Origin: Candidatus Falkowbacteria bacterium
GTDB taxonomy: Bacteria > Patescibacteriota > Patescibacteriia > Patescibacteriales > WJLG01
Length of the DNA stretch: 64,000 nucleotides
Assembly (NCBI GenBank): GCA_963747695.1
Contig: CAVVFV010000010.1
Coordinates: 5,618-69,617 of the forward strand
Reading direction: 5' to 3'
Within the stretch, counting starts at the first letter, position 1; the number at the start of each line of letters is the position of its first letter. The notes beneath the pieces were generated by a model. That model ran no database searches and was not told where the DNA came from. It saw nothing but the letters and a program-made list of their open reading frames with translations. The position numbers were made by a program, and so were the translations under genes. Shown piece by piece: positions 1-64,000 of the stretch.

Positions 1-50
1 TTAGTCATAACATTTTTATTATTTTTTTATATATTAATAATTATAGCATA

Positions 51-560
51 AAAATCCTAAATTTAAAATCCTAAATCCTAAACAAATCCAAATGTCCAAA
101 ATTCAAAATTAAAAACCGTTGCGATTAAAGATTATTGCCGGTTATTTTTTTCTGACTTTGTAATAATCGCGCCAAATATTTTCATCAATTCCACTGATTC
201 GTTAATCAACCGTTGTTTCTCTGCTTTTAAACTTAAATTGCTTCCTTCCTCAATCAACTTAAGCCAATAACGGCTTTCCTTGGCTTCCTTGCGGCTTATT
301 TTTATCCTAAAAATAAAGTCTTTTTTGCTTAATGATTCATTGGCCTCGATGTAATTAGCTCCTACAGAGCCGGATGATCTGATTACCTGTTTTGCATCCT
401 CGATATTGGCAATGGAACTCGGAATCACTTTAATAAATTTTCTTACCCGGTCGGCAAATTCCAATGTCCGATTTTCCAGATCATAGTAATTCACCCTCGC
501 TGTTTTGAACATTAGAATTTTGAATTTGTTTAGGATTTAGGATTTCGTGCTTAGAATTTA
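51..560. repeat. class-I hairpin cassette: inverted-repeat arms enclosing four-helix-bundle ORF 132..512
   Basis: 66..87 'aaatcctaaatcctaaacaaat' is the exact reverse complement of 524..545. Simple-sequence flanks (aatcctaaa / tttaggatt) extend the arms. Confidence 0.85.
132..512 (-). CDS. four-helix-bundle protein (23S rRNA intervening-sequence protein / DGR-Avd-like family)
   Basis: 126-aa ATG ORF. Family-typical motifs 'SSGSVGANYIEA' and 'RKEAKESRYWL'. About two-thirds identical by eye to ORF 6556..6930. Enclosed by a perfect 22-nt inverted repeat (66..87 / 524..545). Confidence 0.85.
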   Translation of the reverse strand: MFKTARVNYYDLENRTLEFADRVRKFIKVIPSSIANIEDAKQVIRSSGSVGANYIEANESLSKKDFIFRIKISRKEAKESRYWLKLIEEGSNLSLKAEKQRLINESVELMKIFGAIITKSEKNNRQ

Positions 561-1286
561 TTTGACGATCATCTTCCCGACCGCGCCAAGTTGGCGGTGG
601 CCATCAAAATCGGAATAAAATGTATATTCGCCAAGCTGAGTCGGAGCATTGAAAGGAATCGCCAAAGTTTGCCGCGGTTCCAAGCCCATCGCCACGGCGG
701 CCAAGAGCGGGCTGTCGAATTTAAAAACTTCCACCGAACTGGCAGCGGTAACCGACAACACCACCGCTTGTCCGGCGCTGACCGTGAATTCCGCGGGAAC
801 AATCGAATCGGGATTTATCGTTAATTTTATGGCGCTCGCCGGCAGTTTGCTGGCATCGATCGGCGCCGACTGCAAAGGAGCGTTGGCATCACCGGCCCGC
901 GTGCCGTTGGCCGCCGTTTCCGATCCATCGCGCGTCAAAACTTCGCCGGTTTTTTCCGAGATCGGATTGCTTTGCGGCGCGACCACCACGGCTTGTTCCG
1001 GAGTCGTAGTACCGTCGCCGTTGTCCCGATTAACCGTAATTACTTTGGCAATATTTCCTGCCGCGGGAGTCGAGGCTAAATTTTTCGTTTCCTCAATCAA
1101 TTTTTGTGTGGCTTGTTTGCCCGCTTCAATGCTCGTGGCCGGGGCTTGGCCGGTCTGGGCCGCGGGCGGATTTTTCGTTATGGTCTTCGGCGCAGAAAAA
1201 TTTTTCCAAATAAACAAGCCGGCGATAAAAACAACCAAAACGCCGATGATGACAGACATGATGATGATGGATTTTTTTGTGAACAT
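558..1286 (-). CDS. membrane-anchored secreted protein, C-terminal cupredoxin-like beta-sandwich (tentative)
   Basis: 242-aa ATG ORF. N-terminal TM helix 'IIIMSVIIGVLVVFIAGLFIW', an Ala/Thr/Pro-rich linker, and a C-terminal tail 'EYTFYSDFDGHRQLGAVGKMIVK'. The fold call is by eye only. Confidence 0.6.
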   Translation of the reverse strand: MFTKKSIIIMSVIIGVLVVFIAGLFIWKNFSAPKTITKNPPAAQTGQAPATSIEAGKQATQKLIEETKNLASTPAAGNIAKVITVNRDNGDGTTTPEQAVVVAPQSNPISEKTGEVLTRDGSETAANGTRAGDANAPLQSAPIDASKLPASAIKLTINPDSIVPAEFTVSAGQAVVLSVTAASSVEVFKFDSPLLAAVAMGLEPRQTLAIPFNAPTQLGEYTFYSDFDGHRQLGAVGKMIVK

Positions 1287-1295
1287 GCGGATAAA

Positions 1296-1731
1296 ATTGT
1301 TATATTGTTATACTGCTATATTGTTAATTTATTATTCGTAAAATTTATTAGGTGATAAATTTCTTTCGGTAATTTCGCCAATTCACCAAATATGTACCTA
1401 TACTCATCTTCGTTCAACAACTTTCTCACTCGAGATTTTTCATTCCAATCCAATGATTCTTTCAGAGATCCGATTGAATAACGATAAAACTTAATTTTGT
1501 CTTTTTTACTGTATCGGCCGAAACCTTCGGCAATATTTGCGTAAATGGAATCGGCAGCGGTAACAAATTGCTCCCCCAAAGAACTTTTATTAAAATAATC
1601 CCATTTTACTATTTTGCTCCAAATATAATTGGATAAATTAAAACTTATTTTGTAAGCGTTCAAGTCGTTGAGCGACAAAAATTTCCCCTCCATAAAATTA
1701 TAACAATATAGCAATATGACAATATAACAAT
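1296..1731. repeat. class-II hairpin cassette: inverted-repeat arms enclosing four-helix-bundle ORF 1316..1693
   Basis: 1296..1326 'attgttatattgttatactgctatattgtta' against the reverse complement of 1701..1731 gives 29/31 matches. Confidence 0.85.
1316..1693 (-). CDS. four-helix-bundle protein, divergent member of the IVS/Avd-like family
   Basis: Motif 'ANIAEGFGRYSKKDKIKFYRYSIGSLKESLDW'. The track ORF starts at a TTG (1714) inside the inverted-repeat arm; the ATG at 1693 (MEGKFLS...) is preferred. Confidence 0.8.
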   Translation of the reverse strand: MEGKFLSLNDLNAYKISFNLSNYIWSKIVKWDYFNKSSLGEQFVTAADSIYANIAEGFGRYSKKDKIKFYRYSIGSLKESLDWNEKSRVRKLLNEDEYRYIFGELAKLPKEIYHLINFTNNKLTI

Positions 1732-4032
1732 CTATTTAAGATTAACCAGCGCCATCACCCAGCCTTTGCCCGTATCCGCTTCAAGGGCTTTGCCGATTGC
1801 CGTACCGACTTTGGGGTTGATCGCTTTCATCGCTTCGCCGGAAACTGCCGAAGTCGTCAGCAGATCGCCCGGTTGGATCTTTCCGCCGGTGGCGTTAACC
1901 AAAACTTTTACCACGCCGGTCAAAGCGACGGGCGCGACAAACTTTCCTTCGACTTGGCCGATGACCATGCCCGGCTTTTCAGAAATTACTCCGATCACCG
2001 TCTGATCATAATTTTTATCGCAGGCGCGAGCTGATTTATAGCCCTGGTCGTCCATCACCAAAACCGTACCGGCCGGATAATTTTTGTCAGTATAAAACTC
2101 TTCGGCCACGTCGCCCGAACCGGCCGTGATCTGACCGGCAACTAACAGGTCGCCGGACTTGGTTACTCTTAATACATTAGTCGTGGTTGAGCTCGCCACG
2201 TCAAAAATATCGCTGATACCGGCGGCACCGGCTACCGTTAATTTGGCTGTTGCCGCAGTTGTTCCAACGCCGACGTTACCGGATATATAAGCGTTGCCGG
2301 CGCCGTAATTTGCTCCGGCGGCATTATAACCGACCAACAAAGAAGCGGCAGTTGAAACCTGGAAAGGATGAGTGGCGTCGCCCACGTATCTTATGCCATA
2401 TCCTTCAATGAATTTAGTGATGGCAAAAGTGCCGCTTTCAAATCCCAGCCCGGCTCCGGCAAGACTAATACCGATTGGCCCGTTTACGGTGAGAGTTTCG
2501 GCCGGATTGGTGGATCCGATGCCGACGCTGCCGGAGCCATAAGCTCCGCCGCCATCTAAAATGATGTTATCGTTTTGTTTGATAACAAAATCATAATGAG
2601 AAGTTGCCCCGCTATAAATTGACAGGTCATTAGTGCCAAGAACGGCAGAAGCGATTAAAGCGTAATAGAACGAGCCCTCCTTAGCCAAGTCAAACTCCCC
2701 CCCGCTGGTTCCGCCAGCCCTAATCACCGGCTGCGCTCCGCCGCTCACATGTAATGTTGCCATCGGGTTGGTCGTCCCAATGCCGACGTTGCCGCCGCTT
2801 AATATTGTAACTCTGGTAGTATCGTTAGTTCCCAGTTGCAGCGGATATGCCCCCGATTGATTCATCACAAAGGCATATGGCAATCCGCCGTTTGTTGTAA
2901 ACGCTGTTCCAGCGCTATTTTCAATACCAAAATACGCACCGGGAGTATTTGAAAAACTAAGGAAAGCGGCATTGGTAGCAGTAGTAGAGTGCAAATGTAT
3001 CCGCGCCGTTGCCCCTTCAACCTGTAAAGGAAACAAAGGGTTGGTCGTCCCAATGCCGACGTTGCCGCCGTTCTGAACTATTAAACGGGTAGTTCCAATA
3101 CCGCTGGCAACTGACATAAAATTAAATCCATTGCCATCTTCCCCTAAAAGATAGCCGGTATTGTCGTAAGTCCTGTTCAGTAATATAGCAGGCCAATATT
3201 GTGCCGTTAATTTCAAATTATTAGAAAAACCCTGATTGGTAAAATTATCTGCACTGGATATTATTTCTAATGCGCCGCCGGGATTGGTCGTCCCGATGCC
3301 TACGCCGTTTTTGTTTAAATTAAGTATTGATGAATAAGTCGTTCCGCCATTGATAATATCATATTGCCAACCGATCGTTCCGTTAACTGGATTATTTCCA
3401 TGGAGCTGCAAATAATAATTATTGGGTAAATCAGTTTCGTCCCGCCAAATTTGTCCGGTAACATAGCCATCAACTTCCAATTTAGCGCCAGGATTGGTCG
3501 TCCCAATGCCGACGTTGCCGGTGTTCATATTCCAAATATTTCCCCCCAATGTTCCGCTCCAAAATTTGGAAGATGAAGCCGCCCAGTCGACGTAATATTT
3601 GGAAGCGGCTTCATTGTTATTGATCGGGATGGTCGCCAATCCCACGACCCGATTGCCATCGGCGTCAATGACGTTGACGTTCGGGGCGGACGGACTGCTT
3701 ACCAATAAACTGGCGGCGCCCAGCGAGGAAGAAGCAATGGCTACCTTACCGTTATAAACGAAAAAATTAGATACGATTGACGGCGAAGTGGTACCGAGCT
3801 TCAAAGTCCCGTACTTGGTCTGATCGATCGGTAAAGCAGTGGATCCGGTGAAAATCGGCGGCGTAACATTGCCGCCAGTCGGACTGGCGGTCGGATTGGA
3901 CCAGTCAGCTAAGCCATAAAGCGCGTAAATAAAAACCCCCAACACGACAAAGGCGCCGAGAGCAAAGCCTAAACTCGAATCTTTTAAAGAATTTTGTATT
4001 TTAGTAAAATTGTCTTTTTGGGAAAACTGCAT
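1732..4032 (-). CDS. secreted fibre-like repeat protein (six GIGTTNP-type repeats; phage fibre/appendage-like C-terminal domain, tentative)
   Basis: 766 aa with an N-terminal TM anchor. Six spaced copies of G-[IV]-G-[TS]-T-x-[PA]...L-x-V. The DNA unit 'ggttggtcgtcccaatgccgacgttgcc' recurs near 2766, 3039, 3281 and 3492. The C-terminal 'GDVAEEFYTD...VIGVISEKPGMVIG' resembles autoproteolytic intramolecular-chaperone domains of phage fibres (recollection, unverified). Confidence 0.7.
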   Translation of the reverse strand: MQFSQKDNFTKIQNSLKDSSLGFALGAFVVLGVFIYALYGLADWSNPTASPTGGNVTPPIFTGSTALPIDQTKYGTLKLGTTSPSIVSNFFVYNGKVAIASSSLGAASLLVSSPSAPNVNVIDADGNRVVGLATIPINNNEAASKYYVDWAASSSKFWSGTLGGNIWNMNTGNVGIGTTNPGAKLEVDGYVTGQIWRDETDLPNNYYLQLHGNNPVNGTIGWQYDIINGGTTYSSILNLNKNGVGIGTTNPGGALEIISSADNFTNQGFSNNLKLTAQYWPAILLNRTYDNTGYLLGEDGNGFNFMSVASGIGTTRLIVQNGGNVGIGTTNPLFPLQVEGATARIHLHSTTATNAAFLSFSNTPGAYFGIENSAGTAFTTNGGLPYAFVMNQSGAYPLQLGTNDTTRVTILSGGNVGIGTTNPMATLHVSGGAQPVIRAGGTSGGEFDLAKEGSFYYALIASAVLGTNDLSIYSGATSHYDFVIKQNDNIILDGGGAYGSGSVGIGSTNPAETLTVNGPIGISLAGAGLGFESGTFAITKFIEGYGIRYVGDATHPFQVSTAASLLVGYNAAGANYGAGNAYISGNVGVGTTAATAKLTVAGAAGISDIFDVASSTTTNVLRVTKSGDLLVAGQITAGSGDVAEEFYTDKNYPAGTVLVMDDQGYKSARACDKNYDQTVIGVISEKPGMVIGQVEGKFVAPVALTGVVKVLVNATGGKIQPGDLLTTSAVSGEAMKAINPKVGTAIGKALEADTGKGWVMALVNLK

Positions 4033-4080
4033 AAAAATTTTATAGTCCCCGCTTGACGAAACGTTTTTAGCTCCGGCAGA

Positions 4081-4189
4081 TTTTTTAATTTTGTAATTTT
4101 TAAATTTTTAAAATAAATCCTAATTTTTAATTTTTAAAAATTAAGCCTTAAAAATTCTTTCAAAAATTTAAAAATTAAAAATTAATTTG
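4081..4189. repeat. AT-rich inverted-repeat element, family 'aaaattaaaaatt', copy 1
   Basis: The core at 4115..4169 is ~95% identical to 13366..13421. The outer arms 4081..4109 / 4162..4186 are complementary. Confidence 0.75.
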
Positions 4190-4197
4190 TGGGCTTT

Positions 4198-4554
4198 TCA
4201 AAATAATCCCTCGAAATACGGGACAAATATTATCAATCCGACGGCGATGGCCAAGATTGCGGCGATCATCACGGCCGCGGCCATGATATCTTTGGCGGCC
4301 ATCACCGACTCGTGGATCCTCGGCTTAAGCACGTCGGCCAGCCGTTCAATCGCGCTGTTGACCGTTTCCATCAGGATCACCAAGGCGATGCAGATCAAAA
4401 TGGCGCACCATTGCCAAGGCTGGATCTTAAAAACAAAGCCTAAAGCTATTACAATTATAGCAACTAATGAGTGAATCTGTAAATTTTGCTCCTCGCGAAA
4501 AATTTTGAACAAGCCGCGGAAAGCATAGCCGAAACTCTTGAATAAACGAATCAT
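4198..4554 (-). CDS. dgkA: diacylglycerol kinase / undecaprenol kinase family protein
   Basis: 118 aa with three TM segments. Motif 'EEQNLQIH...ETVNSAIERLAD...AKDIMAAAV' is typical of prokaryotic DAGK. Confidence 0.85.
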   Translation of the reverse strand: MIRLFKSFGYAFRGLFKIFREEQNLQIHSLVAIIVIALGFVFKIQPWQWCAILICIALVILMETVNSAIERLADVLKPRIHESVMAAKDIMAAAVMIAAILAIAVGLIIFVPYFEGLF

Positions 4555-4660
4555 TGTTATATTGTCATACTGTTATATTGCTATATTGCTGCGCAACGAA
4601 ATAAATATTTATTGTAATTTAAGACGTCACTTAACAATATAACAATATAGCAATATAACC
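4553..4660. repeat. 'empty' class-II hairpin between ybeY and dgkA
   Basis: Built from the same caatataacaa/ttgttatattg units as the arms at 1296..1731. A 17-bp perfect stem joins 4572..4588 and 4643..4659. The loop begins 'gcgcaacgaaataaata'. Confidence 0.75.
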
Positions 4661-4664
4661 TTTT

Positions 4665-5081
4665 TTACTTCTTACCTTTTTTTTTCAACTTACCAATAAA
4701 TTTTTCTCCTAAATTAATCATGTGTAGTCGGTCTTTTTCCGTCCGGTCATCGTAGCCGCCGAGGTGCAATAGGCCGTGAACCAGGATAAAGATCAACTCA
4801 TTTTGAAAGGCGTTGCCATTTTCTTTGGCTTGCCGGCGGATTTGCGCGGGATCGATGATAATTTCCCCAAAAAAATCTTCATCTCCACCAAAAGACAACA
4901 CGTCGGTCGGACAATTTTTCTTCCGGTAGCGGAAATTCAGCTGCTTCATCTTGGCATCGCCGATAAAGGCAATCGAAACATCTTGCTTGGACAAATTCCG
5001 GCTCCGCAAAAATTTTTCCGCCACCCCTTTTATCAACCGTTCGTTAATCTTAAATTTAGTCGTGTTATTAATCTCAATCAT
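4665..5081 (-). CDS. ybeY: rRNA maturation endoribonuclease YbeY
   Basis: 138 aa with the zinc motif 'HGLLHLGGYDD'. Confidence 0.9.
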   Translation of the reverse strand: MIEINNTTKFKINERLIKGVAEKFLRSRNLSKQDVSIAFIGDAKMKQLNFRYRKKNCPTDVLSFGGDEDFFGEIIIDPAQIRRQAKENGNAFQNELIFILVHGLLHLGGYDDRTEKDRLHMINLGEKFIGKLKKKGKK

Positions 5082-5087
5082 TTAAAT

Positions 5088-5220
5088 AAATCTGAAATAC
5101 AAAATCCAAAAATAAATTCAAAATCCGAATAACAAAAATTCTAATCGTTTTGAATTTTGAATTTTTAACATTTGAATTTGTTTAGGATTTCGTGCTTAGA
5201 ATTTCGGATTTGATTAGAAT
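5088..5220. repeat. 'empty' class-I hairpin (no ORF in loop) upstream of ybeY
   Basis: 5174..5211 'gaatttgtttaggatttcgtgcttagaatttcggattt' matches the leader motif at 522..559 and 6940..6978. Nested pairings are 5136..5144/5196..5204 (9 bp) and 5119..5129/5203..5212. Confidence 0.7.
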
Positions 5221-5222
5221 AA

Positions 5223-5284
5223 TGTCGGGAATAGACCCTCCCCGTCTCCGCCAGGGGCAGAGCCACCCCTCCCGGGGAGGGGAC
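5223..5284. repeat. GC-rich REP-like hairpin element (intergenic)
   Basis: 'ccaggggcagagccacccctcccggggaggggac' is related to the reverse complement of the 60357.. terminus ('ccaggggctgtccacccctctcaagagggg'). Confidence 0.65.
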
Positions 5285-5288
5285 GTTT

Positions 5289-6413
5289 TTATTTCAGCGT
5301 AAAGCTATTAATCATCATCAAGAAAATATGGTAATAGGCGGGATTGCTGTCTGCTGCCGGCACATAAGAAATGGTATAGATATTATTTTTCCCCGCGTCA
5401 GCCAGATAAAATATTTCTCGATTCTGATGAAAGACGCCTTGCCAGCCGTTCTTGGCGACGACGGCGGCATCGGTGACCGGAGTATCCGGGAACTGGCTGT
5501 TGTACCAATCTTTGATCGACAAGTTGCCGGTATCGGGCATCGCGACGATCTCGATGAAAGAATTATCAGCGGCCGAAAAAATGATCGACTGGCCGCTGTT
5601 CAAATCCTGCGCCTGCCAAATTTTCGGATAATCAATGCTGAATTTGGCGGCCGTGTCCTGATAAACCGCGATATGCGGATTGTCGGTGATCTTGCCCGCG
5701 CCAGCCGGATTGTAAAGACTCAAGACTTCCGCCCCATCGGTATAACCGTCGCCGTCCGTATCGGCTTTATTCGGATCAGTGCCGAAAATAGCTTCTTCGG
5801 CGTCGGAAAGGCCGTCATGATCGGAATCGACTACGTTGGCAGCCAAAGGCAAACCGTCATGGGCTAAAGTGGAAGAGGCCGAAAAAGCGGTGGTGGAGGT
5901 GGCAACCGGCGGAGTGGAAGTGGCTATGATTAGCGCGGTGGAAGAAGAAATAATCGTGGAAGTGGCCGGAGTCGTTGGCGCCGGGGCCGTCGGCGCGCTC
6001 GTGGTCGCCACTATCGGAGGAGTAGTCGAACCGACTGGCGCTGAAACCGGCGGAGGCGTAACCGACGGTTGAGTCACTGTTGGCGGAACAGATACGGCCG
6101 GCGTTTTAACCGCCGGTTTCGGATTGATTAAAAATATATAAGCCAAATAGACAGCCGCGATCATTACCAAAACCCCGACAATCATAATCACTGCTCCGAT
6201 CACGGTGGTTTTTTTATCCCCCGTCTTCGAGCTGATCTTAAACTTGCGCGGCATAGTGCGGATTTTGATATTTTTTTCAATCTCTTCGTCGAGATTGACC
6301 TTGGGCGCGCTGGCAGCCGCCGCCGAAAAAATCCGGCCGCTGTCTTTTTCGTCTGCCGGCGTATTATCCTCCGGCTCCATTATCTGCCCTTTAAATCCAG
6401 ACATAAATTTCAT
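5289..6413 (-). CDS. single-pass membrane protein with Pro/Thr/Ser-rich stalk, TSP3-like Ca-binding repeats and a C-terminal globular domain
   Basis: 374 aa. TM helix 'VIGAVIMIVGVLVMIAAVYLAYIFLI'. Repeat 'DSDHDGLSDAEEAIFGTDPNKADTDGDGYTDGAEV'. Function unknown. Confidence 0.7.
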   Translation of the reverse strand: MKFMSGFKGQIMEPEDNTPADEKDSGRIFSAAAASAPKVNLDEEIEKNIKIRTMPRKFKISSKTGDKKTTVIGAVIMIVGVLVMIAAVYLAYIFLINPKPAVKTPAVSVPPTVTQPSVTPPPVSAPVGSTTPPIVATTSAPTAPAPTTPATSTIISSSTALIIATSTPPVATSTTAFSASSTLAHDGLPLAANVVDSDHDGLSDAEEAIFGTDPNKADTDGDGYTDGAEVLSLYNPAGAGKITDNPHIAVYQDTAAKFSIDYPKIWQAQDLNSGQSIIFSAADNSFIEIVAMPDTGNLSIKDWYNSQFPDTPVTDAAVVAKNGWQGVFHQNREIFYLADAGKNNIYTISYVPAADSNPAYYHIFLMMINSFTLK

Positions 6414-6480
6414 GATTAAATGTATAATGGTAAAACCTATCTTTCCCCTGAAAAATCCTGAAGGGAAATTAAATAATACT

Positions 6481-6978
6481 TTAAATCCGAAGCTAGAAAT
6501 CCGAAATCCGAAACAAATCTAAAATCTCAAATCAGTAAAAACTAAAATTTTAATTTTATTCCTCTTGGGTTGAATTTCTTAAAATAGCTCCGAAAATTTT
6601 CATTAATTCCGTTGCCTCATTGGCTAAAAAATTTCTTTCCCGCGCCGCATTCTCGTAATTTCCGCAATCAATTAAAATTAGCCAGTATCTGCTTTCTTTG
6701 GCCTCCTTGCGACAAATCTTTATTCTTAAGATAAAATCTTTTTTACTTAAAAAATTATTAGCTTCGATATAATTTGCACCCACCGAACCGGACGATCTTG
6801 CCAATTGTTTCGCATCTTCAATATTTGATGTTGAAAACGGAATAACTTTTAGAAAATTTCTAACTTTGGCTGCGAAATTAAGTGTTCTCTCTTCCAAATC
6901 ATAATAATTAATTCTCACTGTTTTGGTCATTGGAATTTTAAATTTGTTTCAGATTTCGTGCTTCGGATTTCGGATTTA
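6481..6978. repeat. class-I hairpin cassette enclosing four-helix-bundle ORF 6556..6930
   Basis: 6497..6512 pairs perfectly (16 bp) with 6962..6977, and 6511..6518 pairs with 6942..6949. The right arm carries the conserved 'aatttgttt.ag.atttcgtgctt.g.attt' motif. Confidence 0.8.
6556..6930 (-). CDS. four-helix-bundle protein (IVS/Avd-like family)
   Basis: 124-aa ATG ORF. 'SSGSVGANYIEANNFLSKKDFILRIKICRKEAKESRYWL'. Bracketed by inverted repeats 6481..6528 / 6932..6978. Confidence 0.85.
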   Translation of the reverse strand: MTKTVRINYYDLEERTLNFAAKVRNFLKVIPFSTSNIEDAKQLARSSGSVGANYIEANNFLSKKDFILRIKICRKEAKESRYWLILIDCGNYENAARERNFLANEATELMKIFGAILRNSTQEE

Positions 6979-7039
6979 TGACATGACTAAAAAAGATTAA
7001 ATTTTCAGATTGATATCGTGCTTTTTTGCTTTCTAATTC

Positions 7040-7867
7040 TTACTTCAGCTTTCCCGGACCGAGCGGATTGTAACCATTCTGGACTTCCGAGCCGTCAGTG
7101 TAGCCGTCGCCGTCGGTGTCCGGATTATTCGGGTCGGTGTGATAGACTTTCACTTCCTGATAATCGGTTAAGCCGTCATTATCCGAATCCGCTTTGTTAG
7201 GATTGGTATGATAGATATTGATCTCATCATAATCGGACAGGCCGTCCCCGTCAGAGTCAAGCGTCGAAGCCGAAGAAGACGCGGAAGATGAAGCGACTAC
7301 CGGAGAAACCGGCGACGTTGTGGCGATTGGTATGACCGGCGTAACGGTCGGCGGGGTCGAGACGACCGGACTCTCTGGAGTCGTCACCGCCGGAGCGGCC
7401 GGTTGTGAAACATTATTCTGATTGACGGGTGATGCCGGAGCGACATTATTGATCACCATCGTTTGGCCGGATTGTTTGGTGAAGATGCCGCTCAAATCGG
7501 AAAATTTGCTTGCCCAGCTCGACGGGTTAGTGATCTCCACTCCCATAAATTTTCCGGCGATGAAAATTGCCAGACCGATAATAAGCAAAATTATTACGAT
7601 CGTTATGACCGCTCCCCAGACTTTGCCGGAAGATTTTTCCCTCGGCACGGACGGAATTTTTGCGGCGGGCGAAGCGGCGCCCGGCATTTTCGGCGCGGCG
7701 CCGATATCCTTGACGCCGGCAAACATATCTTCAACCGGCGCGGTTTTTGGAGCCGGAAAAGATCCGGCCGCCGGCATTGCCGGAGCATTACTCCCCGCTC
7801 CCGGAGCCGAAGCCGTGGTTTTACCGGTTAAATTTTGCCCCTGATTTTGATCTAAATTTTCAAACAT
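7040..7867 (-). CDS. single-pass membrane protein with TSP3-like Ca-binding repeats
   Basis: 275 aa. TM helix 'VWGAVITIVIILLIIGLAIFIAG'. Three DxDxDGxxDxxE repeats ('DSDGDGLSDYDE', 'DSDNDGLTDYQE', 'DTDGDGYTDGSE'). Same architecture as 5289..6413. Confidence 0.7.
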   Translation of the reverse strand: MFENLDQNQGQNLTGKTTASAPGAGSNAPAMPAAGSFPAPKTAPVEDMFAGVKDIGAAPKMPGAASPAAKIPSVPREKSSGKVWGAVITIVIILLIIGLAIFIAGKFMGVEITNPSSWASKFSDLSGIFTKQSGQTMVINNVAPASPVNQNNVSQPAAPAVTTPESPVVSTPPTVTPVIPIATTSPVSPVVASSSASSSASTLDSDGDGLSDYDEINIYHTNPNKADSDNDGLTDYQEVKVYHTDPNNPDTDGDGYTDGSEVQNGYNPLGPGKLK

Positions 7868-8008
7868 AACGATTTATTTAGCATGCGACATATTAAATGC
7901 GACATGTAATATTAATATTTTTTATTTTATTCACTAAGATCAGGGAACATAGAACATGGATCAAAGATCATTTTTTATTGTTCTTTGCTCTATGATCTAT
8001 GCTCTTCG

Positions 8009-11000
8009 CTATTGGCTCTGGCAGGTTCCATTGGTACCGCAGGACGAACCGGCGGCTTTGCCATTACAGGCGTTTTTAGCGGCAGCCGGATCGGAACAGA
8101 CAATATTCTTACCGAAAAAATAAGATTCTTTCAGCAAGTCTTGGCAAGTTCCGCCCGCGCCGCAAGCCGCGCCGACCGGCAAACCGGTGCAGGTACCCGG
8201 AGCGTTAGTATCAGTACAATCCAAATTCGAACCAAGCGAAGTGACCGGATTGGTTACCGTGGGCAGATCGGCAGCGCTGCCGCCATTGTCGCGGCAATAA
8301 TACAATTCATAATTCATCGGATTGCAGACGGAATTCAGCGGATTCGTCGGGGACTTGACGCAGCCGCCGCCCAAAACCGCATCCAAAGTATCAAACCAGG
8401 GGCGCCAAGGAATTCCTTGCGACTGCAGATTATCCGGCCAGGTGGAAGAACACATAAAGACATAAACATCAGCCGTGCTTGAGGCGTTAGGATTTGGCAC
8501 GCTTTGATTGACATCCGTGAAAGTTCGAGTGTCGGTCAGATAAACTTTGGCTAAAAGCTGGGCTTGGGCATCGACAACTCCCGCTACCGCCCGAACCAAT
8601 TGCTCCGGAGCAACATAATCAAAAGGCTGAATAATGCCATTGTTGTTATTATTAACGAAATTGACCGCCAGGGTATTGCCGTTCTGCCAACTCCAAGTCC
8701 AGGAATATCCCTTTACCGGATGAAGGACCTGATCGTCGGCGGACAAGGCGGCGGCGGTGAAAGCTTTATCGTTGTCGGCAGCCGTATCAAAAGTCTTCGA
8801 GGTAGGATCGTTGTCGTTTTCATTCAAATCACTGTTGGAGTGATTGATCAGATAAGAATCGGGGGAAATAGAAACGTGGTCAATGCCGCAAATGCCGTCA
8901 TCTTCGCCGCTGGCTTGTTTGGTCTTGAACCACCAAAGGTAAGAATTAGTGAAAGCGACACCGTCAAATTGAGAGTAATTGGCCACCGGACTAGCGGAAC
9001 CAAAAACATTCAAGCCGATATCCCAGTAACTTAATACGGCGCCGGTAGTGGTGGACAGATCATGCACACCCCTGACCACGGCATAATAAACAGTGTCCGG
9101 TTCAAGGACGATCGAAGGTTGGAAATTAAGGATCGTCTTATTATCCCCTTCCTCGGCGCTGGAAACATTTCCCGGCACGGAGCAATAAAGATGAGAATTA
9201 TCCGGCACATTCGCGAGGCTCTGCTTACCAAACAGCCAGGTTAAATGTTCGCGCGCATCAGCCAGCAATTTGTCGTAAGTTTTCTCAAAAATATTTTTAT
9301 TCTGCAGGCTCACGTTCGCCGTTCCGATCTGGGTCGTGCCCGAGGCGCACTTGGCGTCGCCCGCCACTTCCTCGATTAAAATAAAATCATCATTAAAACT
9401 TCCGGTGTCCATCTTTTGATTGAAAGACACGCCCAAGTCGGCGTTGGTGCAAACATTGGTTACGCCGTTATCAGGCGTGATGGTGGAAACGCTGGGACGG
9501 GCGCGGCAGCAGGAATCCATGCCGCAGCCTTGATAATCCGGTGTTGCTCCCGGCGGAACGCAGCTGTCATTGCCTTGGCAGCCGCAGCAAAGTCCGCGGC
9601 TATCGCCCGAGCAAGGAGTCTGATTCTTTCGGCAGGACAAAGCGGAATTCAAACCCAAATCATGACAAGCGTCGTAAGTGGAGGCATCGGTTTTATCCGC
9701 TCCGATTTTAGTCGGATCGCAGCAGCAGAAGCCGCAACCGGCCGCGGCCGGTTTATCCGGAGCTTTCGCTCCGTTGTCGAGGAGACAACTGAAAGGACCG
9801 GAGCAGATGCCTAAATTGCAAGTATCAGGCTGGTTCTGATTTTGGCAGCTGACGCCCAAGAGAGAATTGGAAGATCCGCATTTATCATTGCACTCGGCCG
9901 AGGAAGGGAAGAATGGGCTGGCCGGCAAACTGGTCGGAGTCGAACAGCCGGCGGCATTATCGCCGCACTGAAAATAACCGCAAAAAGTACTGCCTTGATA
10001 ATTCACGATCGGTAATATATCGCCCAATGTATTGTCATAAGATAAATTCTTACAATTGCCGCTTTGCCGATCAACGCAGCAAGCGCCGGAATGATCGCGG
10101 CAGGAAGCGGCATCGGACATCGCCGCGCAATCGCGGCAAACTCCGTCGGGAAAATTAGTAGTGTCAGAGGTATCGCAGAATTGCCCGGTATGCGCGGCGC
10201 AACTGCAGGCCGCATCGGAACCGGCAACGTCTACCTGGCCGGCATTCGGACCGGAAGAGAAAAGTTTTTTGCAGCCGCCGCAAGAACCGTAAGTCGTCGG
10301 ATTGGCCTTGCCGACATCGCTGCCGCAAGTCCCCTCGCATTTCAAGGGAGCACAACAATCCTGGTTGGCATTGGCTTTCTGACAGCAGCAAGGACAAGTA
10401 TTCCCTGGAGCTTTTTCGCATTGTCCGCTGACGCAAGTTGAACCGCCGGCGCAGACCTCACTCGCCGAACCGCAAACGCCTTGATGCGAAGCGGGCTGGC
10501 TCGGATCGGCCAAACAGTCTTGCTTGGCATTGAGGCAGATCGAGCACGGGGTCGCGGTGTCGACACAAACCGGGATGCCCTGAACATCAATGCCGCGAAG
10601 ATTGAATTTTGCCGAACAGCGGGGACCGGCCTTATACATATAATAGTAGAAGAGATTATTGCTCACATCTTTATAAGCGCCGCAATAAGTATCATGAGAG
10701 TTGCCCAAATCATCGACGGTGGTGCTGGCTAAATCGCAAACCTCGCTATGGCCGCCGGTATTTTCCACACATCTGTTGAGTTGAGAACTATAAACGCAGG
10801 TGCCGGAGTCACAACCGGGCTGATCCTGGCAATGCGAATCATCGCAATTAACTGTCGGCGAAAAAGGCTGCAAAACAGGACTGCCGGTTAAAGGCGAACA
10901 CTCGCCCGGAACATTGGGACAAGTCAGTCCCAAAGTGCAGGCGCCGGTCGCGTTACTTATTTCCTCACAGCTTCCCGGAGCAGTCGGGGAAGCAATCGGC

Positions 11001-13333
11001 GTAACATTGGTGCTGAATTTGAATTCGTAAACCGAGGTCGAAGCGGTCGCCGAACAATCAGTGGTTAGGTTAGCCACGCAAGTGCCGGCTTTGGCGGTAT
11101 CAGCCCCGCAGCAATGTTCGTCCGCGCCGCAAGCCGTATCCTGTTTCGGCGCGTCAAGACAACTGCCGACGGAAAAATTCAAGCCATTGCCTTCCAAAGC
11201 GTTGGCGGGCGAGGAAGCATTTTTGACTACGGTCACCGGACCGGTGGCGGCCGACGACGGTACAGCCGTGGTGATCGTATTCGGCGTGTTATCGCCATCC
11301 CAGGTAAGCTTGGCAGCGCCGCTCACTGGTTGATTATGAAAAAATCTGACCAGACTGTTGGATTCATCAAAGGTGGAAAAATATTCTCCCCAGAGATTAA
11401 CTTGCGTACCGACAACTCCGATTACCGGGCTGATCTTGCAGAGCGACGGCTTCAACGGCAAGCTCGTGTCAACTTTGAAACTTTGCGGCGTCGCGCCCGC
11501 CGAGGTCAGCGTCTGGCCGTTTTCCAATTTGACCGTTAAAATATCATTAAAATTCGAAAACTTTGGATCAGTACTGACTGGCACCTTAACAATAATCTGC
11601 TGATCGCTCCAAGTACTATCTTTGCAGACAGGTGGGAAATCGAGATCGGCTAGCGTACCATTAGTGACGGTGCCGAAATAGACCTGGCTCTTACCCTGGA
11701 TGTTGCCGAAGCCGTTGCCGCGGATGGTAACGTATTGTCCGATATTGCCGGTAACCGGTTCAAAGGATGAAATAAAAGCGCCCAAGGCCGGCGTAGAACT
11801 GTTGGTAAAAGCGAGATAGTTGCTATTCTGCTGGCTGTCGGAATTATAGACAAAGGTGGTGGTCTGGCCCGGATTGAAATTAGGAACGATCGCCGAGCCG
11901 GCATTGCTGCCGAAAGCCGAATTGACCCCCATAATCGAGGCGCCGTAACTGCCGAAATCGGCCGCGGCCGCCGAGCTGAAATTGACGCCATTATAAAAAA
12001 CGCTGCTGCCCAGTTTGCCTTCGGGCGTTACCTGGCAAAGGCCGGGCCGGGTTATCGAATTCACGACAAAATCTTTTATTTTCGGTCCGCGCGAATCATT
12101 GGTTAAATCGGTTTTGTCATCAATGGTGGTTACCCTGATCGGTCCGTCTTTGGCGCCTACCGGAACGACGATGATGATCTGATTGGCAGCCCAGGACGAA
12201 ACGCAATTGCGATTGGCGGTTTTAGGAAGATCGCCGGCCACGAAACCGCCGGCGCCGTTGGAAAATTCCACTGTGCCGGTAGCATCGCCGAAATATTGTC
12301 CGCCGAGAGAAATAATATTACCCACGGCGCCGTTGGGCGCGGCAGTATCACAAGTCGAACCCGGACAATCAGTATCTTTAGTACAAATCTTATTATGGTC
12401 GCTATCGCAAAAACCGCCGACCGGACTCACCCAATCGATGACCGGATATTCCTCGCAAGTGCAAGCTTTAGCGCCGGTGGTTTCGCAGGTCAAATTATTG
12501 GAGCAAAGATTACTGTCCGGCCGGCAAACTCCGGCCGTGGTAGTGGCATTACAGGGAGCGCCGACTCCGACCGAAGGAGCGCATTGGCAAGTGCCAAAAT
12601 CGCAAGCCGAATTATTATAGCAATTATCAATCGCTTGGCAGCCGGGCGCCGAATTCACATCACAGGGTCCGCCGTCGTTCGCTTGCGGCTGGCAAGTACA
12701 AGGGTCGGCCGCGTTAGGATCGCAAAAATGGGTGCTATCGCAAGCGCCGTTATCTTCACATACTCCGGGCGTAGTCGCGCCATTGCATGAAGTTCCGGTG
12801 CCGCCGGCCGTCGGGCACAAGCAAGTAGACATATCGCAAGAACCGACATCGCAGACGCCGCCGCAGGCGCCCAACGCCGCGGTGCCGCCGCACGGCTGGC
12901 CGGCTCCGCCCGTTCCGGGTAAGATCGAACCGCCGCCGCCGGTAGTAGTGCCGGTGGTGCTGACGCCGGTCGCATTTAAAATTGAGTTAAGGATAAAGGT
13001 GGCGATGGCGAAAGCCGAAAGGATGATCAGTAAACCGATCACTGCCGAAACCAGAACTTTTTTGGCCGTGGTGATCTTTTCTTCGTCGCCGGAGGCCGTC
13101 ATCCATAAAAATCCGCCGTAGATTATCAAGCCGATGGCGATCACGCCTAAAAATCCCAAAGCGATCCGGATAATATTGCCGACGATCAGCCGCGGATCGG
13201 TCGCCACCAATCCGGTGGCATTGCCATAGCTTAAGCCCAAATCCGCCCCCTGGGCCAACGCCAAACCGGCAAAGGCGAAAAGGCCAGCTAAAAGAGTTAG
13301 GGCTATAATTATTTTTTTTGATGGTTCAGACAT
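8009..13333 (-). CDS. giant cysteine-rich surface protein with N-terminal TrbC/VirB2-like 'pilin' module and IPT/TIG- and SbsA-like Ig domains
   Basis: 1,774 aa from the ATG at 13333 (the track start at 13339 is GTG). N-terminus 'YGNATGL..TDPRLI...YGGFLWMTASGDEEKITTAKKVL..IGLLIILSAFAIATFILN'. Two Cys-dense blocks at about 12440..12900 and 9500..11160. Ig-like segments lie between them. Confidence 0.85.
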   Translation of the reverse strand: MSEPSKKIIIALTLLAGLFAFAGLALAQGADLGLSYGNATGLVATDPRLIVGNIIRIALGFLGVIAIGLIIYGGFLWMTASGDEEKITTAKKVLVSAVIGLLIILSAFAIATFILNSILNATGVSTTGTTTGGGGSILPGTGGAGQPCGGTAALGACGGVCDVGSCDMSTCLCPTAGGTGTSCNGATTPGVCEDNGACDSTHFCDPNAADPCTCQPQANDGGPCDVNSAPGCQAIDNCYNNSACDFGTCQCAPSVGVGAPCNATTTAGVCRPDSNLCSNNLTCETTGAKACTCEEYPVIDWVSPVGGFCDSDHNKICTKDTDCPGSTCDTAAPNGAVGNIISLGGQYFGDATGTVEFSNGAGGFVAGDLPKTANRNCVSSWAANQIIIVVPVGAKDGPIRVTTIDDKTDLTNDSRGPKIKDFVVNSITRPGLCQVTPEGKLGSSVFYNGVNFSSAAAADFGSYGASIMGVNSAFGSNAGSAIVPNFNPGQTTTFVYNSDSQQNSNYLAFTNSSTPALGAFISSFEPVTGNIGQYVTIRGNGFGNIQGKSQVYFGTVTNGTLADLDFPPVCKDSTWSDQQIIVKVPVSTDPKFSNFNDILTVKLENGQTLTSAGATPQSFKVDTSLPLKPSLCKISPVIGVVGTQVNLWGEYFSTFDESNSLVRFFHNQPVSGAAKLTWDGDNTPNTITTAVPSSAATGPVTVVKNASSPANALEGNGLNFSVGSCLDAPKQDTACGADEHCCGADTAKAGTCVANLTTDCSATASTSVYEFKFSTNVTPIASPTAPGSCEEISNATGACTLGLTCPNVPGECSPLTGSPVLQPFSPTVNCDDSHCQDQPGCDSGTCVYSSQLNRCVENTGGHSEVCDLASTTVDDLGNSHDTYCGAYKDVSNNLFYYYMYKAGPRCSAKFNLRGIDVQGIPVCVDTATPCSICLNAKQDCLADPSQPASHQGVCGSASEVCAGGSTCVSGQCEKAPGNTCPCCCQKANANQDCCAPLKCEGTCGSDVGKANPTTYGSCGGCKKLFSSGPNAGQVDVAGSDAACSCAAHTGQFCDTSDTTNFPDGVCRDCAAMSDAASCRDHSGACCVDRQSGNCKNLSYDNTLGDILPIVNYQGSTFCGYFQCGDNAAGCSTPTSLPASPFFPSSAECNDKCGSSNSLLGVSCQNQNQPDTCNLGICSGPFSCLLDNGAKAPDKPAAAGCGFCCCDPTKIGADKTDASTYDACHDLGLNSALSCRKNQTPCSGDSRGLCCGCQGNDSCVPPGATPDYQGCGMDSCCRARPSVSTITPDNGVTNVCTNADLGVSFNQKMDTGSFNDDFILIEEVAGDAKCASGTTQIGTANVSLQNKNIFEKTYDKLLADAREHLTWLFGKQSLANVPDNSHLYCSVPGNVSSAEEGDNKTILNFQPSIVLEPDTVYYAVVRGVHDLSTTTGAVLSYWDIGLNVFGSASPVANYSQFDGVAFTNSYLWWFKTKQASGEDDGICGIDHVSISPDSYLINHSNSDLNENDNDPTSKTFDTAADNDKAFTAAALSADDQVLHPVKGYSWTWSWQNGNTLAVNFVNNNNNGIIQPFDYVAPEQLVRAVAGVVDAQAQLLAKVYLTDTRTFTDVNQSVPNPNASSTADVYVFMCSSTWPDNLQSQGIPWRPWFDTLDAVLGGGCVKSPTNPLNSVCNPMNYELYYCRDNGGSAADLPTVTNPVTSLGSNLDCTDTNAPGTCTGLPVGAACGAGGTCQDLLKESYFFGKNIVCSDPAAAKNACNGKAAGSSCGTNGTCQSQ

Positions 13334-13342
13334 TGACACGCT

Positions 13343-13440
13343 TTATAATTTTTTAATTTTTAAAGAAATCCTAATTTTTAATTTTTTTAAAAATTAAGCC
13401 TTAAAAATTCTTTAAAAATTACAAAATTACAAAATTAAAT
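13343..13440. repeat. AT-rich inverted-repeat element, copy 2
   Basis: Shares its core with copy 1. Shares both termini with copy 3 ('ttataattttttaatttttaaa' and 'tttaaaaattacaaaatt'). Confidence 0.75.
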
Positions 13441-13446
13441 CTTCTC

Positions 13447-16400
13447 CTAGGGGCAATCTCCGTTGGCGTCCAATTTACTCGTCGCCACGCCGTAACAGCA
13501 GGAAGGCTGCGTTGTCGAAACATTCTTGCAGGTCGACTGATCGCCGGACGGTTTGAAACAATTTTCATGGATATCGCGCACCGCCGAACCGGCCTGGGCG
13601 CGGTAATCGGAAGATTCGCCGAAATCGCTATGCTTGATGATCGCATTGGTCTGGATCGGCGCGTTACCGCCAAAAAGCGTTTCGGTTTGGATCCAATAGC
13701 CGATCGGATTATCCGCCACATTCCAGAGGTTGATATTCTTATGAGTAACTGGCCCTTGGCCGGTATCAATCACAGTCGAGCCGGTAACCAAAGTGGAAGC
13801 CATCATCAATTTATTGAAATTGATTTTGATATCCTGGCTCAACTTCGGCACTTCGCCCGCGGCCGGTGAAACCGACGTCACGATCGGCGCCGAAATATCC
13901 ATCTGATCATTGACATAAAAACTCCAGGAAAAATTATCGCCGTTGGCGCAATAATAAGTAGGGATATTCACCTGGCCACAAGTGGCGGAACTGACCGCGT
14001 CTTGTCGGCAAGCGACATAACCTGGTTCATTTTCGTTCTCGTCAAAGATAAAAAGATTTCCCGAGCTATCTTTGACGGCGCCAGGCAAACCGATGTCTTT
14101 CATTTCCTTATTCATCAAATTCAGGCATCCCGTCGCACCTAGGGCGGTACATCCACCGACAGTATAATATTTGTAATTTCCGGCGTCGGGGCCGGTAATT
14201 TCTCCCAATACTTTGTCCTGTTTGATTCGGGCGGCGATCACGGCCTGGATGATCGTTGAAAAATTATCCTGGCAAGACTGATTATTGGAATAGATCGGCG
14301 GATTATCGCTGTAAGTCGCGGCCGGACCGTCGGCAAAACTATTCCGGTCGCCGTCCAAAGAATTGAAAGCCGCGTCAGTCACGCCATCCGGCCCGCCAGC
14401 TGGCGCGGCCTGAATATTGGCCGCGGGATAGCGGCGGACTTCGGGAGCGGTGGCAGCATAATTGCCGCCCAGATTCTCACTGCAAATATTATTGATGCAT
14501 TGATCGTAGGCTTTGCCATTGACATTCTTAGCGGCGCAATCGGCATTAGTATCGCAATGCGCCAAACTCGCCGCTTTGATAACGACTTCAAGGTGGCTGT
14601 TGGGCGGCAGACAATAGATCGGTTCGCCGCAACCATTGACGCCGCAAGGGACATTACTGGTGAACTCCACGGTCTGATAAAGATTGGCGATGGCGAAAGT
14701 TCCTTGCAAATATTCGTTGCTGCCGGCGCAAATTTTATTGGAACAAGTGAAAGATTTACAGTCAGCGGCCTGCGCGCAACCGCCGCCAGCGGACTTGGCG
14801 TTCGGATCGGCATTGACCACTTGAATTGCTGAAGCGTCAGTGGCGGCCCCGGCCACATTGGACGGCAAGATCGGCTCATTGAAATTTATCTGGATGACCG
14901 TGTTCATCGGCTGGTCAGGCTGGTTGCCGGCCGTGCTGACGTTGGGGTCGGCCGTGCTTGAACCGTCATCGCCGCCTTTCATATTAGTAATCGAGAGCGC
15001 GCCGGAATTATCCGGAGAATTAAAAGATAGGTTGATATTATTACCGGCCGCGCCGGCAGCGGCCGCCGAAACCGTTACTTGAGCGCCGGAAACCGCAACC
15101 GTGATGTCGGTCTGTTTGCCTAAAGCGGCGGCAATATTATTCGCCGTATCCGCGGCTGTCGCGCCCACGGCGATTTCATTATCCTGAGTCGATTTTTTTA
15201 CAAAAGTATAAACGAGCGATCCTGCTTGCAAAGAATCGGCCTGTCGGGCGGCCGTAATCGTAACTGTCCAGGCATCGCCGGCCTTGACATCAGCGTGAGC
15301 AGTCAGAGAAAAAGGATATTTACCGGTAAAGAAAACTGTCCGGCCGCTAAAGATGGCTGAGCCTAAATTTGATCCGTCAATCAATGTCGCCGTAGCAGTT
15401 AATCCGTCCGGCAAAACAACTACTTTGATAACTGCGCTTAAATCGGCATTTTGATTCACCGTGGTATCAGCGTCAGGAGTAGGCGAAGCTGAAACTGTTT
15501 TGGCCGCCGAACTGGTAGCTGCCACAAAATATTGCGGCGGTTTGCGGCAGATGCCGGCATTGACCGTGATTGAGCCGACCGCGCGCGCGGCGAAAACCAG
15601 GTTAGCATTATCCCGGCCGTTGTCCGGCGGCGGAAAGACTCCGCTTGAAACAACCTGCGGCGGAGTAAGATCGATCTTATTGGAAACTTGGAATTGCCAA
15701 TTCAAACTGCCGGCGCAACCGGAACCGCTAAAAGCCGAGCTATGGTCGCTCGTCCGCGTAATCCCGCCGAGCAGATTGACCGTGTACCAGACATTGTCCG
15801 TTTCCGAACCCAAATATTGCGCGGGAATAAAAGTAAATGTTTTATTATTATCGGAAGATATTACTTTGGTATCAATTAAAGGATTGCCGCTGTCGCTGGA
15901 TTTATAAATTTGGACGTTGGTCGTATTGATCGTCGAACCGGCGGCGCAATTTCCACTGGCATCGACGGAAGCGCAAACGGTTTTTGCATCGACCGATTCC
16001 TTGAAAGTGATGAAGATCGCCGTATTCCGCGGCACTGCCATCTGATTGGGCACCGGATAGACATTCTGGACGCTGCATTCGCCGATCGCTCCGGCGCCGT
16101 TGATCCCTCCCCCGGGCGGTCCGGAGGGATTATTGCCGGCTCCTCCGCCGGCTCCGGTCGCGCCCAACAATTGGTTCAAAATAAAAGTCGCGATGGCAAA
16201 AGCGGAAAGGATGATCAGCAAACCGATAATGGCGCTGACCAAAGTCCGCTTGGCCCGGTCGATCTGCTCCTCATTGCCGGCCGCCGTCATCCACAAGAAC
16301 CCGCCGTAAACTATCAAGCCGAGGGCGATGACTCCCAAAAAACCCAAAAAGATCTGGATGATCCGGCCGATGATCAGCCGCGGATCGGTCGCGCCAAGGC

Positions 16401-16518
16401 CGGTGGCATTGCCGTATTCCATGCCCAGGTTGATCTGCGCGGAAGCCAAATGAAAAACAAAAAACACTCCAACCAAAAGAGTTAGCGCGCTAATTATTTT
16501 TTTTGCGGACTTAGGCAT
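13447..16518 (-). CDS. large surface protein, paralog of 8009..13333 (same pilin-like N-terminal module)
   Basis: 1,023 aa from the ATG at 16518 ('MPKSAKKIISALTLL', which aligns with 'MSEPSKKIIIALTLL' of the neighbour). The track start at 16614 runs through the intergenic repeat. The first ~125 aa are about 80% identical by eye to the neighbour. SbsA-like Ig segments and a Cys-containing C-terminus follow. Confidence 0.85.
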   Translation of the reverse strand: MPKSAKKIISALTLLVGVFFVFHLASAQINLGMEYGNATGLGATDPRLIIGRIIQIFLGFLGVIALGLIVYGGFLWMTAAGNEEQIDRAKRTLVSAIIGLLIILSAFAIATFILNQLLGATGAGGGAGNNPSGPPGGGINGAGAIGECSVQNVYPVPNQMAVPRNTAIFITFKESVDAKTVCASVDASGNCAAGSTINTTNVQIYKSSDSGNPLIDTKVISSDNNKTFTFIPAQYLGSETDNVWYTVNLLGGITRTSDHSSAFSGSGCAGSLNWQFQVSNKIDLTPPQVVSSGVFPPPDNGRDNANLVFAARAVGSITVNAGICRKPPQYFVAATSSAAKTVSASPTPDADTTVNQNADLSAVIKVVVLPDGLTATATLIDGSNLGSAIFSGRTVFFTGKYPFSLTAHADVKAGDAWTVTITAARQADSLQAGSLVYTFVKKSTQDNEIAVGATAADTANNIAAALGKQTDITVAVSGAQVTVSAAAAGAAGNNINLSFNSPDNSGALSITNMKGGDDGSSTADPNVSTAGNQPDQPMNTVIQINFNEPILPSNVAGAATDASAIQVVNADPNAKSAGGGCAQAADCKSFTCSNKICAGSNEYLQGTFAIANLYQTVEFTSNVPCGVNGCGEPIYCLPPNSHLEVVIKAASLAHCDTNADCAAKNVNGKAYDQCINNICSENLGGNYAATAPEVRRYPAANIQAAPAGGPDGVTDAAFNSLDGDRNSFADGPAATYSDNPPIYSNNQSCQDNFSTIIQAVIAARIKQDKVLGEITGPDAGNYKYYTVGGCTALGATGCLNLMNKEMKDIGLPGAVKDSSGNLFIFDENENEPGYVACRQDAVSSATCGQVNIPTYYCANGDNFSWSFYVNDQMDISAPIVTSVSPAAGEVPKLSQDIKINFNKLMMASTLVTGSTVIDTGQGPVTHKNINLWNVADNPIGYWIQTETLFGGNAPIQTNAIIKHSDFGESSDYRAQAGSAVRDIHENCFKPSGDQSTCKNVSTTQPSCCYGVATSKLDANGDCP

Positions 16519-16520
16519 TA

Positions 16521-16713
16521 TCGTATTTCGTATTTCGTATTTCGTATTTTGACTGCCCAGCGATTTGCTCTTGAATTTTGGGCGTAAAAATACAAAAAAC
16601 GCCAGACGAATCATTGACTAATCCCCACTGTTGTTATTAAATTAGATTATACCATAAAATGCCAAGAGAATAAAATATACGAAATACCAAATACGAAATA
16701 CGATATACGAATT
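16521..16713. repeat. 'cgtatttcg/cgaaatacg' inverted simple repeats flanking the divergent promoter region
   Basis: Left arm 16521..16550 ((tcgtattt)n). Right arm 16672..16713 (its imperfect complement), abutting the rel ATG. Confidence 0.7.
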
Positions 16714-18192
16714 ATGACTATTGATCAAATAGTGGAAAAAGTGAAGGAAAATAACCCAAAAGCCGACGTCGATCTGGTCAGGCTGGCTTATGATTTTGCC
16801 GCCATCGCCCACGAAGGCCAGATCAGGAAAAGCGGCGAACCTTATATCCAGCACAGCCTGCACACGGCCTTTGTTTTGGCGCAGATGAAAGCCGATTTGA
16901 ATACCATTATCGCCGGCTTGCTCCACGATGTGCCGGAAGATACGAGCTATACTTTCGCTGATGTGGAAAAAAATTTCGGCCGCGAAGTCAGCAATCTGGT
17001 CAAGGGCGTGACCAAAGTGGGAAAAATAAAATACCGCGGCATCCAGCGCTATCGGGAAAATTTAAGAAAAATGTTTCTGGCGCTGGCTTCCGACGTGCGC
17101 ATTGTCATGATCAAGTTCAGCGACCGCTTGCATAACCTGCGCACCATCGACGCTTTGCCCAAGGACAAGCAGGAACGGATTGCCAAAGAAAGCTTGGAAA
17201 TTTACGTGCCGATCGCCGAACTTTTAGGCATTTGGGAACTGAAATGGCAAATCGAAGATATCTGTTTCAAAATCCTTTTCCCCGAAGACTTCAAAAAGCT
17301 GCAATATAAATATGAAGTCGAGCGCAAAGCGGAAAACAACCAATATATCCAAAAGATAAAGAATATTCTCGGCGCTGAATTAAAAACTTCCGGAGTTGAG
17401 CATGAAATTGTCGGACGCTTCAAACACCTTTATAGCATTTATCTGAAGATGCAGGAAAAAAATTATGCCTTCGACGAGATCCATGACGTCTTCGCTCTCC
17501 GGGTGCTGGTCAACCATATTTCCGATTGCTATAAAACTTTGGGTATCATCCATTCGCTCTGGAAACCGAAAGCCGGCCGCTTCAAGGATTATATCGCCTT
17601 GCCCAAACCGAACGGGTACCGTTCCTTGCACACCACGGTTTTCGGACCGGAAGGCAAATCAGTGGAATTTCAGATCCGCACCGAAGAAATGAACGACGAG
17701 GCGCTTTACGGTATCGCCGCCCATTGGTATTACAAAAGAAAATATGCCGGCGAAGATCGCCAGCAGCCCAAATGGGTGGACGAAATCCTCGAACTGCAGA
17801 AGCAGATCAAAAATACCGCCGATTTCATCAAGAACATCCAGCTCGATGTCTTTCAACATCGCATTTTTGTTCTAAGTCCCAAGGGCGATGCCTTCGAATT
17901 ACCGGAAGGTTCGACGCCGGTCGATTTCGCTTATGCGGTACACACCGATATCGGTAATCGGGCGGTCGGCGCCAAAGTCAACGAGCAGATCGCCACCTTG
18001 GACCAGGAATTGAAAAACGGCGATATGGTGGAAATCGTCACGGAAAAAAATAAACGCGGCCCGAGCTACAACTGGATGAATTTCGTCAAATCCAAGCGCG
18101 CCAAGGAAAAGATCAAACAGAACGCCGAAAAATATTCCATCTTCGGCAAATTCATGCCCAAGTTCAAAGACAAGGAAAAGGATAAAAAATAA
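16714..18192 (+). CDS. rel: RelA/SpoT-family (p)ppGpp synthetase/hydrolase (HD + synthetase + TGS; no ACT/RRM tail)
   Basis: 492 aa. HD motif 'HDVPEDT', synthetase region 'GYRSLHTTV', TGS region 'IFVLSPKGDAFELPEGSTPVDFAYAVHTDIG'. Confidence 0.9.
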   Translation: MTIDQIVEKVKENNPKADVDLVRLAYDFAAIAHEGQIRKSGEPYIQHSLHTAFVLAQMKADLNTIIAGLLHDVPEDTSYTFADVEKNFGREVSNLVKGVTKVGKIKYRGIQRYRENLRKMFLALASDVRIVMIKFSDRLHNLRTIDALPKDKQERIAKESLEIYVPIAELLGIWELKWQIEDICFKILFPEDFKKLQYKYEVERKAENNQYIQKIKNILGAELKTSGVEHEIVGRFKHLYSIYLKMQEKNYAFDEIHDVFALRVLVNHISDCYKTLGIIHSLWKPKAGRFKDYIALPKPNGYRSLHTTVFGPEGKSVEFQIRTEEMNDEALYGIAAHWYYKRKYAGEDRQQPKWVDEILELQKQIKNTADFIKNIQLDVFQHRIFVLSPKGDAFELPEGSTPVDFAYAVHTDIGNRAVGAKVNEQIATLDQELKNGDMVEIVTEKNKRGPSYNWMNFVKSKRAKEKIKQNAEKYSIFGKFMPKFKDKEKDKK

Positions 18193-18195
18193 ATG

Positions 18196-18229
18196 TAAAA
18201 AAATACCGCCACTTGAGGCGGTATTTTTA
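18196..18229. terminator. bidirectional intrinsic terminator between convergent rel and rpsU
   Basis: Stem aaataccgcc/ggcggtattt with A and T tracts on both sides. Confidence 0.75.
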
Positions 18230-18235
18230 ATATCT

Positions 18236-18475
18236 TTATCTGCGATAAGTTGTTTCTTCTTCCGGGAGTTTGCCGATCTTGCGCAAGTAGTTCTTCTGTT
18301 TCCGGAGCTCTAAACTTTTCAGAGCGTATCTTTTCGTTTTAAGTTTGCTTTTCTTGGGCACCAAAACGCGCTTCTCGCGGGCGATATTCAAAGTTTTGCT
18401 GTTACGCAAACCTTTGTTAAAACGCCGCAAAAAACTCTCGAAACTTTCTCCTTTCTTTCTTTTAAATTCTGTCAT
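18236..18475 (-). CDS. rpsU: 30S ribosomal protein S21
   Basis: 79 aa, basic. 'GESFESFLRRFNKGLRNS'. A GGAGGTG Shine-Dalgarno lies upstream. Confidence 0.85.
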   Translation of the reverse strand: MTEFKRKKGESFESFLRRFNKGLRNSKTLNIAREKRVLVPKKSKLKTKRYALKSLELRKQKNYLRKIGKLPEEETTYRR

Positions 18476-18496
18476 AGTGAAACACCTCCAATCAAT

Positions 18497-18599
18497 ATTC
18501 GTATCTCGTATTCGGTATTTCGTATTTCGTATATATTTTCAGCAACATTCTGTCCAAAAACATACACGAAATACGAAATACGATCTACGAAATACGATT
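18497..18599. repeat. 'cgtatttcg' family hairpin between hisS and rpsU
   Basis: Arms 18497..18534 and 18562..18599 are ~85% complementary, with a 27-nt loop. Confidence 0.75.
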
Positions 18600-19971
18600 A
18601 AATAGTATTAATTCTCTTCTCGACTTCTGCCTTTACTTTTTTATAATCAACAATCTCTTGATTGCCTGATTCCATATCGCGGAGCATGATCGTCTTGTCA
18701 TTCATTTCCTTCTGGCCTAAGATCAAAGTCAATTTGGCGCCCAAAGCATTGGCTTCTTCCAGCTGATCCTTCAAGCTGTCACGGGTAAAAGCCTGTTTGA
18801 CTTTCAGACCGGACTTGCGCAATTCCTCGAACAAACCCATGGCTTTGCGGCGGGCCGCATCGCCTAATTGAGCGATAAAAATTATATTCTTGTCATCTTT
18901 TTCCAAAGGGATGCCGGCGGTTTTTATTTTCGCGACAGTGCGCTCGATGCCAACGGCGAAGCCGCAAGTCGGAGTCGGCCGGCCGCCGAAAAATTCCACC
19001 AAAGTGTCATACCGTCCGCCGCCGCCCAAAGACAATTGGCCATTGGGATTCTTGTCCCCTTCTTCCTTGGCGGTGATCTCAAAAACCGTGCCGGTATAAT
19101 AATCCAAGCCGCGGACCAGACTCAAATTCAAATTATAAGGAATGTTCATTTCATCGAGATATTCCAAAACGCGGGTGAATTTCTTCTTGCAATCCTCGCA
19201 GAGGAAATCGACGATCGGCGGCGCGCCTTCTTTCAAAGCGATGCAATTAGGTTCTTTACAATCTAAAAGGCGTAAGGGATTTTTTTCCAACCGGCGCTTG
19301 CAATCATTGCAGAGTCGCGAACGGTTACCCCTTTCTTTATAATAAGCGGTCAGCTTCTTGATATATTCGCCGCGGCATTGCTTGCAGCCGATATTATTAA
19401 CCTGTAATTCGATATCGATCTGCAATTCGCTGAAAAGATTATAAGCGATGAGCATCAAGAGGAAATCGGCCACCGGGCTGGCTTCGCCGAAAATTTCCAT
19501 ATCAAACTGATGCGACTGGCGGTATCGTCCGGCTTGCGGTTTTTCGTGGCGGAAGATCGGACCGTAAGAATACATCTTCACCGGATGCGGCATATTCAGC
19601 ATGCCGTTCTCGATATAAGCGCGGACCAAGCTCGGCGTGATTTCCGGACGTAAGGCGATCTTTTCACCGTTCTTATCGACAAAAGCGTACATTTCTTTGG
19701 AAACGATATCGCTCGATTCGCCGGTGGATTTGCGGTAAAGCTCCAATTGCTCGAGGATCGGAGTTTGGATTTTCTTGAAACCGTAAATTTCCGCCAAGTC
19801 GGAAGCTTTCTTGATCACCAGATCCCAATATTTATTTTCGTCAAAAATAATATCCTTCATCCCTCTTAAGCGGACGAATTTTTCCGAAAGGCCTTTCTGC
19901 TTCAATTCCTCTTTGTGGAAAGGATCCCGGTGGTGATGATTGTTATTTTGATTATTTTTTCGACGAGGCAT
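18598..19971 (-). CDS. hisS: histidine--tRNA ligase
   Basis: 457 aa. 'RGMKD', 'LRPEITPSLVRAY', 'YGPIFRHEKPQAGRYRQSHQFDMEIFG'. Confidence 0.92.
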   Translation of the reverse strand: MPRRKNNQNNNHHHRDPFHKEELKQKGLSEKFVRLRGMKDIIFDENKYWDLVIKKASDLAEIYGFKKIQTPILEQLELYRKSTGESSDIVSKEMYAFVDKNGEKIALRPEITPSLVRAYIENGMLNMPHPVKMYSYGPIFRHEKPQAGRYRQSHQFDMEIFGEASPVADFLLMLIAYNLFSELQIDIELQVNNIGCKQCRGEYIKKLTAYYKERGNRSRLCNDCKRRLEKNPLRLLDCKEPNCIALKEGAPPIVDFLCEDCKKKFTRVLEYLDEMNIPYNLNLSLVRGLDYYTGTVFEITAKEEGDKNPNGQLSLGGGGRYDTLVEFFGGRPTPTCGFAVGIERTVAKIKTAGIPLEKDDKNIIFIAQLGDAARRKAMGLFEELRKSGLKVKQAFTRDSLKDQLEEANALGAKLTLILGQKEMNDKTIMLRDMESGNQEIVDYKKVKAEVEKRINTI

Positions 19972-19980
19972 ATTCTTATT

Positions 19981-20118
19981 AATTTAAATTTTATAATTTT
20001 TTAATTTTTAAATAGTTTTTAAACTCTAATTTTTTAATTTTTTAAAGGCCAATTTAAATGATAATTTTAAAAATTAAAAATTTGGATTTATTTAAAAATT
20101 ACAAAATTTAAAAATTTC
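19981..20118. repeat. AT-rich inverted-repeat element, copy 3
   Basis: 19991..20012 is identical to 13344..13365, and 20091..20108 is identical to 13411..13428. Confidence 0.75.
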
Positions 20119-20122
20119 TATA

Positions 20123-20689
20123 CTAATACTGATAAATGGGGGTTTGGAAAACCGTAATTCTATTTACCGGCCAGCCGCGGAACATTACCCGGCCGATCAG
20201 GAAACTCTTATCCACCGGTCCGAAGCTGCGCGAATCTTTGGATTCATTGCGATTGTCGCCCAAGACGTAATATTCGTTCGGCCCGAGCGTCACCGATTCC
20301 GTGCCGGTGTTGGCGAAAGTCTTCACGGTAGAGGACAAATAAGTTTCATCAAGCGCCACGCCGTCTTTGTATTGTTGGTTATAGATATAAACTTGTCCGT
20401 CTTTGATCTCCACTTTTTCGCCGGGCAGACCGATTACTCGCTTAATGAAATATTCTTGCGGATCTTTGGGATAACGGAAGACGATAATATCGCCTCGCTG
20501 GACAGGATGCAAACGATAGCCGATCTCATCGATGATCAAATATTCGCGATCGTAGAAAGTCGGCTCCATCGACGCGCCCTTGACGTAAAACGGCTGAATA
20601 AGAAAGTACCGGACCGGGATGATAATTACCAAGGAAATAACGACTACTTTCACTAACTCCCAGGTAAACGCAAGAATCTTTTTTAACAT
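20123..20689 (-). CDS. lepB: signal peptidase I
   Basis: 188 aa. 'GASMEPTF', 'GDIIVFRYP', 'IKRVIGLPGE', 'GDNRNESKDSR'. Confidence 0.92.
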   Translation of the reverse strand: MLKKILAFTWELVKVVVISLVIIIPVRYFLIQPFYVKGASMEPTFYDREYLIIDEIGYRLHPVQRGDIIVFRYPKDPQEYFIKRVIGLPGEKVEIKDGQVYIYNQQYKDGVALDETYLSSTVKTFANTGTESVTLGPNEYYVLGDNRNESKDSRSFGPVDKSFLIGRVMFRGWPVNRITVFQTPIYQY

Positions 20690-20809
20690 TGTTTTTAAAA
20701 AATAATATCCCCTCCTTGTTTTATGGGGGAGTTTTGCGAGTAATTTAACTTATACCCAATATAACATTAAAAAATACGGCAGTCAACCCTAAAAAATAAT
20801 CCGAACCTG

Positions 20810-20888
20810 CGAAATATCCGAATACTACGAACCCTGCAAATCGAAAAAAAATTCGTTGTATTCGCGTATAATTCGTAGTATTCGTATT
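20810..20888. repeat. 'cgaatac' family hairpin upstream of lepB
   Basis: 13-bp perfect stem 20819..20831 / 20872..20884, with an inner palindrome 'tcgaaaaaaaattcg'. Confidence 0.7.
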
Positions 20889-20920
20889 ATCTGACCGAGC
20901 AAATTAGAAAGTAAGCAGTG

Positions 20921-21004
20921 AATACAAAACCGGCCCGCTAAAAGCAGGCCGGTTTTTGTTTTCCCGAATGAAGTCGACTTGTCTAAATTAGCCAACTCAT
21001 CCTG
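20921..21004 (-). ncRNA. candidate ~83-nt small RNA (own promoter and intrinsic terminator)
   Basis: Near-consensus promoter at 21011..21039. The stem aaaaccggcc/ggccggtttt (20926..20956) is followed by UUUUGUAUU on the minus strand. No family recognised. Confidence 0.4.
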
Positions 21005-21010
21005 TGGATA

Positions 21011-21039
21011 ATTATAGCAAACCCGCGGGTCACGGTCAA
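21011..21039 (-). promoter_or_regulatory. sigma-70-type promoter TTGACC-N17-TATAAT
   Basis: Minus-strand read: -35 TTGACC (21039..21034), 17-nt spacer, -10 TATAAT (21016..21011). Confidence 0.55.
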
Positions 21040-21090
21040 GCCATTTATCAACAGCGGCAAACAACCAGAGACAAAGTAATTAAAAAAAAT

Positions 21091-21192
21091 GTTATACTGC
21101 CAAATTGTTATATTGTTACGCAACGAAATAAATAACAATGGTGTTTATTAAAATCGTTGCGTAACAATATAACAATTTAACAATATGACAAT
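21091..21192. repeat. 'empty' class-II hairpin, 25-bp perfect stem
   Basis: 21102..21126 'aaattgttatattgttacgcaacga' is the exact reverse complement of 21154..21178. The 27-nt loop begins 'aataaata', as in 4553..4660. Confidence 0.85.
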
Positions 21193-21248
21193 GCATTAAT
21201 AAAACACAAAAGAGGCCCTTGCGAGCCTCTTAGTGCTATATGAAAAAT

Positions 21249-22409
21249 TTATTTCTTGACTTGGTATTTCTCCCCGACCTTTTCAAAGACTTCTTTATCC
21301 ATTAAGGCGAGGTTGATGGTGGTGTTCTTGACCATCCGGTTCTCCAAGACTTTCTTGATGATCTCGTCTTTGGAGAGCGGACCGCTTTCGACTAAGATAT
21401 CGCGGATCACATCGGCGACGACGCCTTCTTTATAACCCCATTCCTTCAAACCGTAGATGCCGCGGCCGATCAAAACGTATTTCGGATCCAGGATCAATTC
21501 ATTGTGGACAGTGGCCGGATTGGCGGTCTTATGATCGAAGCTTACTTCGTTGATGCGCTTGGCAATATCCACGAAATGCATCGGCTTGCCCTGATTCTTC
21601 AACACCAGATAAATCTTATGATTGATGGTCTTGGGCGCCACTTCTTCCGAATTATAGACTCCCCAGAAACCGAATTTATTCTGCTCAATGTCCTTGACGG
21701 CCACCAGCAAAGAATAGAGGATCTTATTGTTATTGATCAATTCCGAATCTTCATCGAACAAAGCTCCATCCCAATAGCTGGAAACGTCGACCTCGGACGG
21801 CACATCCAATTTATCTTTGTGTTCGCCGTAAACATCAGTCTTGGTGACGAGGTCGATCGCCTCGTTGGTTTTGATCACTTGTTTCAGATTGGAAATTCCT
21901 CTGACCATTTCTCTGGCCAAAGCTTCCAGATGATCCAAAGATTCGCACTTCAATTTATAAGAGGTCTTGAAGATATCGGAATCTTTGATCTCTTCGAATT
22001 CATCGTGCAGCAAGCGGGAAAGCATAAAATCATACTGATTCTTTTCCACTTCATAATCATCGCTTCTGTATTCGACCGGAGAGAAAGTATTCAAAAGGTG
22101 GAATAAATATTCCTTTTCCGCCAAGCCGCCGTGCTCAACCAAAAGCTTATTGGTGATTTCCCGCAGATCAACCAGCTCCTCCTTCAATTCCTTGACCTCG
22201 CGCAATTTCTTGATGGTGGCATTCTCAATCTGGCGAATGCGCTCGCGAGTCAGATTGTGCAGGCCGCCAACCGCTTCGAGAGTTTCCTTCTCACTGTCCT
22301 TCAAACCGAACCGACGGGTGATGATATCCCGTTCTTTCTTGGAAAGCCTCGCCAAAAGACTTTTCACAATTTCGTTGGTGTTTAATTTTGTGCTGCTTTC
22401 GTTAGACAT
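21249..22409 (-). CDS. sigma-70 region-4-like HTH protein with C-terminal winged-helix (HARE-HTH-like) domain
   Basis: 386 aa. 'ERDIITRRFGL...TLEAVGGLHNLTRERIRQIENATIKKLR' matches sigma region 4. No region 2 was seen, so it is probably not a canonical sigma factor. Confidence 0.6.
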   Translation of the reverse strand: MSNESSTKLNTNEIVKSLLARLSKKERDIITRRFGLKDSEKETLEAVGGLHNLTRERIRQIENATIKKLREVKELKEELVDLREITNKLLVEHGGLAEKEYLFHLLNTFSPVEYRSDDYEVEKNQYDFMLSRLLHDEFEEIKDSDIFKTSYKLKCESLDHLEALAREMVRGISNLKQVIKTNEAIDLVTKTDVYGEHKDKLDVPSEVDVSSYWDGALFDEDSELINNNKILYSLLVAVKDIEQNKFGFWGVYNSEEVAPKTINHKIYLVLKNQGKPMHFVDIAKRINEVSFDHKTANPATVHNELILDPKYVLIGRGIYGLKEWGYKEGVVADVIRDILVESGPLSKDEIIKKVLENRMVKNTTINLALMDKEVFEKVGEKYQVKK

Positions 22410-22663
22410 ATTTACTGAACAAGAGCTTGGGGTTCTTGTCTTATAAAAATTTATATTTTAAATAAAATAATAATGAATAATAATGAAGTAGAATAATATC
22501 ATTAATAATAAAATTAGTCAAGGGCAAACAATGATTGTATCCTACCAGCTTCTGGTAAAGCTGTAAAGGGCCAACAGAAAAATAAAACAAAAATTAGCTA
22601 ATATTAAAACTAAAATAACGATGTATTTGGCAACTTTTTACCATAAAAAGGACAAAAAATCCA

Positions 22664-22686
22664 TCAAAAAAGCCCCGGAGAGGGCT
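22664..22686 (-). terminator. intrinsic terminator after ruvC
   Basis: Minus-strand agccc-tctccg-gggct followed by TTTTTT. An additional 9-bp hairpin (22696..22723) spans the stop codon. Confidence 0.6.
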
Positions 22687-22719
22687 TAGGCAAAAGTAGG
22701 AACGCAAGATTTTCCGTTC

Positions 22720-23202
22720 CTACGATTTTAATTCGTTAACCGAACTGATGGCGATCGCCAGGGCGTCGGCGGCGTCATCGGGCCGCGGAATCTCTTTTAA
22801 GTTAAGCAAGAGCTTAACCATTTTTTGGACTTGCGCCTTTCCCGCCTGGCCGTAACCCGCGATTGTCTGCTTGACTTGCAACGGCGTCATCTCGGTGAGC
22901 GGAATTTTATTTTTACGGCAGGTCAAGAGAATGACTCCCCTGGCCTGGCCGACCGCGATCGCGGTCTTGGCATTATTATAAAAAAATAATTCTTCAACGG
23001 CCGCCAAAGCCGGCTGATATTTCTTGATGATCTTTTCCAATTCATTATTCAGAGTTTCCAAACGTTCGGCGATCGGCAATCCGGCTTTGGTCTTGATTGA
23101 ACCATAAGCGAGGCAGGAAATCTTGCCGCCCTGGCCTTTTTCAATCAAGCCATAACCGGTATCGGCTATTCCCGGGTCTACACCCAGTATTATTTTAGAC
23201 AT
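22720..23202 (-). CDS. ruvC: crossover junction endodeoxyribonuclease RuvC
   Basis: 'ILGVDPGIADTGYG...DAADALAIAI'. The track start at 23214 is a TTG inside a hairpin arm; the ATG at 23202 is preferred. Confidence 0.9.
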   Translation of the reverse strand: MSKIILGVDPGIADTGYGLIEKGQGGKISCLAYGSIKTKAGLPIAERLETLNNELEKIIKKYQPALAAVEELFFYNNAKTAIAVGQARGVILLTCRKNKIPLTEMTPLQVKQTIAGYGQAGKAQVQKMVKLLLNLKEIPRPDDAADALAIAISSVNELKS

Positions 23203-23203
23203 G

Positions 23204-23293
23204 AAAATATCCAATAAACAATATCAAATATCCAAAAAATATTAAAATATTTAAATATTTTTTAAAATATTGGCTATTTGATATTGGATATTT
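23204..23293. repeat. 'aaatatccaata' hairpin filling the yebC-ruvC gap
   Basis: 12-bp perfect stem 23205..23216 / 23282..23293 with an imperfect extension. The arms touch the ruvC start and the yebC stop. Confidence 0.7.
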
Positions 23294-24011
23294 ATTTAAG
23301 ATTCGAGTAGTGGTCTGAGATATCCTCATTATCATCCATCGCCGCCATCAAGCCTTCGATCTTGGCGGCATCTTCGCCTGAGACTTCGATGGTATCTTTG
23401 GCAACGTATTCGATTTCGGCTGATTCGGTGGCAACGCCCTTGCCTTCCAGATATGTTTTAACTTTCTGTAAATTTGCGCCTGGTGTCAGGATCGTCAGGC
23501 CTTCGGCTTCTTTTTTGACATCATCCGCTCCGGCATCGATCAGTTCCAGCTGGCCTTCATCGCTATCGATCCCTTTAGCCGCAGCCACTTCCGCCGAGAC
23601 ACGGATCACGCCTTTCAAATCGAAATTCCAAAGCACCGCGCCCATCGCGCCGCCATGAGCGGCGAGCAAGTGGCGGACTTCCGCGGCCGTGCGATTCTTA
23701 TTATCAGTCAAGATCTTAATGACAAATTGGGAGTTGGCCGGGCCGACCGCCTCGTAAACCAATTCATCAAGCGTTGCGCCTTCCAATTCTCCCGTGCCGC
23801 GCTTGATCGCCCGTTCAATGTTTTCTTTCGGCATATTGGCCGCTTTGGCGCGGCTGACCGCGGTGCTCAAAGCAAAGTTTGAAGCCGGATCACCGCCTTT
23901 GCGGGCCGCGATCGTAATGACATTGGAAATCTTAGTGAAAGCGGCGCCGCGCTTGGCGTCGACGATTTCTTTAGCTCGATGAGTGGTCGCCCACTTGGAA
24001 TGTCCGGACAT
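23292..24011 (-). CDS. yebC: YebC/PmpR-family DNA-binding transcriptional regulator
   Basis: 239 aa with the N-terminus 'MSGHSKWATTHRAKEIVDAKRG'. Confidence 0.92.
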   Translation of the reverse strand: MSGHSKWATTHRAKEIVDAKRGAAFTKISNVITIAARKGGDPASNFALSTAVSRAKAANMPKENIERAIKRGTGELEGATLDELVYEAVGPANSQFVIKILTDNKNRTAAEVRHLLAAHGGAMGAVLWNFDLKGVIRVSAEVAAAKGIDSDEGQLELIDAGADDVKKEAEGLTILTPGANLQKVKTYLEGKGVATESAEIEYVAKDTIEVSGEDAAKIEGLMAAMDDNEDISDHYSNLK

Positions 24012-24161
24012 ATCGATATCGATTAAAAATTAAAAGTGAAAAATTAAAAATAATTGAATAAAAAACGGCATTAGTTGCTATTGGTTGGCCGTAAAGATAT
24101 ATTATCCCAGGATTACAAAAAAATCAATCAAGTGTCATTACTGCCGGCGCGGAAATGGCGA

Positions 24162-24195
24162 GGAAAATAAAATGGGGGAGAAAATTTTCTCCCCC
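24162..24195 (-). terminator. strong intrinsic terminator in the giant-gene/yebC spacer
   Basis: Stem gggggag-aaaatttt-ctccccc followed on the minus strand by ATTTTATTTT. Confidence 0.7.
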
Positions 24196-24306
24196 GCGAT
24201 TTTGGGGCCGAATCGATAGCCTGGGCGGTTTTTTCCGCCTTGATTGAAAAGGAGTTGCCATTTCAATCGCCATCTGATTCGGGGAAGGATCGCTTCACTC
24301 CCCTGT

Positions 24307-24471
24307 TTACCTCACTAATTCGGTTTGCGGCCAACAATAATGGACTTGCTTCAAAATCCTTTTCACCTCGGAATTATCGTCCGTTTGTTCCGCGCGCATC
24401 AATCTTTCCGGCAAAGAAAGGTCGTCTGCTTTTACCGCTACTACACTGACTTCGGCCGCTCCATCGTCCAT
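24307..24471 (-). CDS. candidate small protein (54 aa), unknown function
   Basis: Not in the ORF track because it is under 60 aa. An ATG preceded by GGAGAGG at 5-nt spacing. 'MDDGAAEVSVVAVKADDLSLPERLMRAEQTDDNSEVKRILKQVHYCWPQTELVR'. A strong terminator lies about 110 nt downstream. Confidence 0.3.
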   Translation of the reverse strand: MDDGAAEVSVVAVKADDLSLPERLMRAEQTDDNSEVKRILKQVHYCWPQTELVR

Positions 24472-24509
24472 GCAAACCTCCATGGGTTAAAGAAAGAACA
24501 CGAGGACTG

Positions 24510-24560
24510 AAAAACTTTAAAGGCCACTTCCTGTTTTTGGAAGTGGCCTTTATTTATTTG
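24510..24560. terminator. bidirectional hairpin terminator ~190 nt downstream of the giant ORF
   Basis: 12-bp stem aaggccacttcc/ggaagtggcctt with T-rich runs on both strands. Confidence 0.6.
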
Positions 24561-24584
24561 ATCCCGCCTGGGCGGGACTGATTC

Positions 24585-24674
24585 CTAGAAAACGTTTGAG
24601 CCACTTCCAAAAACATCGACGGTAACGACGACCAACAAGCTGACAATAATGTTTTTGGTGGTGGATTTATTCAT
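24585..24674 (-). CDS. candidate 29-aa hydrophobic peptide immediately downstream of the giant gene
   Basis: 'MNKSTTKNIIVSLLVVVTVDVFGSGSNVF'. No clear Shine-Dalgarno. Read by eye and speculative. Confidence 0.15.
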   Translation of the reverse strand: MNKSTTKNIIVSLLVVVTVDVFGSGSNVF

Positions 24675-24740
24675 AGCTTCTTATATTATATGGCGATGGT
24701 TTAAAAACGTCAAGCGTTTAGGGTCATCGGCACCGAATCG

Positions 24741-27700
24741 CTATCTTTTCGCTCCGCTGTAAGCGATGGCGCGGACCGCGTCCCAGGCGCGGGCGGTTAC
24801 CGGATTATGCTTGAAGAAATAATAATAAGCCTTGATGGCGATCTTTTCATTGGTCTGATTCCTTTGGGCCGGACGCAAGCCATAAGCCATGATGGTGACG
24901 GCGTTGTTATCATAAGTATTATTCATATTCGCAGGGCGGCCATAAATAGTCTTGAAGCTTTCTTGCGCCGTCTTAATCGCTCCCGGACTTTGTTTGGTCG
25001 GCCAGCGGCCATTGCCGATCTTCAACACATCTTGCCAATCAGCCAAAGTTACGGGCAGATAACCGTAAGCGGATTGGAAAGAAGAAACCGAACCGCCGCG
25101 TTCTCCCGCGCCAAGAATGTGGGTGGTCGGCGTGCCGACATGGATGAAATAGGCAATCGTGATCTTTTCTTGAGCCGTTAACGGCGCCGTAGCCAAAGCG
25201 ATCACTCTTTGATAGACCGACAATTCCACCGCCGGAAGAGCGACATATTGAGCGTTGGCTAACAGAGTGTCGGCTTCGTCGGCGGTAACTTGATTGACGA
25301 CCGCGCTGCTCGCGCCGATCAAACTGGTAACAACGCCGCCGGAACTGCTGCCGCTAGCCGGAACGACCACGGAAGGCGGCAAAATATCCACCGGCGTAAC
25401 GACGGTCGCTTGTCCCGAACCGGCCGTCGCCGCGGTTGTCCGGGCCGTAGAATAATTTAAATTATTATCGTACGAGTAGATTGAGTAATAATAAGTTTGA
25501 CCGTTGGACAAACCAGAGTCCACGAATTTTTGCGCATTGCCAAGATAAATTACCGAGGCTAAAGGATCGGTGTAACCGGAAAGCGGCGACCCGAGTTTAT
25601 GATAGATCTTCACGCCGGCAAAATCACTGTCGCTCGGATTCGTCCAAGACAGCGTAATCTGGCCGTCGGAACTGGTGGCAAAAAGATTACTTACCAGGCC
25701 GGGCGGAGTCGTGTCTGGCGGCTTGACCGGGGCCGAAGCTCCGCCGCCGCCTCCGCCGCCTCCTCCCCCGCTGCCGCTTCCATTTCCACTATTATGAACA
25801 GTAGCGCAAGAAACTAAAATATTATTGACGTCAGCGTCAGCCACAATCCCTTGGCCGGAAGATATTGTACAAGTCTGACTGCCGGGATTGGTCAAAACTG
25901 TTACGTTATATCCAGCCGCATCATCCAGCTCGGTGGCAAAATTAAATACGCCGTTGGCCGAGATGATGAGATTATCGCCGCCGTTATTCTGCAAAATAAC
26001 CGTACCGCTCAATCCGGAAACCCTGCCGCCGATCACATAAGTATCGGCGCCGGCATCGCTGGCGTAAGCCGCCGAAACAACATGGTTGGCTTGGATATTA
26101 TTAATAATGTAGGTCGAACTCGTACTGACTAAAACCGAATCGACCAAAATGCCGGTGACGTGATAGCCGGTGGTGGCAGTAACCGTGTAACCTTGACTCT
26201 CGCCATAATTTTTGGTGGTGATACCCGAGGGAGCGATCGTGCCGTATGAGCTGCTGGAAGCGGTGATCGTATAAGTGTTGATAGCAAAACCGGCGCTGAC
26301 GGAAATATTTCCGGCAACATTAAGGTCCTTTCTCGGATTGGCCGTTGAACTATCGCTCCAGAGAGTAAAATGATAACCGGCAATCGGTTCAGCCGTGACG
26401 GCGGCGCCATCGGCGCCCGGCGCGACCGATTGGTTTGAGTTGCCCAAGATCGATCCGTTGGCTCCGGCGGAATAAGCCAGCGTGTAAGGAGACAAGGCCG
26501 TTTGAAAAGTGAAATCAGTCGTCGTGGCCGAATCGCCGGAAGAATCATCGGCAATGATCTGAAAATGATAAATATTATTCGGCGTCAGTCCACTAAGCGT
26601 CACGGAATTGGAAGTTGATGACGGAGTGGAAGAAGAAACCGAACCATAATTTTCGTCTGGGCCGTAATTGACCGCCGAGTCCGCCGCGACATTGGTCAAC
26701 CAGGAAATCGTCGCCGTGTAAGCGGTTGTCGAAGAAGAAATCTGATAGATGACCAGCGGTGCCGAAATATCCTCACAGGAAATATTAATATCAGAGACAG
26801 CTGCTCCGGCAATAGTTCCGTAATAATGATCCACCGAACAGAGCTGACCGGACGGCTGATTCAAAACCGTCACATTATAAGCGGCGCCATCGTTCAAAGC
26901 CGTGGCAAAAGCATACGGCCCATTGCTGGTAAGATCCAAATCATCGCTGCCGTTATTCTGCAAAGTGACCGTGCCGGAAAGTCCGCTGACCGATCCGCCG
27001 ACGGTATAAGTCGGCAGCGTTACCGTGACCGGCGCGCTGGCCGAAGCGGAAATATTTCCTGCCGCGTCGCGAGCCCAGGCATAAAGAGTCTTACTTCCCG
27101 CGTCGGCAAAAGTATAAGTCGTGGTAGCGGTTGATCTCCACTCCGGATCATCGGCGGACGGGATAGCCGAAAATTCGTTGACCAGATAACCGGTAACGCC
27201 GGTATCGTCGCTCGCGGTAAGAACAATCGGAACGGAAAGCGAGGCGGAAGTCGAAGATACTACGAAAGAATCGATGGTCGGCGGCGTGTTATCCGAAGGC
27301 GGTCCGCCTCCCCCGCTCTCCGCGGTGGTGAAAGTATGGTCGCTCGAAGTCGCGCGGTTGCCGGCAGCATCGGTCGATCCGATCTGAAAATGATAAATCG
27401 TATCGGCTTCAAGGCCGCGCAAAGTTATCGAGTGTTCCGTTTCAAGAGAATCAGAAGATGAAGCCAGACCATAGCCGGAATCAAGGCCATAACTGACCGA
27501 TGAAGTCGCCGGCTCATCGGTCGTCCAGGTGATGGTGGCGGAATCGGCCGTAGTGGAAGTGCCGGTCAAAGTAATCACCGGCGGAGTAATATCCGAAGAC
27601 GAAGAAATATTATTATCGGCCGGCCGGAAAACGGCGATCGCGGCGCTATTATTTACATCACCGGTAACCGTCCAGGTCGGATCATAGCTATCGGTATCCG

Positions 27701-30700
27701 GCGCGATATAATAAGCCATCGCCCCGTCCATATCGCTCCAATTATGTTCGCTGTCGGAAATATTGAATCCGCTATCGATGCCGAAATCGGTTCCGTTGGA
27801 ATCGCCGCTTGAGAAAGCACTGATCAATAATTCTCCAGCTGAAGCGGGTGCGACGCTGCCGGTCGAAATCGTATTGCCGGAATTCGTGGTGCTGCCGTTG
27901 CCCGTGTCATAAGGATCACTGTCAGTGGCTATGCCGCTCCAAGCCGTTACGGTCAGAACCGGATAGTTTGATGACGCGCCGTTGACGGAAAAAGTCTGCT
28001 CCGGACTGGTGGTCGGGTGATAGGCATACCAGATCTGCGCATAACCGTTATAGCCGGAATTATCCCCTCCTGCTGAAGTGCCATAAGCCTTTAAGTGATG
28101 CCAAATATTATTCATGCTATCGGTAATGCTGACGGTGGAAGTGGAATTATAAACATGCAGACCGACGACGATCAAACTGGCGCCGGTGGTATTGATAGCC
28201 GGCGTGGTCACTCCTTCACCTTCGTCGCCGCTGTCGATTACACCAGTCGAGGCTAGCAAACGGATGCTGGTCGAAAAAGTTGTGAAGGTATGATCGGCGG
28301 AAACAGTCTCACTGCCGTCGGCATCGGTAGTTTTTATGCGATAGTGATAAGTGGCGGGAACATCCAGGCCGCGCAGCGTGATCGAATGTTCAGTGACGAA
28401 AGCATCGGAAGATGAGGCATTGCCGTAAGCGTCAGTCAAGCCATATTCGACGGTGGAAGTGGCGGCTTCGTCGGTTATCCACGTTATAGTGGCGGTCGCG
28501 CCGGCCGTGGAAGTGCCAATGGCTAAAATTATCGGAGCGACAAATTGATCCGCGCCGATATCCCAAACCGAGCCGCGAGCTTGGCCGTCGATGTCGTCGG
28601 AGAAAGGAAGGTAAGGATCGCTAGATAAATTAATTCCCGCCCCGATAGCAGTCGTGTCGTCGGCGGACAAATGATAATCATTATTAGCGATACTGATAAA
28701 CGAAACTGTGGCGGAATCTTTAGAATGAGCGCCCGGAGCATCGTTCAAATTGGAAATATTATAATCACCGGAAATATTTCCTGAATATCCAGAAGATATG
28801 GCATTTTGTACGATATTATTTTCCGCCTCAATCGTGCCGGTAGCCTCCGCAAATATGCTTTGATCGCAATTTACCAAAGTATTGCTATAAGAATAAATAT
28901 TGCCGTCGCTAAGACCAAAGCCGTAACTATTATGGTTAGCGCTTGAATAATCATAGAACAAGCTGTTCCAAACTTTAATATTCGCTGGTGAATCCCAGCT
29001 TGAATTGCTTAAAGCAGTCCCGCCGTTTATTAAACCGGTAAAATTAGCCCGGCTAATATTGTCAGACACTCTAATATCAGAATTAATGTCATTAGGATAA
29101 ATTTCATAGGTTGTCGCCCAAGCATTTCCACTTCTAATAATTTCAGTCTGTAAGCCGTCAAGCCGAACAAATTTAGAATTAACAGTGATCAATTCGTTTT
29201 GAGTGTTATTGTCGATCAAGGCATATTTAGTTTCGTCCCATTTCCCAGAATGCCGCTGAGTCTGATTTACTTGCGAAGTAGTGTTATTTGGCGCGTATAT
29301 ATTTATGTAATTACTCGAGCCGGTATTCCAGCCATCAATGGTGACGGCGGACGTGTCCGGACCAGAATCGTAATAGCAAGGGATGTTTAAAATATAATTT
29401 CCGGCGACCAGGTCGGAAGTATCAAGATAATTAGCGCCCGAAGAGCCGGACACGGCGTTTTCTAGTGAAGCAAACGCGTGGGCGATGGAATCGACTGACG
29501 CGCCGGAAATATCAGCGGGCGTCGCGCCGAGCGCGGTAACCAAAGTCCATTGCGTGGTGGAAATCTTGCCAGCTATATAAGCGACATTATTCGTATCATA
29601 GGTCACTTCATCGCCTACTCCCATATTGGTCGCCGTTTGCGCCACGGAAAAAGTTCCGACGCCATCACTGATGGTTAAAGTCGGCGAGCCCGTCTTATGA
29701 TCATCAGTATTCTGGCCGACGGAATAATAAACATTGGTAGTTGTCGCCACATATTCATCCGCGCCGATATCCCAAGCGCCGGTAGCCGGCCGCGAATTGC
29801 CGGCCAAATCACTATTGAAAGCATAATCAGGATCAGAGGTCAGATTTGCACCCATGCCGATCACCGGAGAGCCGGCCTTAAGCCGATAATCATCATCGGC
29901 CGGATTGGCAAAAATATCACCAGCTGCACAAGCCGAACCGCCACATGCCGTATTTAAGTCCAATAAGTTGGTGCTAAAATCTTCACCGTAATAATTAAAA
30001 TTTCCAGCATTATTTGTCGAGCCCGAGACCGAAGCATCAAGCTCGCCGGGATTACCGAAGAAAATATTATTTTTAGCGGTAAAATTTATCACGCTGCCTT
30101 CCGCCGCGTAATTGTAATAAGTGTAGGTGTTATTGGCAAAAGTATCATTGTAAATAAATGCGTCGGTGGTAGAAACATCTTCTCCGCCGCGAATCCTAAG
30201 GCCAGCGCCAAAATCGTAGATCAAATTATTTATCACATAAGCCCGGTGGCCTTCAGCCAATGATCCGCTGACAATCCCAAAACTTTGAGCTATGGCGTGC
30301 CCCTTGAGGATATTATCAAGAATATAGTGATTTCCCGCGGCACCGCTAACTCCAAGGGCATTTTGCCCGCTTGACTGTAGATCGCTCGTCCCTTCGATTT
30401 GCAAACCATCAATAATCAAATAGTCCACGCCCGATCCTGAGATAGTCGAATCGTTTGTGTTAGGAGAAACATGATATTTAGCCGGATCCCAAATTGCGCC
30501 GTGGCGCTGGCTCACGCCAACCTCGGAAGATAAATAAGGAGCATAGATGCGCAAATAATTTTCCGGACCGGTCACCCAGCCGGCAGCAAAATTTACAGCT
30601 GCCGTGTCAGTCGCGTCGCCATAGCAAGCGATATTCCAATATTCATTATTAGCCACCAGGTCGCGGCCGGAATCGGCAAAATTATCGCTCGGTACGACCA

Positions 30701-33700
30701 GTGAAGGATTAAGAATGCCGTTAACTGCGTCGTTCAACGAAACATAAGAGCGATAGATTTCCCATTTGCTTTGGCCGGAGGTGCCGACCGGTGTCTGGCC
30801 AAGATGATCCTTAACTACATATTCAGTCGTGGAAATCCGGCCCTGGATGAAAACGATCTCGTCGCCCGAATCAATTATGCCGTTGCTGTTGGCATCAAAT
30901 TCAATCGCGTCGCCAACGCCGATCTTGTCCGGCAGAGCCGAAGAGAAAGTGGCGACGCTACCGGAAATAGTCAGAGTGTTGGCGAGACTGCCGGAAACTA
31001 GTGCGCCGGTACTACCCGGGCCGACCGAACGGTAAATTGGCGTGGCGGTTGCCTGGACATATTGATCCGCGCCAACATCCCAGGATGTGCCGCGAGTCTG
31101 GCCGTCGATATCAGTAGAGAAGGCGATTTCGGAATCCGCCGACAAATTTGTACCTTGGCCGATGGCCGCGGTATCGCTCGCCACCAAATGGAAATCACCA
31201 TTGTTGGCATTGACGAAAGTTATCCGAGCATCATTCTGCGGATCGGAACCGAACGCGCCGGACTGCGTCGGACCGGAAAGGTTGTCAGTTGAGGAGGCAG
31301 TAAAATCTTCTCCGACATAATTAGTCACATTGTCATAAGAAATATTATTCTTGGCGGCAAAATTTCCGCCATAGGCGATCACGCCGCCGTTGGATTGATA
31401 AACGGTATTGTTGTAGGCATAACAATTTCCCGAATCGCAATAGATGCCGCCCTGGTAGCTGTTGTAAGGCGCATAGCCGAATCCGTAAATAATATTATTC
31501 CAAGCGTAAACGGTGCTGTTATCGTCCTGATCATGGGCGCCGATGCCTTCAATGTATCCATCTTGAGTCAATACTCCCCAGATAATATTGTCAGAAAACC
31601 AAGCCGCGCCGGCCACGCTATTGCCCCGGTCCAAACCGCAGCCGTATTGACCAAGGAAGGTTGATTTTATCTGCAGGCCCTCGATTTTGACATAACCGAC
31701 TGATTGGACGCTGATAGCGGAAACATCGGTACCCGATATTTGCAGATTGTATTTGCTATCATCCCATTTGCCCTGGTGCCTTTGCGACAAATTAACCTCG
31801 GTCGCCACATTGTCCGGCGTATAGATTTTCAGGTAATTACTCGGGCCGGTATTCCAGCCATCAATGGTGACGGCGGACGTGTCCGGACCGGAATCGTAAT
31901 AGCAAGGGATGTTTAAAATATAATTTCCCGCGACCAAGTCGGAAGTATCAAGATGATCCGTGTCGGCTGCGCCGCCCACCATATCTTCCAGTGAAGCGAA
32001 AGCATGAGTGATGGAATTAACCGTCGCACCGGAAATATCCGCTGGCGTAGCGCCAGTAGCGGTAGTGAGAGTCCATTGCGAAGTGGAAATCTTGCCGGAA
32101 ATATAAGCGACTTGATCAGCATCATAAGTCACCTTGTCGCCTACTCCCATATCGGCGGCTGTTTGCGCCACGGAGAAAGTTCCGACTCCGCTAGCGATGG
32201 TTAAAGTGGGATTACCGGTTTTGTGATCATCCGTGTTCTGCCCGACCGAATAATAAACCGGCTTGGGCGCGGAAAAAGTTATGGTCACAGTCGAGCTAGC
32301 TGGCGCGGACAGATTACCGTCGGCGTCGCGTACCCAGGCATAAAGTTTGTGGAACCCGAAGGAAGAGAACGCGTAAGAAACCGGAACCGTGCTTGACCAT
32401 TTTTTATCATTGAGCTGCGGAGTGGAAGATGATTCGCTGACAAAATAGCCGGTAACACCAGTATCGTCGCTGGCGGAAAAAGTCAACGGCACCGTTAAAA
32501 GATAGGTGGCTGCCGGAATTGAGAAAGCGGTGATGGTCGGCGCGACAATATCCAGCGAAGTGAAAGTCTGATCGCCGTAAGTCGTACCGCTCATCTCGAA
32601 ATGATAAACAGTTTTCGGAGCCAATCCTTTGATGGTGATCGAGTGTGCAGTAACGACGGCCGCTGATGAAGATGATAAGCCATAACTTTCGGCCGTGCCA
32701 TAATTTATTAACGAGCTGGTCGCTTCATCGGTAGACCAGATGATCGTAGCGCTATTATTTCCCCGAATCACTTGGAAGGAATAATCAACCGCACCGATAT
32801 CCCACTCTCCTGCCGGACGAATCGCGCCGGTAATATCATCGGTAAAAGCTAATTCCGGATCGGCGGAAAGATCAGCGCCCTGGCCTTTAACCGGCGAACC
32901 GGCCGCGAGACGAAAATCATTATTAAGCGGATCGGTAAAAATTGCCGTTGCGGGATAAGAAGATAGATCCAAAGCATCCACAGCCGGCGCGTTGCCATTG
33001 GCATAAGCGTTATTGGTAGAGGAAGCATTGATAGAGTTGCCATAATAATCATAACGGTTGCCGTAAGAAATATTATTTTTTTCCAGCGTATCCGAGCCAT
33101 TCAATATGCCAACCCCGCAATCGGATACGGTATTGTTATAGATCCGGGAAACGACAGTCGCATCCCCGGAATTTCCAGCTATTCCGGTGCCGTCATCTTT
33201 ATTATCGAACCCGTAAATAATATTATTCCAAACATCGAAATATCTGATCGGATCACCAGCGTTGTTATAATAATTCATACTGATGCCGGATCCGCCATAG
33301 CTTTTTCCGCTCACGACGCCGGCAATAATATTGTCAGATAGCCAAATGTGGGCGCCGCCGTCAACGCCGTCGGTCGTAAAACCGGAAGCTTCATAAGCGT
33401 TGGAATCAATCGTTTTAAGTTGTAAGCCGTCAATTTTAAGAAAATCAGCAGCATCATCAATGACAGCATCGTCGGTTACCGTTAGGGCGAACTTTTCATC
33501 ATCCCATTTACCGTTATTCCGCTGTGATCGATTGGACTGGTTAGCGATATCGTCCGGGGTGTAAATATTGATGTAATTACTCAGCCCAGTCGTCCATCCG
33601 GTTATATACACTGCAGCTGTATCCGGACCGGAATCGTAATAGCAAGGTATATTCAAAATATAATTTCCCGCGACCAAATCGTTGGTATCAAGATGATTAG

Positions 33701-36700
33701 CGTCTGAAGCGCCGGTGACGGCATTTTCCAAAGAACTGAAAACATGAGCGATGGAATTAACCGTCGCGTTGGCAACATCGGCTGGCATTCCGCCGGTCGC
33801 CGTGACCAAAGTCCATTGCGAGGTGGAAATCTTGCCGGAGATATAAGCGGCCTGATCGGTATCATAAGTTACTTCATCGCCCACGCCCATATTCACCGCC
33901 GTTTGGGCCACAGAGAAAGTGCCGATGCCATCAGTAATGTTAAGAGTCGGCGAACCGGTTTTGTGGTCATCGGTATTCTGGCCGACGGAATAATAAACAT
34001 TGATGGCGGTATTTTGATATTCAGACGCGCCGATATCCCAAGCTGTTCCTTGCGGACGAACCGTTCCGGTAATGTCATTATCAAAAGCCAAGTCTGGATC
34101 AGCGGAAAGATTCGCACCCTGGCCGATCACCGGCGAACCAGCCTTGAGCCGATAATCATCATCGGCCGGATCGGCAAAAATGGTCGTCGAAGCGTAGCTG
34201 GAAAGATCGACACTGTTTGTGCCGGGATCAGCACCGATAGAATAAGCATTGTTGGTCGACTCATCGTCGCCCATGATCGTCACACCATAATCCGAATCGG
34301 TGCCACCATAGACAAGATTATTTTTAAGCTTCAGCAGATAATCAGTGGTGCCGCCGTTATCATTGACGATGCCATCAAAAGCGTTAACCACTGTATTATT
34401 GTCGATAGCCAATTTAGAACCTGGGCCATAAGCCGTGATCAGGATCCCGTAATTATTGACGCTGTGCGCCGGAGCAATGATTATATTATTAAAAATATAA
34501 TCATAGTAATCAGCTTGCGACCGCACTGGAGCAGAAATCTCCTCATGAGCGGTATTCTGCGCCGGGCCGCTGTCTTTGATGATATTGTCGCTCAAATAAA
34601 CACCTTGGGCATAACCGTCATAATCGGTCTGCAACCCGATGCCATAATCATAATCATATCCGATATCATCGATCTGCAATCCTTCCACGCGGGTATAATC
34701 GCGCCAAATAATCAGCGATTCCGTATTGGAAACCGGCTCGATCCGGTATTTGCTATCATCCCACTTGCCATTCGCGCGCTGACTGACGCCGACCTGGCTG
34801 GGCAGATACGGGGTAAAGATATTGACATAGTTGCGGGCGCTAACCGTCCAGCCGTCCACCTCGGCCTTATCGTCGGGCGCATCGGCATAGCAAGCGACAT
34901 TCCAAACCGAATTCGGCGTGACCAAGTCACGATTGTTTTCATTCGGATCAGTGTCAGTCGGGAAATTATCGAAAGGAACCGGAATGGAAGTATTGATAGC
35001 AGTGTACCAGCCCACGGCATTCCACAGCGAAGTGTAGGCTCGATAAACCGCCCAATGCGAAGCATTCGTTATATTAATGGTAGATGAAGAACCGTGCTCG
35101 GTTTGTACACCGTAAGAAGAATCGGAATTGCGGTGATCGATAAAAACGATCGAATCGCCGGAATCCAGACTACCATTATCGTTGCTGTCATAAACGATCG
35201 CATCGCCGACGCCGGAATTGTCCGGCAAGGAGCCGCCGGAAAAAGTCGCCGCGCCGTTATTGATGGTCAAAGTGAATGATTCAGTGCTGGAAGCCAACGC
35301 AGTAGTGCGGCCTGGACCGACCGAACGATAGATTTGCGTCGGCGCAGTCAGGGTAATATCCACGAATGTGCTGGCGCGATCGGAAATATTGCCGCTGAAA
35401 TCTTTAGCCCAGGCATAAAGATTTTTATGGCCGCCGGTCAAAAAATTATGAGTGAACGGAACAGTTGCCGACCAATCCGGATTATCACTTACCGGAGTTG
35501 AAGATGATTCACTAACCAAATAACCATTAATGCCGGCATCGTCGGTCGCCGTCAAGGAGGTTATGGAAACATTCAGGCGAGATGAAGAAGTGGCGATTGA
35601 GAACGAGGTGATTACCGGCGGTGAAACATCTAACGTCTGAAAGGTCTGATCTCCGTAAATACTAGAGTCGATCTGAAAATGATAAATAGTATTGGCTGAC
35701 AACCCCTTCAAGTTGATAGTATGCAAAGTAACGATTGCGGCGGAGGAAGAAGACAAGCCGTAGCCAGTAGATTCACCATAATCAACCTGCGATGATTCGG
35801 CGTCCGCGGTCTGCCAGATTATTGTGGCGGTTGTTGCTCCAGGAATTATCTGATAATCAAATTCCTGCGCGCCAATATCCCAAACGCCGGAAGCGGGTCT
35901 GGCCTGGCTGACAAAATCAGAATCGAGAGGCAGAACCGAATCGTCGGTAAGATTGGCGCCCATGCCGATTACCGGCGAACCAGGCTTGAGGCGGAAATCT
36001 TGGTCGGCCGGGTCGGCAAAAATTGAAGTTGAGGCATAACCGGAAATATCCAGGTCGCTTGCGCCAGGATAGCCATGATCCCAAGAAGTATAGGCATTAT
36101 TATTCTCTGTACCTCCATCGACAACATCATCGGCGAAATCCCAGCTGGAGCTGTCATAAATCAAATTGTTTTTCAATTCCAAACGATAATCAGTGACACC
36201 CGGCAGATAATCATCAATGCCGTCGCCCATACCGACGATGGTATTGTTATAAATGGCAATCTTAGTACTGCTCGACACTGGGTCATTATCGCCGCCGTGG
36301 ATGGAGATTCCGGGAATATCAAGGCGGTTCACGGAATCATAGAGCAGATTATTAAAAATGTAATCATAATAATCTGTTTGCGACCGGAGCGCAACTTCGA
36401 TCAAGCGGGAATTCGAATCAGCACCCCCTTCTTTAAGAATATTATCGTCGACGTAAATTCCTTGCACGGCCAAACCGTCATTGCCATCGGTCCGCAGCTC
36501 GATATCGTCAATCCATTGCGTGCCGGCGGTCGTCGATCTGATCTGTAAACCTTCAATCCTGGTAAAATTCTGCCCGACGTATATGATGTCATTGGAATTA
36601 GTCGGATAAACATTCGCCGGCGACAGATGATATTTGCTGTCATCCCATTTGCCGGCGTGACGTTGGGAAACTCCAACTTCCGTAGGCAGATAAGGAGTAT

Positions 36701-39700
36701 AGATTCTGACGTAATCATTCGCATTAGTAACCCAACCCTCGACTCTCGCAACATTAGAGTCAACCGCATCACCATAACAAGCGATATTCCAATCCCAGTT
36801 CGGCGTGACTAAATCGCGATCAGAAAGATTGGACCAGGACACGTCGAAAGAAACCGGAATCGAAGGATTCGGAATTAGGTTCCAATCAACGGCATTGCCC
36901 AGCGAAGTATAGGCGCGATAAACCGCCCAATGCTGTTTATTGGAAACATTGACCATGGTGGAAGTGGCACCGTCTTCGGTTTGCACTTCATAAGACGAGT
37001 CGGAATAGCGGCGCATGATAAAGACGATCGAATCGCCAGAATCCAGACTGCCGTTATCGTTGCTGTCATAAACGATCGCGTCTCCGACTCCGGCATTGTC
37101 CGGCAAAGTGCCACCGGAAAAAGTCGCCGCGCCGTGATCAATCGTCAGCGTAAATGATCCATCACCGGAAGCAAGCGCGTCAGTATTATCCGGTCCGACC
37201 GAACGGTAAATCTGCGCCGGCGTGGTCGTGGCCGGCGTTTCGTTCTCATTTTCAGCCGGTTTAAAAGCCGCGATGGCCACGCTATTTTGAACCATGCCAC
37301 CGGCTACCGTCCAGTTGGGATCAATGCTGTCGGTCGTCGAGGCAACCAGGTAAGCCATCACTCCGACCATCGAATTGCCGTTATTAATTTCTTTGCTGAT
37401 GGCAAAACTATCGCTTATTTGCGGATTAGCATCGTCATCATAAGGATTAGTAAGCAGGCTGATTAAAAGTTCACCGTTTACGGCCGGCGTAACGCTGCCA
37501 GTATTAATTGTATTGCTGGTGGTAGTCGTGTTGCCATTCTCGGCATCGAAGACATCGCTCCCCGTAGCTGTGCCGCTCCAGGCGCTGACCGTCAAAGCCG
37601 GCCAATTATTACTGGCGGCGTTAACGGAAAAAGTTTGCGCGGCGCTAGTGGTGGCATTATAGGCATACCAGATCTGCGCGAATCCTCCGGCATTCGAATT
37701 ACCATAAGCTTTGAGAGGATGCCAGATATTATCCAGGCTGTCAGTTATGCTCAAAGTTGAAGTTGATTGATTAACATGAAGACCGACGACCAGTAGCGTG
37801 GCGCCAGTGGTATTGATCGGCAACGTCGTGACGCTATCATCGGAACCGCCTCCGGCCACGGTAGAAGCTATCCGGGAAATTTTACCGGCAGAAACGATAA
37901 CCGAAGATGAAGAAAATTCATCCGCGCCGATATCCCAGGCACCTGTTCGGGTTTGATTTTTTACGTCAACCGAAAACGCTAAATCTAGGTCGGCGGAAAG
38001 GTCAGTGCCCTGATCAATCGCCGGAGAATCTTTAGTTAAGAGAAAATCATCATCGCTCGGGTCGGCAAAAACATCAACCGCCGCATAACCGGCAAGATCC
38101 AAATTATCCGAACCGCCCGGATCAGAACCGACCGTATAAGCATTATGACTGGAAGCGGCGGCAAATGAACCGATATAATCCGTGACATTGCCGTAAAGCA
38201 GGTTGTTCTTGAACAAGTTACTGGTGCTCCCCTGATTTATCCCCTGATTACAATCAGTGATCGTATTAGCATAGACATCGGAAGAAGTGCCGGAAGTGGA
38301 ATTAAGATAAAGTCCGATCCCCTGATCGGCGTCAAAACCGTAGATTATGTTGTCAAAAACATAGCCGTGTTGCGAACCGGTCGAAGAATAATTAATGCCT
38401 CGGCCGCCAGAAGTATTACCGCTCCCTTCTGTTATGAGATTTCCGCTAATGCGGACATCAACCACGGACTGATCGGAGTTATAAACATAAATTCCGCGAT
38501 TGTAATTAAAAACATAGGTCGGCGTTTTAAGCTGCAGCCCTTCGATTCTCGTATAACTGTCTTCCACTAAGATGGTATTCTCTGCTGTCTCGGTTATTGG
38601 CGGCACGATATTGTATTTGCCATTATCCCATTTGCCACGGTGGCGTTGAGATACATTTACTTCAGTCGAAGTACTATTCGGGGTGTAGATTTTAAGATAA
38701 TTATCCTCGCCAGTTGTCCAGCCGCTGATCGTTACCGCGGTTTGATCCGGCCCTGAGTCATAGTAACAAGGAATATTCAAAACATAATCTCCCCCGACCA
38801 AGTCGGTGGTGTTAAGATAATTCGCGCCGGAAGCGCCGGTCACGGCATTGGCCAAAGAAGAAAAAACGTGAGAAATTTTCAAAACTTCAGCAGTGGTTGT
38901 TGCTTCCGGTTCACCGCCAGTGGCGGTAATGACGTTCCAAACCGTATTTGATTGCTTGGCCGAAATATAAACTGTCGTTGTCGCACTGGCATCGCCATAG
39001 GAAATTTTGTCGCCCACGCCCATATTGGTGGCAGTCTGGGCGGCAGAAAAAGTCGCGACGCCGTCGGAAATGGTGATGGTCGGCGAGCCGGTTTTGTGAT
39101 CGTCAGTATTTTGACCGACGGAATAATAAACATTGAGTGTTATTGGCACATATTCATCGGCGCCGATGTCCCAGGCAGCACCTTGCGGACGAGTTATCCC
39201 GGCAAGATCATAGTTAAAAGAAAATTCTGAATCGTTAGCAAGATCGGCGCCTTGATCGATCACCGGCGAATCCGCCTTAAGACGGAAATCATCATCGGCC
39301 GGATCGGTAAAGATATCACCGGCGGTGCAGGCCGAACCGCCGCAAGCAGTTGTCAGATCAACTAATCCCGCGGCAAAATCATCACCATGCCGCTCGGAAT
39401 CAACGGCATTATTTTCGGTTGAAGTAGCCAAAGAGGCGTCATACCAGTCGGGATTGTTGAATAGAATATTATTTTTGGCGGTGAGATTGATTTTCTGGCC
39501 GGTGTCCTGCCAGGCATCGAGAGAATTACCATTATTAACAATTGTATTGTTATAGATAAATACATTGGTGACATAAGCCCCGTTTTCCTGCCCGACTGCT
39601 ATTCCTTCATCAAAATCATAAATGATGTTATTTGCTATTTGAGCTTTATATCCCGGCGCCACATTATCAAGAGCAATCCCCCGGCTTTCCGAAATATTAT

Positions 39701-42700
39701 GCCCTTTAATAATATTATCGGTAAAAGATTGGTCGCCAGCGCCGGGACGAAACAACACCGCGTAATTCCAGTCGGGTATGGGATAAGTCGTCCCCTCGAT
39801 CTGTAAGCCGTCGATAATCAAATAATCCGTATCGACATCAAAACCACTATCCCCGGCTTCAATCGTTAGCGAATCAGCACTGGGAGAAATGTGATATTTG
39901 GCCGGATCCCAAACCGCGCCGTGGCGCTGGCTCGCGCCGACTTCGGAAGATAAATATGGAGTATAGATGCGTAAATAATTTTTCGGTCCAGTTACCCAGC
40001 CGGCGGCAAAATTAACCGCCGTCGTGTCAGTAGCGTCGCCGTAACAGGCGATGTTCCAATATTCATTATTGGCGACCAGATCACGGCCCGAGCCGGCGAA
40101 GTTATCGCTCGACACGACCAGTGAAGGATTAGGATTACCGTTGACCGCGTCATTCAGAGAAGTATAAGCACGATAAATTTCCCATTTACTTTGATCGGAA
40201 ACGCCGACTGGCGTCTGGCCAAGATGATCTTTAATAGTATATTCGGTCGAAGAAATTCTGCCCTGGATGAAAACAATTTCGTCGCCTGAATCAATCGAGC
40301 CGTTACTGTTGGCATCGAATTCGATCGTGTCGCCCACGCCGACCTTGTCCGGCAGTGGCTCCGAGAAAGTCGCGGTGTCGCCCGAGATGGACAAAGTATT
40401 TTCCGCCGAACCGGAAACTAGTGCGCCAGTACTGCCCGGACCGACTGAGCGATAGATTGGCGTGGCGGTTGCCTGAACATATTCATCAGCGCCGATATCC
40501 CAAGCCGCACCTGGCGGACGGACTGTACCGGCAATATCATTATTGAAAGACAGATTAGGATCGGCGGAAAGATTGGCGCCCTGACCAATTGCCGGTGAGC
40601 CAGACTTGAGACGATAATCCGCGATAGCCGGATCTTTAAAAACAGTGGTCGAAGCGACATCGGACAAATCCAAACCGTTGGCATTGTGCGCTCCGTCGCC
40701 GTATTCGTAAAAAGACGGTGAAGAGCTGGCCCAGGCATCATGATCAGAATCTCCGGTAAAGACTCCGGTGTAATCAATGCGATTGCCCATCACCAAATCA
40801 TTTTTGGCATCGGCCATCTCCCAACCGGAATTGATTCCGCAATATGAATCGGAAATCGTATTATTATAAACGCTCGTCAGGCCCATATCCCAGACACCAT
40901 CCGATTGGTCGCCGCTAAAACCATAAATCAAATTATTATAAATACTCGTGCCGTCCTGAGCTACGGCGATGCCGGCAGAGTGCGCACTGGCCGGACTGCC
41001 GGACTTGATAATATCATCGCTGATGATTACCCCGCCCGCCGGCGCATTATCATCATCATAATCGATATTTATTCCGCCGCTATCGCCATTGTCGGATGTC
41101 TGCGGTGATTCGATCTGCAGGCCCTGAACCCTGACATAATTAGTGAATACATCGATTATATTAGTGCTTTCGTTTTCAGGACTGTCGCTGTTGCTATCGA
41201 TAATATTATATTTGCTTTCGTCCCACTTCCCCTGATGCCGCTGACTGACACCGACCTCGGAAGGAAGATATGGCGTATAGATCCTCAGATAATTATATTT
41301 ATCGGTGATCCAGCCATGCGTCTCGACTCCGCTACCGTCGTTGTCGTCCGGGGCATCGCCATAGCAAGCGACGTTCCAAATTTTATTTGACGCGGCGATA
41401 TTCTTTAGGCCAGCCTGATAATCGAATGGAACCATTATCGCTGAATCGGGTGTCAAATTAGGATTATCCGCCCAATAATCATTGAAGTTGCCAACCGCGT
41501 CAGCCAAAGAAGTGTAGGCGCGACGGATTATCCAGTGCTGAGAATCGATTACCGAAGTGGTTGTGGCCAGGCCGGCCGCAGTCTCTACAGAATATTGCGT
41601 ACTGGAAATCCTGCCGTCGATAAATAGAATCGTATCTCCGGAATCAATCGCATCATTGCCATTCGTATCGATTTCTAAAGCATCGCCGACACCGATGCGG
41701 TCAGGCAAAGGCGAAGTGAAAGTTATCGTGCCGGCGCTCAAAGTCAATAAATTATCGCTGCCGCCTTGCGCCAGCGCGGCGGTGTTTCCCGGACCGACCG
41801 AACGATAAATTTGCGCCGGGCTAGAAGTAACTAATTGATCCGCGCCGATGTCCCAGGTTGTGCCGCGGGACTGGCCGTCGATATCGGTTGAGAAAGATAA
41901 ACTCGGATCGGCGGACAGATCCGCGCCTTGACCGATGGCGGCGGTGTCGCCCGCCACCAGATGGAAATCATCATTGGCTGCGTCTGTAAAAGTTATCGCC
42001 GCATCATTCTGCGGATTGGAACCAGGCGCATCGGTTAATGTCGGGCCGGAAAGATTATTGGTGGAAGATGCTAGAAAATAAATCCCTTCTTCTCCGCCTC
42101 CTCTTCCATAGTTGACGAAATTATTATAAGCCAGATTATTTTTGGCGATATATTTTCCATTCTCGTCGATAAACCCCATGTTCGAATCGTAAACGGTATT
42201 ATTGTAGACATAGCAGCTGCCGACATCGCAATAAATGCCTCCGGCATAAGCATTACCGGCATAATTCAAAAAACCATAGACGATATTATTCCAGGCGTAA
42301 AGATCGAAATTATTGTCGGTTCCAGCAGCATCGTGTCGCTGAATGCCGTCCGAATTACTATTATAGTTCAACACTCCCCAAACTATATTATTGGAAACCC
42401 ATAATTTGCTGTTGGTTACGCCGGAATAATCATCACCGATGCCATCAACTTCATTGCCATTGGCAGGCGAAACAACTTTTACTTGCAGTCCGTCGATTTT
42501 GGCGAAAGGTCCAAGCACATCAATGCCTTCCACTTCCCCGCCGCCCGACGTTATTTCCAGACGATATTTATTAGTACTCCAAACACCTGAATGCCGTTGC
42601 GACAGATTTACTTCAGAAGCCGTGTCAAAAGGCGTGTAAATTCTCAAATAGTCGCTCGCACTGGTATTCCAATCGGAAACAGTGACAGCGGAAGTATCCG

Positions 42701-44432
42701 GTCCGGAATCGTAATAGCACGGGATATTCAAAATATAATTTCCGGCCACCAGATCGGAAGTGTTAAGATATTTTGCGCCGGAAGCGCCGGTAACAGCATC
42801 TTCCAAAGACGAGAAAGCATGCGAAATTTTTAAAACTTCAACGGAAGTTGTCGCCTCCGGCTCGCTGCCGGTGGCGGTGACCACGTCCCAAACGGTTTGC
42901 GACTGCTTGGCGGAAATATAAACTGTGGTGGTGGCGCCGGCATCGCCAAAAGAAATTTTATCGCCTACTCCCATATTAGTCGCCGTCTGGGCAACAGAGA
43001 AAGTGGCGACGCCGCCGGAAATGGTTACCGTCGGCGAGCCGGTTTTGTGATCATTGGTATTCTGACCAACGGAATAATAGATGCTGGTGGTGGCGTTCAC
43101 AAATTCATCCGCGCCGATATCCCAGGTACCGGTGCGGGCCTGGCCGTCGATGTCGGTATCAAATGCCAGATTAGTATCGGCGTGTAAATCCGCACCTTTG
43201 TCTATGGCATCAGTATCGGCAGAGACGAGATGAAAATTTTCTGTTCCTGCTCCAGTATTAACGAAAGTGAGCGTCTTACCTGTGTAATAAGTATTGAATG
43301 GTGGCGCAGTTCCGTCTTCAGAAAGATTGTTGGTGCTGGAAGAATTAAAAGAACCAGAATAATCAATGGTGTTATTGTAAGCGATGTTATTTTTGACAAT
43401 TACTTTCCCTCCACCATTATAAAGCACTCCTGTTCCACAACCATATACCGTATTATTGTAAATATAATCAGTGTCTGACGATGATCCGCCATAACTTATG
43501 CCAATACATTTAGTAGCGAAACCATAGACAATATTATTCCATACCTCGTAAGTAGTTTTATAAGCATAGTCATAATCAAAAGGAACTATCCCAAAAAGCC
43601 CACTTCGATTAGTGTTGGTTTGGCGAACAATGTTGTTAGAAATCTTTATAACACCCCCGTCAGATTGATTGTTTTCAGCCCACATTGCGCCATTATCACC
43701 GCCCCCAGTTCCAGTTAGTTCTATCTGAAGACCATCAATCCATAAAGATTTAACAGCAGAATAAATAACATGCCCTACGCTTTCAGGGGCGACAAGCCGG
43801 TATTTCCCCATATCCCATTTCCCTTCATGCCTTTGCGAACTGTTGGCTTCCGTCGAAGTATCATCAGGAGTATATATTTTAATATAATTATCCGCACCGG
43901 TCATGTAACCGCTAATCGTGACAGCGTTTGTATCTGCAGCGGAATCATAATAACAAGGGATATTTAAAATATAATTTCCGGTAACGAGATTGGAAGTATT
44001 AAGATAACTTACGCCGGAAGCGCCAGTGATAGCAGCCTCCAAAGAATTAAAAACGTGAGAAATTTTCAAGACTGTGGCCGAAGTTGTCGCAGTCGGCTGG
44101 CCGCCGGTTTTAGTTTCCACATTCCAAACGGTTTGTGATTGTTTGGCGGAAATATAAACTGTGGTGGTGGCGCCGGCATCACCATAAGAGATCTTGTCAC
44201 CCACACCCATATTACTAGCCGTTTGCGCTTCGGAAAAAGTGGCGACGCCGTCGGAAATCGTGATGGTCGGCGTGCCGGTCTTGTGGTCGGAAGTATTCTG
44301 ACCGACGGAATAATAGATATTGGTCGCGGCTTGCGCGGCTCCGGCCGGTAAAAAAATAAAAAAGAAAACAATAAAACCGCCAACGCAAAAAATTGGTGCG
44401 AAATAACGCCAGTTTGAACTTCCTTTAGTCAT
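24741..44432 (-). CDS. giant (6,563 aa) secreted modular protein: 11 parallel-beta-helix modules plus FN3, Ig-like, duplicated beta-sandwich, InlB-B-repeat-like and conserved C-terminal domains
   Basis: Uninterrupted 19,692-nt ORF. AGGAGG Shine-Dalgarno 5 nt before the ATG. N-terminal TM/signal 'FAPIFCVGGFIVFFFIFLPAGAAQA'. Each module ends in 'D[IL][DA]G..R....WD[IV]GA', as in choice-of-anchor-Q / pectate-lyase-like beta-helices. FN3-like 'ATI.W.T.E...S.V.YG......YHF' units are present. Confidence 0.9.
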   Translation of the reverse strand: MTKGSSNWRYFAPIFCVGGFIVFFFIFLPAGAAQAATNIYYSVGQNTSDHKTGTPTITISDGVATFSEAQTASNMGVGDKISYGDAGATTTVYISAKQSQTVWNVETKTGGQPTATTSATVLKISHVFNSLEAAITGASGVSYLNTSNLVTGNYILNIPCYYDSAADTNAVTISGYMTGADNYIKIYTPDDTSTEANSSQRHEGKWDMGKYRLVAPESVGHVIYSAVKSLWIDGLQIELTGTGGGDNGAMWAENNQSDGGVIKISNNIVRQTNTNRSGLFGIVPFDYDYAYKTTYEVWNNIVYGFATKCIGISYGGSSSDTDYIYNNTVYGCGTGVLYNGGGKVIVKNNIAYNNTIDYSGSFNSSSTNNLSEDGTAPPFNTYYTGKTLTFVNTGAGTENFHLVSADTDAIDKGADLHADTNLAFDTDIDGQARTGTWDIGADEFVNATTSIYYSVGQNTNDHKTGSPTVTISGGVATFSVAQTATNMGVGDKISFGDAGATTTVYISAKQSQTVWDVVTATGSEPEATTSVEVLKISHAFSSLEDAVTGASGAKYLNTSDLVAGNYILNIPCYYDSGPDTSAVTVSDWNTSASDYLRIYTPFDTASEVNLSQRHSGVWSTNKYRLEITSGGGEVEGIDVLGPFAKIDGLQVKVVSPANGNEVDGIGDDYSGVTNSKLWVSNNIVWGVLNYNSNSDGIQRHDAAGTDNNFDLYAWNNIVYGFLNYAGNAYAGGIYCDVGSCYVYNNTVYDSNMGFIDENGKYIAKNNLAYNNFVNYGRGGGEEGIYFLASSTNNLSGPTLTDAPGSNPQNDAAITFTDAANDDFHLVAGDTAAIGQGADLSADPSLSFSTDIDGQSRGTTWDIGADQLVTSSPAQIYRSVGPGNTAALAQGGSDNLLTLSAGTITFTSPLPDRIGVGDALEIDTNGNDAIDSGDTILFIDGRISSTQYSVETAAGLATTTSVIDSQHWIIRRAYTSLADAVGNFNDYWADNPNLTPDSAIMVPFDYQAGLKNIAASNKIWNVACYGDAPDDNDGSGVETHGWITDKYNYLRIYTPYLPSEVGVSQRHQGKWDESKYNIIDSNSDSPENESTNIIDVFTNYVRVQGLQIESPQTSDNGDSGGINIDYDDDNAPAGGVIISDDIIKSGSPASAHSAGIAVAQDGTSIYNNLIYGFSGDQSDGVWDMGLTSVYNNTISDSYCGINSGWEMADAKNDLVMGNRIDYTGVFTGDSDHDAWASSSPSFYEYGDGAHNANGLDLSDVASTTVFKDPAIADYRLKSGSPAIGQGANLSADPNLSFNNDIAGTVRPPGAAWDIGADEYVQATATPIYRSVGPGSTGALVSGSAENTLSISGDTATFSEPLPDKVGVGDTIEFDANSNGSIDSGDEIVFIQGRISSTEYTIKDHLGQTPVGVSDQSKWEIYRAYTSLNDAVNGNPNPSLVVSSDNFAGSGRDLVANNEYWNIACYGDATDTTAVNFAAGWVTGPKNYLRIYTPYLSSEVGASQRHGAVWDPAKYHISPSADSLTIEAGDSGFDVDTDYLIIDGLQIEGTTYPIPDWNYAVLFRPGAGDQSFTDNIIKGHNISESRGIALDNVAPGYKAQIANNIIYDFDEGIAVGQENGAYVTNVFIYNNTIVNNGNSLDAWQDTGQKINLTAKNNILFNNPDWYDASLATSTENNAVDSERHGDDFAAGLVDLTTACGGSACTAGDIFTDPADDDFRLKADSPVIDQGADLANDSEFSFNYDLAGITRPQGAAWDIGADEYVPITLNVYYSVGQNTDDHKTGSPTITISDGVATFSAAQTATNMGVGDKISYGDASATTTVYISAKQSNTVWNVITATGGEPEATTTAEVLKISHVFSSLANAVTGASGANYLNTTDLVGGDYVLNIPCYYDSGPDQTAVTISGWTTGEDNYLKIYTPNSTSTEVNVSQRHRGKWDNGKYNIVPPITETAENTILVEDSYTRIEGLQLKTPTYVFNYNRGIYVYNSDQSVVDVRISGNLITEGSGNTSGGRGINYSSTGSQHGYVFDNIIYGFDADQGIGLYLNSTSGTSSDVYANTITDCNQGINQGSTSNLFKNNLLYGNVTDYIGSFAAASSHNAYTVGSDPGGSDNLDLAGYAAVDVFADPSDDDFLLTKDSPAIDQGTDLSADLDLAFSVDVKNQTRTGAWDIGADEFSSSSVIVSAGKISRIASTVAGGGSDDSVTTLPINTTGATLLVVGLHVNQSTSTLSITDSLDNIWHPLKAYGNSNAGGFAQIWYAYNATTSAAQTFSVNAASNNWPALTVSAWSGTATGSDVFDAENGNTTTTSNTINTGSVTPAVNGELLISLLTNPYDDDANPQISDSFAISKEINNGNSMVGVMAYLVASTTDSIDPNWTVAGGMVQNSVAIAAFKPAENENETPATTTPAQIYRSVGPDNTDALASGDGSFTLTIDHGAATFSGGTLPDNAGVGDAIVYDSNDNGSLDSGDSIVFIMRRYSDSSYEVQTEDGATSTMVNVSNKQHWAVYRAYTSLGNAVDWNLIPNPSIPVSFDVSWSNLSDRDLVTPNWDWNIACYGDAVDSNVARVEGWVTNANDYVRIYTPYLPTEVGVSQRHAGKWDDSKYHLSPANVYPTNSNDIIYVGQNFTRIEGLQIRSTTAGTQWIDDIELRTDGNDGLAVQGIYVDDNILKEGGADSNSRLIEVALRSQTDYYDYIFNNLLYDSVNRLDIPGISIHGGDNDPVSSSTKIAIYNNTIVGMGDGIDDYLPGVTDYRLELKNNLIYDSSSWDFADDVVDGGTENNNAYTSWDHGYPGASDLDISGYASTSIFADPADQDFRLKPGSPVIGMGANLTDDSVLPLDSDFVSQARPASGVWDIGAQEFDYQIIPGATTATIIWQTADAESSQVDYGESTGYGLSSSSAAIVTLHTINLKGLSANTIYHFQIDSSIYGDQTFQTLDVSPPVITSFSIATSSSRLNVSITSLTATDDAGINGYLVSESSSTPVSDNPDWSATVPFTHNFLTGGHKNLYAWAKDFSGNISDRASTFVDITLTAPTQIYRSVGPGRTTALASSTESFTLTINNGAATFSGGSLPDNSGVGDAIVYDSNDNGSLDSGDSIVFIDHRNSDSSYGVQTEHGSSSTINITNASHWAVYRAYTSLWNAVGWYTAINTSIPVPFDNFPTDTDPNENNRDLVTPNSVWNVACYADAPDDKAEVDGWTVSARNYVNIFTPYLPSQVGVSQRANGKWDDSKYRIEPVSNTESLIIWRDYTRVEGLQIDDIGYDYDYGIGLQTDYDGYAQGVYLSDNIIKDSGPAQNTAHEEISAPVRSQADYYDYIFNNIIIAPAHSVNNYGILITAYGPGSKLAIDNNTVVNAFDGIVNDNGGTTDYLLKLKNNLVYGGTDSDYGVTIMGDDESTNNAYSIGADPGTNSVDLSSYASTTIFADPADDDYRLKAGSPVIGQGANLSADPDLAFDNDITGTVRPQGTAWDIGASEYQNTAINVYYSVGQNTDDHKTGSPTLNITDGIGTFSVAQTAVNMGVGDEVTYDTDQAAYISGKISTSQWTLVTATGGMPADVANATVNSIAHVFSSLENAVTGASDANHLDTNDLVAGNYILNIPCYYDSGPDTAAVYITGWTTGLSNYINIYTPDDIANQSNRSQRNNGKWDDEKFALTVTDDAVIDDAADFLKIDGLQLKTIDSNAYEASGFTTDGVDGGAHIWLSDNIIAGVVSGKSYGGSGISMNYYNNAGDPIRYFDVWNNIIYGFDNKDDGTGIAGNSGDATVVSRIYNNTVSDCGVGILNGSDTLEKNNISYGNRYDYYGNSINASSTNNAYANGNAPAVDALDLSSYPATAIFTDPLNNDFRLAAGSPVKGQGADLSADPELAFTDDITGAIRPAGEWDIGAVDYSFQVIRGNNSATIIWSTDEATSSLINYGTAESYGLSSSSAAVVTAHSITIKGLAPKTVYHFEMSGTTYGDQTFTSLDIVAPTITAFSIPAATYLLTVPLTFSASDDTGVTGYFVSESSSTPQLNDKKWSSTVPVSYAFSSFGFHKLYAWVRDADGNLSAPASSTVTITFSAPKPVYYSVGQNTDDHKTGNPTLTIASGVGTFSVAQTAADMGVGDKVTYDADQVAYISGKISTSQWTLTTATGATPADISGATVNSITHAFASLEDMVGGAADTDHLDTSDLVAGNYILNIPCYYDSGPDTSAVTIDGWNTGPSNYLKIYTPDNVATEVNLSQRHQGKWDDSKYNLQISGTDVSAISVQSVGYVKIEGLQIKSTFLGQYGCGLDRGNSVAGAAWFSDNIIWGVLTQDGYIEGIGAHDQDDNSTVYAWNNIIYGFGYAPYNSYQGGIYCDSGNCYAYNNTVYQSNGGVIAYGGNFAAKNNISYDNVTNYVGEDFTASSTDNLSGPTQSGAFGSDPQNDARITFVNANNGDFHLVASDTAAIGQGTNLSADSEIAFSTDIDGQTRGTSWDVGADQYVQATATPIYRSVGPGSTGALVSGSLANTLTISGSVATFSSALPDKIGVGDAIEFDANSNGIIDSGDEIVFIQGRISTTEYVVKDHLGQTPVGTSGQSKWEIYRSYVSLNDAVNGILNPSLVVPSDNFADSGRDLVANNEYWNIACYGDATDTAAVNFAAGWVTGPENYLRIYAPYLSSEVGVSQRHGAIWDPAKYHVSPNTNDSTISGSGVDYLIIDGLQIEGTSDLQSSGQNALGVSGAAGNHYILDNILKGHAIAQSFGIVSGSLAEGHRAYVINNLIYDFGAGLRIRGGEDVSTTDAFIYNDTFANNTYTYYNYAAEGSVINFTAKNNIFFGNPGELDASVSGSTNNAGNFNYYGEDFSTNLLDLNTACGGSACAAGDIFANPADDDYRLKAGSPVIGMGANLTSDPDYAFNSDLAGNSRPATGAWDIGADEYVATTTNVYYSVGQNTDDHKTGSPTLTISDGVGTFSVAQTATNMGVGDEVTYDTNNVAYIAGKISTTQWTLVTALGATPADISGASVDSIAHAFASLENAVSGSSGANYLDTSDLVAGNYILNIPCYYDSGPDTSAVTIDGWNTGSSNYINIYAPNNTTSQVNQTQRHSGKWDETKYALIDNNTQNELITVNSKFVRLDGLQTEIIRSGNAWATTYEIYPNDINSDIRVSDNISRANFTGLINGGTALSNSSWDSPANIKVWNSLFYDYSSANHNSYGFGLSDGNIYSYSNTLVNCDQSIFAEATGTIEAENNIVQNAISSGYSGNISGDYNISNLNDAPGAHSKDSATVSFISIANNDYHLSADDTTAIGAGINLSSDPYLPFSDDIDGQARGSVWDIGADQFVAPIILAIGTSTAGATATITWITDEAATSTVEYGLTDAYGNASSSDAFVTEHSITLRGLDVPATYHYRIKTTDADGSETVSADHTFTTFSTSIRLLASTGVIDSGDEGEGVTTPAINTTGASLIVVGLHVYNSTSTVSITDSMNNIWHHLKAYGTSAGGDNSGYNGYAQIWYAYHPTTSPEQTFSVNGASSNYPVLTVTAWSGIATDSDPYDTGNGSTTNSGNTISTGSVAPASAGELLISAFSSGDSNGTDFGIDSGFNISDSEHNWSDMDGAMAYYIAPDTDSYDPTWTVTGDVNNSAAIAVFRPADNNISSSSDITPPVITLTGTSTTADSATITWTTDEPATSSVSYGLDSGYGLASSSDSLETEHSITLRGLEADTIYHFQIGSTDAAGNRATSSDHTFTTAESGGGGPPSDNTPPTIDSFVVSSTSASLSVPIVLTASDDTGVTGYLVNEFSAIPSADDPEWRSTATTTYTFADAGSKTLYAWARDAAGNISASASAPVTVTLPTYTVGGSVSGLSGTVTLQNNGSDDLDLTSNGPYAFATALNDGAAYNVTVLNQPSGQLCSVDHYYGTIAGAAVSDINISCEDISAPLVIYQISSSTTAYTATISWLTNVAADSAVNYGPDENYGSVSSSTPSSTSNSVTLSGLTPNNIYHFQIIADDSSGDSATTTDFTFQTALSPYTLAYSAGANGSILGNSNQSVAPGADGAAVTAEPIAGYHFTLWSDSSTANPRKDLNVAGNISVSAGFAINTYTITASSSSYGTIAPSGITTKNYGESQGYTVTATTGYHVTGILVDSVLVSTSSTYIINNIQANHVVSAAYASDAGADTYVIGGRVSGLSGTVILQNNGGDNLIISANGVFNFATELDDAAGYNVTVLTNPGSQTCTISSGQGIVADADVNNILVSCATVHNSGNGSGSGGGGGGGGGGASAPVKPPDTTPPGLVSNLFATSSDGQITLSWTNPSDSDFAGVKIYHKLGSPLSGYTDPLASVIYLGNAQKFVDSGLSNGQTYYYSIYSYDNNLNYSTARTTAATAGSGQATVVTPVDILPPSVVVPASGSSSGGVVTSLIGASSAVVNQVTADEADTLLANAQYVALPAVELSVYQRVIALATAPLTAQEKITIAYFIHVGTPTTHILGAGERGGSVSSFQSAYGYLPVTLADWQDVLKIGNGRWPTKQSPGAIKTAQESFKTIYGRPANMNNTYDNNAVTIMAYGLRPAQRNQTNEKIAIKAYYYFFKHNPVTARAWDAVRAIAYSGAKR
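28545..44330 (-). repeat. 11 tandem ~400-450-aa beta-helix modules inside the giant ORF
   Basis: Module-terminal WD[IV]GA codons lie near 43126, 41855, 40503, 39173, 37937, 35883, 34040, 32804, 31083, 29774 and 28565. Two N-terminal flavours occur: 'IYYSVGQNT.DHKTG' (modules 1, 2, 5, 8, 9, 11) and 'IYRSVGPG' (modules 3, 4, 6, 7, 10). Confidence 0.85.
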
Positions 44433-44457
44433 TTTTCCTCCTCTTAATCCTTCAATA

Positions 44458-44466
44458 ATTATAGCA
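44458..44466 (-). promoter_or_regulatory. extended -10 promoter element (TGcTATAAT) upstream of the giant ORF
   Basis: Minus-strand 'TGCTATAAT' about 26 nt upstream of the giant-gene ATG. No good -35. Lies just downstream of the ndk terminator. Confidence 0.45.
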
Positions 44467-44505
44467 CAATTTTGGCTGAATTGCTGTGGAAAAATTGATC
44501 AATTT

Positions 44506-44543
44506 TTTTAAACAAAAACCGCCGCTTTAATAAGGCGGCGGTT
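44506..44543 (-). terminator. intrinsic terminator after ndk
   Basis: Stem aaccgccgc/gcggcggtt followed by TTTTGTTT on the minus strand. Confidence 0.7.
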
Positions 44544-44559
44544 AAAAAAAATCCCCTGT

Positions 44560-45171
44560 TTATTCCTTGATCCCGTCCAGATTCACGTCATACAACATTC
44601 CGTCTTGGATACTGTTATATTCCAATAATTCTTCATCTTTGAACCAAATCTTAATTTCCTTGGCCGATTCGATCGGGTTGCCGGAAGCGTGGATCAGATT
44701 GCGCACTGAGCGCTGGTCGATATCAGCCGCCTGATAAGAATCAATGGTAAAATCGCCGCGGATCGTGCCGACATCGCTCGAAAGCGGTTCGGTTCCGCCG
44801 GTAATCTTACGAACAATGGCGCAGGCTTGAGCGCCTTCCCAAACCATGCAGAACACCGGTCCGGCCGACAAATATTTGGCGTTGGCTTTCAAAACCGCCC
44901 AGCCGTTATCTTTGTTGGTCTTGTAAGGCGATTCCATCCCCTTCTTTTCATAAGCAGCCCGGGCTTTGGCGCCGACTGATTCCAGCCATTCATCCCCGCC
45001 GACTTCATGATAATGCTTGATGGCGAACTCTTCCGTCGGGATGATCATTTTCGCCCCAACCAATTTCAAACCGGTCCGCTCATAACGGCTGATGATCTCA
45101 CCGACCAGCGAGCGCTGCACGCCGTCCGGCTTAATGATAACCAAAGTTCTTTCTCGTTTGACGATAGCCAT
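44560..45171 (-). CDS. ndk: nucleoside-diphosphate kinase (long form)
   Basis: 203 aa. 'ERTLVIIKPDGVQRSLVGEIISRYE', 'NLIHASG'. It carries insertions relative to the usual ~140-150 aa. Confidence 0.85.
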   Translation of the reverse strand: MAIVKRERTLVIIKPDGVQRSLVGEIISRYERTGLKLVGAKMIIPTEEFAIKHYHEVGGDEWLESVGAKARAAYEKKGMESPYKTNKDNGWAVLKANAKYLSAGPVFCMVWEGAQACAIVRKITGGTEPLSSDVGTIRGDFTIDSYQAADIDQRSVRNLIHASGNPIESAKEIKIWFKDEELLEYNSIQDGMLYDVNLDGIKE

Positions 45172-45257
45172 AAAATTATAATTAGTTAAAAAAATAATTG
45201 GTTCAAAACCAATCGACTTCCACTGCTAATATATTAGATGAAAAAAAGTAAAAATGC

Positions 45258-45290
45258 AAGAAAAAAGCCCGACCGTTATAAGGTCGGGCT
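45258..45290 (-). terminator. intrinsic terminator after purF
   Basis: 9-bp stem agcccgacc/ggtcgggct followed by TTTTTT on the minus strand. Confidence 0.75.
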
Positions 45291-45312
45291 TATTAAAAGA
45301 CCAAAACATACT

Positions 45313-46764
45313 TTAGGCAGGATAATTTCCCGAATAGCAGGCTCCGCAAACTCCGCAATTAAGGAGCTTTTTGGTTACTTTTTCCAGAATATCCGGATAA
45401 AGATAAAAAAGCCAATCAACGCCGATTTTTTCCTTTATTTGCGGAATACTTTTCCCGACTGCCACCAGCTGGCTCACCGACTGGAAATCCATCCCGTTGT
45501 GGCAGGGATTAACAATGGGCGCAAAACCCGAGGCATAAAAAACCTTTGCTACTCCGGCCTGGCGAGATATTCCCGTGATCACTTCGCAAGTATTCGCCCG
45601 CACGATCGAGTCATCGGCAAAAATCGGATTTTTGCCGGCGATCAGATCGGGCCGCAAATGCAGTTTGCGCCGAATAGCCATTCTTCTCTCTTCCGTGGTG
45701 GTGGCGGTAAAAGAACGATTCTGATTGCCACCGCGCGGATTCCTGGTGCGGAAAAAAGCTTCGACATACGGCAAGCCAAGACCGTCCGCTAATCCTCTGG
45801 CGAAATATTCTCCCGAATCCATTATCGGCACAACGCAATCGGCGCCTTCTGACCGTGCTTTATCTTTTATTCGCGCCGCCATAGCTAAACCCAAGTGACG
45901 GCGAAAATCTTCCACATAAACGCCGTTGATCCGGGAACGGGGATGCATGAAATATACCGGTTCAAAAACGCACAAACGGGATTCGGCTTCAGCATAACGC
46001 ACCGAATGATATTGACAGCCGGATTCAAAGACTACCATTTCGCCCGGCTCGACGTCCCGCCAATATCGGGCGTCCATCTGGTCAAACGGAAATGTTTCCG
46101 AAGCGATGATATAACCGCCTTTCAGATAAGCCATGCTCAATGGCCGGACGCCATAGCGATCGCGGATGGCATAAATCTTTCCACCCGCCATAATCAGAAA
46201 AGAATAAGCGGCTTTAATTTCGGCCAAAGCAGCCAAGATCCTCTTTTCCAAATTATCGCCGTCGGAGCGGGAAATCAGATGGGCAAAAACCTCCGTGTCC
46301 GTGGTGGTAGTAAAGACCGCACCTTGCTTTTTAAGGTCAGCCCTGGCTTGTTCAATGGCTACCAGAGTACCATTATGCCCGATTGCCATATCGCCAAAAG
46401 GCATGTGAAACAAAAATGGCTGGACATTTTCCGGAGAATCCGGATCGCCCTTGGTCGCATAACGGCAGTGGCCAATCGCCATGCTGCCAGGCAATTCCTC
46501 GGCGCAAAGCACATTGTCATATTCGCGAAATTGAACACTGACCGGCCCCACTCTGCGTCGTTGATGGGGTTTGCCGTCGTTATCAGTGATAATGCCGGCG
46601 CCTCTTTCGCCGCGCGGTTCGAGACCGATCAGTCCATCGAGGACATAACACGAAGCTGTCGGAATGCCGATTGCGCCGACCAAACCGCACTTTTCCTGAA
46701 AAAAATCACGCATCGTAAAGTCTAGCTCATCGTCAATACTGCCAAACAAATAAGGATAGTTCAT
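45313..46764 (-). CDS. purF: amidophosphoribosyltransferase
   Basis: 483 aa. A 25-aa propeptide precedes the catalytic 'CGLVGAIG'. PRTase region present. C-terminal Cys cluster 'CGVCGACYSGNYP'. Confidence 0.85.
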   Translation of the reverse strand: MNYPYLFGSIDDELDFTMRDFFQEKCGLVGAIGIPTASCYVLDGLIGLEPRGERGAGIITDNDGKPHQRRRVGPVSVQFREYDNVLCAEELPGSMAIGHCRYATKGDPDSPENVQPFLFHMPFGDMAIGHNGTLVAIEQARADLKKQGAVFTTTTDTEVFAHLISRSDGDNLEKRILAALAEIKAAYSFLIMAGGKIYAIRDRYGVRPLSMAYLKGGYIIASETFPFDQMDARYWRDVEPGEMVVFESGCQYHSVRYAEAESRLCVFEPVYFMHPRSRINGVYVEDFRRHLGLAMAARIKDKARSEGADCVVPIMDSGEYFARGLADGLGLPYVEAFFRTRNPRGGNQNRSFTATTTEERRMAIRRKLHLRPDLIAGKNPIFADDSIVRANTCEVITGISRQAGVAKVFYASGFAPIVNPCHNGMDFQSVSQLVAVGKSIPQIKEKIGVDWLFYLYPDILEKVTKKLLNCGVCGACYSGNYPA

Positions 46765-46900
46765 GGCTAATTCCTTTCCGGGAAATAATCAATTGATAAA
46801 GAACTGGAACTTTTAATTTTATGCTTATAATATAAAAATATCAAGAGCCTTTCTTGATTGCTTGATAACTTTAAACTTTTAACTTTTTACTTATTACTTT

Positions 46901-47812
46901 TTATTCCTGTTCTTTTAAGGTTTGCTTCGGGGACGAGCCGGGTAAAGCTGAATTCTTATCGATTTTATTTTCTACCCGCAGGGTTAGGCCGTCGGTCTTG
47001 ATTTTTACCGTGCCGTTTAAATCAGTGCGGAATATCTGGGCGCCGACTTTGCCGAGGCGCCAGAGCGTATCGGTTTTGGGGAAACCGAATTGATTATTCA
47101 AGCCGCATTCAATCACGGCGATCCTGGGAGCGACTGCTTGTAAAAAATTAAGCGAAGAAGCGGTTTCCGAGCCATGATGGCCGACTTTCAAAACATCGGC
47201 CTGCACATTTATCTTATCCGCCAATAATTCAGTTTCAGTCGGCACGCCGGCATCGCCGGTGAATAAAAAGGCTTCGTTCTTATAAACCAGCCGGGCCACG
47301 ACCGAATCTTCGTTCAAATCCGCGCCAATATCATTCTTGCCGGGATGAATTATCTGTAAAACCAAATCCGGCCCTAAAGTGATATTTTCCGCTCCGGCGA
47401 CGATGTTCACCGGAGTTTTCTTCTTGGCGATAGTTTTTAAAAATTCTTGGAATGGCGGCGCGTTGCTTTCGGCGCGGCTCATTAGAATTCTGGCGACGCG
47501 ATATTTTTGCAGCACATCGATCAGGCCGGAAACGTGATCGTCATGCGGATGAGTATCAATAATTAAATCAATTCTTCTATCCAGCCAGGGCAGATTTCTC
47601 CCCAATTCAGCTAAAACTTTATTGTCCGGACCGCCATCAATCAAAATCGTCTGGCCATACGGCGTCTTGATCAATTCCGAATCACCCTGCCCGACATTTA
47701 AAAAATCCACTTCTAATAATTTCGCCGGATGATAAAAAAATAAAAAAAGGCAAAGGCTTAACAGAGCCGTTGCCGCGCCTAAAAATAAAAAAATCTTCCC
47801 CCTCCTTGACAT
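46901..47812 (-). CDS. ComEC/Rec2-type metallo-beta-lactamase domain protein (stand-alone, membrane-anchored)
   Basis: 'NVGQGDS', 'HPHDDHVSGL', 'LKVGHHGS'. The track start at 47839 is TTG; the ATG at 47812 is preferred. Confidence 0.8.
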   Translation of the reverse strand: MSRRGKIFLFLGAATALLSLCLFLFFYHPAKLLEVDFLNVGQGDSELIKTPYGQTILIDGGPDNKVLAELGRNLPWLDRRIDLIIDTHPHDDHVSGLIDVLQKYRVARILMSRAESNAPPFQEFLKTIAKKKTPVNIVAGAENITLGPDLVLQIIHPGKNDIGADLNEDSVVARLVYKNEAFLFTGDAGVPTETELLADKINVQADVLKVGHHGSETASSLNFLQAVAPRIAVIECGLNNQFGFPKTDTLWRLGKVGAQIFRTDLNGTVKIKTDGLTLRVENKIDKNSALPGSSPKQTLKEQE

Positions 47813-47868
47813 AAAATAATTATAACAAAAAATGAACAAACAAATAAGTCTCTTAAAAAATGAAAATA

Positions 47869-47916
47869 GATCCCTGCCTGCCGGCAGGCAGGCTTTGCGA
47901 CACGCTCAGGATGACA
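47869..47916. repeat. GC-rich REP-like palindrome ('cctgcctgccggcaggcagg') with 'caggatgaca' end
   Basis: Perfect 20-nt palindrome at 47873..47892. The end motif is shared with 58056..58088 and 61295..61344. Confidence 0.65.
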
Positions 47917-47953
47917 AAAAAGAAAAAAGCCGCCTTAGTTAACCAAGGCGGCT
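47916..47953 (-). terminator. intrinsic terminator after purA
   Basis: Stem agccgcctt/aaggcggct followed by TTTTTCTTTTTT on the minus strand. Confidence 0.75.
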
Positions 47954-47974
47954 TTGAAAATAATACTTGAAAGA

Positions 47975-49525
47975 TCAGACGATAATCGTTCCTTCCCGAT
48001 CGGCTGAAATGGAAGCGATCCTTATTCGGCCACCGGTTTGGGCAGTGACAAAATCAGCAATATCGGTGAGCTCTTCGGGAAAGCCGCGATATTCGGTGAT
48101 TCCGGCCAAACTCTTGAGCCAGCCCGGGAACGATTGATAATGCGCTTGGCAACATTCCAAGACTTCAGCCGCGGGGATCGCTACATCGATTAGGTCACCG
48201 CGATGCAATATTTTGTTACCATAGAAATAGGTATCGCCCTGGTAAACATAATAATCACAGACCTTGATGACCTCAACCTCGTCGAGCACGTCCAGCTTGG
48301 TCAGCGCCAGATCTTTCGTCGACCAGCGCATCGCGTGACGCAAAAGCGGCAGATCCAGCCAGCCGGTTCTTCTCGGCCGCTTGGTCGTCGCCCCGAATTC
48401 ATGTCCAGCGCGGCGCAGAGCGATGCCCTGGCGGAATTCGTCGGCGTCATTGACGGTGACATCCGGATAATCACGTTCTTCTATCTCGCGGGTGATCTTC
48501 CCTGAACTGCGGCCGTTGCACCAATCATCCGATCTCTTGCCGCCCAGTTCGGTCGGGAACGGGCCCGCGCCGACTCTGGTCATATAGAACCCTTTGATGA
48601 TCCCCAAACCCAGAAGACTAGGATCCGAAAGACCCAAACCTGAACCGGCGAGAAGCCCGTCCAAAGTACAATCGGAAGAAGTCACATACGGGTAAGTCCC
48701 ATGAAGGATGCTCAACAGAGCGCCCTGCGCCCCTTCGAAAAGGATTCTCTTCCTGCCGATGTTTTCCTTCATGATCTCATCAGTGTCCCGGACCAGGGGT
48801 GCCAATCTTTTGCCGTACTCGTCGACATACTTGGCAACGATGGCCTCGACATTGAAAATATTCTTGGGATCATAATAGATACCTTTCCCCAGACAATCGG
48901 CGTGCATCACTTCTTTGAGGATTTCCGGATCATAGCTGCGCAAAATCCGCAGATTATGCTTCAGATTATTCTTCAACTTTGAGACAAAAACATCCTTGTT
49001 CAACAAGTCGTTGATTACCAGGCCGCGCCTGCCGTCCAGATCGACGTAAGTCGGGCCGATCCCCTTGCCGGTCGTGCCGATTCCTTTTCCCCCCTTGGCT
49101 ACTTCACTGACTATATCCAAGGCAATGTGCACCGGCAAGGTTAGGTTGGCCCGTTGCGACAGATACAGGTGGTTATAGCTGAGTTTATTTTTTTCGAGAA
49201 AGGCCAATTCGCTATCGACCAAAATGGCCGGATCAATGACCATTCCCGAATCCATGATATTCATCTTGCCATCCTTATCATAAAGGATTCCGCAAGGAAT
49301 CAAATGGAGAATAAACTCGGTCAGCTTGCTCATTATGGTTACTACAACCGAATGACCGGCATTGCCGCCGCCCTTGCGGCGAAAGATAATTTCGGCCCAG
49401 TCAGAAAAAAAATCGACTAATTTCCCTTTGCCCGTATCTCCCCACTGGAGGCAGGTGACGGCGACGGTTTTCTTTCCCGCCGTCAGCCGAGAAATTCCTT
49501 TTGCCAAACGTGCTGATAGACTCAT
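47975..49525 (-). CDS. purA: adenylosuccinate synthase (long, atypical form)
   Basis: 'QWGDTGKGKLVDFF', 'GGNAGHSVV', 'GTTGKGIGPTY'. ATG at 49525 with a GGGAGA upstream. The alternative TTG at 49555 overlaps the guaB stop by 4 nt. Confidence 0.85.
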   Translation of the reverse strand: MSLSARLAKGISRLTAGKKTVAVTCLQWGDTGKGKLVDFFSDWAEIIFRRKGGGNAGHSVVVTIMSKLTEFILHLIPCGILYDKDGKMNIMDSGMVIDPAILVDSELAFLEKNKLSYNHLYLSQRANLTLPVHIALDIVSEVAKGGKGIGTTGKGIGPTYVDLDGRRGLVINDLLNKDVFVSKLKNNLKHNLRILRSYDPEILKEVMHADCLGKGIYYDPKNIFNVEAIVAKYVDEYGKRLAPLVRDTDEIMKENIGRKRILFEGAQGALLSILHGTYPYVTSSDCTLDGLLAGSGLGLSDPSLLGLGIIKGFYMTRVGAGPFPTELGGKRSDDWCNGRSSGKITREIEERDYPDVTVNDADEFRQGIALRRAGHEFGATTKRPRRTGWLDLPLLRHAMRWSTKDLALTKLDVLDEVEVIKVCDYYVYQGDTYFYGNKILHRGDLIDVAIPAAEVLECCQAHYQSFPGWLKSLAGITEYRGFPEELTDIADFVTAQTGGRIRIASISADREGTIIV

Positions 49526-49551
49526 AAGCAATTTCTCCCTCGGATAAGGTT

Positions 49552-51081
49552 TCAACGTTTGTAGTTCGGCGCGTCTTTCATATTGAGCAGTCCATGCGGA
49601 TGAGATTCGGCCAGGCCGGCGCCGGAGATCCGGAAGAAATCAGCTTTCTGCTGAAATTCCCGGATATTTCTGGCTCCAACATAACCCATACTGCTTCTGA
49701 TCCCGCCGGTAAGCTGATAAATCACGCCGGTAACGTCACCTTTGTATTCAACTTCTCCCTCCACTCCTTCCGGCACCAATTTATCGCTGGCTACTCCGCC
49801 TTGGCCGTAACGCTCGCGTGAGGCTTTGAAATCCAGCATCGCTCCCAGCGAACCCATCCCGCGGTAAATCTTGAAAGATCGTCCATCGTGATAGATTACC
49901 TGACCCGGCGATTCGGTGGTTCCAGCAACCATCCCCCCTACCATGACCGAACTGCCTCCGGCCGCAATGCCGATTGCCGCGTCTCCGGAATATTCAATGC
50001 CGCCGTCGGCGCATACTGGAATATTCATTCCTCGTACTGCCTGCTCGCAATTGTGAATTGCAGTGACTTGTGGACAGCCAACGCCGGCAGTGATTCTGGT
50101 AGTACAGATACGTCCCGGACCTTGCCCGACGCGTAAACCGTCAGCTCCGGCCCGAGCCAATCTTCTGGCCCCGTCGGCTTCGGAAATATTTCCGGCTACG
50201 ACATCAATCTGCGGATAATTTCTTTTGCAAAATTTAACCGTATCTCTGATCGCCTCAACCACGCCGCGAGAATTGCCGTGAGCAGTGTCAATCACTACCA
50301 CGTCAATTTTTTTCGGGCAAAGCAGTTCCATCCTTTCTTCCGCGTCTGCTCCGACTCCGATGCCCGCTCCGGCTCGCAAGCTTCCATCCGCATCGACATT
50401 ATAGCCGGTACGACTGCCGCTCAAGATGCGCTCGACGTCCTTCAGGGTAAAAATCCCTTTTAGCTTTCCGCCGCCGTTCAAGACGGGCAGGATCTTTTTC
50501 CGCCGTTTCATCATCAGCCGATATGCTTCCTGGATCGACATTCCTGCCTTGCCGGTAACGATATCCGTGGACATTATTTCCGAAATCTTTCTGCTCTTGT
50601 CCTCGCAGAATCGCAAATCACTGCGCGCTATCAAGCCAATAACTTTTCCCGTGGAATCAACTACCGGAAAACTGAAAAAATTATAGTCTTTTTCAGTTCG
50701 CATTTTCATTACTTGCTCGACCGTATCGTCAGGCGAAACTGTGATCGGATCAACGATGAAAGCACTCAAATAATGCTTTACCCGTCCGACCGCCGAAGCC
50801 TGATCCTTGGGCGATAACCCTTTGTGAATGATCCCCAGACCGCCAAGTTTGGCCATGACAATCGCCATTTCTGTTTCAGTAACCGTGTCCATCGGTGAAC
50901 TGACGATGGGAATATTCAAAGGCACGTTCCGCGAAAATTTGGTCTTTAAGCAAACATCGGGCGGCAAAACCTCTGAGTAAGCAGTCCTGATACGCACGTC
51001 ATTAAAACTCAAAGCCAATCCGGTGCGATCGATTTTTTTGAAAAAATCATCGCAAAGCCTTTTCTCCACTTTCTTTTTCAT
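49552..51081 (-). CDS. guaB: IMP dehydrogenase
   Basis: 'SSPMDTVTE', 'GGLGIIHK', a CBS pair, '[11 protein letters not shown]'. The ATG at 51081 has an AAGGAG Shine-Dalgarno 6 nt upstream, so it is preferred over the track start at 51141. Confidence 0.9.
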
Positions 51082-51274
51082 CTGCAACTCCTTCCGTTGA
51101 TTTGATTGTTTATTGTAACGAACGCAATTTATATTCTTCATATAAATTAACCGCTAATCTTACAATATCCGGATCAAAATGTCAAAACCAAATTTTCTTA
51201 ATATCATCGATGTTGCCAAAATAAAAAGGGTTCTGCGTTAACAGAACCCCTGACTTACTAGACATCACGGAAAC

Positions 51275-53008
51275 TCAGCCGTGCCAGCAGAAACCGCGGT
51301 ACTTTGAATCCGGTCCGGTGACCAGAGCGACGTTGCTGTCTCGGCACAAAGCGAAAAAGTTTTCGTCATTTTTTGAACCGCTGGTGGCGAAAATCGCCGC
51401 AATTCCGGCATCGATAAGTATTTGCGGCCCGTCATTGAACGGAAAGAACGAATCACTGGCTGCGACAGCTCCTTTGGTAATATTGAGCCAATACTTCGTA
51501 TACAGCTCCGCGCACTCCCCGGCGTTATAGCACGCTGATCGGCAAGCGCGTTTTCTGGAGGTTTCGCAATCGCCCAAACCGATCAGTCGGCAGTCCTTCA
51601 CTACGGAAACGGTATTACTATTAGCGGAACGCGCGACCCCATCGGCCAAGAGCAGATCTTTTTTCTGCGAATCCGTAAGCGATCCGATACTCCGGTCCAG
51701 ATCGGCAGCTTCCAAATCTAGGACACAGGAATAGTTGGACTGGGCAAGAAAACCGCCGCGCAACTGACGATACATTATCGCCGGATTCAAGGTCAGTTCT
51801 CTCAGCGCCGGCAGAGCCATCAGCGGACACTTGCCCGTTTTCCTTTTGAATAACTCCGCTGCCTCGGCTGTAAAGCTGGGGGCGATCAGTCCGTCGGCCA
51901 TGCGCTTTTTGTCGCCTTTCATCATGTAATGCAACATGATGTCGGCCACTGCGGCATCGACTTCAAAATTGACCCCGCCGATGAAACCATAGATTGATTC
52001 CAGATCGCCGATGATCATATTTTTCAGAGCTTCATCCTTGCTCTCGTAACTGAACGCCGCCCCGAAAGGATTGCCATGCTTTACTCCGATGGCCAGATAG
52101 GGAACCGTCTCGAAATTTGCCTCGAAATTTGCCGAAGTCTGCACCAGCGAGGCGATCAGGCGGTTGAAGTCGGTCATATTGACATAGCCGGGTATTCCTC
52201 CGCCTTCCAAACGGCAATTGACCACGGAAAGCGGATCGGCGGCCGCAATAACATCGCGATACATTTTTGCCCACTGGTAGGCATTTTCCCCATACTTGAG
52301 ATTACTGACCAGTTCGCCGAGCATTCCCGCATATTTACCCTTGCCCCAATAGAACGAAGAGATAGCCCGATAGGTTGCCACGGTGAATTCCACCTTGGCC
52401 GCCAGCTCGGTAATAAATTCTTCTTTGTTCGGTTCGCCGGCTTTGAGCCAATCAATCACTTTTTTGCGGTCGGCAGGATCGCAGATGACGATCCGGCGTC
52501 CCTTGGCCCCTGAGCAAACCATTGTCGGTCCGCCGATGTCAGTCTTTTCCAGGACCGAAGCAGGCGTACTACTGGGATTATCGATCTCGGCTTGCAGCGT
52601 GTAAAAATCCACGCAAACCAAATCGATATAAGGAATGCCCATTTGTTCCATTTCCGCTTCATGCTCCGGCGTGTGTTTGGCCAACAGCCCGGCATGAACT
52701 TCCGGGATGAGAGTGACGACGCGATGGCCAAGCATCTGGCCGCTCGAAAGCAGCTTCGCCACTTCGGCGACAGAAGTCCCGGCGGCGCTGAACTTTTCTT
52801 CCAGTCCCGCGTCGCGGAACCTTTTTTCCGCTCTGATGCAGGAGAGTTCGGCCGTGTCCGTAACTGCGACACCGGCCGTCCGCAGAGTTCTGCCCGAACC
52901 GTCAGAAGCGATAATGCCGAAATTGAGCTTGACCAGCTCCCTGGCAAAATCCTCAATTCCATCTTTGGCCGTAACCGAAATCAACGCCCATCTTCTCTTG
53001 GAATCCAT
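51275..53008 (-). CDS. purH: bifunctional AICAR transformylase / IMP cyclohydrolase, divergent
   Basis: 577 aa. 'ALISVTAKDGI', 'RVVTLIPEVHAGLL', 'DIGGPTMV', 'KYGEN', 'VKHGNPFG', 'ASDSFFPFNDG'. These align by eye with E. coli PurH landmarks. Confidence 0.8.
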   Translation of the reverse strand: MDSKRRWALISVTAKDGIEDFARELVKLNFGIIASDGSGRTLRTAGVAVTDTAELSCIRAEKRFRDAGLEEKFSAAGTSVAEVAKLLSSGQMLGHRVVTLIPEVHAGLLAKHTPEHEAEMEQMGIPYIDLVCVDFYTLQAEIDNPSSTPASVLEKTDIGGPTMVCSGAKGRRIVICDPADRKKVIDWLKAGEPNKEEFITELAAKVEFTVATYRAISSFYWGKGKYAGMLGELVSNLKYGENAYQWAKMYRDVIAAADPLSVVNCRLEGGGIPGYVNMTDFNRLIASLVQTSANFEANFETVPYLAIGVKHGNPFGAAFSYESKDEALKNMIIGDLESIYGFIGGVNFEVDAAVADIMLHYMMKGDKKRMADGLIAPSFTAEAAELFKRKTGKCPLMALPALRELTLNPAIMYRQLRGGFLAQSNYSCVLDLEAADLDRSIGSLTDSQKKDLLLADGVARSANSNTVSVVKDCRLIGLGDCETSRKRACRSACYNAGECAELYTKYWLNITKGAVAASDSFFPFNDGPQILIDAGIAAIFATSGSKNDENFFALCRDSNVALVTGPDSKYRGFCWHG

Positions 53009-53178
53009 ACAAACCCCTTTCTGTGGGTTATAGATTAGCGTTTATTTACTAATCAATCGATTAAATTTTCCAAAGGACAGCTTTCCAAATTATCATAGGA
53101 AAAGTAAAAAGTCAAAACAAACAAATCGGAGGCGGCTGAAATTAAAAAAGCATTTCCTGTGAAATGCTTTAGCTTGAA

Positions 53179-53760
53179 TTATCCGAGGACCGCCTTTTTA
53201 AAAAGCGGGCGGACGAATAAAATGTACATCATAGTAGTTTGGATCGAGAGAAAAACTATTGGTTGGGCTGCTTCCGCAAATGTCCAGTGCTCTACGGCGG
53301 CGATTTGAACCAGACAGCTGACCCACATGATCGTCCAACCCAGCCCATTTTCAGCCTGGGGATTCTTCCAGGCGGATTCGCAGGTCGGGTAAGATGCGAT
53401 AAGATTGGCGGCGAGACAGGTGATGATGCCAAAATTCGAATCGCGGAAAATCAGCCAAAGAATTATGCCGACGCCCGCGCTGCCGAGGCAAAACATATCC
53501 ATCCGCTTCCAACCGGGATAGCCGAACTTGAGGACTAGGAAAAAAATTATCCAGTTTCCGAAAAAAGCGGCGGCGATTTGGGCGTTGACCGTTCCCTGGT
53601 TGATCATTCCGGCAAAAATGATTGAATCGAGAATCGACCAGATCAACCACGATATTTTTTTAGGCTCACTTTGACGGCGGCAAACGGCAATGCCGTAAGG
53701 AATCAGGCCGCCAAAAAATATCAAGCCGGCGATCGTCGTCAAAGAAAAAACACTTTTCAT
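53179..53760 (-). CDS. polytopic membrane protein, unknown function
   Basis: 193 aa with about 6 hydrophobic segments. No recognised motif. Confidence 0.6.
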   Translation of the reverse strand: MKSVFSLTTIAGLIFFGGLIPYGIAVCRRQSEPKKISWLIWSILDSIIFAGMINQGTVNAQIAAAFFGNWIIFFLVLKFGYPGWKRMDMFCLGSAGVGIILWLIFRDSNFGIITCLAANLIASYPTCESAWKNPQAENGLGWTIMWVSCLVQIAAVEHWTFAEAAQPIVFLSIQTTMMYILFVRPLFKKAVLG

Positions 53761-53880
53761 GGCAGCCTCCTTTCTGAGAATTTGGATTTGAATTTTTTAG
53801 CCGATAATTATGAACGTTCAATCAAGGATGTTAGAAATTAACATATTTGAATTAAAAAGTCAATGGCTGATTCTTAAAAC

Positions 53881-53903
53881 AAAAAAACGCCCGGTTAAGG
53901 GCG
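53881..53903 (-). terminator. intrinsic terminator after rpsT
   Basis: Stem cgccc-ttaacc-gggcg followed by TTTTTTT on the minus strand. Confidence 0.65.
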
Positions 53904-53951
53904 ATTTTTAGTCGCAGTCCCGAAACGGAGACCGCGACGGGGCAAAAATTA

Positions 53952-54221
53952 TTATTTGGCTTTTTTCATCTTGTTCAAGCGCAGATTGAGGCGTGATTTT
54001 TTGCGGGCGGCGGTATTTTTCTTGATGACGCCTTTTTGAGCGGCCTTGTCGAGCGCTTTCATAGTTTGCTTGACCAGGTCGGCGGCCTTGGCATTCTTGG
54101 CTTCGATCGCCTTCTGCGATTTCTTGATCAAGTCCTGGATATGAACCTCAATATTGTTATTGAAGGCGCGGCGCTTGATATTCTTGCGATATTCTTTCGC
54201 GGCGGATTTAATATTCGGCAT
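53952..54221 (-). CDS. rpsT: 30S ribosomal protein S20
   Basis: 89 aa. 'MPNIKSAAKEYRKNIKRR...AARKKSRL'. Confidence 0.9.
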   Translation of the reverse strand: MPNIKSAAKEYRKNIKRRAFNNNIEVHIQDLIKKSQKAIEAKNAKAADLVKQTMKALDKAAQKGVIKKNTAARKKSRLNLRLNKMKKAK

Positions 54222-54242
54222 AAATATTTTAATTAATAATTA

Positions 54243-54330
54243 AAAATGTAAATCTCAAAATGCAAAATTATAGAATTCGCCTGAGGCAAAAAAATACTAA
54301 TTAATTTTTCATTTTGACATTTTCATTTTA
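54243..54330. repeat. 'aaaatgNaaat' hairpin immediately downstream of tRNA-Pro
   Basis: Arms 54243..54269 / 54303..54330 are imperfectly complementary. Same family as 54796..54847. Confidence 0.7.
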
Positions 54331-54340
54331 CACTACTTTG

Positions 54341-54411
54341 TCGGGCTGCTGGGAATTGAACCCAGTCTACATGCTCCCAAAGCACGCGTACTACCGGTAT
54401 ACGACAGCCCG
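54341..54411 (-). tRNA. tRNA-Pro (anticodon TGG)
   Basis: Cloverleaf built by hand. Acceptor CGGGCTG/CAGCCCG, anticodon stem CGTGC/GCATG, loop TTTGGGA, T-arm CTGGG-TTCAATT-CCCAG. No encoded CCA. Confidence 0.8.
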
Positions 54412-54550
54412 TCTTCGTCACCCTGCGGGCGACTTCGACGGGTAGAGCCCGCGTAACCCGCACTAATCTATTAACCATTATTTATTTAGAAAAATAATTT
54501 CCGTTATGGCCGTTTTCGTCACAAGGATTTAATAAGGTCCCATCGGAAAT

Positions 54551-54708
54551 GTGATTTTGGAAGGCATCGTTTCCGTAGCGAAACCGAAAAAATCAGAGAT
54601 AGAATTTTTTGGATTTTTCGAGACGTACTCGCGTACGTTGAGAAAATCCGAAAAATTATAGCCTGATTTTTACGGTTGCAGCAGGAAAAAGATGCCTTCC
54701 AAAATCAC
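54551..54708. repeat. 158-nt long imperfect hairpin 5 nt downstream of tRNA-Phe
   Basis: 18-bp perfect basal stem 54551..54568 / 54691..54708. Apical palindrome acgtac-tcgc-gtacgt centred at ~54630. Confidence 0.8.
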
Positions 54709-54713
54709 CCCTG

Positions 54714-54785
54714 TGCCGAGGGTGAGAATCGGACTCACAACACAGCGATTTTCAGTCGCTTGCTCTACCACTGAGCTACCTCGGC
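54714..54785 (-). tRNA. tRNA-Phe (anticodon GAA)
   Basis: Acceptor GCCGAGG/CCTCGGC, D-arm GCTC-AGTGGTA-GAGC, anticodon loop CTGAAAA, T-arm GTGAG-TCCGATT-CTCAC. No encoded CCA. Confidence 0.85.
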
Positions 54786-54795
54786 GAAAATACTG

Positions 54796-54847
54796 TAAAA
54801 TGCAAATCTCAAAATGAAAAATTTTTCATTTTGACTTTTTCATTTTA
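54796..54847. repeat. 52-nt palindrome immediately downstream of tRNA-fMet
   Basis: 54796..54821 against the reverse complement of 54822..54847, with few mismatches. The 13-bp core 'tcaaaatgaaaaa/tttttcattttga' is perfect. Confidence 0.8.
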
Positions 54848-54858
54848 AACTACTGTTG

Positions 54859-54930
54859 TTGCGGGGGCCGGATTTGAACCGGCGACCTCCAGGTTATGGG
54901 CCTGGCGAGCTGCCACTGCTCTACCCCGCG
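54859..54930 (-). tRNA. initiator tRNA-fMet (anticodon CAT)
   Basis: C1/A72 mismatch, A11:T24, anticodon loop CCCATAA, T-arm GCCGG-TTCAAAT-CCGGC. Very similar to E. coli tRNA-fMet. No encoded CCA. Confidence 0.85.
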
Positions 54931-54941
54931 ATGTTCAGATC

Positions 54942-55010
54942 GAAAGATAAGAGAGAATAGATAAGAGATATTTAAATCCCCGTTCATTATCTCTTCTCTC
55001 TTATCTTTAA
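54942..55010. repeat. 'aagataagaga' hairpin between tRNA-Ile and tRNA-fMet
   Basis: Left arm 54942..54970 and right arm ~54988..55008 are complementary. Confidence 0.7.
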
Positions 55011-55030
55011 TCTGCTCTCTGTTTAAGGTG

Positions 55031-55104
55031 TGGGCAATGATGGAATCGAACCATCGACCTCGTCATTATCAGTGACGCGCTCTAGCCATCTGAGCTAATT
55101 GCCC
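55031..55104 (-). tRNA. tRNA-Ile (anticodon GAT)
   Basis: Acceptor GGGCAAT/ATTGCCC, anticodon loop CTGATAA, T-arm GATGG-TTCGATT-CCATC. No encoded CCA. Confidence 0.9.
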
Positions 55105-55318
55105 GAAAAAATAATGCTAATTTTCGAATGATGCGAATCTACGAATATAATAATTCGCCTGTTCCCGATTCACATTTAAAGGTGCTTTAAATTCCGCAAA
55201 TGTCATAACTCGCCTTAAGCCAAATTGTACATACGAAAAAAAGCCCCCATAAAGCTGATGTCAATATAACAAGAAGTCATGGAAAAAGCAAGCTAATTTT
55301 AGACGATATTTATTGTAT

Positions 55319-55355
55319 AAAAAAAAGGCTTATCCGTCAATGACGAATAAGCCTT
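55319..55355 (-). terminator. intrinsic terminator after ORF 55362..56021
   Basis: Stem aaggcttat/ataagcctt followed by TTTTTTTT on the minus strand. Confidence 0.75.
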
Positions 55356-55361
55356 AACCGT

Positions 55362-56021
55362 TTAATACTTGGCGATACGATCCTGCGACATCGGGAATGT
55401 ATCGCTTAAAAAATTCACTCCGATAACCAGAGTGTCTTTCCGGAATTGAGTCGTCGCCACCTGGTCTTTTCCTGCCAGCGACCAGGAACATCGCGTCTTA
55501 TTGATTTGATCGAGATGTCCGCTGTTTTCCCTGTACCACTTGAGATGGTAAAGCATCATATGGCGCAGGGCCAGAGTCTGGATATTTTCAGCTCTGATCT
55601 TTTTGGCGGTTGTCTCCCGGCGCAAACATCTTTTACCGATATCGGACAGGTCTTCGCAGCGAACGGCATGCGGCTCAACAAAACCCGGCCACTCTCTTTC
55701 AGTAACACCGTTCAGGCTATCCGAAAATTCAATCTCAACCGGATAGACTCTTCGCGAAACGAACAGCAGCTTCTCATAAGAAAGGATTTTTGAGCCTGGG
55801 TCAAAAATGACGCGATTATAGCCCCCTTCGCTTTCCGGAAGCTTAACGCTGGAAAAAGGGAACCTGATGCCGAAATCACTGCAAAAAAAACCATACCAAT
55901 CTTCCGACAGATCGCCAAAAAGTTTCGCCTCGGCCATGGATTTTTGCGACTCCGCCCGGCAAGATTCGATCTTCAAATCCTGGGCTGACTTTTTTCTGAA
56001 TGGATTCCAAAAAGGTTTCAT
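55362..56021 (-). CDS. hypothetical protein (orphan by eye)
   Basis: 219 aa. ATG with a GGAGG Shine-Dalgarno 7 nt upstream. Its own terminator lies at 55319..55355. No motif recognised. Confidence 0.6.
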   Translation of the reverse strand: MKPFWNPFRKKSAQDLKIESCRAESQKSMAEAKLFGDLSEDWYGFFCSDFGIRFPFSSVKLPESEGGYNRVIFDPGSKILSYEKLLFVSRRVYPVEIEFSDSLNGVTEREWPGFVEPHAVRCEDLSDIGKRCLRRETTAKKIRAENIQTLALRHMMLYHLKWYRENSGHLDQINKTRCSWSLAGKDQVATTQFRKDTLVIGVNFLSDTFPMSQDRIAKY

Positions 56022-56202
56022 TGGCTACCTCCAATTACGTTTAAGATATAAAGGACATTAAAAATCTTTATAAATTACCAAATTTTGGCTATTTTGTCAA
56101 TCATAGTTATCCACAATTGGTAAATATTATCGCTAATATTAAGTAAATAAAATTAGCTTGCCTGACGGCAAACTAATTTTTTTATCACAAATTAGTGCAA
56201 TT

Positions 56203-58029
56203 CTATAATTTTATCAACTTACTGAATTCCTCCTCCTGCTGAAACGGCCCGATCACGGCCAGATTCAATTTTTCATTCTGGAAGATATCTTTGGCGACCC
56301 GGCGGATGTCTTCAGCCTTGACCTTGTCGACCTTGGCGAAATATTCTTCGGGGGTCAGTAGATTTTCCTTGAGCACTTCCCGCTGCGCGTACCAATTGGC
56401 GACATTATCCGAAGCCTCAAAACCGATCACGGTGCGGCCTTTGATCAAATCTTTAGCGCGTTTCAGTTCGGCGGCACTCACTGGTTTGGTTTTTAATTTT
56501 TTATATTCTCCCAAGATTAATTTGATCGCCTGTTCCTGTTTGCCGACCGGAATCCCCGCTTGCGTGGTCAGATAACCGGTATCAGTATAAGTTTCCACGG
56601 TCGTATGGACGAAATAAGCCAAGCCTCTCTTTTCCCGCAATTCGCTGAACATCCGCGAACTCATCGACCCGCCCAGCAGCACCGACAAAACTTTTGAAAT
56701 TATTTTATCTTCATGATAAGTGTCATAAGCGCGCACCCCTAAAGAGATGATCGCCTGATTACCTTCCTTATAATGGATCCGAACCGCCGGCGCCTTTTGC
56801 GCGTCCGGAATGCGGATCTTGTCTTTGAAAGGCGAACGGGTCATCTTGCCGAAATAGCGGGCGGCCAGACGCTCGGTCTTCTCGCCGATATCTCCGGCCA
56901 GACAAAGCACCGCCGAGTTGGCGCCGTATTGCGAAGTGAAATAGTTTACGAAATTCTGGCGCTTGAAAGCCAGGATATTGGCTTTCGTACCGGCAATCTC
57001 GCGGCCGGCCGGCGTATCGCCGTAAAGGCAGGCTTCAAAAACGTCTTCAATATACATCATCGGATTTTCGTGATACATATTGATCTCCTCGACGATCACG
57101 CCTCTTTCTTTATTGATCTCCGTGCTGGAAAATTCCGAATTCAAAAGCATATCGGATAAAATATCCAAAGCCATCGCGATCTTGGAACTGTCGACCTTGA
57201 TATAATAACCGGTATATTCTTTGGCGGTAAAAGCGTTATATTCGCATCCCAGCGCATCTAATTCGCTGGAAATTTTCTGGGCGTTCGGCCTTTTTTTCGT
57301 CCCCTTGAAAAACATATGCTCGAGAAAATGCGAAAGCCCGCTCATCGACAAGCTTTCGTATTTCGCGCCCGTGCCGAACATCACCAGCGCGGTGATGGTC
57401 TTGGTGCCTCCGATCGGCGCCATGATCAATTTCAAACCGTTGTCCAGAAGACTGCGATGATATGAGCCGGCCGCGGCTGTCTGGCAGGCTTCCGGCCGGG
57501 CGATTTCCACGCCATCGCCGGGCTTGATCCTTAACGAAGTCCGTTCGGCGATTTTTTCGGCAAAGGATTTCCCGACGACTGCGGTTTCCGCCGTCTTCCG
57601 GCCCCGGGCTCCGCTTCGAATCGGCACTTGCCGCAAATTTACCGCTCCGCCAGCCGGTGAAATTTCCCGTTCGTCAGCAAGCCGTTTCGGCCTGGCGCTT
57701 CGGATCGCCACCTCTTGATTCGGCGGTTCCGCCGCTCTTTCGCGCAAGTCTAAATTACTCGTCTCGCGTCTCGATTCATTCGAATCATTATTAAGCCGGG
57801 AAAGTTTTTTCTCGACTTTGCTTAAGAATGAATGAGACGGCGCAATTTCGCCCGGACCAAGTTCCGCTTCGGACTGCCGCAACGCCTGCCAATCATCGGC
57901 CTCCTCGCTGGCTCTCTGCCGCTGTCCTTGCCCGGAAATCCTGACCTGAACTTGCCGCTGCACCGAAGGGCGCTCCGCTTCGGGATCTTTTCGGCGCAAA
58001 TCCAACTTATCAATTTTTACCTTAGCCAT
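56203..58029 (-). CDS. M16 (pitrilysin) family zinc peptidase with ~190-aa charged/disordered N-terminal extension
   Basis: 608 aa with the inverted zinc motif 'HFLEHMFFKGT'. The canonical domain starts near 'YHRSLLDNGLKLI'. Confidence 0.85.
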   Translation of the reverse strand: MAKVKIDKLDLRRKDPEAERPSVQRQVQVRISGQGQRQRASEEADDWQALRQSEAELGPGEIAPSHSFLSKVEKKLSRLNNDSNESRRETSNLDLRERAAEPPNQEVAIRSARPKRLADEREISPAGGAVNLRQVPIRSGARGRKTAETAVVGKSFAEKIAERTSLRIKPGDGVEIARPEACQTAAAGSYHRSLLDNGLKLIMAPIGGTKTITALVMFGTGAKYESLSMSGLSHFLEHMFFKGTKKRPNAQKISSELDALGCEYNAFTAKEYTGYYIKVDSSKIAMALDILSDMLLNSEFSSTEINKERGVIVEEINMYHENPMMYIEDVFEACLYGDTPAGREIAGTKANILAFKRQNFVNYFTSQYGANSAVLCLAGDIGEKTERLAARYFGKMTRSPFKDKIRIPDAQKAPAVRIHYKEGNQAIISLGVRAYDTYHEDKIISKVLSVLLGGSMSSRMFSELREKRGLAYFVHTTVETYTDTGYLTTQAGIPVGKQEQAIKLILGEYKKLKTKPVSAAELKRAKDLIKGRTVIGFEASDNVANWYAQREVLKENLLTPEEYFAKVDKVKAEDIRRVAKDIFQNEKLNLAVIGPFQQEEEFSKLIKL

Positions 58030-58077
58030 AATATTAAATGATAGTTCCTTTTCTTCTCCCGCCAGAGCAGGATCCGT

Positions 58078-59568
58078 TTAGGATGACAATGTATTTTTAA
58101 ATGTAAAACCCATTAATCCCCAAAACAACAAGACGCCGAAATGCAAACTCCAAAAATAATGGTCGAACATCATTATTATAACTAAAATCAAGAGTATCGA
58201 CAAGTTTAAAATATTCTTTTTGTTCCACGATTTGACAAACAGATAAACCAATAAGACGGCAAAGAATAATAATCCAAAAATTCCGGTCTCCGCCCAGACC
58301 AGCAGAAAGACATTGTGCACCGGATTAAGCGTGTCCCAGGCGCGCTGCGGATCATTGACGGCGAGCGCTTTGGTGTAATTTCCGATACCTGAGCCGAATA
58401 GCCAATTTTTCCGGATCAGCCCGAGTGAATCATCCTGATAGGTCTTCCTTTCCGAAATTGATTTAAGCTCCAGCCGGGACGAAACCTGGGCGCGGGTGAT
58501 GAATAAATTCTCGTAACTAACAAAAATGACTCCGAATAAGAACGCCGCGATGACGGCGATCAATCCCAGCCGCTTTAAGGCCGCCCAATCCCGGTTGAAC
58601 CAATAAAAAATGGCCATCAAGATCAAACCGCCGGCCAGAGCCAGCGCGGCCGACCGCGAAAAGGTAAAGACGAAAGCAGACGATAAAGTAAGAAGTAAGA
58701 AGTAAAAAGTAAAAATATTTATAATTTTTAACTTTTCGCTTTTAACAATATCTCGCTTGAAGTAACCGCTTAAATAAATATAAACCAATATTATTAACCC
58801 GATCGCCAAAAGGCCGCCCAGAATATTCGGGTGATCCAGGGATCCGTAGGCTCGCAGCCAGCGTTCGGAAATACCGTTCGCTCCGGCGGTTTCGATCACC
58901 GCCGTGCCAAGATCTTTTGAAGAATGAGCGGCCAAACCCAGCCATTTATCCGCGAAGGTTCCCTGCAGCAAGAATTGCCCGATCGCCAAACCGGACTGGA
59001 TCAGCAGACCAGAAAAAAAGGCCGCGGCCAATTTAACCTGACTGTAGCGAGCCTTGACGATCAGCCAGAATAATCCCAGGCCGAGCAAAAAAATCAGATA
59101 GCGATAAACCGCCAAGATGGTATCGGATGCGAAAAAAATCGAGATAAAAACAAATAAATCCAAGCCTGACAAAATCATCCAAATCCCCGCTCCTTTCCAA
59201 GGATCCCCCCTCCTTTCCAAGGAGGGTTTTAGGGGTGGTTCTGGTTGGTGGTTCTCGAGTTGGTCTATTCCCGGAATAAGTTCATTGCGTTTCTGCGCCT
59301 TGGTTCGCCATGACCAAATAAAATATAAAATCAATAAACCGATCAATAAAATATCCGTCCCGTACAGCGCGATCGTCCCGTATTCCCAAACGCCGCCGCC
59401 CAGCTGCGTCTGGCGCAAAATCAACTTTGTCTGCCAAGGAAGCAAAAATACTAACAAATACAAACCATATTCGAGTAAATTTTCAATTTTCAATTTACAA
59501 TTTTCCCTGGCCGCGTCCCGCGTCCGCGGGCAGGCAAACAATTTTAAAATTTTAAATTTTTTAAACAT
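58078..59568 (-). CDS. O-antigen ligase / polymerase-like (Wzy_C-type) polytopic membrane protein
   Basis: 496 aa with more than 10 TM segments. 'FSRSAALALAGGLILM' resembles the Wzy_C loop region. The ATG directly abuts the upstream stop (TAAATG). Confidence 0.7.
   Translation of the reverse strand: MFKKFKILKLFACPRTRDAARENCKLKIENLLEYGLYLLVFLLPWQTKLILRQTQLGGGVWEYGTIALYGTDILLIGLLILYFIWSWRTKAQKRNELIPGIDQLENHQPEPPLKPSLERRGDPWKGAGIWMILSGLDLFVFISIFFASDTILAVYRYLIFLLGLGLFWLIVKARYSQVKLAAAFFSGLLIQSGLAIGQFLLQGTFADKWLGLAAHSSKDLGTAVIETAGANGISERWLRAYGSLDHPNILGGLLAIGLIILVYIYLSGYFKRDIVKSEKLKIINIFTFYFLLLTLSSAFVFTFSRSAALALAGGLILMAIFYWFNRDWAALKRLGLIAVIAAFLFGVIFVSYENLFITRAQVSSRLELKSISERKTYQDDSLGLIRKNWLFGSGIGNYTKALAVNDPQRAWDTLNPVHNVFLLVWAETGIFGLLFFAVLLVYLFVKSWNKKNILNLSILLILVIIMMFDHYFWSLHFGVLLFWGLMGFTFKNTLSS
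59185..59259. repeat. GC-rich hairpin/direct-repeat element in frame in the ligase-like ORF
   Basis: 'ctcctttccaagga' occurs twice (59190..59203, 59210..59223). Hairpin ccctcc-ttggaaa-ggaggg. Translated 'PPLKPSLERRGDPWKG'. Confidence 0.6.
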
Positions 59569-60627
59569 TTAGTTTATTCTTAATTCTTCTTTCTTAATTC
59601 TTAATTGTTCGCGAAACTCTCGCCTGCGGTCATTCTCATGGAACTTCAGCATTTTATCATTGATCACCACCCTGGTGTCGCCTGTCGCCGCCATCGCTTT
59701 GATTTGAGGATTAATTTTCCACCACTGGATCGTTTGGGCTGATTTTTCCAGCCAATCGCCCAACACGCCTGATAAAAAAAATGTCCGGATTCTTTTAATC
59801 GTTCCTGAAAAGGCATTATCGGCAACGCACCGGATTTTTACCGGCTGTTTCGGCAGAATGTTAGGAAAAAAATTCTTGATCCATGAATTGGCAACCCAGA
59901 GTCTTTCATAACATTCCAGGCCGTAAATCGGCTCCAAAAAACCGAGCCAGTAACAAAAATAGGGGTCGGCCAGATCGGTAGGCCCGCAATATTTTGCGGG
60001 CTTTAAAGCGATTTCTTCTAAATTCAAATTATCTTCGCTTAAATAAAAACTTAAACAAACCCGATCCGCGGTTTTCTGGCCGCGGGCGCGCAGGCGAAAT
60101 AAATCCAAAATTATCGTGGCGCAAAATCTGGTCAGCCATAAACGTTTCGGCGCGGTGATGATGAAAAAATCAATATCCGATTCGGGGCGATAATAAAAAT
60201 TATTGCAAATTGCCACCATCTTGACGGTCGGAATAAAATGCAGCAGCCAGGCCGCGCGCTTGGCGATCTTGAATTTCTTCTCGGATAAATAAAAAAATTC
60301 TCGCCTTTTTTCGATCAACCCCTCACGTCCAGCCAAAAAATAAAAACCGTTTAATTCCCCTCTTGAGAGGGGTGGACAGCCCCTGGCTGGACGGGGTGTG
60401 TTAAGGTTGGGCGAAAAAAATAAGCTTGATGTGTTCCCCATCGTAACACACCCCGCCTCGCCGGGCTCGGCACCCCTCTCGAGAGGGGACTTTTCGCCAA
60501 GCACTTGTAGTAATTCTCCCAATTCCGCCTTCACTGGCAAAAACCGCCAGATTTCCATGGCGGTCAGCGGATAATCGAAAATATCCAGAAAAAGCAAGGG
60601 TTTTATAATGTCTTCTTGGCTAACCAT
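59569..60627 (-). CDS. conserved hypothetical protein; possible nucleotidyltransferase-fold ('SDIDFFIIT'), tentative
   Basis: The 354-aa track ORF starts at a TTG (60633); an ATG lies at 60627. It contains a ~135-nt GC-rich palindromic insertion read in frame. Confidence 0.6.
   Translation of the reverse strand: MVSQEDIIKPLLFLDIFDYPLTAMEIWRFLPVKAELGELLQVLGEKSPLERGAEPGEAGCVTMGNTSSLFFSPNLNTPRPARGCPPLSRGELNGFYFLAGREGLIEKRREFFYLSEKKFKIAKRAAWLLHFIPTVKMVAICNNFYYRPESDIDFFIITAPKRLWLTRFCATIILDLFRLRARGQKTADRVCLSFYLSEDNLNLEEIALKPAKYCGPTDLADPYFCYWLGFLEPIYGLECYERLWVANSWIKNFFPNILPKQPVKIRCVADNAFSGTIKRIRTFFLSGVLGDWLEKSAQTIQWWKINPQIKAMAATGDTRVVINDKMLKFHENDRRREFREQLRIKKEELRIN
60355..60490. repeat. GC-rich palindromic element inserted in frame in ORF 59569..60627
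   Basis: The termini 'cccctcttgagaggggtgg' (60357..) and 'ggcacccctctcgagagggg' (..60488) are inverted copies. An inner 11-bp inverted repeat joins 60393..60403 and 60444..60454. Translated as 'SPLERG...PPLSRGE'. Confidence 0.75.
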
Positions 60628-60698
60628 TGACAAAATTAATATAATATGTAAGAATCAAGTGTCAAAGAATGTCCATTAACCTCAAAAAGGGAGATATC

Positions 60699-60914
60699 AT
60701 GCGATTCACTTTATACGCCGCCATCGTCCTTACCGTTTTAACAATTATAGAATTAATAGTTGGGACAATACTATTTGTTCTGCCCGCGACCCACAATTCG
60801 CCATTGGGATTTACGGCGAGCATGGCATCTATTTTATTTCCATTTCCCACAATAATCCTTTGGGCGATCTATCTCTCGGCGAGAGATATCCTTAAGAAGG
60901 TGGAAAAAAAATAA
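60699..60914 (+). CDS. small two-TM membrane protein
   Basis: The ATG at 60699 is preceded by AGGGAG. The track ORF starts earlier, at 60669. It has two hydrophobic helices. Confidence 0.5.
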   Translation: MRFTLYAAIVLTVLTIIELIVGTILFVLPATHNSPLGFTASMASILFPFPTIILWAIYLSARDILKKVEKK

Positions 60915-60979
60915 TCGTAAAACATATCTCCCGAACCACGCAAATAGCCCTCACCTTCAACTCACAAAGGAGACAATGT

Positions 60980-61180
60980 ATGAAAGGAACATTAACGATC
61001 ACCGGCGCAACAAAGCAGCAAATCGCCAGATTGGAATCATTATTTCCCGGTAAACTGCTTTTCGACTCTGCACAAAAAAAAGAAATTACCGTAGTCCTGT
61101 TCAGCACCGACAGTCCAGACGATCAGCAGGAGGCAGCCGCGGCAGTATTCGTTCTCGAGAATACTATTCAAAAACAATGA
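60980..61180 (+). CDS. small hypothetical protein (66 aa)
   Basis: ATG preceded by an AAGGAG. Followed by the plus-strand terminator at 61206..61237. Confidence 0.5.
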   Translation: MKGTLTITGATKQQIARLESLFPGKLLFDSAQKKEITVVLFSTDSPDDQQEAAAAVFVLENTIQKQ

Positions 61181-61205
61181 ATGGAAGATCAAGTTACGAT
61201 TCGAC

Positions 61206-61237
61206 GGCCTTCAAATCACTGAAGGCTGTTTTTATTT
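61206..61237 (+). terminator. intrinsic terminator of the small plus-strand gene pair
   Basis: Stem ggccttca/tgaaggc followed by TGTTTTTATTT. Confidence 0.65.
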
Positions 61238-61294
61238 GATGCCATAATCCTTGCTACTTTTTAAATAAACGCGGCAAAGACTTTTACGATGATA

Positions 61295-61344
61295 GATTCC
61301 TCGCCGCGCCGGCTCCGCCCAAGGCGGACGCAGTCGGAATGACA
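61295..61344. repeat. GC-rich REP-like element ('gattcc...ccgcccaaggcgg...ggaatgaca')
   Basis: Internal hairpin ccgcc-caa-ggcgg. The ends gattcc/ggaatg are complementary. Confidence 0.55.
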
Positions 61345-61389
61345 GGGGGAAGGTTAAACCTTCTTACTTCTTACTTTTTACTTGTTACT

Positions 61390-62529
61390 TCATTCTTCCC
61401 CTTTCGGCCTTTCCAATTCCAGCACTTCTATTTTTGATTCCTCGCCGGTTATCCTAATTACATCTTTATCGACTTTCTTGAATTCTTTATACGCCGAATT
61501 GTAATGATTAACAGTCGTACACAAAGAATTGCCGAGCTTCTGGAAATATTCATCATAAGAATTAAGATGCCGGCCGAGTTTTTCGACGTTGGCCTGGATT
61601 TCCTTGGCCGTTTCTTCGATCTTCATCGCCTTCAAACCTTGCAGGACGGTTTGCAGATAAGCCAGGAAAGAAGTCGGTGAAACGATAATAACTTTGCGGT
61701 CGCGGAAGGCGTATTCGATCAAATCGCGAGTATTTATTTTAACGGCGCCGACTTTGTTGATCAACAGATCATAATAGATCGCTTCAGAAGGGATGAACAT
61801 AAACGCGAAATCCATCGTCCCCTTCTCCGGTTTGATATATTTGGAAGTCTCATCAATGCGATTTTTAAGATCCTGGCGGAAAACTTTTTCCAGATTTTCC
61901 CGCTCGGTAGCGTCAGTGGCATCCAGAATACGTTGATAATTTTCCAGAGAAAATTTGGCATCGATCGGAATGATCTTGTCTTTGACAAAGACGACGGCAT
62001 CGACGATCAAATCGGCCGCGCCATTCTTATCCTTGCCCAATTTATATTGCATCTCGTAAGCGCCGGGCGGCAAAACATTCTTCAAAGTTTCTTCCAAAAA
62101 ATATTCTCCCAAGACGCCGCGCTGTTTCGGATTCTGTAAAATATCCTGCAAATTCTGCAATTGGCCAGAAAAATTTATTACTTGCTTATTCGTTTCATCC
62201 AGCTTTGCCAGTTTTTCCGAAACTTCAGTGATCACTTTCTGCGATTGGGTATGCATTTCCATCATCATCTTATTCGCCTGGCCGGTCACGCCCTGCATCA
62301 ACCCGGCCGTCTTGCCGAACTGATCCTGTGTCGTCTTGTAAGCTTCAGAAAGTTTGGCGTCGAGCGCTTTACGCATTTCTTCATTCTGAGCGCCTAAGTT
62401 GGCCAAACGCTCCATCATCACCGCAATCTTTTCATCACCCACCCCGCCTTTTTTATTGAGTAAAAAATAAACGACCGCCGCCAGGCCCAAAAGGACTAAA
62501 ATCAATAAAACAATAGTTAACAGCTGCAT
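61390..62529 (-). CDS. rmuC: DNA recombination protein RmuC
   Basis: 379 aa. N-terminal TM, a long coiled-coil region, and a C-terminal 'FMFIPSEAIYYDL...VIIVSPTSFLAYL'. Confidence 0.85.
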   Translation of the reverse strand: MQLLTIVLLILVLLGLAAVVYFLLNKKGGVGDEKIAVMMERLANLGAQNEEMRKALDAKLSEAYKTTQDQFGKTAGLMQGVTGQANKMMMEMHTQSQKVITEVSEKLAKLDETNKQVINFSGQLQNLQDILQNPKQRGVLGEYFLEETLKNVLPPGAYEMQYKLGKDKNGAADLIVDAVVFVKDKIIPIDAKFSLENYQRILDATDATERENLEKVFRQDLKNRIDETSKYIKPEKGTMDFAFMFIPSEAIYYDLLINKVGAVKINTRDLIEYAFRDRKVIIVSPTSFLAYLQTVLQGLKAMKIEETAKEIQANVEKLGRHLNSYDEYFQKLGNSLCTTVNHYNSAYKEFKKVDKDVIRITGEESKIEVLELERPKGEE

Positions 62530-62633
62530 ATTATGATAATTAATTTATTTGAATTATTACTAAATTTTAGCATTTTAGCGGCCCAAAATCAAGTCAAACA
62601 AAAAACTGCTTATTCGTATAGTTAAGCAGTTAT

Positions 62634-62840
62634 TTATTCAAGATATTTGAACCGCGGCACGATCTTCCCGTCAACTTCCACGCTTTCCAGAAACATTGCC
62701 AGCGGCCGAACCCAGAGGCCGCCGTCATCATATAATTTCTTATAAACGACCAGCTCTTCCTCGGTCTCACTATGCCTGGCCACGCCCAAAACTTCATACC
62801 GCTTGCCTTTATAATGCTGATAAACTCCCAATTTAAGCAC
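62634..62840 (-). CDS. DUF1653 domain protein
   Basis: 68 aa, GTG start. 'YQHYKGKRYEVLGVARHSETEEELVVYKKLYDDGGLWVRPLAMF'. Confidence 0.8.
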   Translation of the reverse strand: MLKLGVYQHYKGKRYEVLGVARHSETEEELVVYKKLYDDGGLWVRPLAMFLESVEVDGKIVPRFKYLE

Positions 62841-62852
62841 AAGACTAAAAAA

Positions 62853-63362
62853 TTATTTCAAGCATCTTAACTCGAAATATATTTCATCATAAATATTAAA
62901 CAAAAAAATCTTCCAAAATTTCTTCCCGGGGAGCAAATTTCTCAACTTGTGCCGCCAATCGACTGAATAATTATAAAACTCCGCCTTTTCCACTTTGAAA
63001 CGGGCCGAAGAATAAAAAGAGAAATAATGATCGCTGGAAAAATAAGAGAAAGTGTCCTCGGTAAAAAAATTGCGGTGGGTCGGATCCTTAAAGGCCGCGT
63101 CGCTCTTGGCATACGGCACGCGAATCTTTACCAGCCCGTTAGGTTCGAGGAGCCGGTGGATTTCCTCCATTGTCGGCAGCAAAGACGCGACGTGTTCCAG
63201 AACATTATCAGCGACGATCTCAGACACTGAACTGTCGGCAAAAGGATAGGGCCGGACGTCCAGATCGTGGACAATATCAGTCGCTTCAGTTTTTATCCGA
63301 TCGACGCCAAGGTAACCAGGAACCCTTTTTTGGCCGCAGCCGAGATTTAGTTTTATTGTCAT
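62853..63362 (-). CDS. class I SAM-dependent methyltransferase
   Basis: 169 aa. 'LNLGCGQKRVPGYLGVD' (motif I) and 'VADNVLEH'. Confidence 0.8.
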   Translation of the reverse strand: MTIKLNLGCGQKRVPGYLGVDRIKTEATDIVHDLDVRPYPFADSSVSEIVADNVLEHVASLLPTMEEIHRLLEPNGLVKIRVPYAKSDAAFKDPTHRNFFTEDTFSYFSSDHYFSFYSSARFKVEKAEFYNYSVDWRHKLRNLLPGKKFWKIFLFNIYDEIYFELRCLK

Positions 63363-63870
63363 AAAAAAATTTCAAATAGAATTCCCGCAATAATTTGGCA
63401 TCATCCAGCGCATGGTGCTCGCGGTATTTTTTCCAGTCAATGCCCATTTTCTCAAAAGTGCCGTCACGGTCGGCATCGCCGAAATCTTCCGGGTTCTTAC
63501 CTAAGGCGAAGAACATCGAGGAGATATCGATGGTGATCCAGTGGAAAATATTGGTCTTTCCCGGCCCCATGATATTTTTCAGATAGACCGCATCGTAATT
63601 ATCGATGTAAGAAAGCAAGAATGGCGTGCTGGATCCGGCGAATTTTTTTATTTGCTTCAAGGCCTCGCCCGGACTGATCTTGTCGCCGGTCAAAAGTGGA
63701 ATGACATTTTCCTTCACCCATTCATCAGGCTCAACCGTGCTTTCCAATTCCAAATATAATTCCTCGCCGTTCATCTTAACCATGCCGATCGACAAAAGCT
63801 CCCCTCGCTTGGTATCAAAGGAAGAGAATTCCGAATCGTAAAAGATTATATTATCGGAAAAAGGCTCCAT
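63286..63870 (-). CDS. DEDD-family 3'-5' exonuclease-like protein
   Basis: 194 aa. 'IIFYDSEFSS' (Exo I), 'HHALDDAKLL' (Exo III). The 3' end overlaps the next gene by 77 nt. Confidence 0.7.
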   Translation of the reverse strand: MEPFSDNIIFYDSEFSSFDTKRGELLSIGMVKMNGEELYLELESTVEPDEWVKENVIPLLTGDKISPGEALKQIKKFAGSSTPFLLSYIDNYDAVYLKNIMGPGKTNIFHWITIDISSMFFALGKNPEDFGDADRDGTFEKMGIDWKKYREHHALDDAKLLREFYLKFFYDNKTKSRLRPKKGSWLPWRRSDKN

Positions 63871-63900
63871 ACTTTAAAAATATATTTTATAATTCTCCTT

Positions 63901-64000
63901 TTATTTCTTTTTCCAGTCGATTTAAAAAACTCCGGTGATATTCAAGCCGTTCGCGTCCGATTTCTTTGGCCCGCTCAGTCTGCAATTTATCCACCAGAAG
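63901..64000 (-). CDS. 3' end of a truncated ORF that continues beyond the window
   Basis: Open frame to the window edge, ending '...RERLEYHRSFLNRLEKEIK*' (read by eye). No function call. Confidence 0.35.

Follow-up and report, generated by a model that had tools for sequence, protein, structure and literature searches.

What is the palindrome of about 105 bases that occupies the spacer between ybeY and dgkA in this member of the CPR (Patescibacteria), and how did it come to be there? We call this palindrome E2 (4553-4660), and we analyze it in the context of the window, that is, the whole 64,000-nucleotide stretch of DNA presented above. Both neighbors lie on the minus strand, ybeY as the upstream cistron at 4665..5081 (YbeY PF02130, 2.4e-29) and dgkA as the downstream one at 4198..4554 (DgkA PF01219, 1.4e-32), and these Pfam matches bear out the placement between the two genes given by a previous model reading of the letters alone (the sequence-only reading). 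The dgkA start codon (CAT, 4552-4554) sits directly at the outer end of the left arm of E2, and the ybeY stop codon (4665-4667) is 5 nt from the end of its right arm.

E2 has three parts, none of them assigned to a strand. The left arm (4553..4588) consists of tandem 8-nt units in the order ATTGTTATA-TTGTCATA-CTGTTATA-TTGCTATA-TTG, the interior (4589..4631) holds a conserved box, GCGCAACGAAATAAATA (4591-4607), and the right arm (4632..4659) reads TAACAATA-TAACAATA-TAGCAATA-TAAC. The tandem octamers that make up the arms are TTGTTATA, TTGTCATA, CTGTTATA, and TTGCTATA. An inverted-repeat search of the window reports arms of 28 nt with 86% complementarity (4556-4583/4632-4659). The perfect 17-bp stem that had been noticed earlier is there in the DNA: 4572-4588 (GTTATATTGCTATATTG) agrees base for base with the reverse complement of 4643-4659, with 54 nt between the two. 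The interior (43-54 nt) contains no ORF.

Where else in the window do these units occur? The unit TTGTTATATTG, allowing at most one mismatch, has 18 matches in the window against 1.76 expected, a number that none of 100 shuffles reaches, and 14 of the 18 fall inside 1297-1730, 4554-4653, and 21105-21191. These are E1, E2, and E3, the three elements within 64 kb of what we call class II, whose arms are of this octamer type. E1 (1296..1731, minus strand) is an ORF-bearing cassette, with 40-nt arms that are 85% complementary and an ORF for a PF05635/TIGR02436 four-helix-bundle protein (1316-1693, ATG at 1693) whose stop codon lies within the left arm. E3 (21089..21192, no strand assigned) is an ORF-less sister and almost a perfect palindrome, with 46-nt arms that are 85% complementary and an inner stem ACGCAACGA/TCGTTGCGT. 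The sequence-only reading had proposed that E2 shares its arm units with the cassette at 1296..1731, and TTGTTATA-type octamer arms are indeed present in both, far above chance. Two lone TTGTTATATTG matches, at 55262 and 20757, are single units without a partner, and we set them aside as chance occurrences or relics.

Tandem octamers are low-complexity sequence, and such arms could in principle have grown by simple-sequence slippage in place, in which case E2 would be unrelated to E1 and E3. Slippage is at odds with an interior box that is both non-repetitive and shared. An alignment of E2 (4553-4660) with E3 (21089-21192) runs from one end to the other, covering about 100 nt, whichever orientation is used. 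When the arms are masked, an exact block of 16 nt remains common to the two interiors, and its score is not equaled in any of 5000 dinucleotide shuffles. The string that had been reported to recur at the start of the loop is the 16-mer CGCAACGAAATAAATA, which is found exactly at 4592 and 21119 and nowhere else in the window (0.14 occurrences expected with up to two mismatches). The order of the variant units is also shared: a run of 33 nt, ATTGTTATATTGTCATAyTGyTATATTGyTATA, is common to the left arm of E2 and to both arms of E1, so that the pairwise alignment relates the arms to E1 by unit order and not just by composition. Moreover, the same elements appear in unrelated metagenomes, and no class-II unit or box is present in 28 ybeY-containing GTDB loci of relatives (L002-L029; the species of the window is not among the GTDB representatives). 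The preference for a common origin over independent simple-sequence expansion thus withstands the masking of the arms. We give slippage next to no probability, and we have rejected it as contradicted by the arm-masked interior alignment.

The idea that the loop motif might also lie beside four-helix-bundle ORFs turns out to be right for a syntenic relative. In L152/L153, the orthologue of E1 consists of an arm, ATTGTTATATTGCTATATTGTTATATTGTT, followed by GCGCAACGAGAATAA… and then by the ATG of a PF05635 ORF, and the GCGCAACGAGAATAA of this cassette leader is the box of E2 plus one base. The junction of an arm with [A/G]CGCAACG is found in L081, where the 17-mer GCGCAACGAAATAAATA is exact, and in L082, L113 (twice), and two further hairpins of L152; E3 shares the box as well. 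Within this CGCAACG subfamily, the register of the arms varies, and what is conserved in the inner box is its sequence rather than covarying pairs. E1 of the window does not have the box, so E2 and E3 would descend from an L152-like version and not from the present-day E1. Describing E2 as empty is apt, in the sense that class-II arms enclose PF05635 ORFs in E1 and its relatives and none in E2. These sequences lead us to see E2 and E3 as cassette relatives that have no ORF. The simplest path from a cassette to E2 and E3 would be the deletion of its ORF; in the reverse direction, cassettes could arise via the capture of an ORF in a hairpin.

Hairpins of this and other classes are found in about 12 intergenic spacers of the window. 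Class I, defined by arms of AAATCC-type units, is represented by two minus-strand cassettes, at 47..564 (PF05635 ORF 132-512) and 6483..6970 (PF05635 ORF 6556-6930). An ORF-less class-I hairpin (5082..5215, no strand assigned) likewise retains the 5′ arm and leader of a class-I cassette (AAATTCTAAGCACGAAATCCTAAACAAATTCAAATG). A class-III hairpin with AATTTTTAA units and core AAAAATTAAGCCTTAAAAATTC (4086..4189, no strand assigned) lies immediately downstream of dgkA, another class-III element is at 13342-13433, and class-III elements are found in both orientations relative to transcription. An ATCCGAA-class hairpin is at about 20795-20890, and a hairpin at 23213-23292 leaves 0 nt to either neighbor. 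Hairpins also occur between the genes of a tRNA cluster and in the spacer of an rRNA operon.

Is E2 a long-standing feature of the ybeY-dgkA junction? The nearest YbeY sequences come from Patescibacteria/Candidatus Falkowbacteria MAGs, the best of them with 71-75% identity. A 1070-bp Logan contig (L001) is identical to the window, and both of its ends fall in the hairpin-bearing spacers around ybeY and dgkA. In L003, 3 nt separate the ybeY stop codon from the dgkA ATG; L005, L013, L014, L016, and L018 also have short gaps, the range in distant relatives being roughly 3-45 nt, and L002 and L015 have unrelated inserts at the junction. The syntenic relatives L150/L151 and L152/L153 were reached by searching with the E1 protein. 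At the ybeY-dgkA junction, L150/L151 has a class-III hairpin with a core near-identical to those at 4090-4181 and 13342-13433 of the window, and L152 has an ATCCGAA-class hairpin with a left arm near-identical to that at ~20795-20890. The same junction holds class II in the window, class III in L150/L151, and the ATCCGAA class in L152!

The homology between genomes stops within the last ybeY codons and restarts exactly at the dgkA ATG. The final codons of ybeY in the window (…GKLKKKGKK*) are unlike those of every relative and lie within the variable inserted tract. This break in homology, the tight gaps of distant relatives, and the differing classes therefore identify E2 as a lineage-specific insertion. 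On the evidence of these alignments, the ybeY-dgkA junction turns over quickly in this clade, and E2 is homologous to E3 and to the cassette leaders of relatives and is an insertion relative to the other genomes.

What would E2 look like in the transcript? For the sense RNA (minus strand, 4564..4659), folding predicts a stem-loop of 9+17+6+5 bp (dG -37.2 kcal/mol, z -6.4), that is, an interrupted stem of 37 pairs, 6 of them G:U, with a 10-nt terminal loop. The predicted stem begins 5 nt past the ybeY stop codon, and 9 unpaired nt (AAUAUAACA) lie between it and the dgkA AUG. The sequence-only reading had described a 17-bp stem closing a 54-nt loop. The perfect stem holds in the sequence, but the minus-strand RNA is predicted to form an interrupted stem with a loop of only 10 nt, and the supposed loop motif therefore belongs to an inner stem. 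In E3, the counterpart of this motif pairs perfectly (ACGCAACGA/UCGUUGCGU), and its sense RNA has a predicted dG of -49.4 and a z of -10.4. The plus strand of E2 is predicted to fold more weakly (dG -23.1, z -3.0). With the Rfam 15 covariance models, E2 has no match at the gathering threshold, and the matches at E <= 1 are all to generic hairpin models of miRNA precursors, scoring 17-23 bits where the cut-offs are 80-91. The Rfam matches in the whole window are four tRNAs, and no rRNA.

A long stem between two cistrons could be an intrinsic transcription terminator or attenuator, and on the plus strand, which is the antisense strand here, the E2 stem is followed by a T-rich tract. However, it is on the transcribed strand that an intrinsic terminator has its GC-rich stem and U tract, and on that strand the very long, AT-rich stem of E2 runs into AAUAUAACAAUG and not into a U tract. 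The canonical terminators of this genome are GC-rich and look unlike E2 (see for instance 18199-18228 and 21212-21231), and a promoter and terminator scan reports nothing at E2. We find a terminator very improbable, and we have rejected it.

Alternatively, E2 could be a selected RNA element. Under that explanation, the ybeY-dgkA junction of this clade needs a strong stem-loop, any class of hairpin will serve, and the purpose could be an endonuclease site that uncouples the mRNA, a stabilizer for the 3′ end of ybeY, or the bringing together of stop and start codons for re-initiation. A strong hairpin, of three different classes, is indeed found at the junction in all three close syntenic genomes, and the gaps from stop to start are filled precisely (E2 begins 5 nt past the stop, and 23213-23292 leaves 0 nt on both sides). 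Also in favor are the hairpins between tRNA-cluster genes and in the rRNA operon spacer, and the fact that the sense strand of E2 is about 14 kcal/mol more stable than the antisense strand (z -6.4 vs. -3.0). When we compare strands over the AT-rich structured spacers, 59 fold better on the sense strand versus 22 on the antisense (59/81 non-tied, binomial p = 5e-5), but this genome-wide sense excess is not significant beyond what dinucleotide shuffles give (p = 0.17), the shuffles alone producing -2.4 of the -3.3 kcal/mol (G+T skew). Moreover, distant relatives do with gaps of roughly 3-45 nt at this junction, and class-III elements stand in either orientation to transcription. Hairpins are present in about 12 spacers of the window, so it is not improbable by chance to find one junction occupied in three genomes. 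Finally, the sequence of the arms is conserved across phyla beyond its pairing, and this would not be expected of a purely structural role. We regard a selected RNA element at this junction as possible but unlikely.

The relationship between the arms and the protein they enclose can be followed in other genomes. Class-II (ATTGTTNN) arms come with an E1-type protein in 8 of 8 cassettes (E1, L150, L152, L052, L096, L154, L160, and L164), and class-I (AAATCCGAAA-type) arms with a 132-512-type protein in 6 of 6, which means that the class of the arms matches the PF05635 subfamily in all 14 cassettes inspected. Going by the names of the source records, the hosts of the cassettes are Bacteroidetes, Pacebacteria, Falkowbacteria, Nitrospirae, Levybacteria, and Sedimentisphaerales. 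As far as these pairings go, the class of the arms and the subfamily of the protein are passed on as a unit. For the E1-type protein, 2202 homologues are found at E <= 1e-10, with an identity of about 70%, in hosts named as Patescibacteria and Bacteroidetes; the 132-512-type protein has at least 8000 homologues. A phmmer search of the E1 protein against PDB sequences returned no match. In all cases, the cassette ORF points the same way as the gene upstream of it, and the insertion often splits a tight gene pair. As an example, in L168/L169 the cassette ORF separates the gene for the large subunit of an aconitase-family enzyme from the gene for its small subunit.

Comparing the window with L150, E1 forms an island of 89-97% identity between flanks of 40-83%. 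The dS between the two is 0.33 for E1, 0.88 for the adjoining 400 nt, and 1.7 or saturated for ybeY and dgkA, and the dN/dS of E1 is about 0.07. By these substitution estimates, the E1 ORF is under purifying selection, and E1 coalesces more recently than its neighbors. The low dS and the identity island suggest a recent exchange, although a low dS can also arise in other ways.

A metagenome scan with an arm probe matched at least 120 stretches, about 25 of which form hairpins of 60-130 nt. These hairpins are situated -9 to +68 nt from the nearest long ORF (most at 30 nt or less), mainly between co-directional genes, and two of the metagenome matches, L052 and L096, are filled cassettes. In L081, an IS110-family transposase adjoins a class-II half-arm that bears the exact box of E2; the other half of that hairpin was not found past the IS110 ORF.

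The L081 arrangement, with IS110 next to a class-II half-arm, means that such hairpins may serve as DNA targets, and E2 itself could then act as DNA, as an empty attachment site, a landing pad or recombination handle for cassettes with matching arms that would enter by homologous recombination after uptake. Within a class, empty hairpins have 25-40-nt arms in common with cassettes, and E1 appears to have been exchanged recently at the same locus, given its identity island and its dS of 0.33. Against it, the junctions of the class-I cassettes with ORFs 132-512 and 6556-6930 have no arms in the orthologues of L150 or L152, so cassettes bring their arms along. Neither did we find orthologous sites of a single class at which one genome has an empty hairpin and the other a filled cassette, and a landing pad leaves the arrival of empty hairpins at new junctions unexplained. 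We think a landing pad is improbable.

The reading that we favor, and that we consider probable, is that E2 is a non-autonomous, MITE-like, ORF-less derivative of an IVS-like cassette, and that it is a selfish or neutral passenger processed by RNase III. E2 would belong to a family of palindromic insertion elements with arms of 3-5 tandem ATTGTTAWA octamers, in which one subfamily has an added inner box, TTGYT[A/G]CGCAACGA, and in which the full-length members would be those with a PF05635 "23S-rRNA intervening-sequence" four-helix-bundle gene inside the same arms. E2 would have entered an otherwise tight ybeY-dgkA junction, in the lineage of the window alone, and it would be co-transcribed with both genes. 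In the mRNA, its 37-pair stem-loop would put the stop of ybeY and the start of dgkA at its base. The stem would then be cut by RNase III in the way that rRNA IVS stems are, separating the two cistrons; by analogy with those stems, this cleavage is the likeliest fate of the transcript. After cleavage, dgkA would be left with a short AU-rich leader, which would be nothing out of the ordinary, as Shine-Dalgarno motifs are scarce among the genes of this organism (a Shine-Dalgarno-like motif is seen in 6 of 32 genes of the window). E2 would be tolerated since its fold keeps it out of the way, and the E1 protein may mobilize it or maintain it in trans.

A broader proposal, which we hold to be rather doubtful, is that PF05635 proteins are sequence-specific partners of their own octamer arms, the two together being mobile hairpin-bracketed cassettes that do without a transposase and are found in many phyla. 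For instance, pentameric PF05635 rings might bind the 3-5 tandem units of an arm. If so, any transcribed spacer could be colonized, be it an rRNA helix, a spacer between rRNA or tRNA genes, or an operon junction, and the classical rRNA IVSs would be a special case. E2 and E3, for their part, would be derivatives that are not autonomous and that the E1 protein keeps or moves in trans.

The nature of rRNA intervening sequences, how they spread, and the role of the S23p/PF05635 protein are questions that have been standing since about 1990 (PMC4990558). Here, the IVS architecture, namely a long terminal stem, short tandem repeats ahead of the start codon, and an ORF of the PF05635 family, is found outside rRNA, in ordinary operon junctions, and it comes in ORF-bearing and ORF-less forms, with presence/absence variation and fast replacement. 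The pairing of arms and protein, together with the existence of filled, empty, and naive sites, makes the nature of IVSs testable. There is also a consequence for the annotation of CPR genomes, in which these hairpins occupy much of the non-coding DNA, fragment short-read assemblies, and distort gene ends, as with the ybeY C-terminus, which is coded by a variable inserted tract. In the searchable literature, we found no description of CPR MITEs, of CPR intergenic hairpins, or of inverted-repeat-flanked PF05635 genes outside rRNA. It is reported that 23S_rRNA_IVP ORFs are also present in rRNA insertions of CPR (PMC11270868), and one paper mentions, without interpretation, 23S_rRNA_IVP genes between cas genes (PMC3936711).

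How does E2 compare with known systems? PF05635 resembles, or is homologous to, the DGR accessory protein Avd (PMC10053308). The likeness to the cassette protein is one of family, Avd being a pentameric four-helix bundle that binds nucleic acid and a reverse transcriptase; the difference is that the window has no reverse transcriptase and no template/variable repeat pair near E1, E2, or E3. REPs are single imperfect palindromes of ~35 nt, usually GC-rich, associated with a RAYT gene, and they can be targets of the IS110 family. By description, REP/BIME elements are like the elements studied here in being intergenic palindromes at gene ends that differ between strains at one junction. They differ in that our elements have arms built from tandem octamers (28-46 nt per arm), and no RAYT gene turns up when the ORFs of the window are scanned against Pfam and NCBIfam.

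Correia/NEMIS and other MITEs are intergenic palindromes of 100-150 bp, multi-copy and co-transcribed, with hairpins on which RNase III acts. MITEs are flanked by target-site duplications, and they derive from IS elements that encode a transposase. E2 is like them by description, as a multi-copy intergenic palindrome that is non-autonomous relative to a longer coding element; it has terminal inverted repeats and multiple copies. Unlike a MITE, E2 has no target-site duplication (none is seen at E1, E2, or E3, nor in the junction alignment with L003, L150, and L152), and its coding partner is not a transposase but a four-helix-bundle protein without known catalytic activity. In the window, Pfam and NCBIfam scans of the listed ORFs, the 6563-aa one aside, find no transposase, no reverse transcriptase, and no RNase III gene.

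The ORF-less 23S IVSs of Salmonella and other enterobacteria are extended hairpins of ~90-110 nt in rRNA helices. E2 is like them by description, as a sporadic, ORF-less hairpin of ~100 nt in transcribed RNA, and the E2 junction is like their sites in that several sequence classes occur at one site among related strains. The difference is in the location, as E2 lies in an mRNA spacer and not in an rRNA helix.

The closest architecture is that of the ORF-bearing rRNA IVSs of Coxiella and Leptospira. The Coxiella IVS has a 28-bp terminal stem that is cut by RNase III; its loop contains the S23p ORF, and heptamers are repeated in tandem ahead of the start codon; an S23p homologue is a homopentameric toroid, and no mobility mechanism is known (PMC4990558). 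ORF-bearing IVSs have poor or absent translation signals, and they are regarded as selfish and horizontally spread (PMC4990558). E1 has the same layout, with a terminal stem of ~28-40 bp around a PF05635 ORF and tandem 7-8-nt direct repeats immediately upstream of the start codon, and E2 is the ORF-less form. On the other hand, E1, E2, and E3 lie between protein-coding genes and not in helix 9, 25, or 45 of 23S rRNA, and for E2, which has no ORF, excision by RNase III is proposed by analogy. Set against the defining features of an IVS, E2 has the long stem of terminal repeats, lies outside any rRNA helix, and contains no PF05635 ORF. E2 is thus neither an rRNA IVS, by its location, nor a classical MITE, having no duplication and no transposase; it is an ORF-less IVS-like hairpin in an operon junction.

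The cassette that carries an ORF for a PF05635 four-helix bundle between class-II arms (E1, window 1296-1731) forms an island of 89-97% nucleotide identity when aligned to positions 9963-10401 of L150, a syntenic close relative, whereas the genes that flank it are only 40-83% identical. In the same comparison, E1 has a dS of 0.33, with dN/dS of about 0.07, versus a dS of 1.7 or saturated for ybeY and dgkA.

The ybeY-dgkA junction, which in the window holds the ORF-less class-II hairpin E2 (4553-4660), is occupied by other elements in two other relatives. In one of them (L002, 6390-7400), a GC-rich repeat of about 120 nt stands in four tandem copies (…gtcattccgaccgg…cgggatgacaaag), and a GIY-YIG ORF comes after them. 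The other (L015) has a hairpin of the 'gtcattcc…ggaatgac' type, related to those repeats.

As for how genes start, a Shine-Dalgarno-like motif is found in only 6 of all 32 gene starts of the window, and most start codons either come after an AU-rich stretch or directly adjoin an arm of a hairpin. In the Logan contig identical to part of the window (L001), dgkA is called as a 128-aa protein (647-1033). This call reads through the TGA that ends a 118-aa ORF under table 11, which suggests that the Logan caller applied an alternative genetic code. The long ORFs of the window are consistent with table 11.

E3, the sister element of E2 (21089-21192), lies just downstream of the canonical terminator of a minus-strand gene (21249-22409) whose product has an unusual architecture: an N-terminal sigma-70 region 4 combined with a HARE-HTH/RNA-polymerase-delta-like domain. 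Also on the minus strand, a single ORF of 6563 aa spans 24741-44432, and a cluster of tRNA-Ile, tRNA-Met, tRNA-Phe and tRNA-Pro (54250-55160) has a short-unit hairpin in each spacer; inverted arms (54303-54339/54787-54823) jointly bracket tRNA-Pro and tRNA-Phe.

Beyond the window, class-II elements are also observed near rRNA genes. A half-arm with the exact box, the interior motif of E2 and E3 (GCGCAACGAAATAAATA), is present in L081 (9674-10928). Downstream of it lie the ORF of an IS110-family transposase (PF01548 + PF02371), at a distance of about 235 nt, and a 16S rRNA gene, at about 450 nt; the other half of this hairpin was looked for and not found. In L030, a small class-II hairpin (~9750-9830 of the locus) lies within an rRNA operon, in the spacer between the tRNA and 23S genes; the 23S gene of this operon also contains a group I intron.

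Class-I cassettes, whose arms have a different repeat unit, also carry PF05635 ORFs, and in other phyla they split tight gene pairs (L168/L169 2001-2366; L166 2001-2366). One separates the large- and small-subunit genes of an aconitase-family enzyme (host named Sedimentisphaerales), and another is placed between the gene for enolase and one for a His_Phos_1 phosphatase or mutase (named Levybacteria).

Follow-up and report, generated by a model that had tools for sequence, protein, structure and literature searches.

The site at 5088–5211 lies directly upstream of ybeY in the 64-kb stretch of DNA analyzed here, which we refer to as the window. All genes in positions 1–13339 of the window are encoded on the minus strand. 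In transcription order, the gene for a 1776-aa protein is followed by those for two TSP3-repeat proteins (7040–7867 and 5289–6413), YbeY (4665–5081), DgkA (4198–4554), a 766-aa protein, and a cupredoxin-like protein (558–1286). Six operon junctions in the window are occupied by additional elements, three with a small ORF between the operon genes (6556–6930, 1316–1714, and 132–512) and three without. All three small ORFs match PF05635, “23S rRNA intervening sequence protein,” and TIGR02436, “four helix bundle protein.” A gap of 6 nt separates the ORF-less element at 5088–5211, which takes up the spacer, from the ybeY start at 5081. Between it and the stop codon of the TSP3-repeat gene is a GC-rich element with terminator-like stems (5226–5285, minus strand), in which terminator-like sites occur at 5244–5226 on the minus strand and 5266–5282 on the plus strand. 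This GC-rich element lies outside the class-I element.

Two of the small ORFs belong to full class-I cassettes on the minus strand. Cassette 1 (47–564) has arms at 47–118 and 497–564 around ORF 132–512, and cassette 2 (6482–6979) has arms at 6482–6539 and 6916–6979 around ORF 6556–6930. Each folds with a terminal stem of ~50–60 bp. The two proteins are 68% identical, and the closest solved structure to the window protein is 2RLD. The class-II cassette (1296–1731, minus strand) carries octamer arms (ATTGTTAT) around a divergent PF05635 ORF (about 1316–1714), whose product shares only 29% identity with class I over 77 residues. Tandem Repeats Finder (TRF) resolved the class-I arms as tandem heptamers and the class-II arms as tandem octamers. 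Two more ORF-less hairpins, both on the minus strand, lie farther along the operon: one of class II directly downstream of ybeY, between ybeY and dgkA (4553–4659), and one of an AT-rich class III between dgkA and the 766-aa gene (4081–4190).

Other periodic hairpins were seen in the window. A second ORF-less class-II hairpin with octamer ATTGTTAT arms is present at ~21090–21190. The arms of class III are of the TTTTTAAT type, and its apex (AAGCCTTAAAAATTC) is conserved; this class is ORF-less in the window and is common to the window and related genomes at differing junctions, with further sites at ~13350–13450 in the window and in loci L158 (6990–7095 and 7515–7580) and L003 (6177–6311). AT-rich periodic hairpins at ~54220–54340 and ~54790–54860 lie between tRNA genes (54341–54411, 54714–54785, and 54859–54930), which hints that such hairpins also occupy tRNA operon spacers. 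In a divergent intergenic region, four copies of CGTATTT (16520–16550) and AAATACG-type heptamer arms (16677–16710) are ~125 nt apart; the T-rich arm comes first, the reverse of the class-I polarity, and the class-I arm HMM matches these arms weakly (E = 1.6e-4 and 0.013). An AT-rich periodic hairpin at ~59470–59600 has AATTTTC-type arms and a GC-rich apex (ccctggccgcgtcccgcgtccgcgggcagg) that recalls the GC-rich apical stems of many metagenome class-I hairpins.

A sequence-only reading of the region had described the site upstream of ybeY as an “empty” class-I site whose leader is nearly identical to those of both class-I ORFs. We aligned the site pairwise with the full cassettes, using the end blocks alone. 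Its first arm, or leader (5146–5211, minus strand), consists of tandem heptamers ending in a conserved ATG region, and TRF reports a period of 7 at 5148–5179. The leader is identical to that of ORF 132–512 in 48 of 49 aligned columns, with one 3-nt and two 7-nt gaps, and to that of ORF 6556–6930 in 33 of 37. These alignments score 130 and 124 against dinucleotide-shuffle means of 79 and 87 (sd 6.7), placing them 5.6–7.8 sd above the shuffles. The AAGCACGAAATC signature unit (5186–5197, minus strand), which is not of low complexity, has three exact matches in the 64 kb, at the ORF-less site and in the two class-I leaders; for matches with up to one mismatch, 0.62 are expected in the window. The 5′-arm HMM, trained on metagenome copies alone with no window sequence, scores 5211–5146 on the minus strand at E = 3.8e-13 (45 bits) and the two full class-I cassettes at E = 2e-13 and 1.2e-12. 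The claimed likeness to both leaders is therefore borne out. By arm HMM, the three class-I copies are confined to 7 kb, with none in the other 57 kb of the window, and the site is identical in L001 (ERR11748453), an independent short-read assembly of the same organism. Just upstream of cassette 2, AAGCACGATATC at 7012–7023 (minus strand) is the class-I signature with one mismatch, and this partial leader could be what is left of a further arm, or a nested insertion.

The second arm (5088–5145, minus strand) adjoins ybeY and is degraded, with its heptamer pattern kept. It scores 9.5 bits (E = 0.05) with the arm HMM, versus 23–33 bits for second arms in full cassettes, and pairs with the first arm by way of mismatches and G-U pairs. 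It also aligns to the 3′ trailers of both class-I cassettes. Together, the leader match, the HMM, and the second-arm alignment place the site in one family with the two class-I cassettes as their ORF-less counterpart, as had been proposed. The minimum-energy fold and the family-consistent pairing agree in joining 5088–5146 to 5150–5211, forming one imperfect hairpin of ~125 nt with a ~10-nt apex at 5142–5151. The paired arms announced by the earlier reading are thus real, but the shorter arms that it listed, closing a loop of ~50 nt, are not the main structure. Those short complements exist as an alternative register because the heptamers are repeated. Region 5088–5211 folds at –30.5 kcal/mol (z = –3.9) on the plus strand and at –26.4 kcal/mol (z = –2.6) on the minus strand, so the hairpin is slightly more stable on the antisense than on the gene-sense strand. 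In the minus-strand fold, the AAGCACGAAATC unit is unpaired as a 7-nt bulge. The ORF-less stem is much weaker than those of the full cassettes, whose arms-only folds reach –50 to –54 kcal/mol.

As claimed previously, the four-helix-bundle ORF is missing. The only reading frame from the conserved arm ATG spans 17 codons (MLKIQNSKRLEFLLFGF; 5171–5118, minus strand). It is similar to the N-terminus that the arm encodes in class-I proteins, a likeness that does not in itself speak for translation. In class-I proteins, the first eight codons (consensus MTKKKNSK) lie in the inner arm, and ORF-less copies, 5088–5211 among them (MLKIQNSK...), conserve the ATG-containing unit. The earlier reading had suggested a search for ORF remnants, and none is detectable at this site. 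Across the ORF-less copies, a protein HMM on forward loop translations and a DNA HMM on both strands likewise found none, the exceptions in this search being a truncated ORF in L119 and a reverse-orientation ORF in L130. In-frame “LEF” codons at 5145–5137, like residues 17–19 of the protein, were considered as a remnant and not counted because TTAGAATTT is also an arm unit. A shared ATG unit with no remnant is compatible with two histories, in one of which the ORF was cleanly lost and in the other of which a hairpin captured one. A 176-bp deletion in the ORF of one Coxiella strain shows that loss does occur (PMC4990558).

We also compared the hairpin with other known kinds of element. It is AT-rich, has a stem of ~55 bp, and has no T run behind it, and so does not qualify as a Rho-independent terminator; around the hairpin, no terminator-like sites were found except in the adjacent GC element at 5226–5285. 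No sigma-70-like promoter site was found in the leader of the ORF-less copy. Rfam 15 identified only tRNAs in the window and nothing at E up to 5 in positions 1–7100. On other copies of the family, the sole Rfam matches fell below threshold and were to models of long-hairpin miRNA precursors; we consider them spurious.

Next to the window copies, the family was followed in public metagenomes with the pattern AAGCACGAAATC-N(2–10)-AAACAAATT, which has 21 specified bases; since it was drawn from the window, the counts cover copies with the exact leader only. The pattern occurs in at least 120 contigs. Conservation extends beyond it to aaatYcgaaatYcg upstream and cRAATGaccaaaat..caaaac downstream, and the class-I arm unit takes the form of CKAANNN heptamers. 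Partner arms were sought by local alignment of the reverse complement of the leader to downstream sequence within 130 nt and were found in at least 58 of ~112 evaluable copies, with ~13 more just below threshold. At least 58 of the copies listed are short ORF-less hairpins. The class-I motif adjoins many unrelated genes, but with this many paired arms it is not the generic promoter or UTR element lacking them that the sequence-only reading had set against its own proposal.

Among the matches listed, a PF05635 ORF occurs in the loop of 4 of 121 metagenome copies (L063, L119 truncated, L137, and L130 reversed), for an ORF-less to ORF-bearing ratio of ~30:1. The elements in these listed matches have a GC content of 0.23–0.49 versus 0.35–0.69 for their flanks, nearly always span the entire gap from stop codon to next start, and lie between genes in 35 tandem, 4 convergent, and 2 divergent contexts. 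In the short hairpins, 102 of 207 variant first-arm positions are matched by a corresponding change on the other arm. In 42 of 50 short hairpins, the triplet opposite the GCA of the AAGCACG unit is not complementary to it; the opposite arm there reads ..CGATATTCG.., and the GCA is unpaired in all three window copies too. The resulting 3 × 3 internal loop is conserved ~20 bp from the stem base in metagenome loci L030–L149 and is possibly a recognition or cleavage determinant. A scan of viral contigs gave only three matches; therefore, the family is not notably phage-borne.

Intervening sequences (IVSs) in rRNA have been known since about 1990. They take the place of a helix tip in an rRNA gene (helix 9, 25, or 45 of 23S) and are cut out of the transcript by RNase III, with no re-ligation of the ends. 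An S23p ORF is found in the IVS at helix 45 in Coxiella, Leptospira, and Brucella, and short ORF-less IVSs are found in Salmonella, Yersinia, and Campylobacter. The 23S genes among the fetched loci were located with E. coli rrsB-rrlB as the BLAST query. The helix-45 region of 23S rRNA (E. coli ~nt 1164–1185), the classical IVS site, is replaced by a class-I hairpin in L030, and in L079, one lies within the helix-63 region (~nt 1710–1750). Class-I copies at these two helices, together with the PF05635 ORFs, identify the family as the classical rRNA IVS type. The 23S hairpins (L030, ~7700–7950, minus strand; L079, ~6940–7130) have small GC hairpins on either side, with similar sequences in the two loci (CTTGTGC..GCACAAGG and CTCGCGC..GCGCGAG), and L079 has an extra insert of ~1.6 kb near helix 45.

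Site 5088–5211 is thus an IVS-type hairpin sitting in an intercistronic spacer. It has the long-stem terminal inverted repeats of an IVS and, by TRF, tandem heptamers in the arm that lies upstream of the S23p start in both full cassettes; it lies outside any rRNA gene and lacks the optional S23p/PF05635 ORF in its loop. In Coxiella, the IVS at helix 45 closes with a terminal stem of 28 bp, its S23p start is preceded by three or four tandem heptamers, depending on the strain, RNase III excises it, and its ORF is decaying; in several bacteria, RNase III cuts IVS stems with the architecture seen here (PMC4990558). A survey of insertions in CPR rRNA genes also turned up 23S_rRNA_IVP ORFs, along with numerous unclassified short inserts at known IVS sites (PMC11270868). 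PF05635 genes have also been noted between cas genes, which fits insertion in mid-operon (PMC3936711).

The arm classes travel with the proteins. The class-I protein has at least 8,000 database relatives, the best of which are 63–76% identical, and their source names include Levybacteria, Falkowbacteria, Nitrospirae, Thermodesulfobacteriota, Sedimentisphaerales, and Deltaproteobacteria. When class-I homologues were chosen by protein alone, heptamer arms were present in four of four (by source name, Nitrospirae, Sedimentisphaerales, Thermodesulfobacteriota, and Deltaproteobacteria). All four occupy operon junctions, and one separates the genes for the large and small aconitase-family subunits. 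The class-II protein has ~70%-identical relatives in Bacteroidetes and CPR, and octamer arms of the YATTGYTW type flank three of three class-II homologues chosen in the same way (Bacteroidetes and Pacebacteria). Arm class therefore follows protein subfamily in all seven, which suggests that the four-helix-bundle protein recognizes its own arms. In two of the Bacteroidetes loci (L155, 1159–1566; L156, 1114–1524), a small PDDEXK_3 (PF13366) ORF lies one junction upstream of the class-II ORF, and these ORFs suggest a second family of small junction-inserting genes.

The sequence-only reading found the position of the site next to ybeY worth remarking on but allowed that it might be coincidence. 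Gene order is conserved in related Patescibacteria, and the same junction can be compared directly. There is no spacer between TSP3a and ybeY in L004 and L005, and the junction is tight or overlapping in L004, L005, L014, and L018. L002 has an octamer-type hairpin there, L003 yet another periodic hairpin, and L158, a genus-level relative with 72–87% nucleotide identity, a class-III hairpin. Apart from the same organism (L001), the arm HMM found no class-I arm in 232 kb of related loci, and 30 related ybeY loci lack one. With the junction of relatives empty or holding a hairpin of another class, 5088–5211 is a gain in the window’s own lineage, unrelated to ybeY, and coincidence is the reading that prevailed. 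L158 has neither class-I cassette, and the class-II cassette, present as an orthologous copy, is the only one it has in common with the window; it also lacks the class-III hairpin 4081–4190, and its spacer there is 7 nt. Comparison of relatives at six junctions of one conserved operon thus reveals differences in presence or absence at orthologous sites, as MITEs show, and the hairpin family turns over quickly between related genomes. The ybeY–dgkA spacer of L002 (4388–5407) holds four GC-rich tandem repeats of ~120 nt and a GIY-YIG nuclease-like ORF, and junctions occupied by hairpins in the window therefore gather other selfish elements too.

We consider it likely that 5088–5211 is an ORF-less, partly decayed copy of an IVS-type hairpin, gained in this lineage and only incidentally next to ybeY, and we infer that its transcript would be processed by RNase III. 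The flanking genes are without exception on the minus strand, which makes it probable that TSP3a, the hairpin, and ybeY are transcribed together. Its transcript would fold into imperfect double-stranded RNA of ~55 bp, and by analogy with rRNA IVS stems, RNase III would cut this stem between the two cistrons. Co-transcribed repeat hairpins of the Correia type in Neisseria are a precedent, as they can bind RNase III and be cut or protected by it (PMC2649163). Read-through into the hairpin is uncertain because of the terminator-like GC stem just upstream (5226–5285), and the degraded stem may be a poor RNase III substrate, in which case the copy would effectively be neutral selfish DNA. No RNase III signature motif was found within the 64-kb window, the part of the genome that was covered.

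Somewhat doubtful, in our estimate, is an element that acts as DNA, in which the heptamer arrays bind the cognate four-helix-bundle protein, or the palindrome extrudes as a cruciform or single-strand hairpin for copying or insertion, with RNA cleavage as a side effect. The strict 7- or 8-nt period of the arms and the tie between arm class and protein subfamily agree with this. Among 35 short hairpins, fold stability is symmetric between the gene-sense and antisense strands (20 vs 15, p = 0.63), and orientation relative to the flanking genes is unbiased (20 vs 15). With no sense-strand preference, a role at the RNA level is not favored over a palindrome at the DNA level. However, no DNA-binding or catalytic activity is known in standalone PF05635 proteins, no target-site duplication was found among 58 hairpins, and the IVS stems built alike are cut as RNA by RNase III in several bacteria (PMC4990558).

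It is unlikely that the site is a solo leader that cassette 1 or 2 donated, by gene conversion or ectopic recombination, to an existing AT-rich heptamer spacer, rather than a hairpin inserted on its own. Such an event would account for a first arm 98% identical to the cassette-1 leader beside a second arm of just 9.5 bits, and for the clustering of the three class-I copies inside 7 kb. Against it, the second arm aligns to both 3′ trailers and pairs along its full length, and many ORF-less hairpins elsewhere are laid out in the same way. The arm HMM also over-scores the arm with the selected motif, and the asymmetry in arm scores is therefore partly ascertainment.

Selection by the host for a regulator of ybeY, whether a processing site, stabilizer, attenuator, or terminator, seems very unlikely to us. 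The hairpin does fill the spacer up to 6 nt from the ybeY start, and long hairpins of the Correia type can change expression through RNase III (PMC2649163). But the 30 related ybeY loci have no class-I hairpin, the tight and overlapping junctions (L004, L005, L014, and L018) show that ybeY needs no such element, and L002, L003, and L158 hold unrelated hairpin classes at this junction. Furthermore, the second arm is decaying, and the same element lies by unrelated genes in many other genomes. Finally, in an AT-rich, periodic region with many other periodic hairpins, spacers of low complexity might resemble one another by chance, or the motif might belong to a generic promoter or UTR. This reading is refuted (we give it next to no credence) by the shuffle scores (z 5.6–7.8), the HMM match (E = 4e-13), the shared CGTGCTT signature, and the failure to find a sigma-70-like site in the leader or an Rfam family match.

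How an ORF-less hairpin of the IVS type comes to be copied is a further question. The sequence-only reading had called the site a MITE-like, non-autonomous element. It is indeed the ORF-less counterpart of ORF-bearing cassettes, but the likeness to MITEs is only an analogy, because neither a target-site duplication above background nor a transposase was found. The flanking direct repeats of 58 hairpins follow the distribution of a swapped-flank control, with stem boundaries that are imprecise. ORF-bearing partners with the same arms encode only the ~120-aa PF05635/TIGR02436 four-helix bundle and no transposase, and none is known in the PF05635 family. Insertion into a pre-existing host stem was not detected either, as flank pairing averages –9.1 kcal/mol versus –9.0 kcal/mol in controls (p = 0.50). 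One scheme, in our view rather unlikely, is that the four-helix-bundle protein serves as the specificity factor of a hitherto unrecognized sort of mobile hairpin. Its subfamilies would each recognize their own heptamer- or octamer-repeat arms and promote the copying of the hairpin into operon spacers and rRNA helix tips, and ORF-less copies would be mobilized in trans, possibly by way of RNase III-released RNA and a reverse transcriptase, by analogy with the part that Avd plays in diversity-generating retroelements. If true, rRNA intervening sequences would thereby gain both an origin and a mechanism; their origin, mobility, and function and the role of the S23p ORF are still called unclear (PMC4990558).

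Site 5088–5211 itself is an ordinary member of its family. What the analysis adds is a sequence-defined family of IVS-type hairpins that is abundant outside rRNA, in operon spacers of hosts with widely differing GC content, and is mostly ORF-less, with discrete arm classes that go with discrete protein subfamilies. Our literature search, which covered sources outside subscription, found no description of these arms, and IVS-type hairpins with class-specific arms in operon spacers across phyla appear to be undescribed in the searchable literature. For the annotation of Patescibacteria and other compact genomes, this means that hairpin elements, rather than promoters or terminators, explain many AT-rich spacers here and in relatives. 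It also turns the old IVS puzzle into testable questions: binding of the protein to its arms, cutting of the stem in mRNA, and mobilization of ORF-less copies in trans.

Several known systems resemble parts of this family. The accessory protein Avd of diversity-generating retroelements (DGRs) is a homologue of PF05635 and shares its fold family with the ORF product of the full cassettes, and PF05635 (PDB 2GSC) has been tied to Avd (PDB 4DWL) (PMC10053308). Unlike a DGR, the window cassettes have no reverse transcriptase, template repeat, or variable repeat nearby, and the likeness concerns the cargo protein, not the hairpin at 5088–5211. REP/BIME and ERIC sequences are also repeated intergenic palindromes in operons with a possible effect on mRNA fate. 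REPs are ~35 nt long, GC-rich, lineage-specific, and linked to RAYT transposases, whereas the arms of the window family are 50–60 nt long, AT-rich, built of heptamers, and common to several phyla. Correia elements (CREE/NEMIS) of Neisseria have ~26-bp terminal repeats around a core, make TA target duplications, and are confined to one genus. Like other MITEs and the hairpins described here, they are small, ORF-less inverted repeats that are intergenic and variably present, and they are co-transcribed, as 5088–5211 probably is. The window family differs from them in being a heptamer palindrome over the whole element, in its spread across phyla, and in that no target-site duplication or transposase partner was found. 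The rRNA IVSs differ from 5088–5211 and the window cassettes in location, since the latter lie between protein-coding genes, and in heptamer sequence, which is GACAGAT in Coxiella versus CKAANNN in the window family. The two share long terminal inverted repeats, an extended stem, and an optional PF05635/S23p ORF in the loop, as well as heptamers upstream of that ORF, AT-richness relative to the host, sporadic occurrence, and ORF decay (PMC4990558).

Follow-up and report, generated by a model that had tools for sequence, protein, structure and literature searches.

Intervening sequences (IVSs) of 23S rRNA that carry an S23p/PF05635 open reading frame (ORF) are known from Coxiella burnetii, Leptospira, Xanthomonas and Brucella, with helix 25 or helix 45 as the classic insertion sites. 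As a class, these elements are inserted into a 23S (or 16S) rRNA gene, and RNase III removes them from the primary transcript without religation. The function of the IVS-encoded S23p/PF05635 proteins, as well as the origin and spread of the IVSs, have been open questions since the early 1990s, and the attention of the field has so far been directed almost wholly at rRNA. RNase III processing of hairpins between cistrons is familiar from the early mRNA of phage T7, where cutting of the intercistronic hairpins separates the messages. In Coxiella, the 23S IVS is 428 nt long and has a 28-bp terminal stem, which RNase III cuts in mid-stem; tandem heptamers are located just upstream of the S23p ATG, and the Shine-Dalgarno sequence is poor (PMC4990558). 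PF05635 ORFs were also found in rRNA insertions of CPR bacteria (PMC11270868), isolated PF05635 genes have been noticed inside cas loci (PMC3936711), and the family has been described as homologous to the DGR accessory protein Avd (PMC10053308).

Here, we document the anatomy, placement, conservation and turnover of a hairpin-bounded PF05635 cassette in the genome of a Candidatus Falkowbacteria bacterium. The window, i.e. the whole stretch of 64,000 nucleotides that was analysed, contains exactly three PF05635 ORFs (132..512, 1316..1693 and 6556..6930), in agreement with the preliminary description of the element in focus as a third cassette (cassette 3). This cassette resembles the 23S IVSs in its size (~430-500 nt), in the complementary terminal arms forming a long stem around the ORF, in the PF05635 family membership of an ORF that reads in sense to the host transcript, and in the tandem heptamers just upstream of an ATG whose Shine-Dalgarno sequence is poor or absent. 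However, it is located between protein-coding cistrons and not in rRNA, and thus lacks the location by which an IVS is defined; no rRNA was found in the window or in ten related loci. Compared to the Coxiella IVS, the heptamer differs (AAAUYCG instead of GACAGAU), and the ORF is intact and strongly conserved, whereas the Coxiella ORF is decaying. We consider it likely that the element is an IVS-type selfish or domesticated cassette outside rRNA, promoterless, transcribed by read-through and inserted between co-transcribed TSP3 genes.

Anatomy of the cassette and its protein

Table 1. Positions of the cassettes, their parts and the neighbouring features in the window.
Feature	Position	Strand	Description
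Cassette 1	47..564	-	class-A arms, CUAAAU/AUUUAG variant, around ORF 132..512
Cassette 2	1294..1733	-	PF05635 ORF 1316..1693 (from ATG); class-B arms, i.e. TTGYYATA octamer repeats
ORF-less sequences matching class-C cassette arms of L162	4080..4185, 13342..13439, 19987..20113		
Solo class-A hairpin	5083..5216	-	ORF-less; keeps leader and CAAAUGUU start-codon remnant
ORF-less sequences matching DUF559 cassette arms of L162	5222..5284, 60367..60492		
TSP3-B, downstream host gene	5289..6413	-	374 aa; start codon 68 nt after 3' arm
Cassette 3	6482..6978	-	~497 nt: 5' arm, ORF, 3' arm; limits from stem alignment and MFE fold
Cassette 3, 3' arm (transcript)	6483..6516	-	UUGUUU CGGAUUU CGGAUUU CUAGCUU CGGAUUU; pairs with 6944..6977
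Cassette 3, inner stem	continues through 6517..6552	-	runs inward almost to ATG
Cassette 3, ORF	6556..6930	-	124 aa; PF05635/TIGR02436 four-helix-bundle protein
Cassette 3, A-rich leader	6931..6943	-	between 5' arm and ORF
Cassette 3, 5' arm (transcript)	6944..6977	-	AAAUCCG AAAUCCG AAGCACG AAAUCUG AAACAA, five heptamers; from anchored alignment and pair counts
TSP3-A, upstream host gene	7040..7867	-	275 aa; stop codon 61 nt before 5' arm

The arms of cassette 3 consist of tandem heptamers, and several registers can therefore pair. The perfect pairing of 6497..6512 with 6962..6977, by which the arms had originally been recognised, is exact as a 16-mer (AAATCCGAAATCCGAA is the reverse complement of its partner), but it is slipped by 14 nt from the register conserved family-wide, in which 6483..6516 pairs with 6944..6977. 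A repeat search recovered the arms as 6497-6515 x 6959-6977 (95%) and 6483-6506 x 6947-6970 (88%), and the stem score of cassette 3 was 77, compared to a mean of 41 and a maximum of 53 for shuffled sequences. When folded as sense RNA, the region 6470..6990 (minus strand) reached a dG of -123.3 kcal/mol versus -101.6 +/- 5.5 for the shuffles (z -4.0), with a stem of ~45 pairs closing the whole ORF. Cassettes 1 and 2 gave z values of -4.5 and -6.0, respectively, and for all three cassettes 0/100 shuffles were as good. With respect to arm variants, cassette 3 represents the CG type and cassette 1 the CT type; the 5' arm of the latter overlaps the stop codon of the gene 558..1286. An Rfam scan of the window returned four tRNAs only, and within 1..8100 at E<=5 nothing relevant to the arms was found; weak miRNA-like matches at 7937..8012 were dismissed as spurious hairpin matches.

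The leader of cassette 3 had also been proposed to share a motif with 522..559. In its literal form this pattern has no match even when three mismatches are allowed, but a core is indeed shared by three sites: ATTTCGTGCTT occurs exactly at 542, 5187 and 6953, with AATTTGTTT upstream of the core in each case, and the copy at 522..559 contains one extra AGGATTT heptamer. The third leader site (5170..5207) had previously been overlooked and belongs to an ORF-less hairpin of the same class. This solo hairpin (5083..5216) has the appearance of a cassette that has lost its interior by deletion.

The genome has AT-rich intergenic regions, many of which form hairpins. Taken together with consensus promoter scans that are uninformative in this genome, this would be compatible with an ordinary small gene that has its own promoter and a terminator-like hairpin, the inverted repeats being a by-product of AT-rich low-complexity DNA. 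We regard this explanation as highly improbable, as it is at odds with the folds outperforming all shuffles, with arms that abut the neighbouring genes and with the conservation of arm sequence, length and register across genomes of very different composition. Moreover, neither a promoter-like nor a terminator-like site was called in the arms of cassette 3, and no U-tract follows its stem.

The product of the cassette 3 ORF (124 aa) shares 83/122 residues (68%, no gaps, E 7e-58) with the 126-aa product of ORF 132..512 (minus strand), close to the two-thirds identity estimated before. All three window ORFs match both PF05635 ('23S rRNA-intervening sequence protein') and TIGR02436 ('four helix bundle protein') above the curated cut-offs; for ORF 6556..6930 the scores are 45.3 bits (cut-off 33.8) and 67.9 bits (cut-off 24), respectively. 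The AF2 (AlphaFold) monomer model of the 124-aa protein has a pLDDT of 90.8 and contains helices at residues 9-29, 34-59, 63-86 and 93-122. Using Foldseek, this model was matched to BT_0352 (2rld, TM 0.70-0.84) and Xcc0516 (2gsc), two proteins that are also reached by sequence profiles and whose entries hold five chains each, as well as to the DGR Avd structure 4dwl (TMq 0.69, TMt 0.76) and to Avd chains of 8ub7. The RxxxSxxxNxxE motif conserved in the PF05635 family (PMC3936711) is present as R45-S49-N53-E56 (RSSGSVGANYIE), with S49, N53 and E56 being invariant in the alignments A2 and A3. The ORF product is thus a bona fide PF05635/TIGR02436 four-helix-bundle protein like BT_0352, Xcc0516 and DGR Avd. 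With Avd (PDB 4DWL, 8UB7) it has the four-helix-bundle fold in common, but the sequence identity is ~12% and the cassette gene has a hairpin-bounded layout. An Avd gene is encoded beside a DGR reverse transcriptase, together with template and variable repeats. A DGR reverse transcriptase domain was absent from the 37 window ORFs scanned, a set excluding a 6563-aa ORF and small ORFs; with no reverse transcriptase nearby, the identification of the ORF as a DGR Avd was rejected. PADLOC returned no defence-system match for the cassette ORF.

Cassette turnover in the spacers of a gene string

Both genes flanking cassette 3 contain TSP3_bac repeats and follow the same layout of N-terminal region, TM helix, Pro/Thr/Ser-rich linker and TSP3 repeats. 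Their earlier characterisation as identical in architecture holds for this layout and the repeats, but is otherwise overstated, since only 51 residues align (61%). In addition, TSP3-B has an extra C-terminal domain of ~130 aa that is absent from TSP3-A. In the related locus L082, a common C-terminal domain is found in TSP3-A, as an extra ~115 aa, and in TSP3-B, which supports an old tandem duplication. A truncation of TSP3-A by insertion of the cassette was considered and rejected: L083 and the JGI 3300075153 contig have a short TSP3-A without a cassette, and the short form is thus not caused by the cassette.

The arrangement had been read as an insertion into the spacer of a tandem duplication, and a search for cassette-free spacers in related TSP3 gene pairs indeed revealed empty alleles in three relatives. 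L082 has a TSP3-B with 65% amino acid identity and the same synteny as the window (giant pilin-like protein, TSP3-A, TSP3-B, YbeY, DAGK), and its TSP3 spacer of ~100-125 nt contains neither a PF05635 ORF nor class-A arms. In the more distant L083, a 228-aa TSP3-A-like gene is located 13 nt from a 345-aa TSP3-B-like gene without a cassette in between, and the gap of 85 nt on the JGI 3300075153 contig is likewise empty. Among the more distant TSP3 loci (L083-L098) there was no PF05635 ORF within 6 kb, while L001 is 100% identical to the window and uninformative as a comparator. These sequence comparisons support the view that a discrete cassette was inserted into the spacer between the TSP3 paralogues. 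Across 43 elements, no consistent target-site duplication was seen outside the arms; the L082 spacers do not align with those of the window, and the divergence of the relatives precludes a junction alignment from which a target-site signature could be defined.

To place this site in a wider context, the gene order TSP3-A, TSP3-B, YbeY, DAGK, large protein and cupredoxin-like protein was compared between the window, L082, the JGI contig and L162 (GCA_028707065.1) (Table 2). Here, L082 covers the spacers up to YbeY/DAGK and L162 those from YbeY/DAGK onwards. The cupredoxin-like protein of the JGI contig is 59% identical to that of the window, and the one of L162 81%.

Table 2. Occupancy of orthologous spacers in the window and its relatives.
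Spacer	Window	L082	JGI 3300075153	L162
TSP3-A/TSP3-B	cassette 3 (class A)	~100-125-nt spacer	85-nt gap	
TSP3-B/YbeY	solo class-A hairpin and DUF559-arm remnant	class-B hairpin	82-nt gap	
YbeY/DAGK	solo class-B hairpin	class-B hairpin	93-nt gap	DUF559 gene
DAGK/large protein	solo class-C hairpin		79-nt gap	DUF559 gene
Large protein/cupredoxin-like	cassette 2 (class-B arms)		19-nt gap	PF05635 gene, class-C arms
After cupredoxin-like	cassette 1 (class A)		55-nt gap	frameshifted class-A cassette

At all three cassette sites of the window, the JGI contig has short gaps (85, 19 and 55 nt). The frameshifted class-A copy of L162 at the cassette 1 site is 75% identical at the nucleotide level to cassette 3 and 69% to cassette 1. 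In L164 and L165, this place next to the cupredoxin-like gene is instead taken by DUF559 cassettes. Altogether, the comparison of orthologous spacers indicates that hairpin-bounded cassettes, representing at least two protein families, have repeatedly entered the spacers of this gene string, and, judging from the sequences left behind, these cassettes later decay to solo hairpins. Beyond these relatives, ~13 solo class-A hairpins were found in loci from other phyla.

Placement, conservation and spread across phyla

The cassette protein has more than 8000 matches; those listed are ~121 aa long and 60-72% identical at the amino acid level. At least 524 loci were counted among GTDB species representatives, distributed over at least ten phyla, with hosts in Patescibacteria, Desulfobacterota, Planctomycetota, Chloroflexota, Nitrospirota, Verrucomicrobiota, Acidobacteriota, WOR-3, Armatimonadota and Pseudomonadota; this taxonomic breadth rests on MAG bins, including some cross-phylum assignments. 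One archaeal match is located on a 2.7-kb contig binned as Methanophagales. A flank scan of sampled loci showed that the same arms, AAATTCG AAGCACG AAATCCG AAATTCG AAACAAA and their complement, bracket the ORF in 58 elements. The consensus of the 5' flank is AAATTCG AAGCACG AAATCCG AAATTCG AAACAAATTCAA ATG ACC GAA, and that of the 3' flank TAA.GTTTTGAACATTTG..ATTTGTTT CGGATTT CGATATT CGAATTT CGGATTT.

In this set of 58 elements, the cassette and the gene upstream of it have the same orientation in 53/53 cases; for the downstream gene, this holds in 51/56. The median element measures 475 nt; the 5' arm starts at a median of ~4 nt past the upstream stop codon, often overlapping it, and the 3' arm ends at a median of ~18 nt ahead of the next start. 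Cassettes often separate genes whose products belong to one enzyme or complex: in the loci inspected, they split the genes for the large and small subunits of an aconitase-family enzyme, the 2Fe-2S and MoCo (molybdopterin) subunit genes of a xanthine-dehydrogenase-type enzyme, and two BPD_transp_2 ABC-transporter permease genes. A Shine-Dalgarno-like 4-mer is found in the leader of 4/58 elements only, while the neighbouring host genes visibly have one, and the AUG lies in the stem in 31/58 elements. The sense placement between cistrons, together with the lack of a promoter-like site and of a Shine-Dalgarno sequence, points to read-through transcription from the host operon. As a side aspect, the operons that flank different cassettes are functionally unrelated.

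Next, base pairing between the arms was analysed in an ungapped alignment of 42 elements anchored on AAACAA/TTGTTT (A1). With the arms in register, 82% of the cells are paired; shifting the partner by 1-3 columns lowers this value to 22-56%. At four columns, which correspond to the G of each CG, U-A jointly replaces G-C in 9-11 sequences each, and the covariation score of 0.159 (0.102 for shuffled alignments) was reached by 0/500 shuffles. Pairing ends exactly at the outer AAAT/ATTT, and two columns have U.G as their most frequent pair. Throughout the family, the stem is interrupted by a conserved 3x3 internal loop, and the middle positions of several heptamers are mismatched. Two of the mismatched heptamers appear 'marked', with GCACG mostly on the 5' arm and ATATT mostly on the 3' arm. 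In a strand test, 169 G.U oppositions compared to 130 A.C oppositions (p 0.03) mildly favour a sense-strand RNA helix; since this bias is weak, it leaves room for a DNA-level role of the arms.

Such a role would be central if the cassette moved as DNA. A transposase or recombinase with its gene at another place could then recognise the arms, either as terminal inverted repeats or as a DNA hairpin or cruciform; in a variant of this explanation, the arms would provide portable homology for RecA-mediated exchange into existing solo hairpins. The RNA structure would be incidental and the solo hairpins would represent MITE-like non-autonomous copies. Inverted-repeat ends with a sharply defined outer boundary are what such an element should have, and the weak G.U versus A.C bias, the nucleotide-level conservation of the arms between phyla, the different cassettes at the same intergenic site of related genomes and the ORF-less derivatives with the same arms, both in many phyla and at 5083..5216 in the window, all fit this picture. 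However, DNA transposons usually insert both ways, and the 53/53 sense orientation to the upstream gene does not follow this rule, although selection for expression could mimic such a bias. Further arguments against movement as DNA are the divergence of same-genome copies, the lack of a visible target-site duplication and of a transposase in the window, and the U.G pairs dominating two columns, as a series of UA, UG and CG is typical of RNA helices. Altogether, we judge movement as DNA, including the RecA variant, to be unlikely. Two more specific candidates were rejected: a conventional TIR transposon, based on the uniform orientation and the missing transposase, and an integron cassette. The latter would have one attC site at the 3' end of a promoterless ORF and belong to an array beside intI, whereas here two mutually pairing arms flank the ORF, the units occur singly between housekeeping genes and no integrase is nearby. 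More generally, no mobility enzyme gene was found among the window ORFs scanned. With MITEs and REP palindromes, the solo hairpins have in common that their arms are those of the ORF-bearing units and that they are scattered in intergenic DNA. Unlike these, they are without a known cognate transposase or RAYT and show no target-site duplication, and their 'autonomous' partner encodes a 124-aa helical bundle, which belongs to none of the known classes of mobility enzymes.

Cassettes within the same genome are 71-76% identical at the nucleotide level and no closer to each other than cross-genome pairs. There is consequently no sign of recent transposition, and recent intragenomic copying was rejected. 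Nearest neighbours from different phyla reach 75-80% nucleotide identity, for example 79% between Nitrospirota and Aminicenantia. Together with the nucleotide-level conservation of the non-coding arms, this argues for a horizontal spread of the cassette across phylum boundaries. A plausible, yet hypothetical, route would be that the cassette recombines, via its conserved arms, into solo hairpins already in place.

Five more Planctomycetota loci (L056, L065, L062, L050, L068) have the same aconitase-type flanks, as assigned by gene layout and flank sequence, and this site is occupied in both Phycisphaerae and Pirellulales, with ~91% nucleotide identity among some copies. The retention of one site across classes suggests long vertical inheritance and perhaps a benefit for the host rather than pure selfishness. 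This could be explained by a domesticated host module, i.e. an intercistronic processing or stability device whose protein regulates the flanking operon and which is inherited mostly vertically and lost in some lineages. Besides the aconitase-family site, the absence of recent bursts and the intact, highly conserved ORF (60-72% amino acid identity between phyla among the listed matches) are in line with this idea. On the other hand, occupancy is patchy among the close relatives of the window genome, alternative cassettes sit in the same spacers, and pseudogenised and ORF-less copies exist. Neither does a shared regulatory task match flanking operons without functional relation, and transfer accounts for the nucleotide identity of 75-80% between phyla more readily than vertical descent does. 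A purely domesticated host module is thus, in our assessment, an improbable account of the family.

A read-through model and its implications

How could an IVS-type cassette persist between two host genes? In the model we favour, the cassette would be transcribed together with the TSP3 operon by read-through. The arms pair in the one conserved register and enclose the leader and, in about half of the family, also the AUG. The folded cassette would thereby be looped aside, with the stop codon of the upstream gene coming to lie near the start codon of the downstream gene. By analogy with the rRNA IVSs of Coxiella, Salmonella and Leptospira and with the phage T7 hairpins, the stem is probably cut by RNase III, which would separate the host cistrons. 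What the cassette shares with the T7 sites is its position between the cistrons of a polycistronic mRNA and its long hairpin, which is imperfectly paired and contains an internal loop; the T7 hairpins have no gene in the loop and are not dispersed across genomes. The conserved 3x3 internal loop and the mismatched heptamer middles, for their part, speak against a clean RNase III substrate. Cleavage might release a short-leadered, A-rich mRNA that could be translated without a Shine-Dalgarno sequence. We infer from the solved relatives that the protein may form a pentameric nucleic-acid-binding barrel, which may act on the heptamer arms of its own cassette. As seen in the pattern of the orthologous spacers, the unit is gained, lost and replaced at intergenic sites and decays there to ORF-less hairpins.

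A far-reaching extension of this model, which we offer as speculation and hold to be rather doubtful, would make the rRNA IVSs the best-known case of a larger cross-phylum class of promoterless RNA-hairpin cassettes that colonise any well-transcribed unit. An Avd-like pentamer would bind the five arm heptamers with one subunit per repeat, as in TRAP, and control RNase III processing or mediate copying and insertion. DGR Avd would be a recruited member of this class, and the DUF559 cassettes with their GC-rich arms would form a second branch.

Isolated PF05635 genes outside rRNA are already widely annotated; what is added here is the hairpin-bounded operon cassette. The full-text literature searched contains work on rRNA IVSs, the link to Avd and the sightings in cas loci, but no description of hairpin-bounded PF05635 operon cassettes and no account of conserved hairpin arms, strict intercistronic sense placement, solo derivatives or DUF559 cassettes. 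The finding that the architecture known from rRNA also occurs between ordinary cistrons makes a defined family of elements, open to sequence searches, out of what was a peculiarity of rRNA genes. It accounts for the isolated "four helix bundle proteins" annotated in operons and cas loci of thousands of genomes, and suggests where the DGR accessory protein Avd may have come from. If the extended model were true, a heptamer-binding pentamer would represent a mechanism of mobility or maintenance without a known enzyme class.

Retention, decay and arm irregularities of class-A cassettes

In the Planctomycetota loci L032, L056, L065, L062, L050 and L068, we found a class-A cassette (a PF05635 gene bounded by arms of tandem heptamers) at the same site, between the genes for the large and small subunits of an aconitase-family enzyme (leuC/leuD-like), in both Phycisphaerae and Pirellulales. 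Some of the copies at this site are ~91% identical at the nucleotide level. Together with the shared position, this indicates long vertical retention of the intact cassette. Decay under way is shown by the related locus L162 (GCA_028707065.1), where the class-A cassette 3' of a cupredoxin-like gene is a pseudogene, its frame shifted by a one-base deletion within the KKDF codons.

An anchored alignment of class-A arms from 42 elements, including those of window cassette 3, revealed two "marked" heptamers that interrupt the pairing. One, AAGCACG, is usually in the 5' arm, in a repeat that differs between elements; the other, CGATATT, is usually in the third repeat of the 3' arm. The two generally do not face each other's complement. 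In addition, a 3x3 internal loop is kept at alignment columns 17-19/58-60. The marked heptamers and this loop could be determinants of protein binding or cleavage specificity.

Coordinates of hairpins, cassettes and neighboring genes in the window and related loci
Feature	Sequence	Positions	Strand
Class-A cassette arms	Window	6483..6516 / 6944..6977	
Class-A cassette	Planctomycetota loci	about 4960..5440 of each	
Class-A pseudogene	L162	6760..7250	
ORF-less class-B hairpins	Window	4564..4659; 21084..21192	
ORF-less class-B hairpins	L082	3725..3816; 4309..4410	
ORF-less hairpins, long and very AT-rich (n = 3; repeats of AATTTTTAAA)	Window	4080..4185; 13342..13439; 19987..20113	
UCGUAUU hairpin	Window	18193..18300	
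Half-copy of UCGUAUU repeat	Window	16615..16713	
Small S21-like ribosomal protein ORF	Window	about 18310..18550	-
Hairpin between giant pilin-like gene and TSP3-A	Window	7937..8012	
Hairpin between giant pilin-like gene and TSP3-A	L082	1150..1230	
Very large Cys-rich proteins (1776; 1055 aa)	Window	8009..13339; 13447..16614	-
Single ORF (6563 aa)	Window	24741..44432	-
DUF559 cassettes	L162	145..744; 1101..1703	
DUF559 cassettes	L164	353..733; 2597..2974	
DUF559-cassette arm remnants	Window	5222..5284; 60367..60492	
GC-rich piece similar to DUF559 arms	L082	4017..4088	

ORF-less hairpins and their genomic surroundings

The ORF-less class-B hairpins of the window and of L082, a relative with the same TSP3 gene order, combine the octamer arms (TTGYYATA) of cassette 2 with a common loop sequence, TTGCGCAACGAAATAAATA. 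Both L082 copies are closer to the window hairpin at 21084..21192 (80-83%) than to their positionally orthologous copy (74%); these hairpins are a dispersed repeat family. L162 carries a 115-aa PF05635 cassette, and the AT-rich hairpins match its two arms at 86-100% identity; they therefore derive, as solo hairpins, from a third class of cassettes.

The window also holds a near-perfect hairpin of ~45 bp built of UCGUAUU heptamers, directly upstream of the S21-like ORF, and a half-copy of the repeat. This is a further hairpin class, without link to any cassette ORF in the window. Another hairpin separates the giant pilin-like gene from TSP3-A; its position is conserved between the window and L082 and its sequence partly so. 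We regard its weak Rfam miRNA-family matches as chance hits to a generic hairpin. Both Cys-rich giants, encoded directly upstream of the TSP3 genes, carry an N-terminal T4SS_pilin domain and Ig-like (Big_5, TIG) domains, and probably form a surface or pilus-associated gene set.

DUF559 cassettes

A second hairpin-bounded cassette type occurs in relatives, with a DUF559 gene (PF04480, REase-like; ~127 aa) inside GC-rich arms (GTCCCCTCC..GGAGGGG..GACGGGGAGGGTCTATTCCCGACAT / GAATAGACCCTCCCCGTC). In L162, and in L164, where it lies beside a cupredoxin-like gene, it fills spacers whose window counterparts hold a PF05635 cassette or a solo hairpin. In the window, DUF559 cassettes are reduced to arm remnants only, one of which falls within ORF 59569..60633; in L082, the GC-rich piece resembling these arms sits in frame within ybeY. 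Encoding a putative nuclease, the DUF559 cassette could be a homing element.

What the first reader, a model, noticed from the sequence alone, without database searches (positions are those of the whole stretch)
21091..21192. 25-bp perfect-stem hairpin, a second 'empty' class-II element 17 kb from its relatives
21102..21126 is the exact reverse complement of 21154..21178, and the 27-nt loop is itself partly self-complementary. A perfect 25-bp duplex in an AT-rich spacer is far beyond what an intrinsic terminator needs. It is an ideal RNase III substrate. It lies between the sigma-region-4-like gene and the candidate sRNA promoter.
Basis: seen in the sequence. Interest (0 to 1): 0.55.

Follow-up and report, generated by a model that had tools for sequence, protein, structure and literature searches.

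The report
ORF-less copy of an IVS-like palindromic cassette
The 25-bp perfect hairpin is real and is a gene-less copy of a palindromic element that, in its full form, carries a small 'four-helix-bundle' gene of the kind found in 23S rRNA intervening sequences. This links an orphan gene family to a class of hairpins scattered between genes in Patescibacteria and other phyla.

Summary
**Observation.** Confirmed. 21102-21126 is the exact reverse complement of 21154-21178. Imperfect arms extend to 21090-21135 / 21145-21190. Each arm is four 8-bp units (TTGTTAnn) plus a TTACGCAACGA box.

**Identity.** It is one of three such convergent array pairs in the window. One pair (1297-1336 / 1691-1730) encloses a PF05635/TIGR02436 four-helix-bundle gene. 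Homologues of that gene in five other genomic contexts, one with an NCBI Bacteroidetes label, carry the same arm class. A second gene clade carries a different arm class from Patescibacteria to Syntrophaceae.

**Conservation.**
- Two relatives (83-85% aa) have the hairpin at the same site, with compensatory changes.
- Closer relatives have other palindromes or cargo genes there.

**Reading.** It is an ORF-less member of an IVS-like, horizontally spreading cassette family. RNase III cleavage is plausible by analogy with 23S rRNA IVS stems, but untested. A canonical terminator lies upstream and a U8 tract follows the hairpin. It is not needed for the neighbouring conserved sRNA promoter.

**Verdict.** New variant of a known kind; moderate interest.

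The parts
21090..21190 (.). Whole palindromic element (class II, ORF-less). Arms are 21090-21135 and 21145-21190. On the - strand it reads four TGTnAnAT units plus box, a loop, then box plus four units.
21102..21126 (.). Left half of the perfect 25-bp core. Contains the box TTACGCAACGA (21116-21126).
21154..21178 (.). Right half of the perfect 25-bp core. Contains the box TCGTTGCGTAA (21154-21164).
21127..21153 (.). 27-nt centre, partly self-complementary. TTTTAATAAA next to the box is conserved in the L004 and L010 orthologues.
21082..21089 (-). T8 run directly after the hairpin on the - (gene-sense) strand. It is T6 in L004 and T4AT2 in L010.
21210..21231 (-). Canonical intrinsic terminator of the Sigma70_r4/HARE-HTH gene (9-bp stem, GCAA loop, T-rich tail). 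It lies upstream of the hairpin in the direction of transcription.
   Evidence: position conserved in relatives
21249..22409 (-). Sigma70_r4 + HARE-HTH protein gene (386 aa). Used as the synteny anchor.
21011..21039 (-). Promoter-like site TTGACC-17-TGCTATAAT (11/12 plus TG) of a conserved candidate sRNA, about 50 nt downstream of the hairpin.
20920..21004 (-). Candidate ~85-nt sRNA, ending at the terminator hairpin 20956-20926. Conserved in relatives whether or not they have the class-II hairpin.
4554..4661 (.). Second ORF-less class-II element, between ybeY and the diacylglycerol kinase gene. The box is on one arm only.
1297..1730 (-). Full class-II cassette. It has a 5' arm (1691-1730), a PF05635/TIGR02436 gene (1316-1693, -) and a 3' arm (1297-1336). 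The last four codons and the stop codon lie in the array.

Best explanation
The hairpin is an ORF-less member of a family of palindromic cassettes.

**Shown**
- A full member has a 5' arm of four to five TTGTTAnn units, sometimes followed by the box TTGCGCAACGA. Then comes a ~125-aa four-helix-bundle gene (PF05635/TIGR02436, the 'S23p' protein of 23S rRNA intervening sequences). Last is the inverted 3' arm.
- This copy keeps both arms and the box and has only 27 nt in place of the gene.
- The family is dispersed between genes in several Patescibacteria, and with the gene in other phyla.
- The arms of the cassettes can pair across the gene.
- Pairing is kept by compensatory changes.
- This copy is shared with two relatives at the same site.
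- It sits at a hot spot where other relatives carry other palindromes or small cargo genes.

**Inferred**
- The element is basically a selfish or horizontally spreading insertion that tolerates, or prefers, the gap between a terminator and the next promoter.
- When read-through transcripts cross it on the - strand, it folds into a ~46-bp stem.
- That stem would be cut by RNase III, as the stems of 23S rRNA IVSs are.
- With its U8 tail it may also stop residual read-through before the sRNA promoter.
- It is not a specific regulator of its neighbours.
For: **Family and gene link**
- The window has exactly three convergent TTGnTAnn array pairs, against 0.1 arrays in shuffles.
- One pair encloses a PF05635 gene, E 2e-20, which is also TIGR02436.
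- Homologues of that gene at 70-96% identity occur in L039, L040/41, L042 (Falkowbacteria) and L043-48 (protein labelled Bacteroidetes). All are flanked by the same arm class.
- L040 also has ATTGTTGCGCAACGA after its 5' arm.
- A pattern built on the box plus two units found four more ORF-less members in Nomurabacteria, Falkowbacteria and two other Patescibacteria. Their left arms were not part of the pattern.

**A second clade behaves the same way**
- ivp1/ivp3 are 22-24% identical to ivp2.
- They carry a different arm class, AAATCCG-type.
- That class is kept in L049 (Patescibacteria), L051 (protein labelled Deltaproteobacteria, inside a methylmalonyl-CoA mutase operon) and L083 (Syntrophaceae, inside a xanthine-dehydrogenase-type operon).

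**Pairing**
- All 10 cassettes have arms that pair across the ORF, with duplex dG -31 to -47 and z -2.7 to -9.5.
- ivp1 and ivp3 arms covary across ~380 nt: CCG/CGG versus CCT/AGG, and GAAAC/GTTTC versus TAAAC/GTTTA.
- In seven ORF-less members, 85% of cells pair, against 31-51% when partners are slid.
- The covariation score is 0.159 against 0.114 in shuffles (1/500). One column pair is AU3/CG2/UA2 with no mismatch.

**Conservation at this site**
- L004 and L010 have the element right after the same gene's terminator, with compensatory changes.
- Hairpin identity between the window and L004 is 83.5%. The adjacent spacer is 56.5%, the terminator region 54.5% and the gene 79.5%.

**Analogy**
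- The Coxiella IVS has a 28-bp stem of terminal inverted repeats with an S23p ORF in the loop, and is excised by RNase III.
- Source for both points: PMC4990558.
Against: - There are no transcript data. A good terminator (21231-21210) lies 20 nt upstream, so the hairpin may rarely be transcribed.
- G.U versus A.C pairs on the gene-sense strand are 18:11 across seven members, which is not significant. ORF-less members occur in both orientations relative to flanking genes.
- The window-wide excess of G.U pairs on the - strand (59 versus 22) is confounded by GC skew.
- Periodic arms can pair in several registers, which inflates pairing scores. The covariation rests on seven sequences.
- No nucleotide comparison with a true rRNA IVS was possible. 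The IVS link rests on protein family and architecture.
- Closer relatives (89-94% aa) lack this element at the site. Its history therefore needs loss, replacement or recombination.
- No mobility enzyme and no clear target-site duplication were found.
Confidence: 0.6

Rival explanations
1. Domesticated back-up terminator or insulator. The long stem plus U8 on the - strand stops polymerases that escape the canonical terminator, and so protects the sRNA promoter from read-through.
For: - A T8 run follows the stem on the gene-sense strand. It is T6 in L004 and T4AT2 in L010.
- The position is terminator, then hairpin, then promoter.
- The hairpin is conserved better than the flanking spacer.
Against: - The terminator scan did not call it. 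The stem base is A/U-rich with wobbles, and the arms are 46 nt.
- Other family members lack a T run and lie in both orientations, some abutting start codons.
- Relatives without it keep the same sRNA promoter.
Confidence: 0.2
2. DNA-level protein-binding array. Here 8-bp iterons in inverted orientation act as an operator or centromere-like site, like the omega heptads or the ParG tetramer boxes. The array would control the sRNA promoter or serve some other DNA transaction.
For: - The core TTGTTA is invariant at 8-bp spacing, with 4-5 units per arm in all members.
- The box GTTGCGCAAC is itself a 10-bp palindrome in L004, L035 and L040.
Against: - The non-conserved unit position covaries between arms, which a repeat-reading protein does not require.
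- The same element occurs in unrelated contexts.
- At the orthologous site other relatives carry unrelated arrays, while the sRNA promoter is unchanged.
- In the cassettes the two arms are ~400 bp apart.
Confidence: 0.07
3. Locally generated, functionless palindrome. It arose by slippage of short units plus intrastrand template switching, which also 'corrects' quasi-palindromes to perfection. Its resemblance to the cassette arms would be convergent.
For: - Nearly every intergenic region here has an inverted array of some 7-8-bp unit, and the classes turn over quickly between relatives.
- Pairs are almost all Watson-Crick, 33 of 36.
Against: - The box plus arm sequence is shared with elements in other genera and with cassette 5' ends.
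- The TCGTATT-class arm of L040 matches window 20805-20892 at about 36 of 38 bases (by eye) at a different locus.
- Arm covariation across a 380-nt ORF is hard to get by local template switching.
Confidence: 0.08

Closest known systems
23S rRNA intervening sequences (IVS), with an S23p ORF (Coxiella, Leptospira) or without one (Salmonella)
   Same: - Terminal inverted repeats form a long stem. It is 28 bp in Coxiella and 25 bp perfect (46 nt imperfect) here.
- Full-length relatives carry a PF05635 four-helix-bundle ORF in the loop, and ORF-less forms exist.
- Distribution is sporadic and looks horizontal.
- The ORF has no Shine-Dalgarno sequence.
- (PMC4990558.)
   Different: - These elements sit between protein-coding genes, not in helix 25 or 45 of 23S rRNA.
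- The arms are built of 7-8-bp tandem units.
- Each gene clade carries its own arm class.
- RNase III excision is not shown here.
- Nucleotide similarity to rRNA IVS arms could not be tested.
REPIN / RAYT systems (REP doublets and their REP-associated tyrosine transposases)
   Same: - Hairpins of ~100 bp made of two inverted halves lie in intergenic regions.
- There are several classes per genome.
- A small gene is flanked by the same repeats in inverted orientation, alongside gene-less copies.
   Different: - The flanked gene is a four-helix-bundle protein, not a Y1 transposase. Pfam gives PF05635 only.
- There is no GTAG-type REP head.
- Copy number per genome is unknown.
MITEs such as Neisseria Correia elements (from my own knowledge, some are RNase III substrates when co-transcribed)
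   Same: - They are short, terminal-inverted-repeat elements without a transposase.
- They insert between genes and can form long RNA stems.
   Different: - No target-site duplication was established.
- No parent IS is known.
- The arms are periodic arrays.
Intrinsic (rho-independent) terminators
   Same: There is a hairpin followed by a U tract on the sense strand.
   Different: - The stem is four to five times longer than usual and A/U-rich at its base.
- It lies downstream of a canonical terminator.
- Family members occur without U tracts.

Membership tests
23S rRNA intervening sequence (IVS) | Terminal inverted repeats forming a long stem (about 25 bp or more) | tested here: met
   25-bp perfect core and 46-nt arms. 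Cassette arms pair across the ORF.
23S rRNA intervening sequence (IVS) | S23p / PF05635 ORF in the loop (ORF-bearing type) | tested here: not met
   This copy has a 27-nt centre and no ORF. Its relatives at 1297-1730 and in L039-L043 do carry the ORF. It corresponds to the ORF-less type.
23S rRNA intervening sequence (IVS) | Inserted in helix 25 or 45 of the 23S rRNA gene | tested here: not met
   There is no rRNA gene in the window (Rfam). The element lies between a protein gene and an sRNA promoter.
23S rRNA intervening sequence (IVS) | Excised from the precursor by RNase III | not testable with these tools
   Needs RNA end mapping or an in vitro cleavage assay. No rnc gene was found among the window ORFs scanned.
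REPIN/RAYT | Cognate Y1 (IS200/IS605-like) transposase gene flanked by the repeats | tested here: not met
   The flanked genes hit only PF05635/TIGR02436. There is no Y1_Tnp in the window.
REPIN/RAYT | Gene-less inverted doublets dispersed in intergenic regions, many per genome | tested here: inconclusive
   There are two ORF-less and one ORF-bearing class-II copies in 64 kb. The whole genome was not available.
MITE | Terminal inverted repeats plus target-site duplication | tested here: inconclusive
   TIR-like arms are present. The flanks TTTTATTAAT / TTTTTTTAAT are similar but A/T-rich, and no clean empty site exists in relatives.
Intrinsic terminator | Short G+C-rich stem-loop immediately followed by a U tract | tested here: not met
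   The consensus scan calls 21231-21210 but not the hairpin. U8 is present, but the stem is long and A/U-rich.
Any Rfam family | Score at or above the family's gathering threshold | tested here: not met
   Only tRNAs pass the threshold. In E-value mode the hairpin gives only sub-threshold plant miRNA-precursor hits, that is, a generic long hairpin.

The most novel reading that the evidence does not exclude
The four-helix-bundle (S23p/Avd-like) proteins are the sequence-specific partners of their own flanking repeat arrays. Solved relatives crystallise with five chains (2RLD, 2GSC), and S23p of Xanthomonas is reported as a pentamer. Each arm has four to five 7-8-nt units. Each protein clade travels with its own arm class across phyla. 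In this reading the protein binds the arrays, as RNA or DNA, and promotes maintenance, processing or spread of the cassettes and of ORF-less copies such as this hairpin. That would be a REPIN/RAYT-like partnership without a known transposase. It would also explain the origin of 23S rRNA IVSs.
Probability: 0.15. Interest if true: 0.8.

Novelty: new variant of a known kind. Interest (0 to 1): 0.5.

Why it matters
PF05635/TIGR02436 is a very large orphan family. Each of my two searches returned thousands of hits. Members at 65-72% identity carry source labels from Patescibacteria, Bacteroidetes and Deltaproteobacteria.

Its only described context is the 23S rRNA intervening sequence, whose origin and purpose are still open. 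Here the same gene type sits inside ordinary operons and intergenic gaps. It is always bracketed by clade-specific inverted arrays that pair across it, and gene-less copies such as this hairpin persist.

This gives a concrete, testable model for three things:
- what IVSs are (general palindromic cassettes that also land in rRNA);
- why Patescibacteria intergenic regions are full of fast-turning-over hairpins;
- how such insertions avoid harming operons (a stem that loops out or excises the insert).

For annotation, it warns against reading every such hairpin as a local regulator.

Tried and rejected
- **Rfam.** At gathering thresholds and in E-value mode, nothing beyond generic hairpin hits.
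- **Literature.** Searches for intergenic repeats or terminators in Patescibacteria/CPR found nothing relevant. Searches on PF05635 gave only the Coxiella IVS paper and DGR reviews.
- **Viral contigs.** The box pattern had 0 hits. The array-only pattern hit 30 contigs, all solo tandem arrays with no inverted partner and no IVP gene, so they are unrelated.
- **Plasmids.** tblastn with ivp2 gave one distant cyanobacterial hit, which was not informative.
- **Replication origin.** GC skew is monotonic across the window, so rejected.
- **Transposon ends, integron attC or RAYT.** No transposase, integrase, RT or Y1 gene is in the window. In integron cassettes the ORF lies outside attC, whereas here it lies inside the palindrome.
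- **Strand test for RNA-level selection.** G.U versus A.C gave 18:11, not significant. The window-wide bias is confounded by GC skew.
- **Promoter reading of the arms.** The unit TGTTATAT(T) resembles an extended -10, and the scan gives TTGTCA-16-TATTGT at 21191..21164. This is too weak and untestable here.
- **Further IVP genes.** A search of all fetched loci found none beyond those targeted.

Full report
**1. Observation**

The hairpin is real. 21102-21126 is the exact reverse complement of 21154-21178, with no comparable match in 100 shuffles.
- The repeat extends imperfectly to 46-nt arms (21090-21135 / 21145-21190, 85%), leaving 9 unpaired bases.
- As RNA it folds to -44 kcal/mol on the + strand and -49.4 on the - strand, z about -9 to -10.
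- On the - strand, the sense strand of almost all genes here, each arm is four 8-bp units plus a box: TGTCATAT TGTTAAAT TGTTATAT TGTTACGC-AACGA.
- A second assembly (Logan) is identical across the hairpin. It differs from the window only by a 9-bp indel elsewhere.

**2. Context**

The window is from a Patescibacteria (CPR) genome.
- It has T4SS-pilin-like giant surface proteins and a Sigma70_r4/HARE-HTH protein.
- The nearest named homologues are 'Patescibacteria group' and Falkowbacteria.

Read on the - strand, the order is:
- the Sigma70_r4/HARE-HTH gene (22409-21249);
- its canonical terminator (21231-21210);
- the hairpin (21190-21090) followed by T8;
- about 42 nt of spacer;
- a near-consensus extended promoter, TTGACC-17-TGCTATAAT (21039-21011);
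- a ~85-nt transcript ending at a second terminator (20956-20926);
- another inverted array (20892-20805);
- the lepB promoter and gene.

**3. Relatives inside the window**

A scan for three or more consecutive TTGnTAnn units finds exactly three convergent pairs, against 0.1 arrays in shuffles.
- This hairpin is one pair.
- 4554-4593 / 4630-4661 has 36 nt between the arms and the box on one side only.
- 1297-1336 / 1691-1730 encloses a 125-aa gene (1316-1693, -).

That gene is PF05635 '23S rRNA intervening sequence protein' (E 2e-20) and TIGR02436 'four helix bundle protein'.

Two more PF05635 genes (132-512 and 6556-6930) are 68% identical to each other but only 22-24% to the first. They are bracketed by a different array class, the AAATCCG/AAATCCT type.

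**4. The arms travel with the gene**

*ivp2 clade.* I looked up homologues of the class-II gene at 96, 79, 70 and 72% identity.
- They are L039, L040/41, L042 from a Falkowbacteria MAG, and L043-48, whose protein NCBI labels Bacteroidetes.
- All have (ATTGTTAn)n immediately upstream.
- All have ...TTAACAATTTAA|CAATnnAnCAAT... downstream. The last codons (K-L-T-I-stop) lie in the array.
- L040 also has ATTGTTGCGCAACGA after the 5' arm, the same box as in the hairpin.

*ivp3 clade.* I looked up homologues at 65-71% identity.
- They are L049 (Patescibacteria), L051 (protein labelled Deltaproteobacteria) and L083 (Syntrophaceae).
- L051 lies between the B12-binding subunit and a glyoxalase-family gene (Pfam Glyoxalase) of a methylmalonyl-CoA mutase operon.
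- L083 lies between the Fe-S and Mo subunits of a xanthine-dehydrogenase-type operon.
- All carry AAATYCGAAGCACGAAATCCGAAA.ACGAAACAA upstream and TTGTTTCGGATTTCG..TTCGGATTT downstream.
- In L051 and L083 the next gene's ribosome-binding site follows directly.

*Pairing across the ORF.*
- In all ten cassettes the arms can pair across the ORF, with dG -31 to -47 and z -2.7 to -9.5.
- Between ivp1 and ivp3 the arms covary across ~380 nt: CCG/CGG versus CCT/AGG, and GAAAC/GTTTC versus TAAAC/GTTTA.

**5. More ORF-less members**

An exact scan of GTDB species genomes with TTCGTTGCGYARCAATNTARCAAT returned four hits.
- The hits are in Nomurabacteria, Falkowbacteria and two other Patescibacteria, all in unrelated contexts.
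- Three of them have a left arm of ATTGnTAn units that the pattern did not require.
- On an alignment of seven ORF-less members, 85% of cells pair, against 31-51% for slid partners.
- The covariation score exceeds 499 of 500 shuffles.
- The free eighth position of the unit covaries between arms (AU3/CG2/UA2, no mismatch).

**6. The same site in relatives**

I fetched 27 loci encoding relatives of the Sigma70_r4/HARE-HTH protein, plus the three closest from other sources.

*Relatives with the hairpin.*
- L004 (85% aa) and L010 (83%) have the class-II hairpin in the same place, right after the terminator.
- They show compensatory changes: T.A / A.T / C.G at one pair and A.T to G.C at another.
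- Between the window and L004 the hairpin is 83.5% identical. The sRNA region is similar at 83.9%.
- The spacer is 56.5%, the terminator region 54.5% and the gene 79.5%.

*Relatives without it.* Relatives closer by protein identity (L030 94%, L033/L034 92%, L028 90%, L013 89%), and others (L005/9, L006/7, L011), carry something else there.
- Some have inverted arrays of other units: GTTATGTG, TTAGTTAA, AAGAATT.
- Some have a CCTGCCGGCAGG palindrome.
- Some have small genes with their own promoters.
- The sRNA promoter and RNA are conserved in all that reach that far.

*Other intergenic sites behave the same way.*
- At ybeY-dagK the window has class II, L040 has a TCGTATT-class element and L039 has an AATTTTT-class element.
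- The L040 arm matches window 20805-20892 at about 36 of 38 bases, counted by eye.
- yebC-ruvC, lepB-hisS and hisS-rpsU each have a palindrome in window, L030 and L034, often of a different class.

The site is therefore a hot spot, and the elements are interchangeable.

**7. What it most likely is and does**

*Identity (well supported).* It is an ORF-less member of the ivp2-type cassette family.

*Architecture.*
- It matches that of 23S rRNA intervening sequences. The Coxiella IVS has a 28-bp stem of terminal inverted repeats and an S23p ORF in the loop, and is excised by RNase III.
[quoted passage not shown] That Salmonella IVSs lack an ORF is from my own knowledge.

*Mechanism (inferred).*
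- Arm covariation across a 380-nt ORF argues for selection on long-range pairing of a single strand, most simply the transcript.
- The ORF-bearing cassettes are co-oriented with their operons. Looping out or RNase III excision of the insert would explain how they are tolerated.
- For this copy the same stem would form only in transcripts that escape the upstream terminator. There it would be an RNase III substrate and, with U8, perhaps a second stop.

*Limits on any specific local role.*
- The neighbours are conserved without the hairpin.
- ORF-less members lie in both orientations relative to flanking genes.
- The G.U/A.C strand test is not significant at 18:11.
- No enzyme for mobility is evident in the window.

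**8. Comparison with what is known, and novelty**
- It is not a member of the rRNA IVS class, because the insertion-site criterion is not met.
- It is not a REPIN/RAYT element, because there is no Y1 transposase.
- It is not an established MITE, because no target-site duplication or parent IS was found.
- It is not a canonical terminator, and it matches no Rfam family.
- It works most like an ORF-less IVS, and populationally like a REPIN.

I found no description of PF05635 cassettes with clade-specific periodic arms in operons, or of their ORF-less derivatives, in the searchable literature. That library is incomplete. I rate it a new variant of a known kind.

**9. Caveats**
- Sample sizes are small: seven ORF-less members and ten cassettes in about eight independent contexts.
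- Periodic arms allow alternative registers.
- Taxon labels are those of the sources.
- There are no expression data.
- The whole source genome was not available for a census.

Noticed in passing
window 20920-21039 (-): Candidate ~85-nt sRNA with a near-consensus extended promoter (TTGACC-17-TGCTATAAT). The promoter's last bases and the start of the transcript spell TTATCCACA (21011-21003), the DnaA-box consensus, one of only two in the window (the other is 56107-56115). It ends at a covariation-supported terminator (20956-20926). Promoter and RNA are conserved in eight relatives. There is no Rfam match.
   Followed up: partly
window 132-512, 1316-1693, 6556-6930 (all -): Three PF05635/TIGR02436 four-helix-bundle genes lie in the first 7 kb. 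Each sits in the loop of a long-range stem formed by flanking inverted arrays, and none has a Shine-Dalgarno sequence. The arms of the two AAATCC-class cassettes covary across the ORF.
   Followed up: yes
window 4090-4181, 13342-13433, 19986-20117; 16519-16710, 18490-18613, 20805-20892; 23205-23293; 54235-54335, 54791-54852; 54943-55008; 5082-5235: At least six further classes of intergenic palindromes are built of 7-8-bp tandem units (AATTTTT, TCGTATT, ATATC, CATTTTGA, TCTCTTA, AAATCC-empty). Relatives have palindromes of other classes at the same orthologous sites, so turnover is fast while the position is fixed.
   Followed up: partly
window 47873-47892; L013 1597-1616; L030 6257-6276; L049 1458-1472 and 2046-2060: A G+C-rich palindrome, CCTGCCGGCAGGCAGG, recurs in the window and in relatives. 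In L049 it lies on both sides of a PF05635 cassette. It is probably another dispersed element.
   Followed up: no
window 54551-54596 / 54663-54708: A 46-nt inverted repeat (83%) with normal G+C content lies between tRNA-Pro and tRNA-Phe. It folds to -81 kcal/mol on the + strand and is unlike the A/T-rich arrays.
   Followed up: no
window 15543-15551: A 9-bp in-frame indel in the 1055-aa T4SS-pilin/Big_5 protein gene is the only difference from the Logan contig over 13 kb.
   Followed up: no
window 20757-20766 and the class-II units: The unit TGTTATAT(T) has the form of an extended -10 element (TGnTATAnT). The lepB promoter's -10 region is TGTTATATTG, and the ivp2 5' arm ends in TGTTATAAT four bases before the ATG. 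The arms may have promoter activity, but this was not tested.
   Followed up: no
window 24741-44432 (-): A single 6563-aa ORF. Its C-terminal 2999 aa has fibronectin-III, purple-acid-phosphatase-N and InlB-B-repeat-like domains. It is a giant surface protein, which I take to be typical of CPR genomes (own knowledge).
   Followed up: no
L003, L009, L013, L030 (gap after the Sigma70_r4/HARE-HTH gene): In several relatives the gap that holds the hairpin instead holds a small gene with its own TTGACA-type promoter. Examples are a 148-aa ORF in L030 and a secreted-looking protein in L013. The site also accepts gene cargo.
   Followed up: partly
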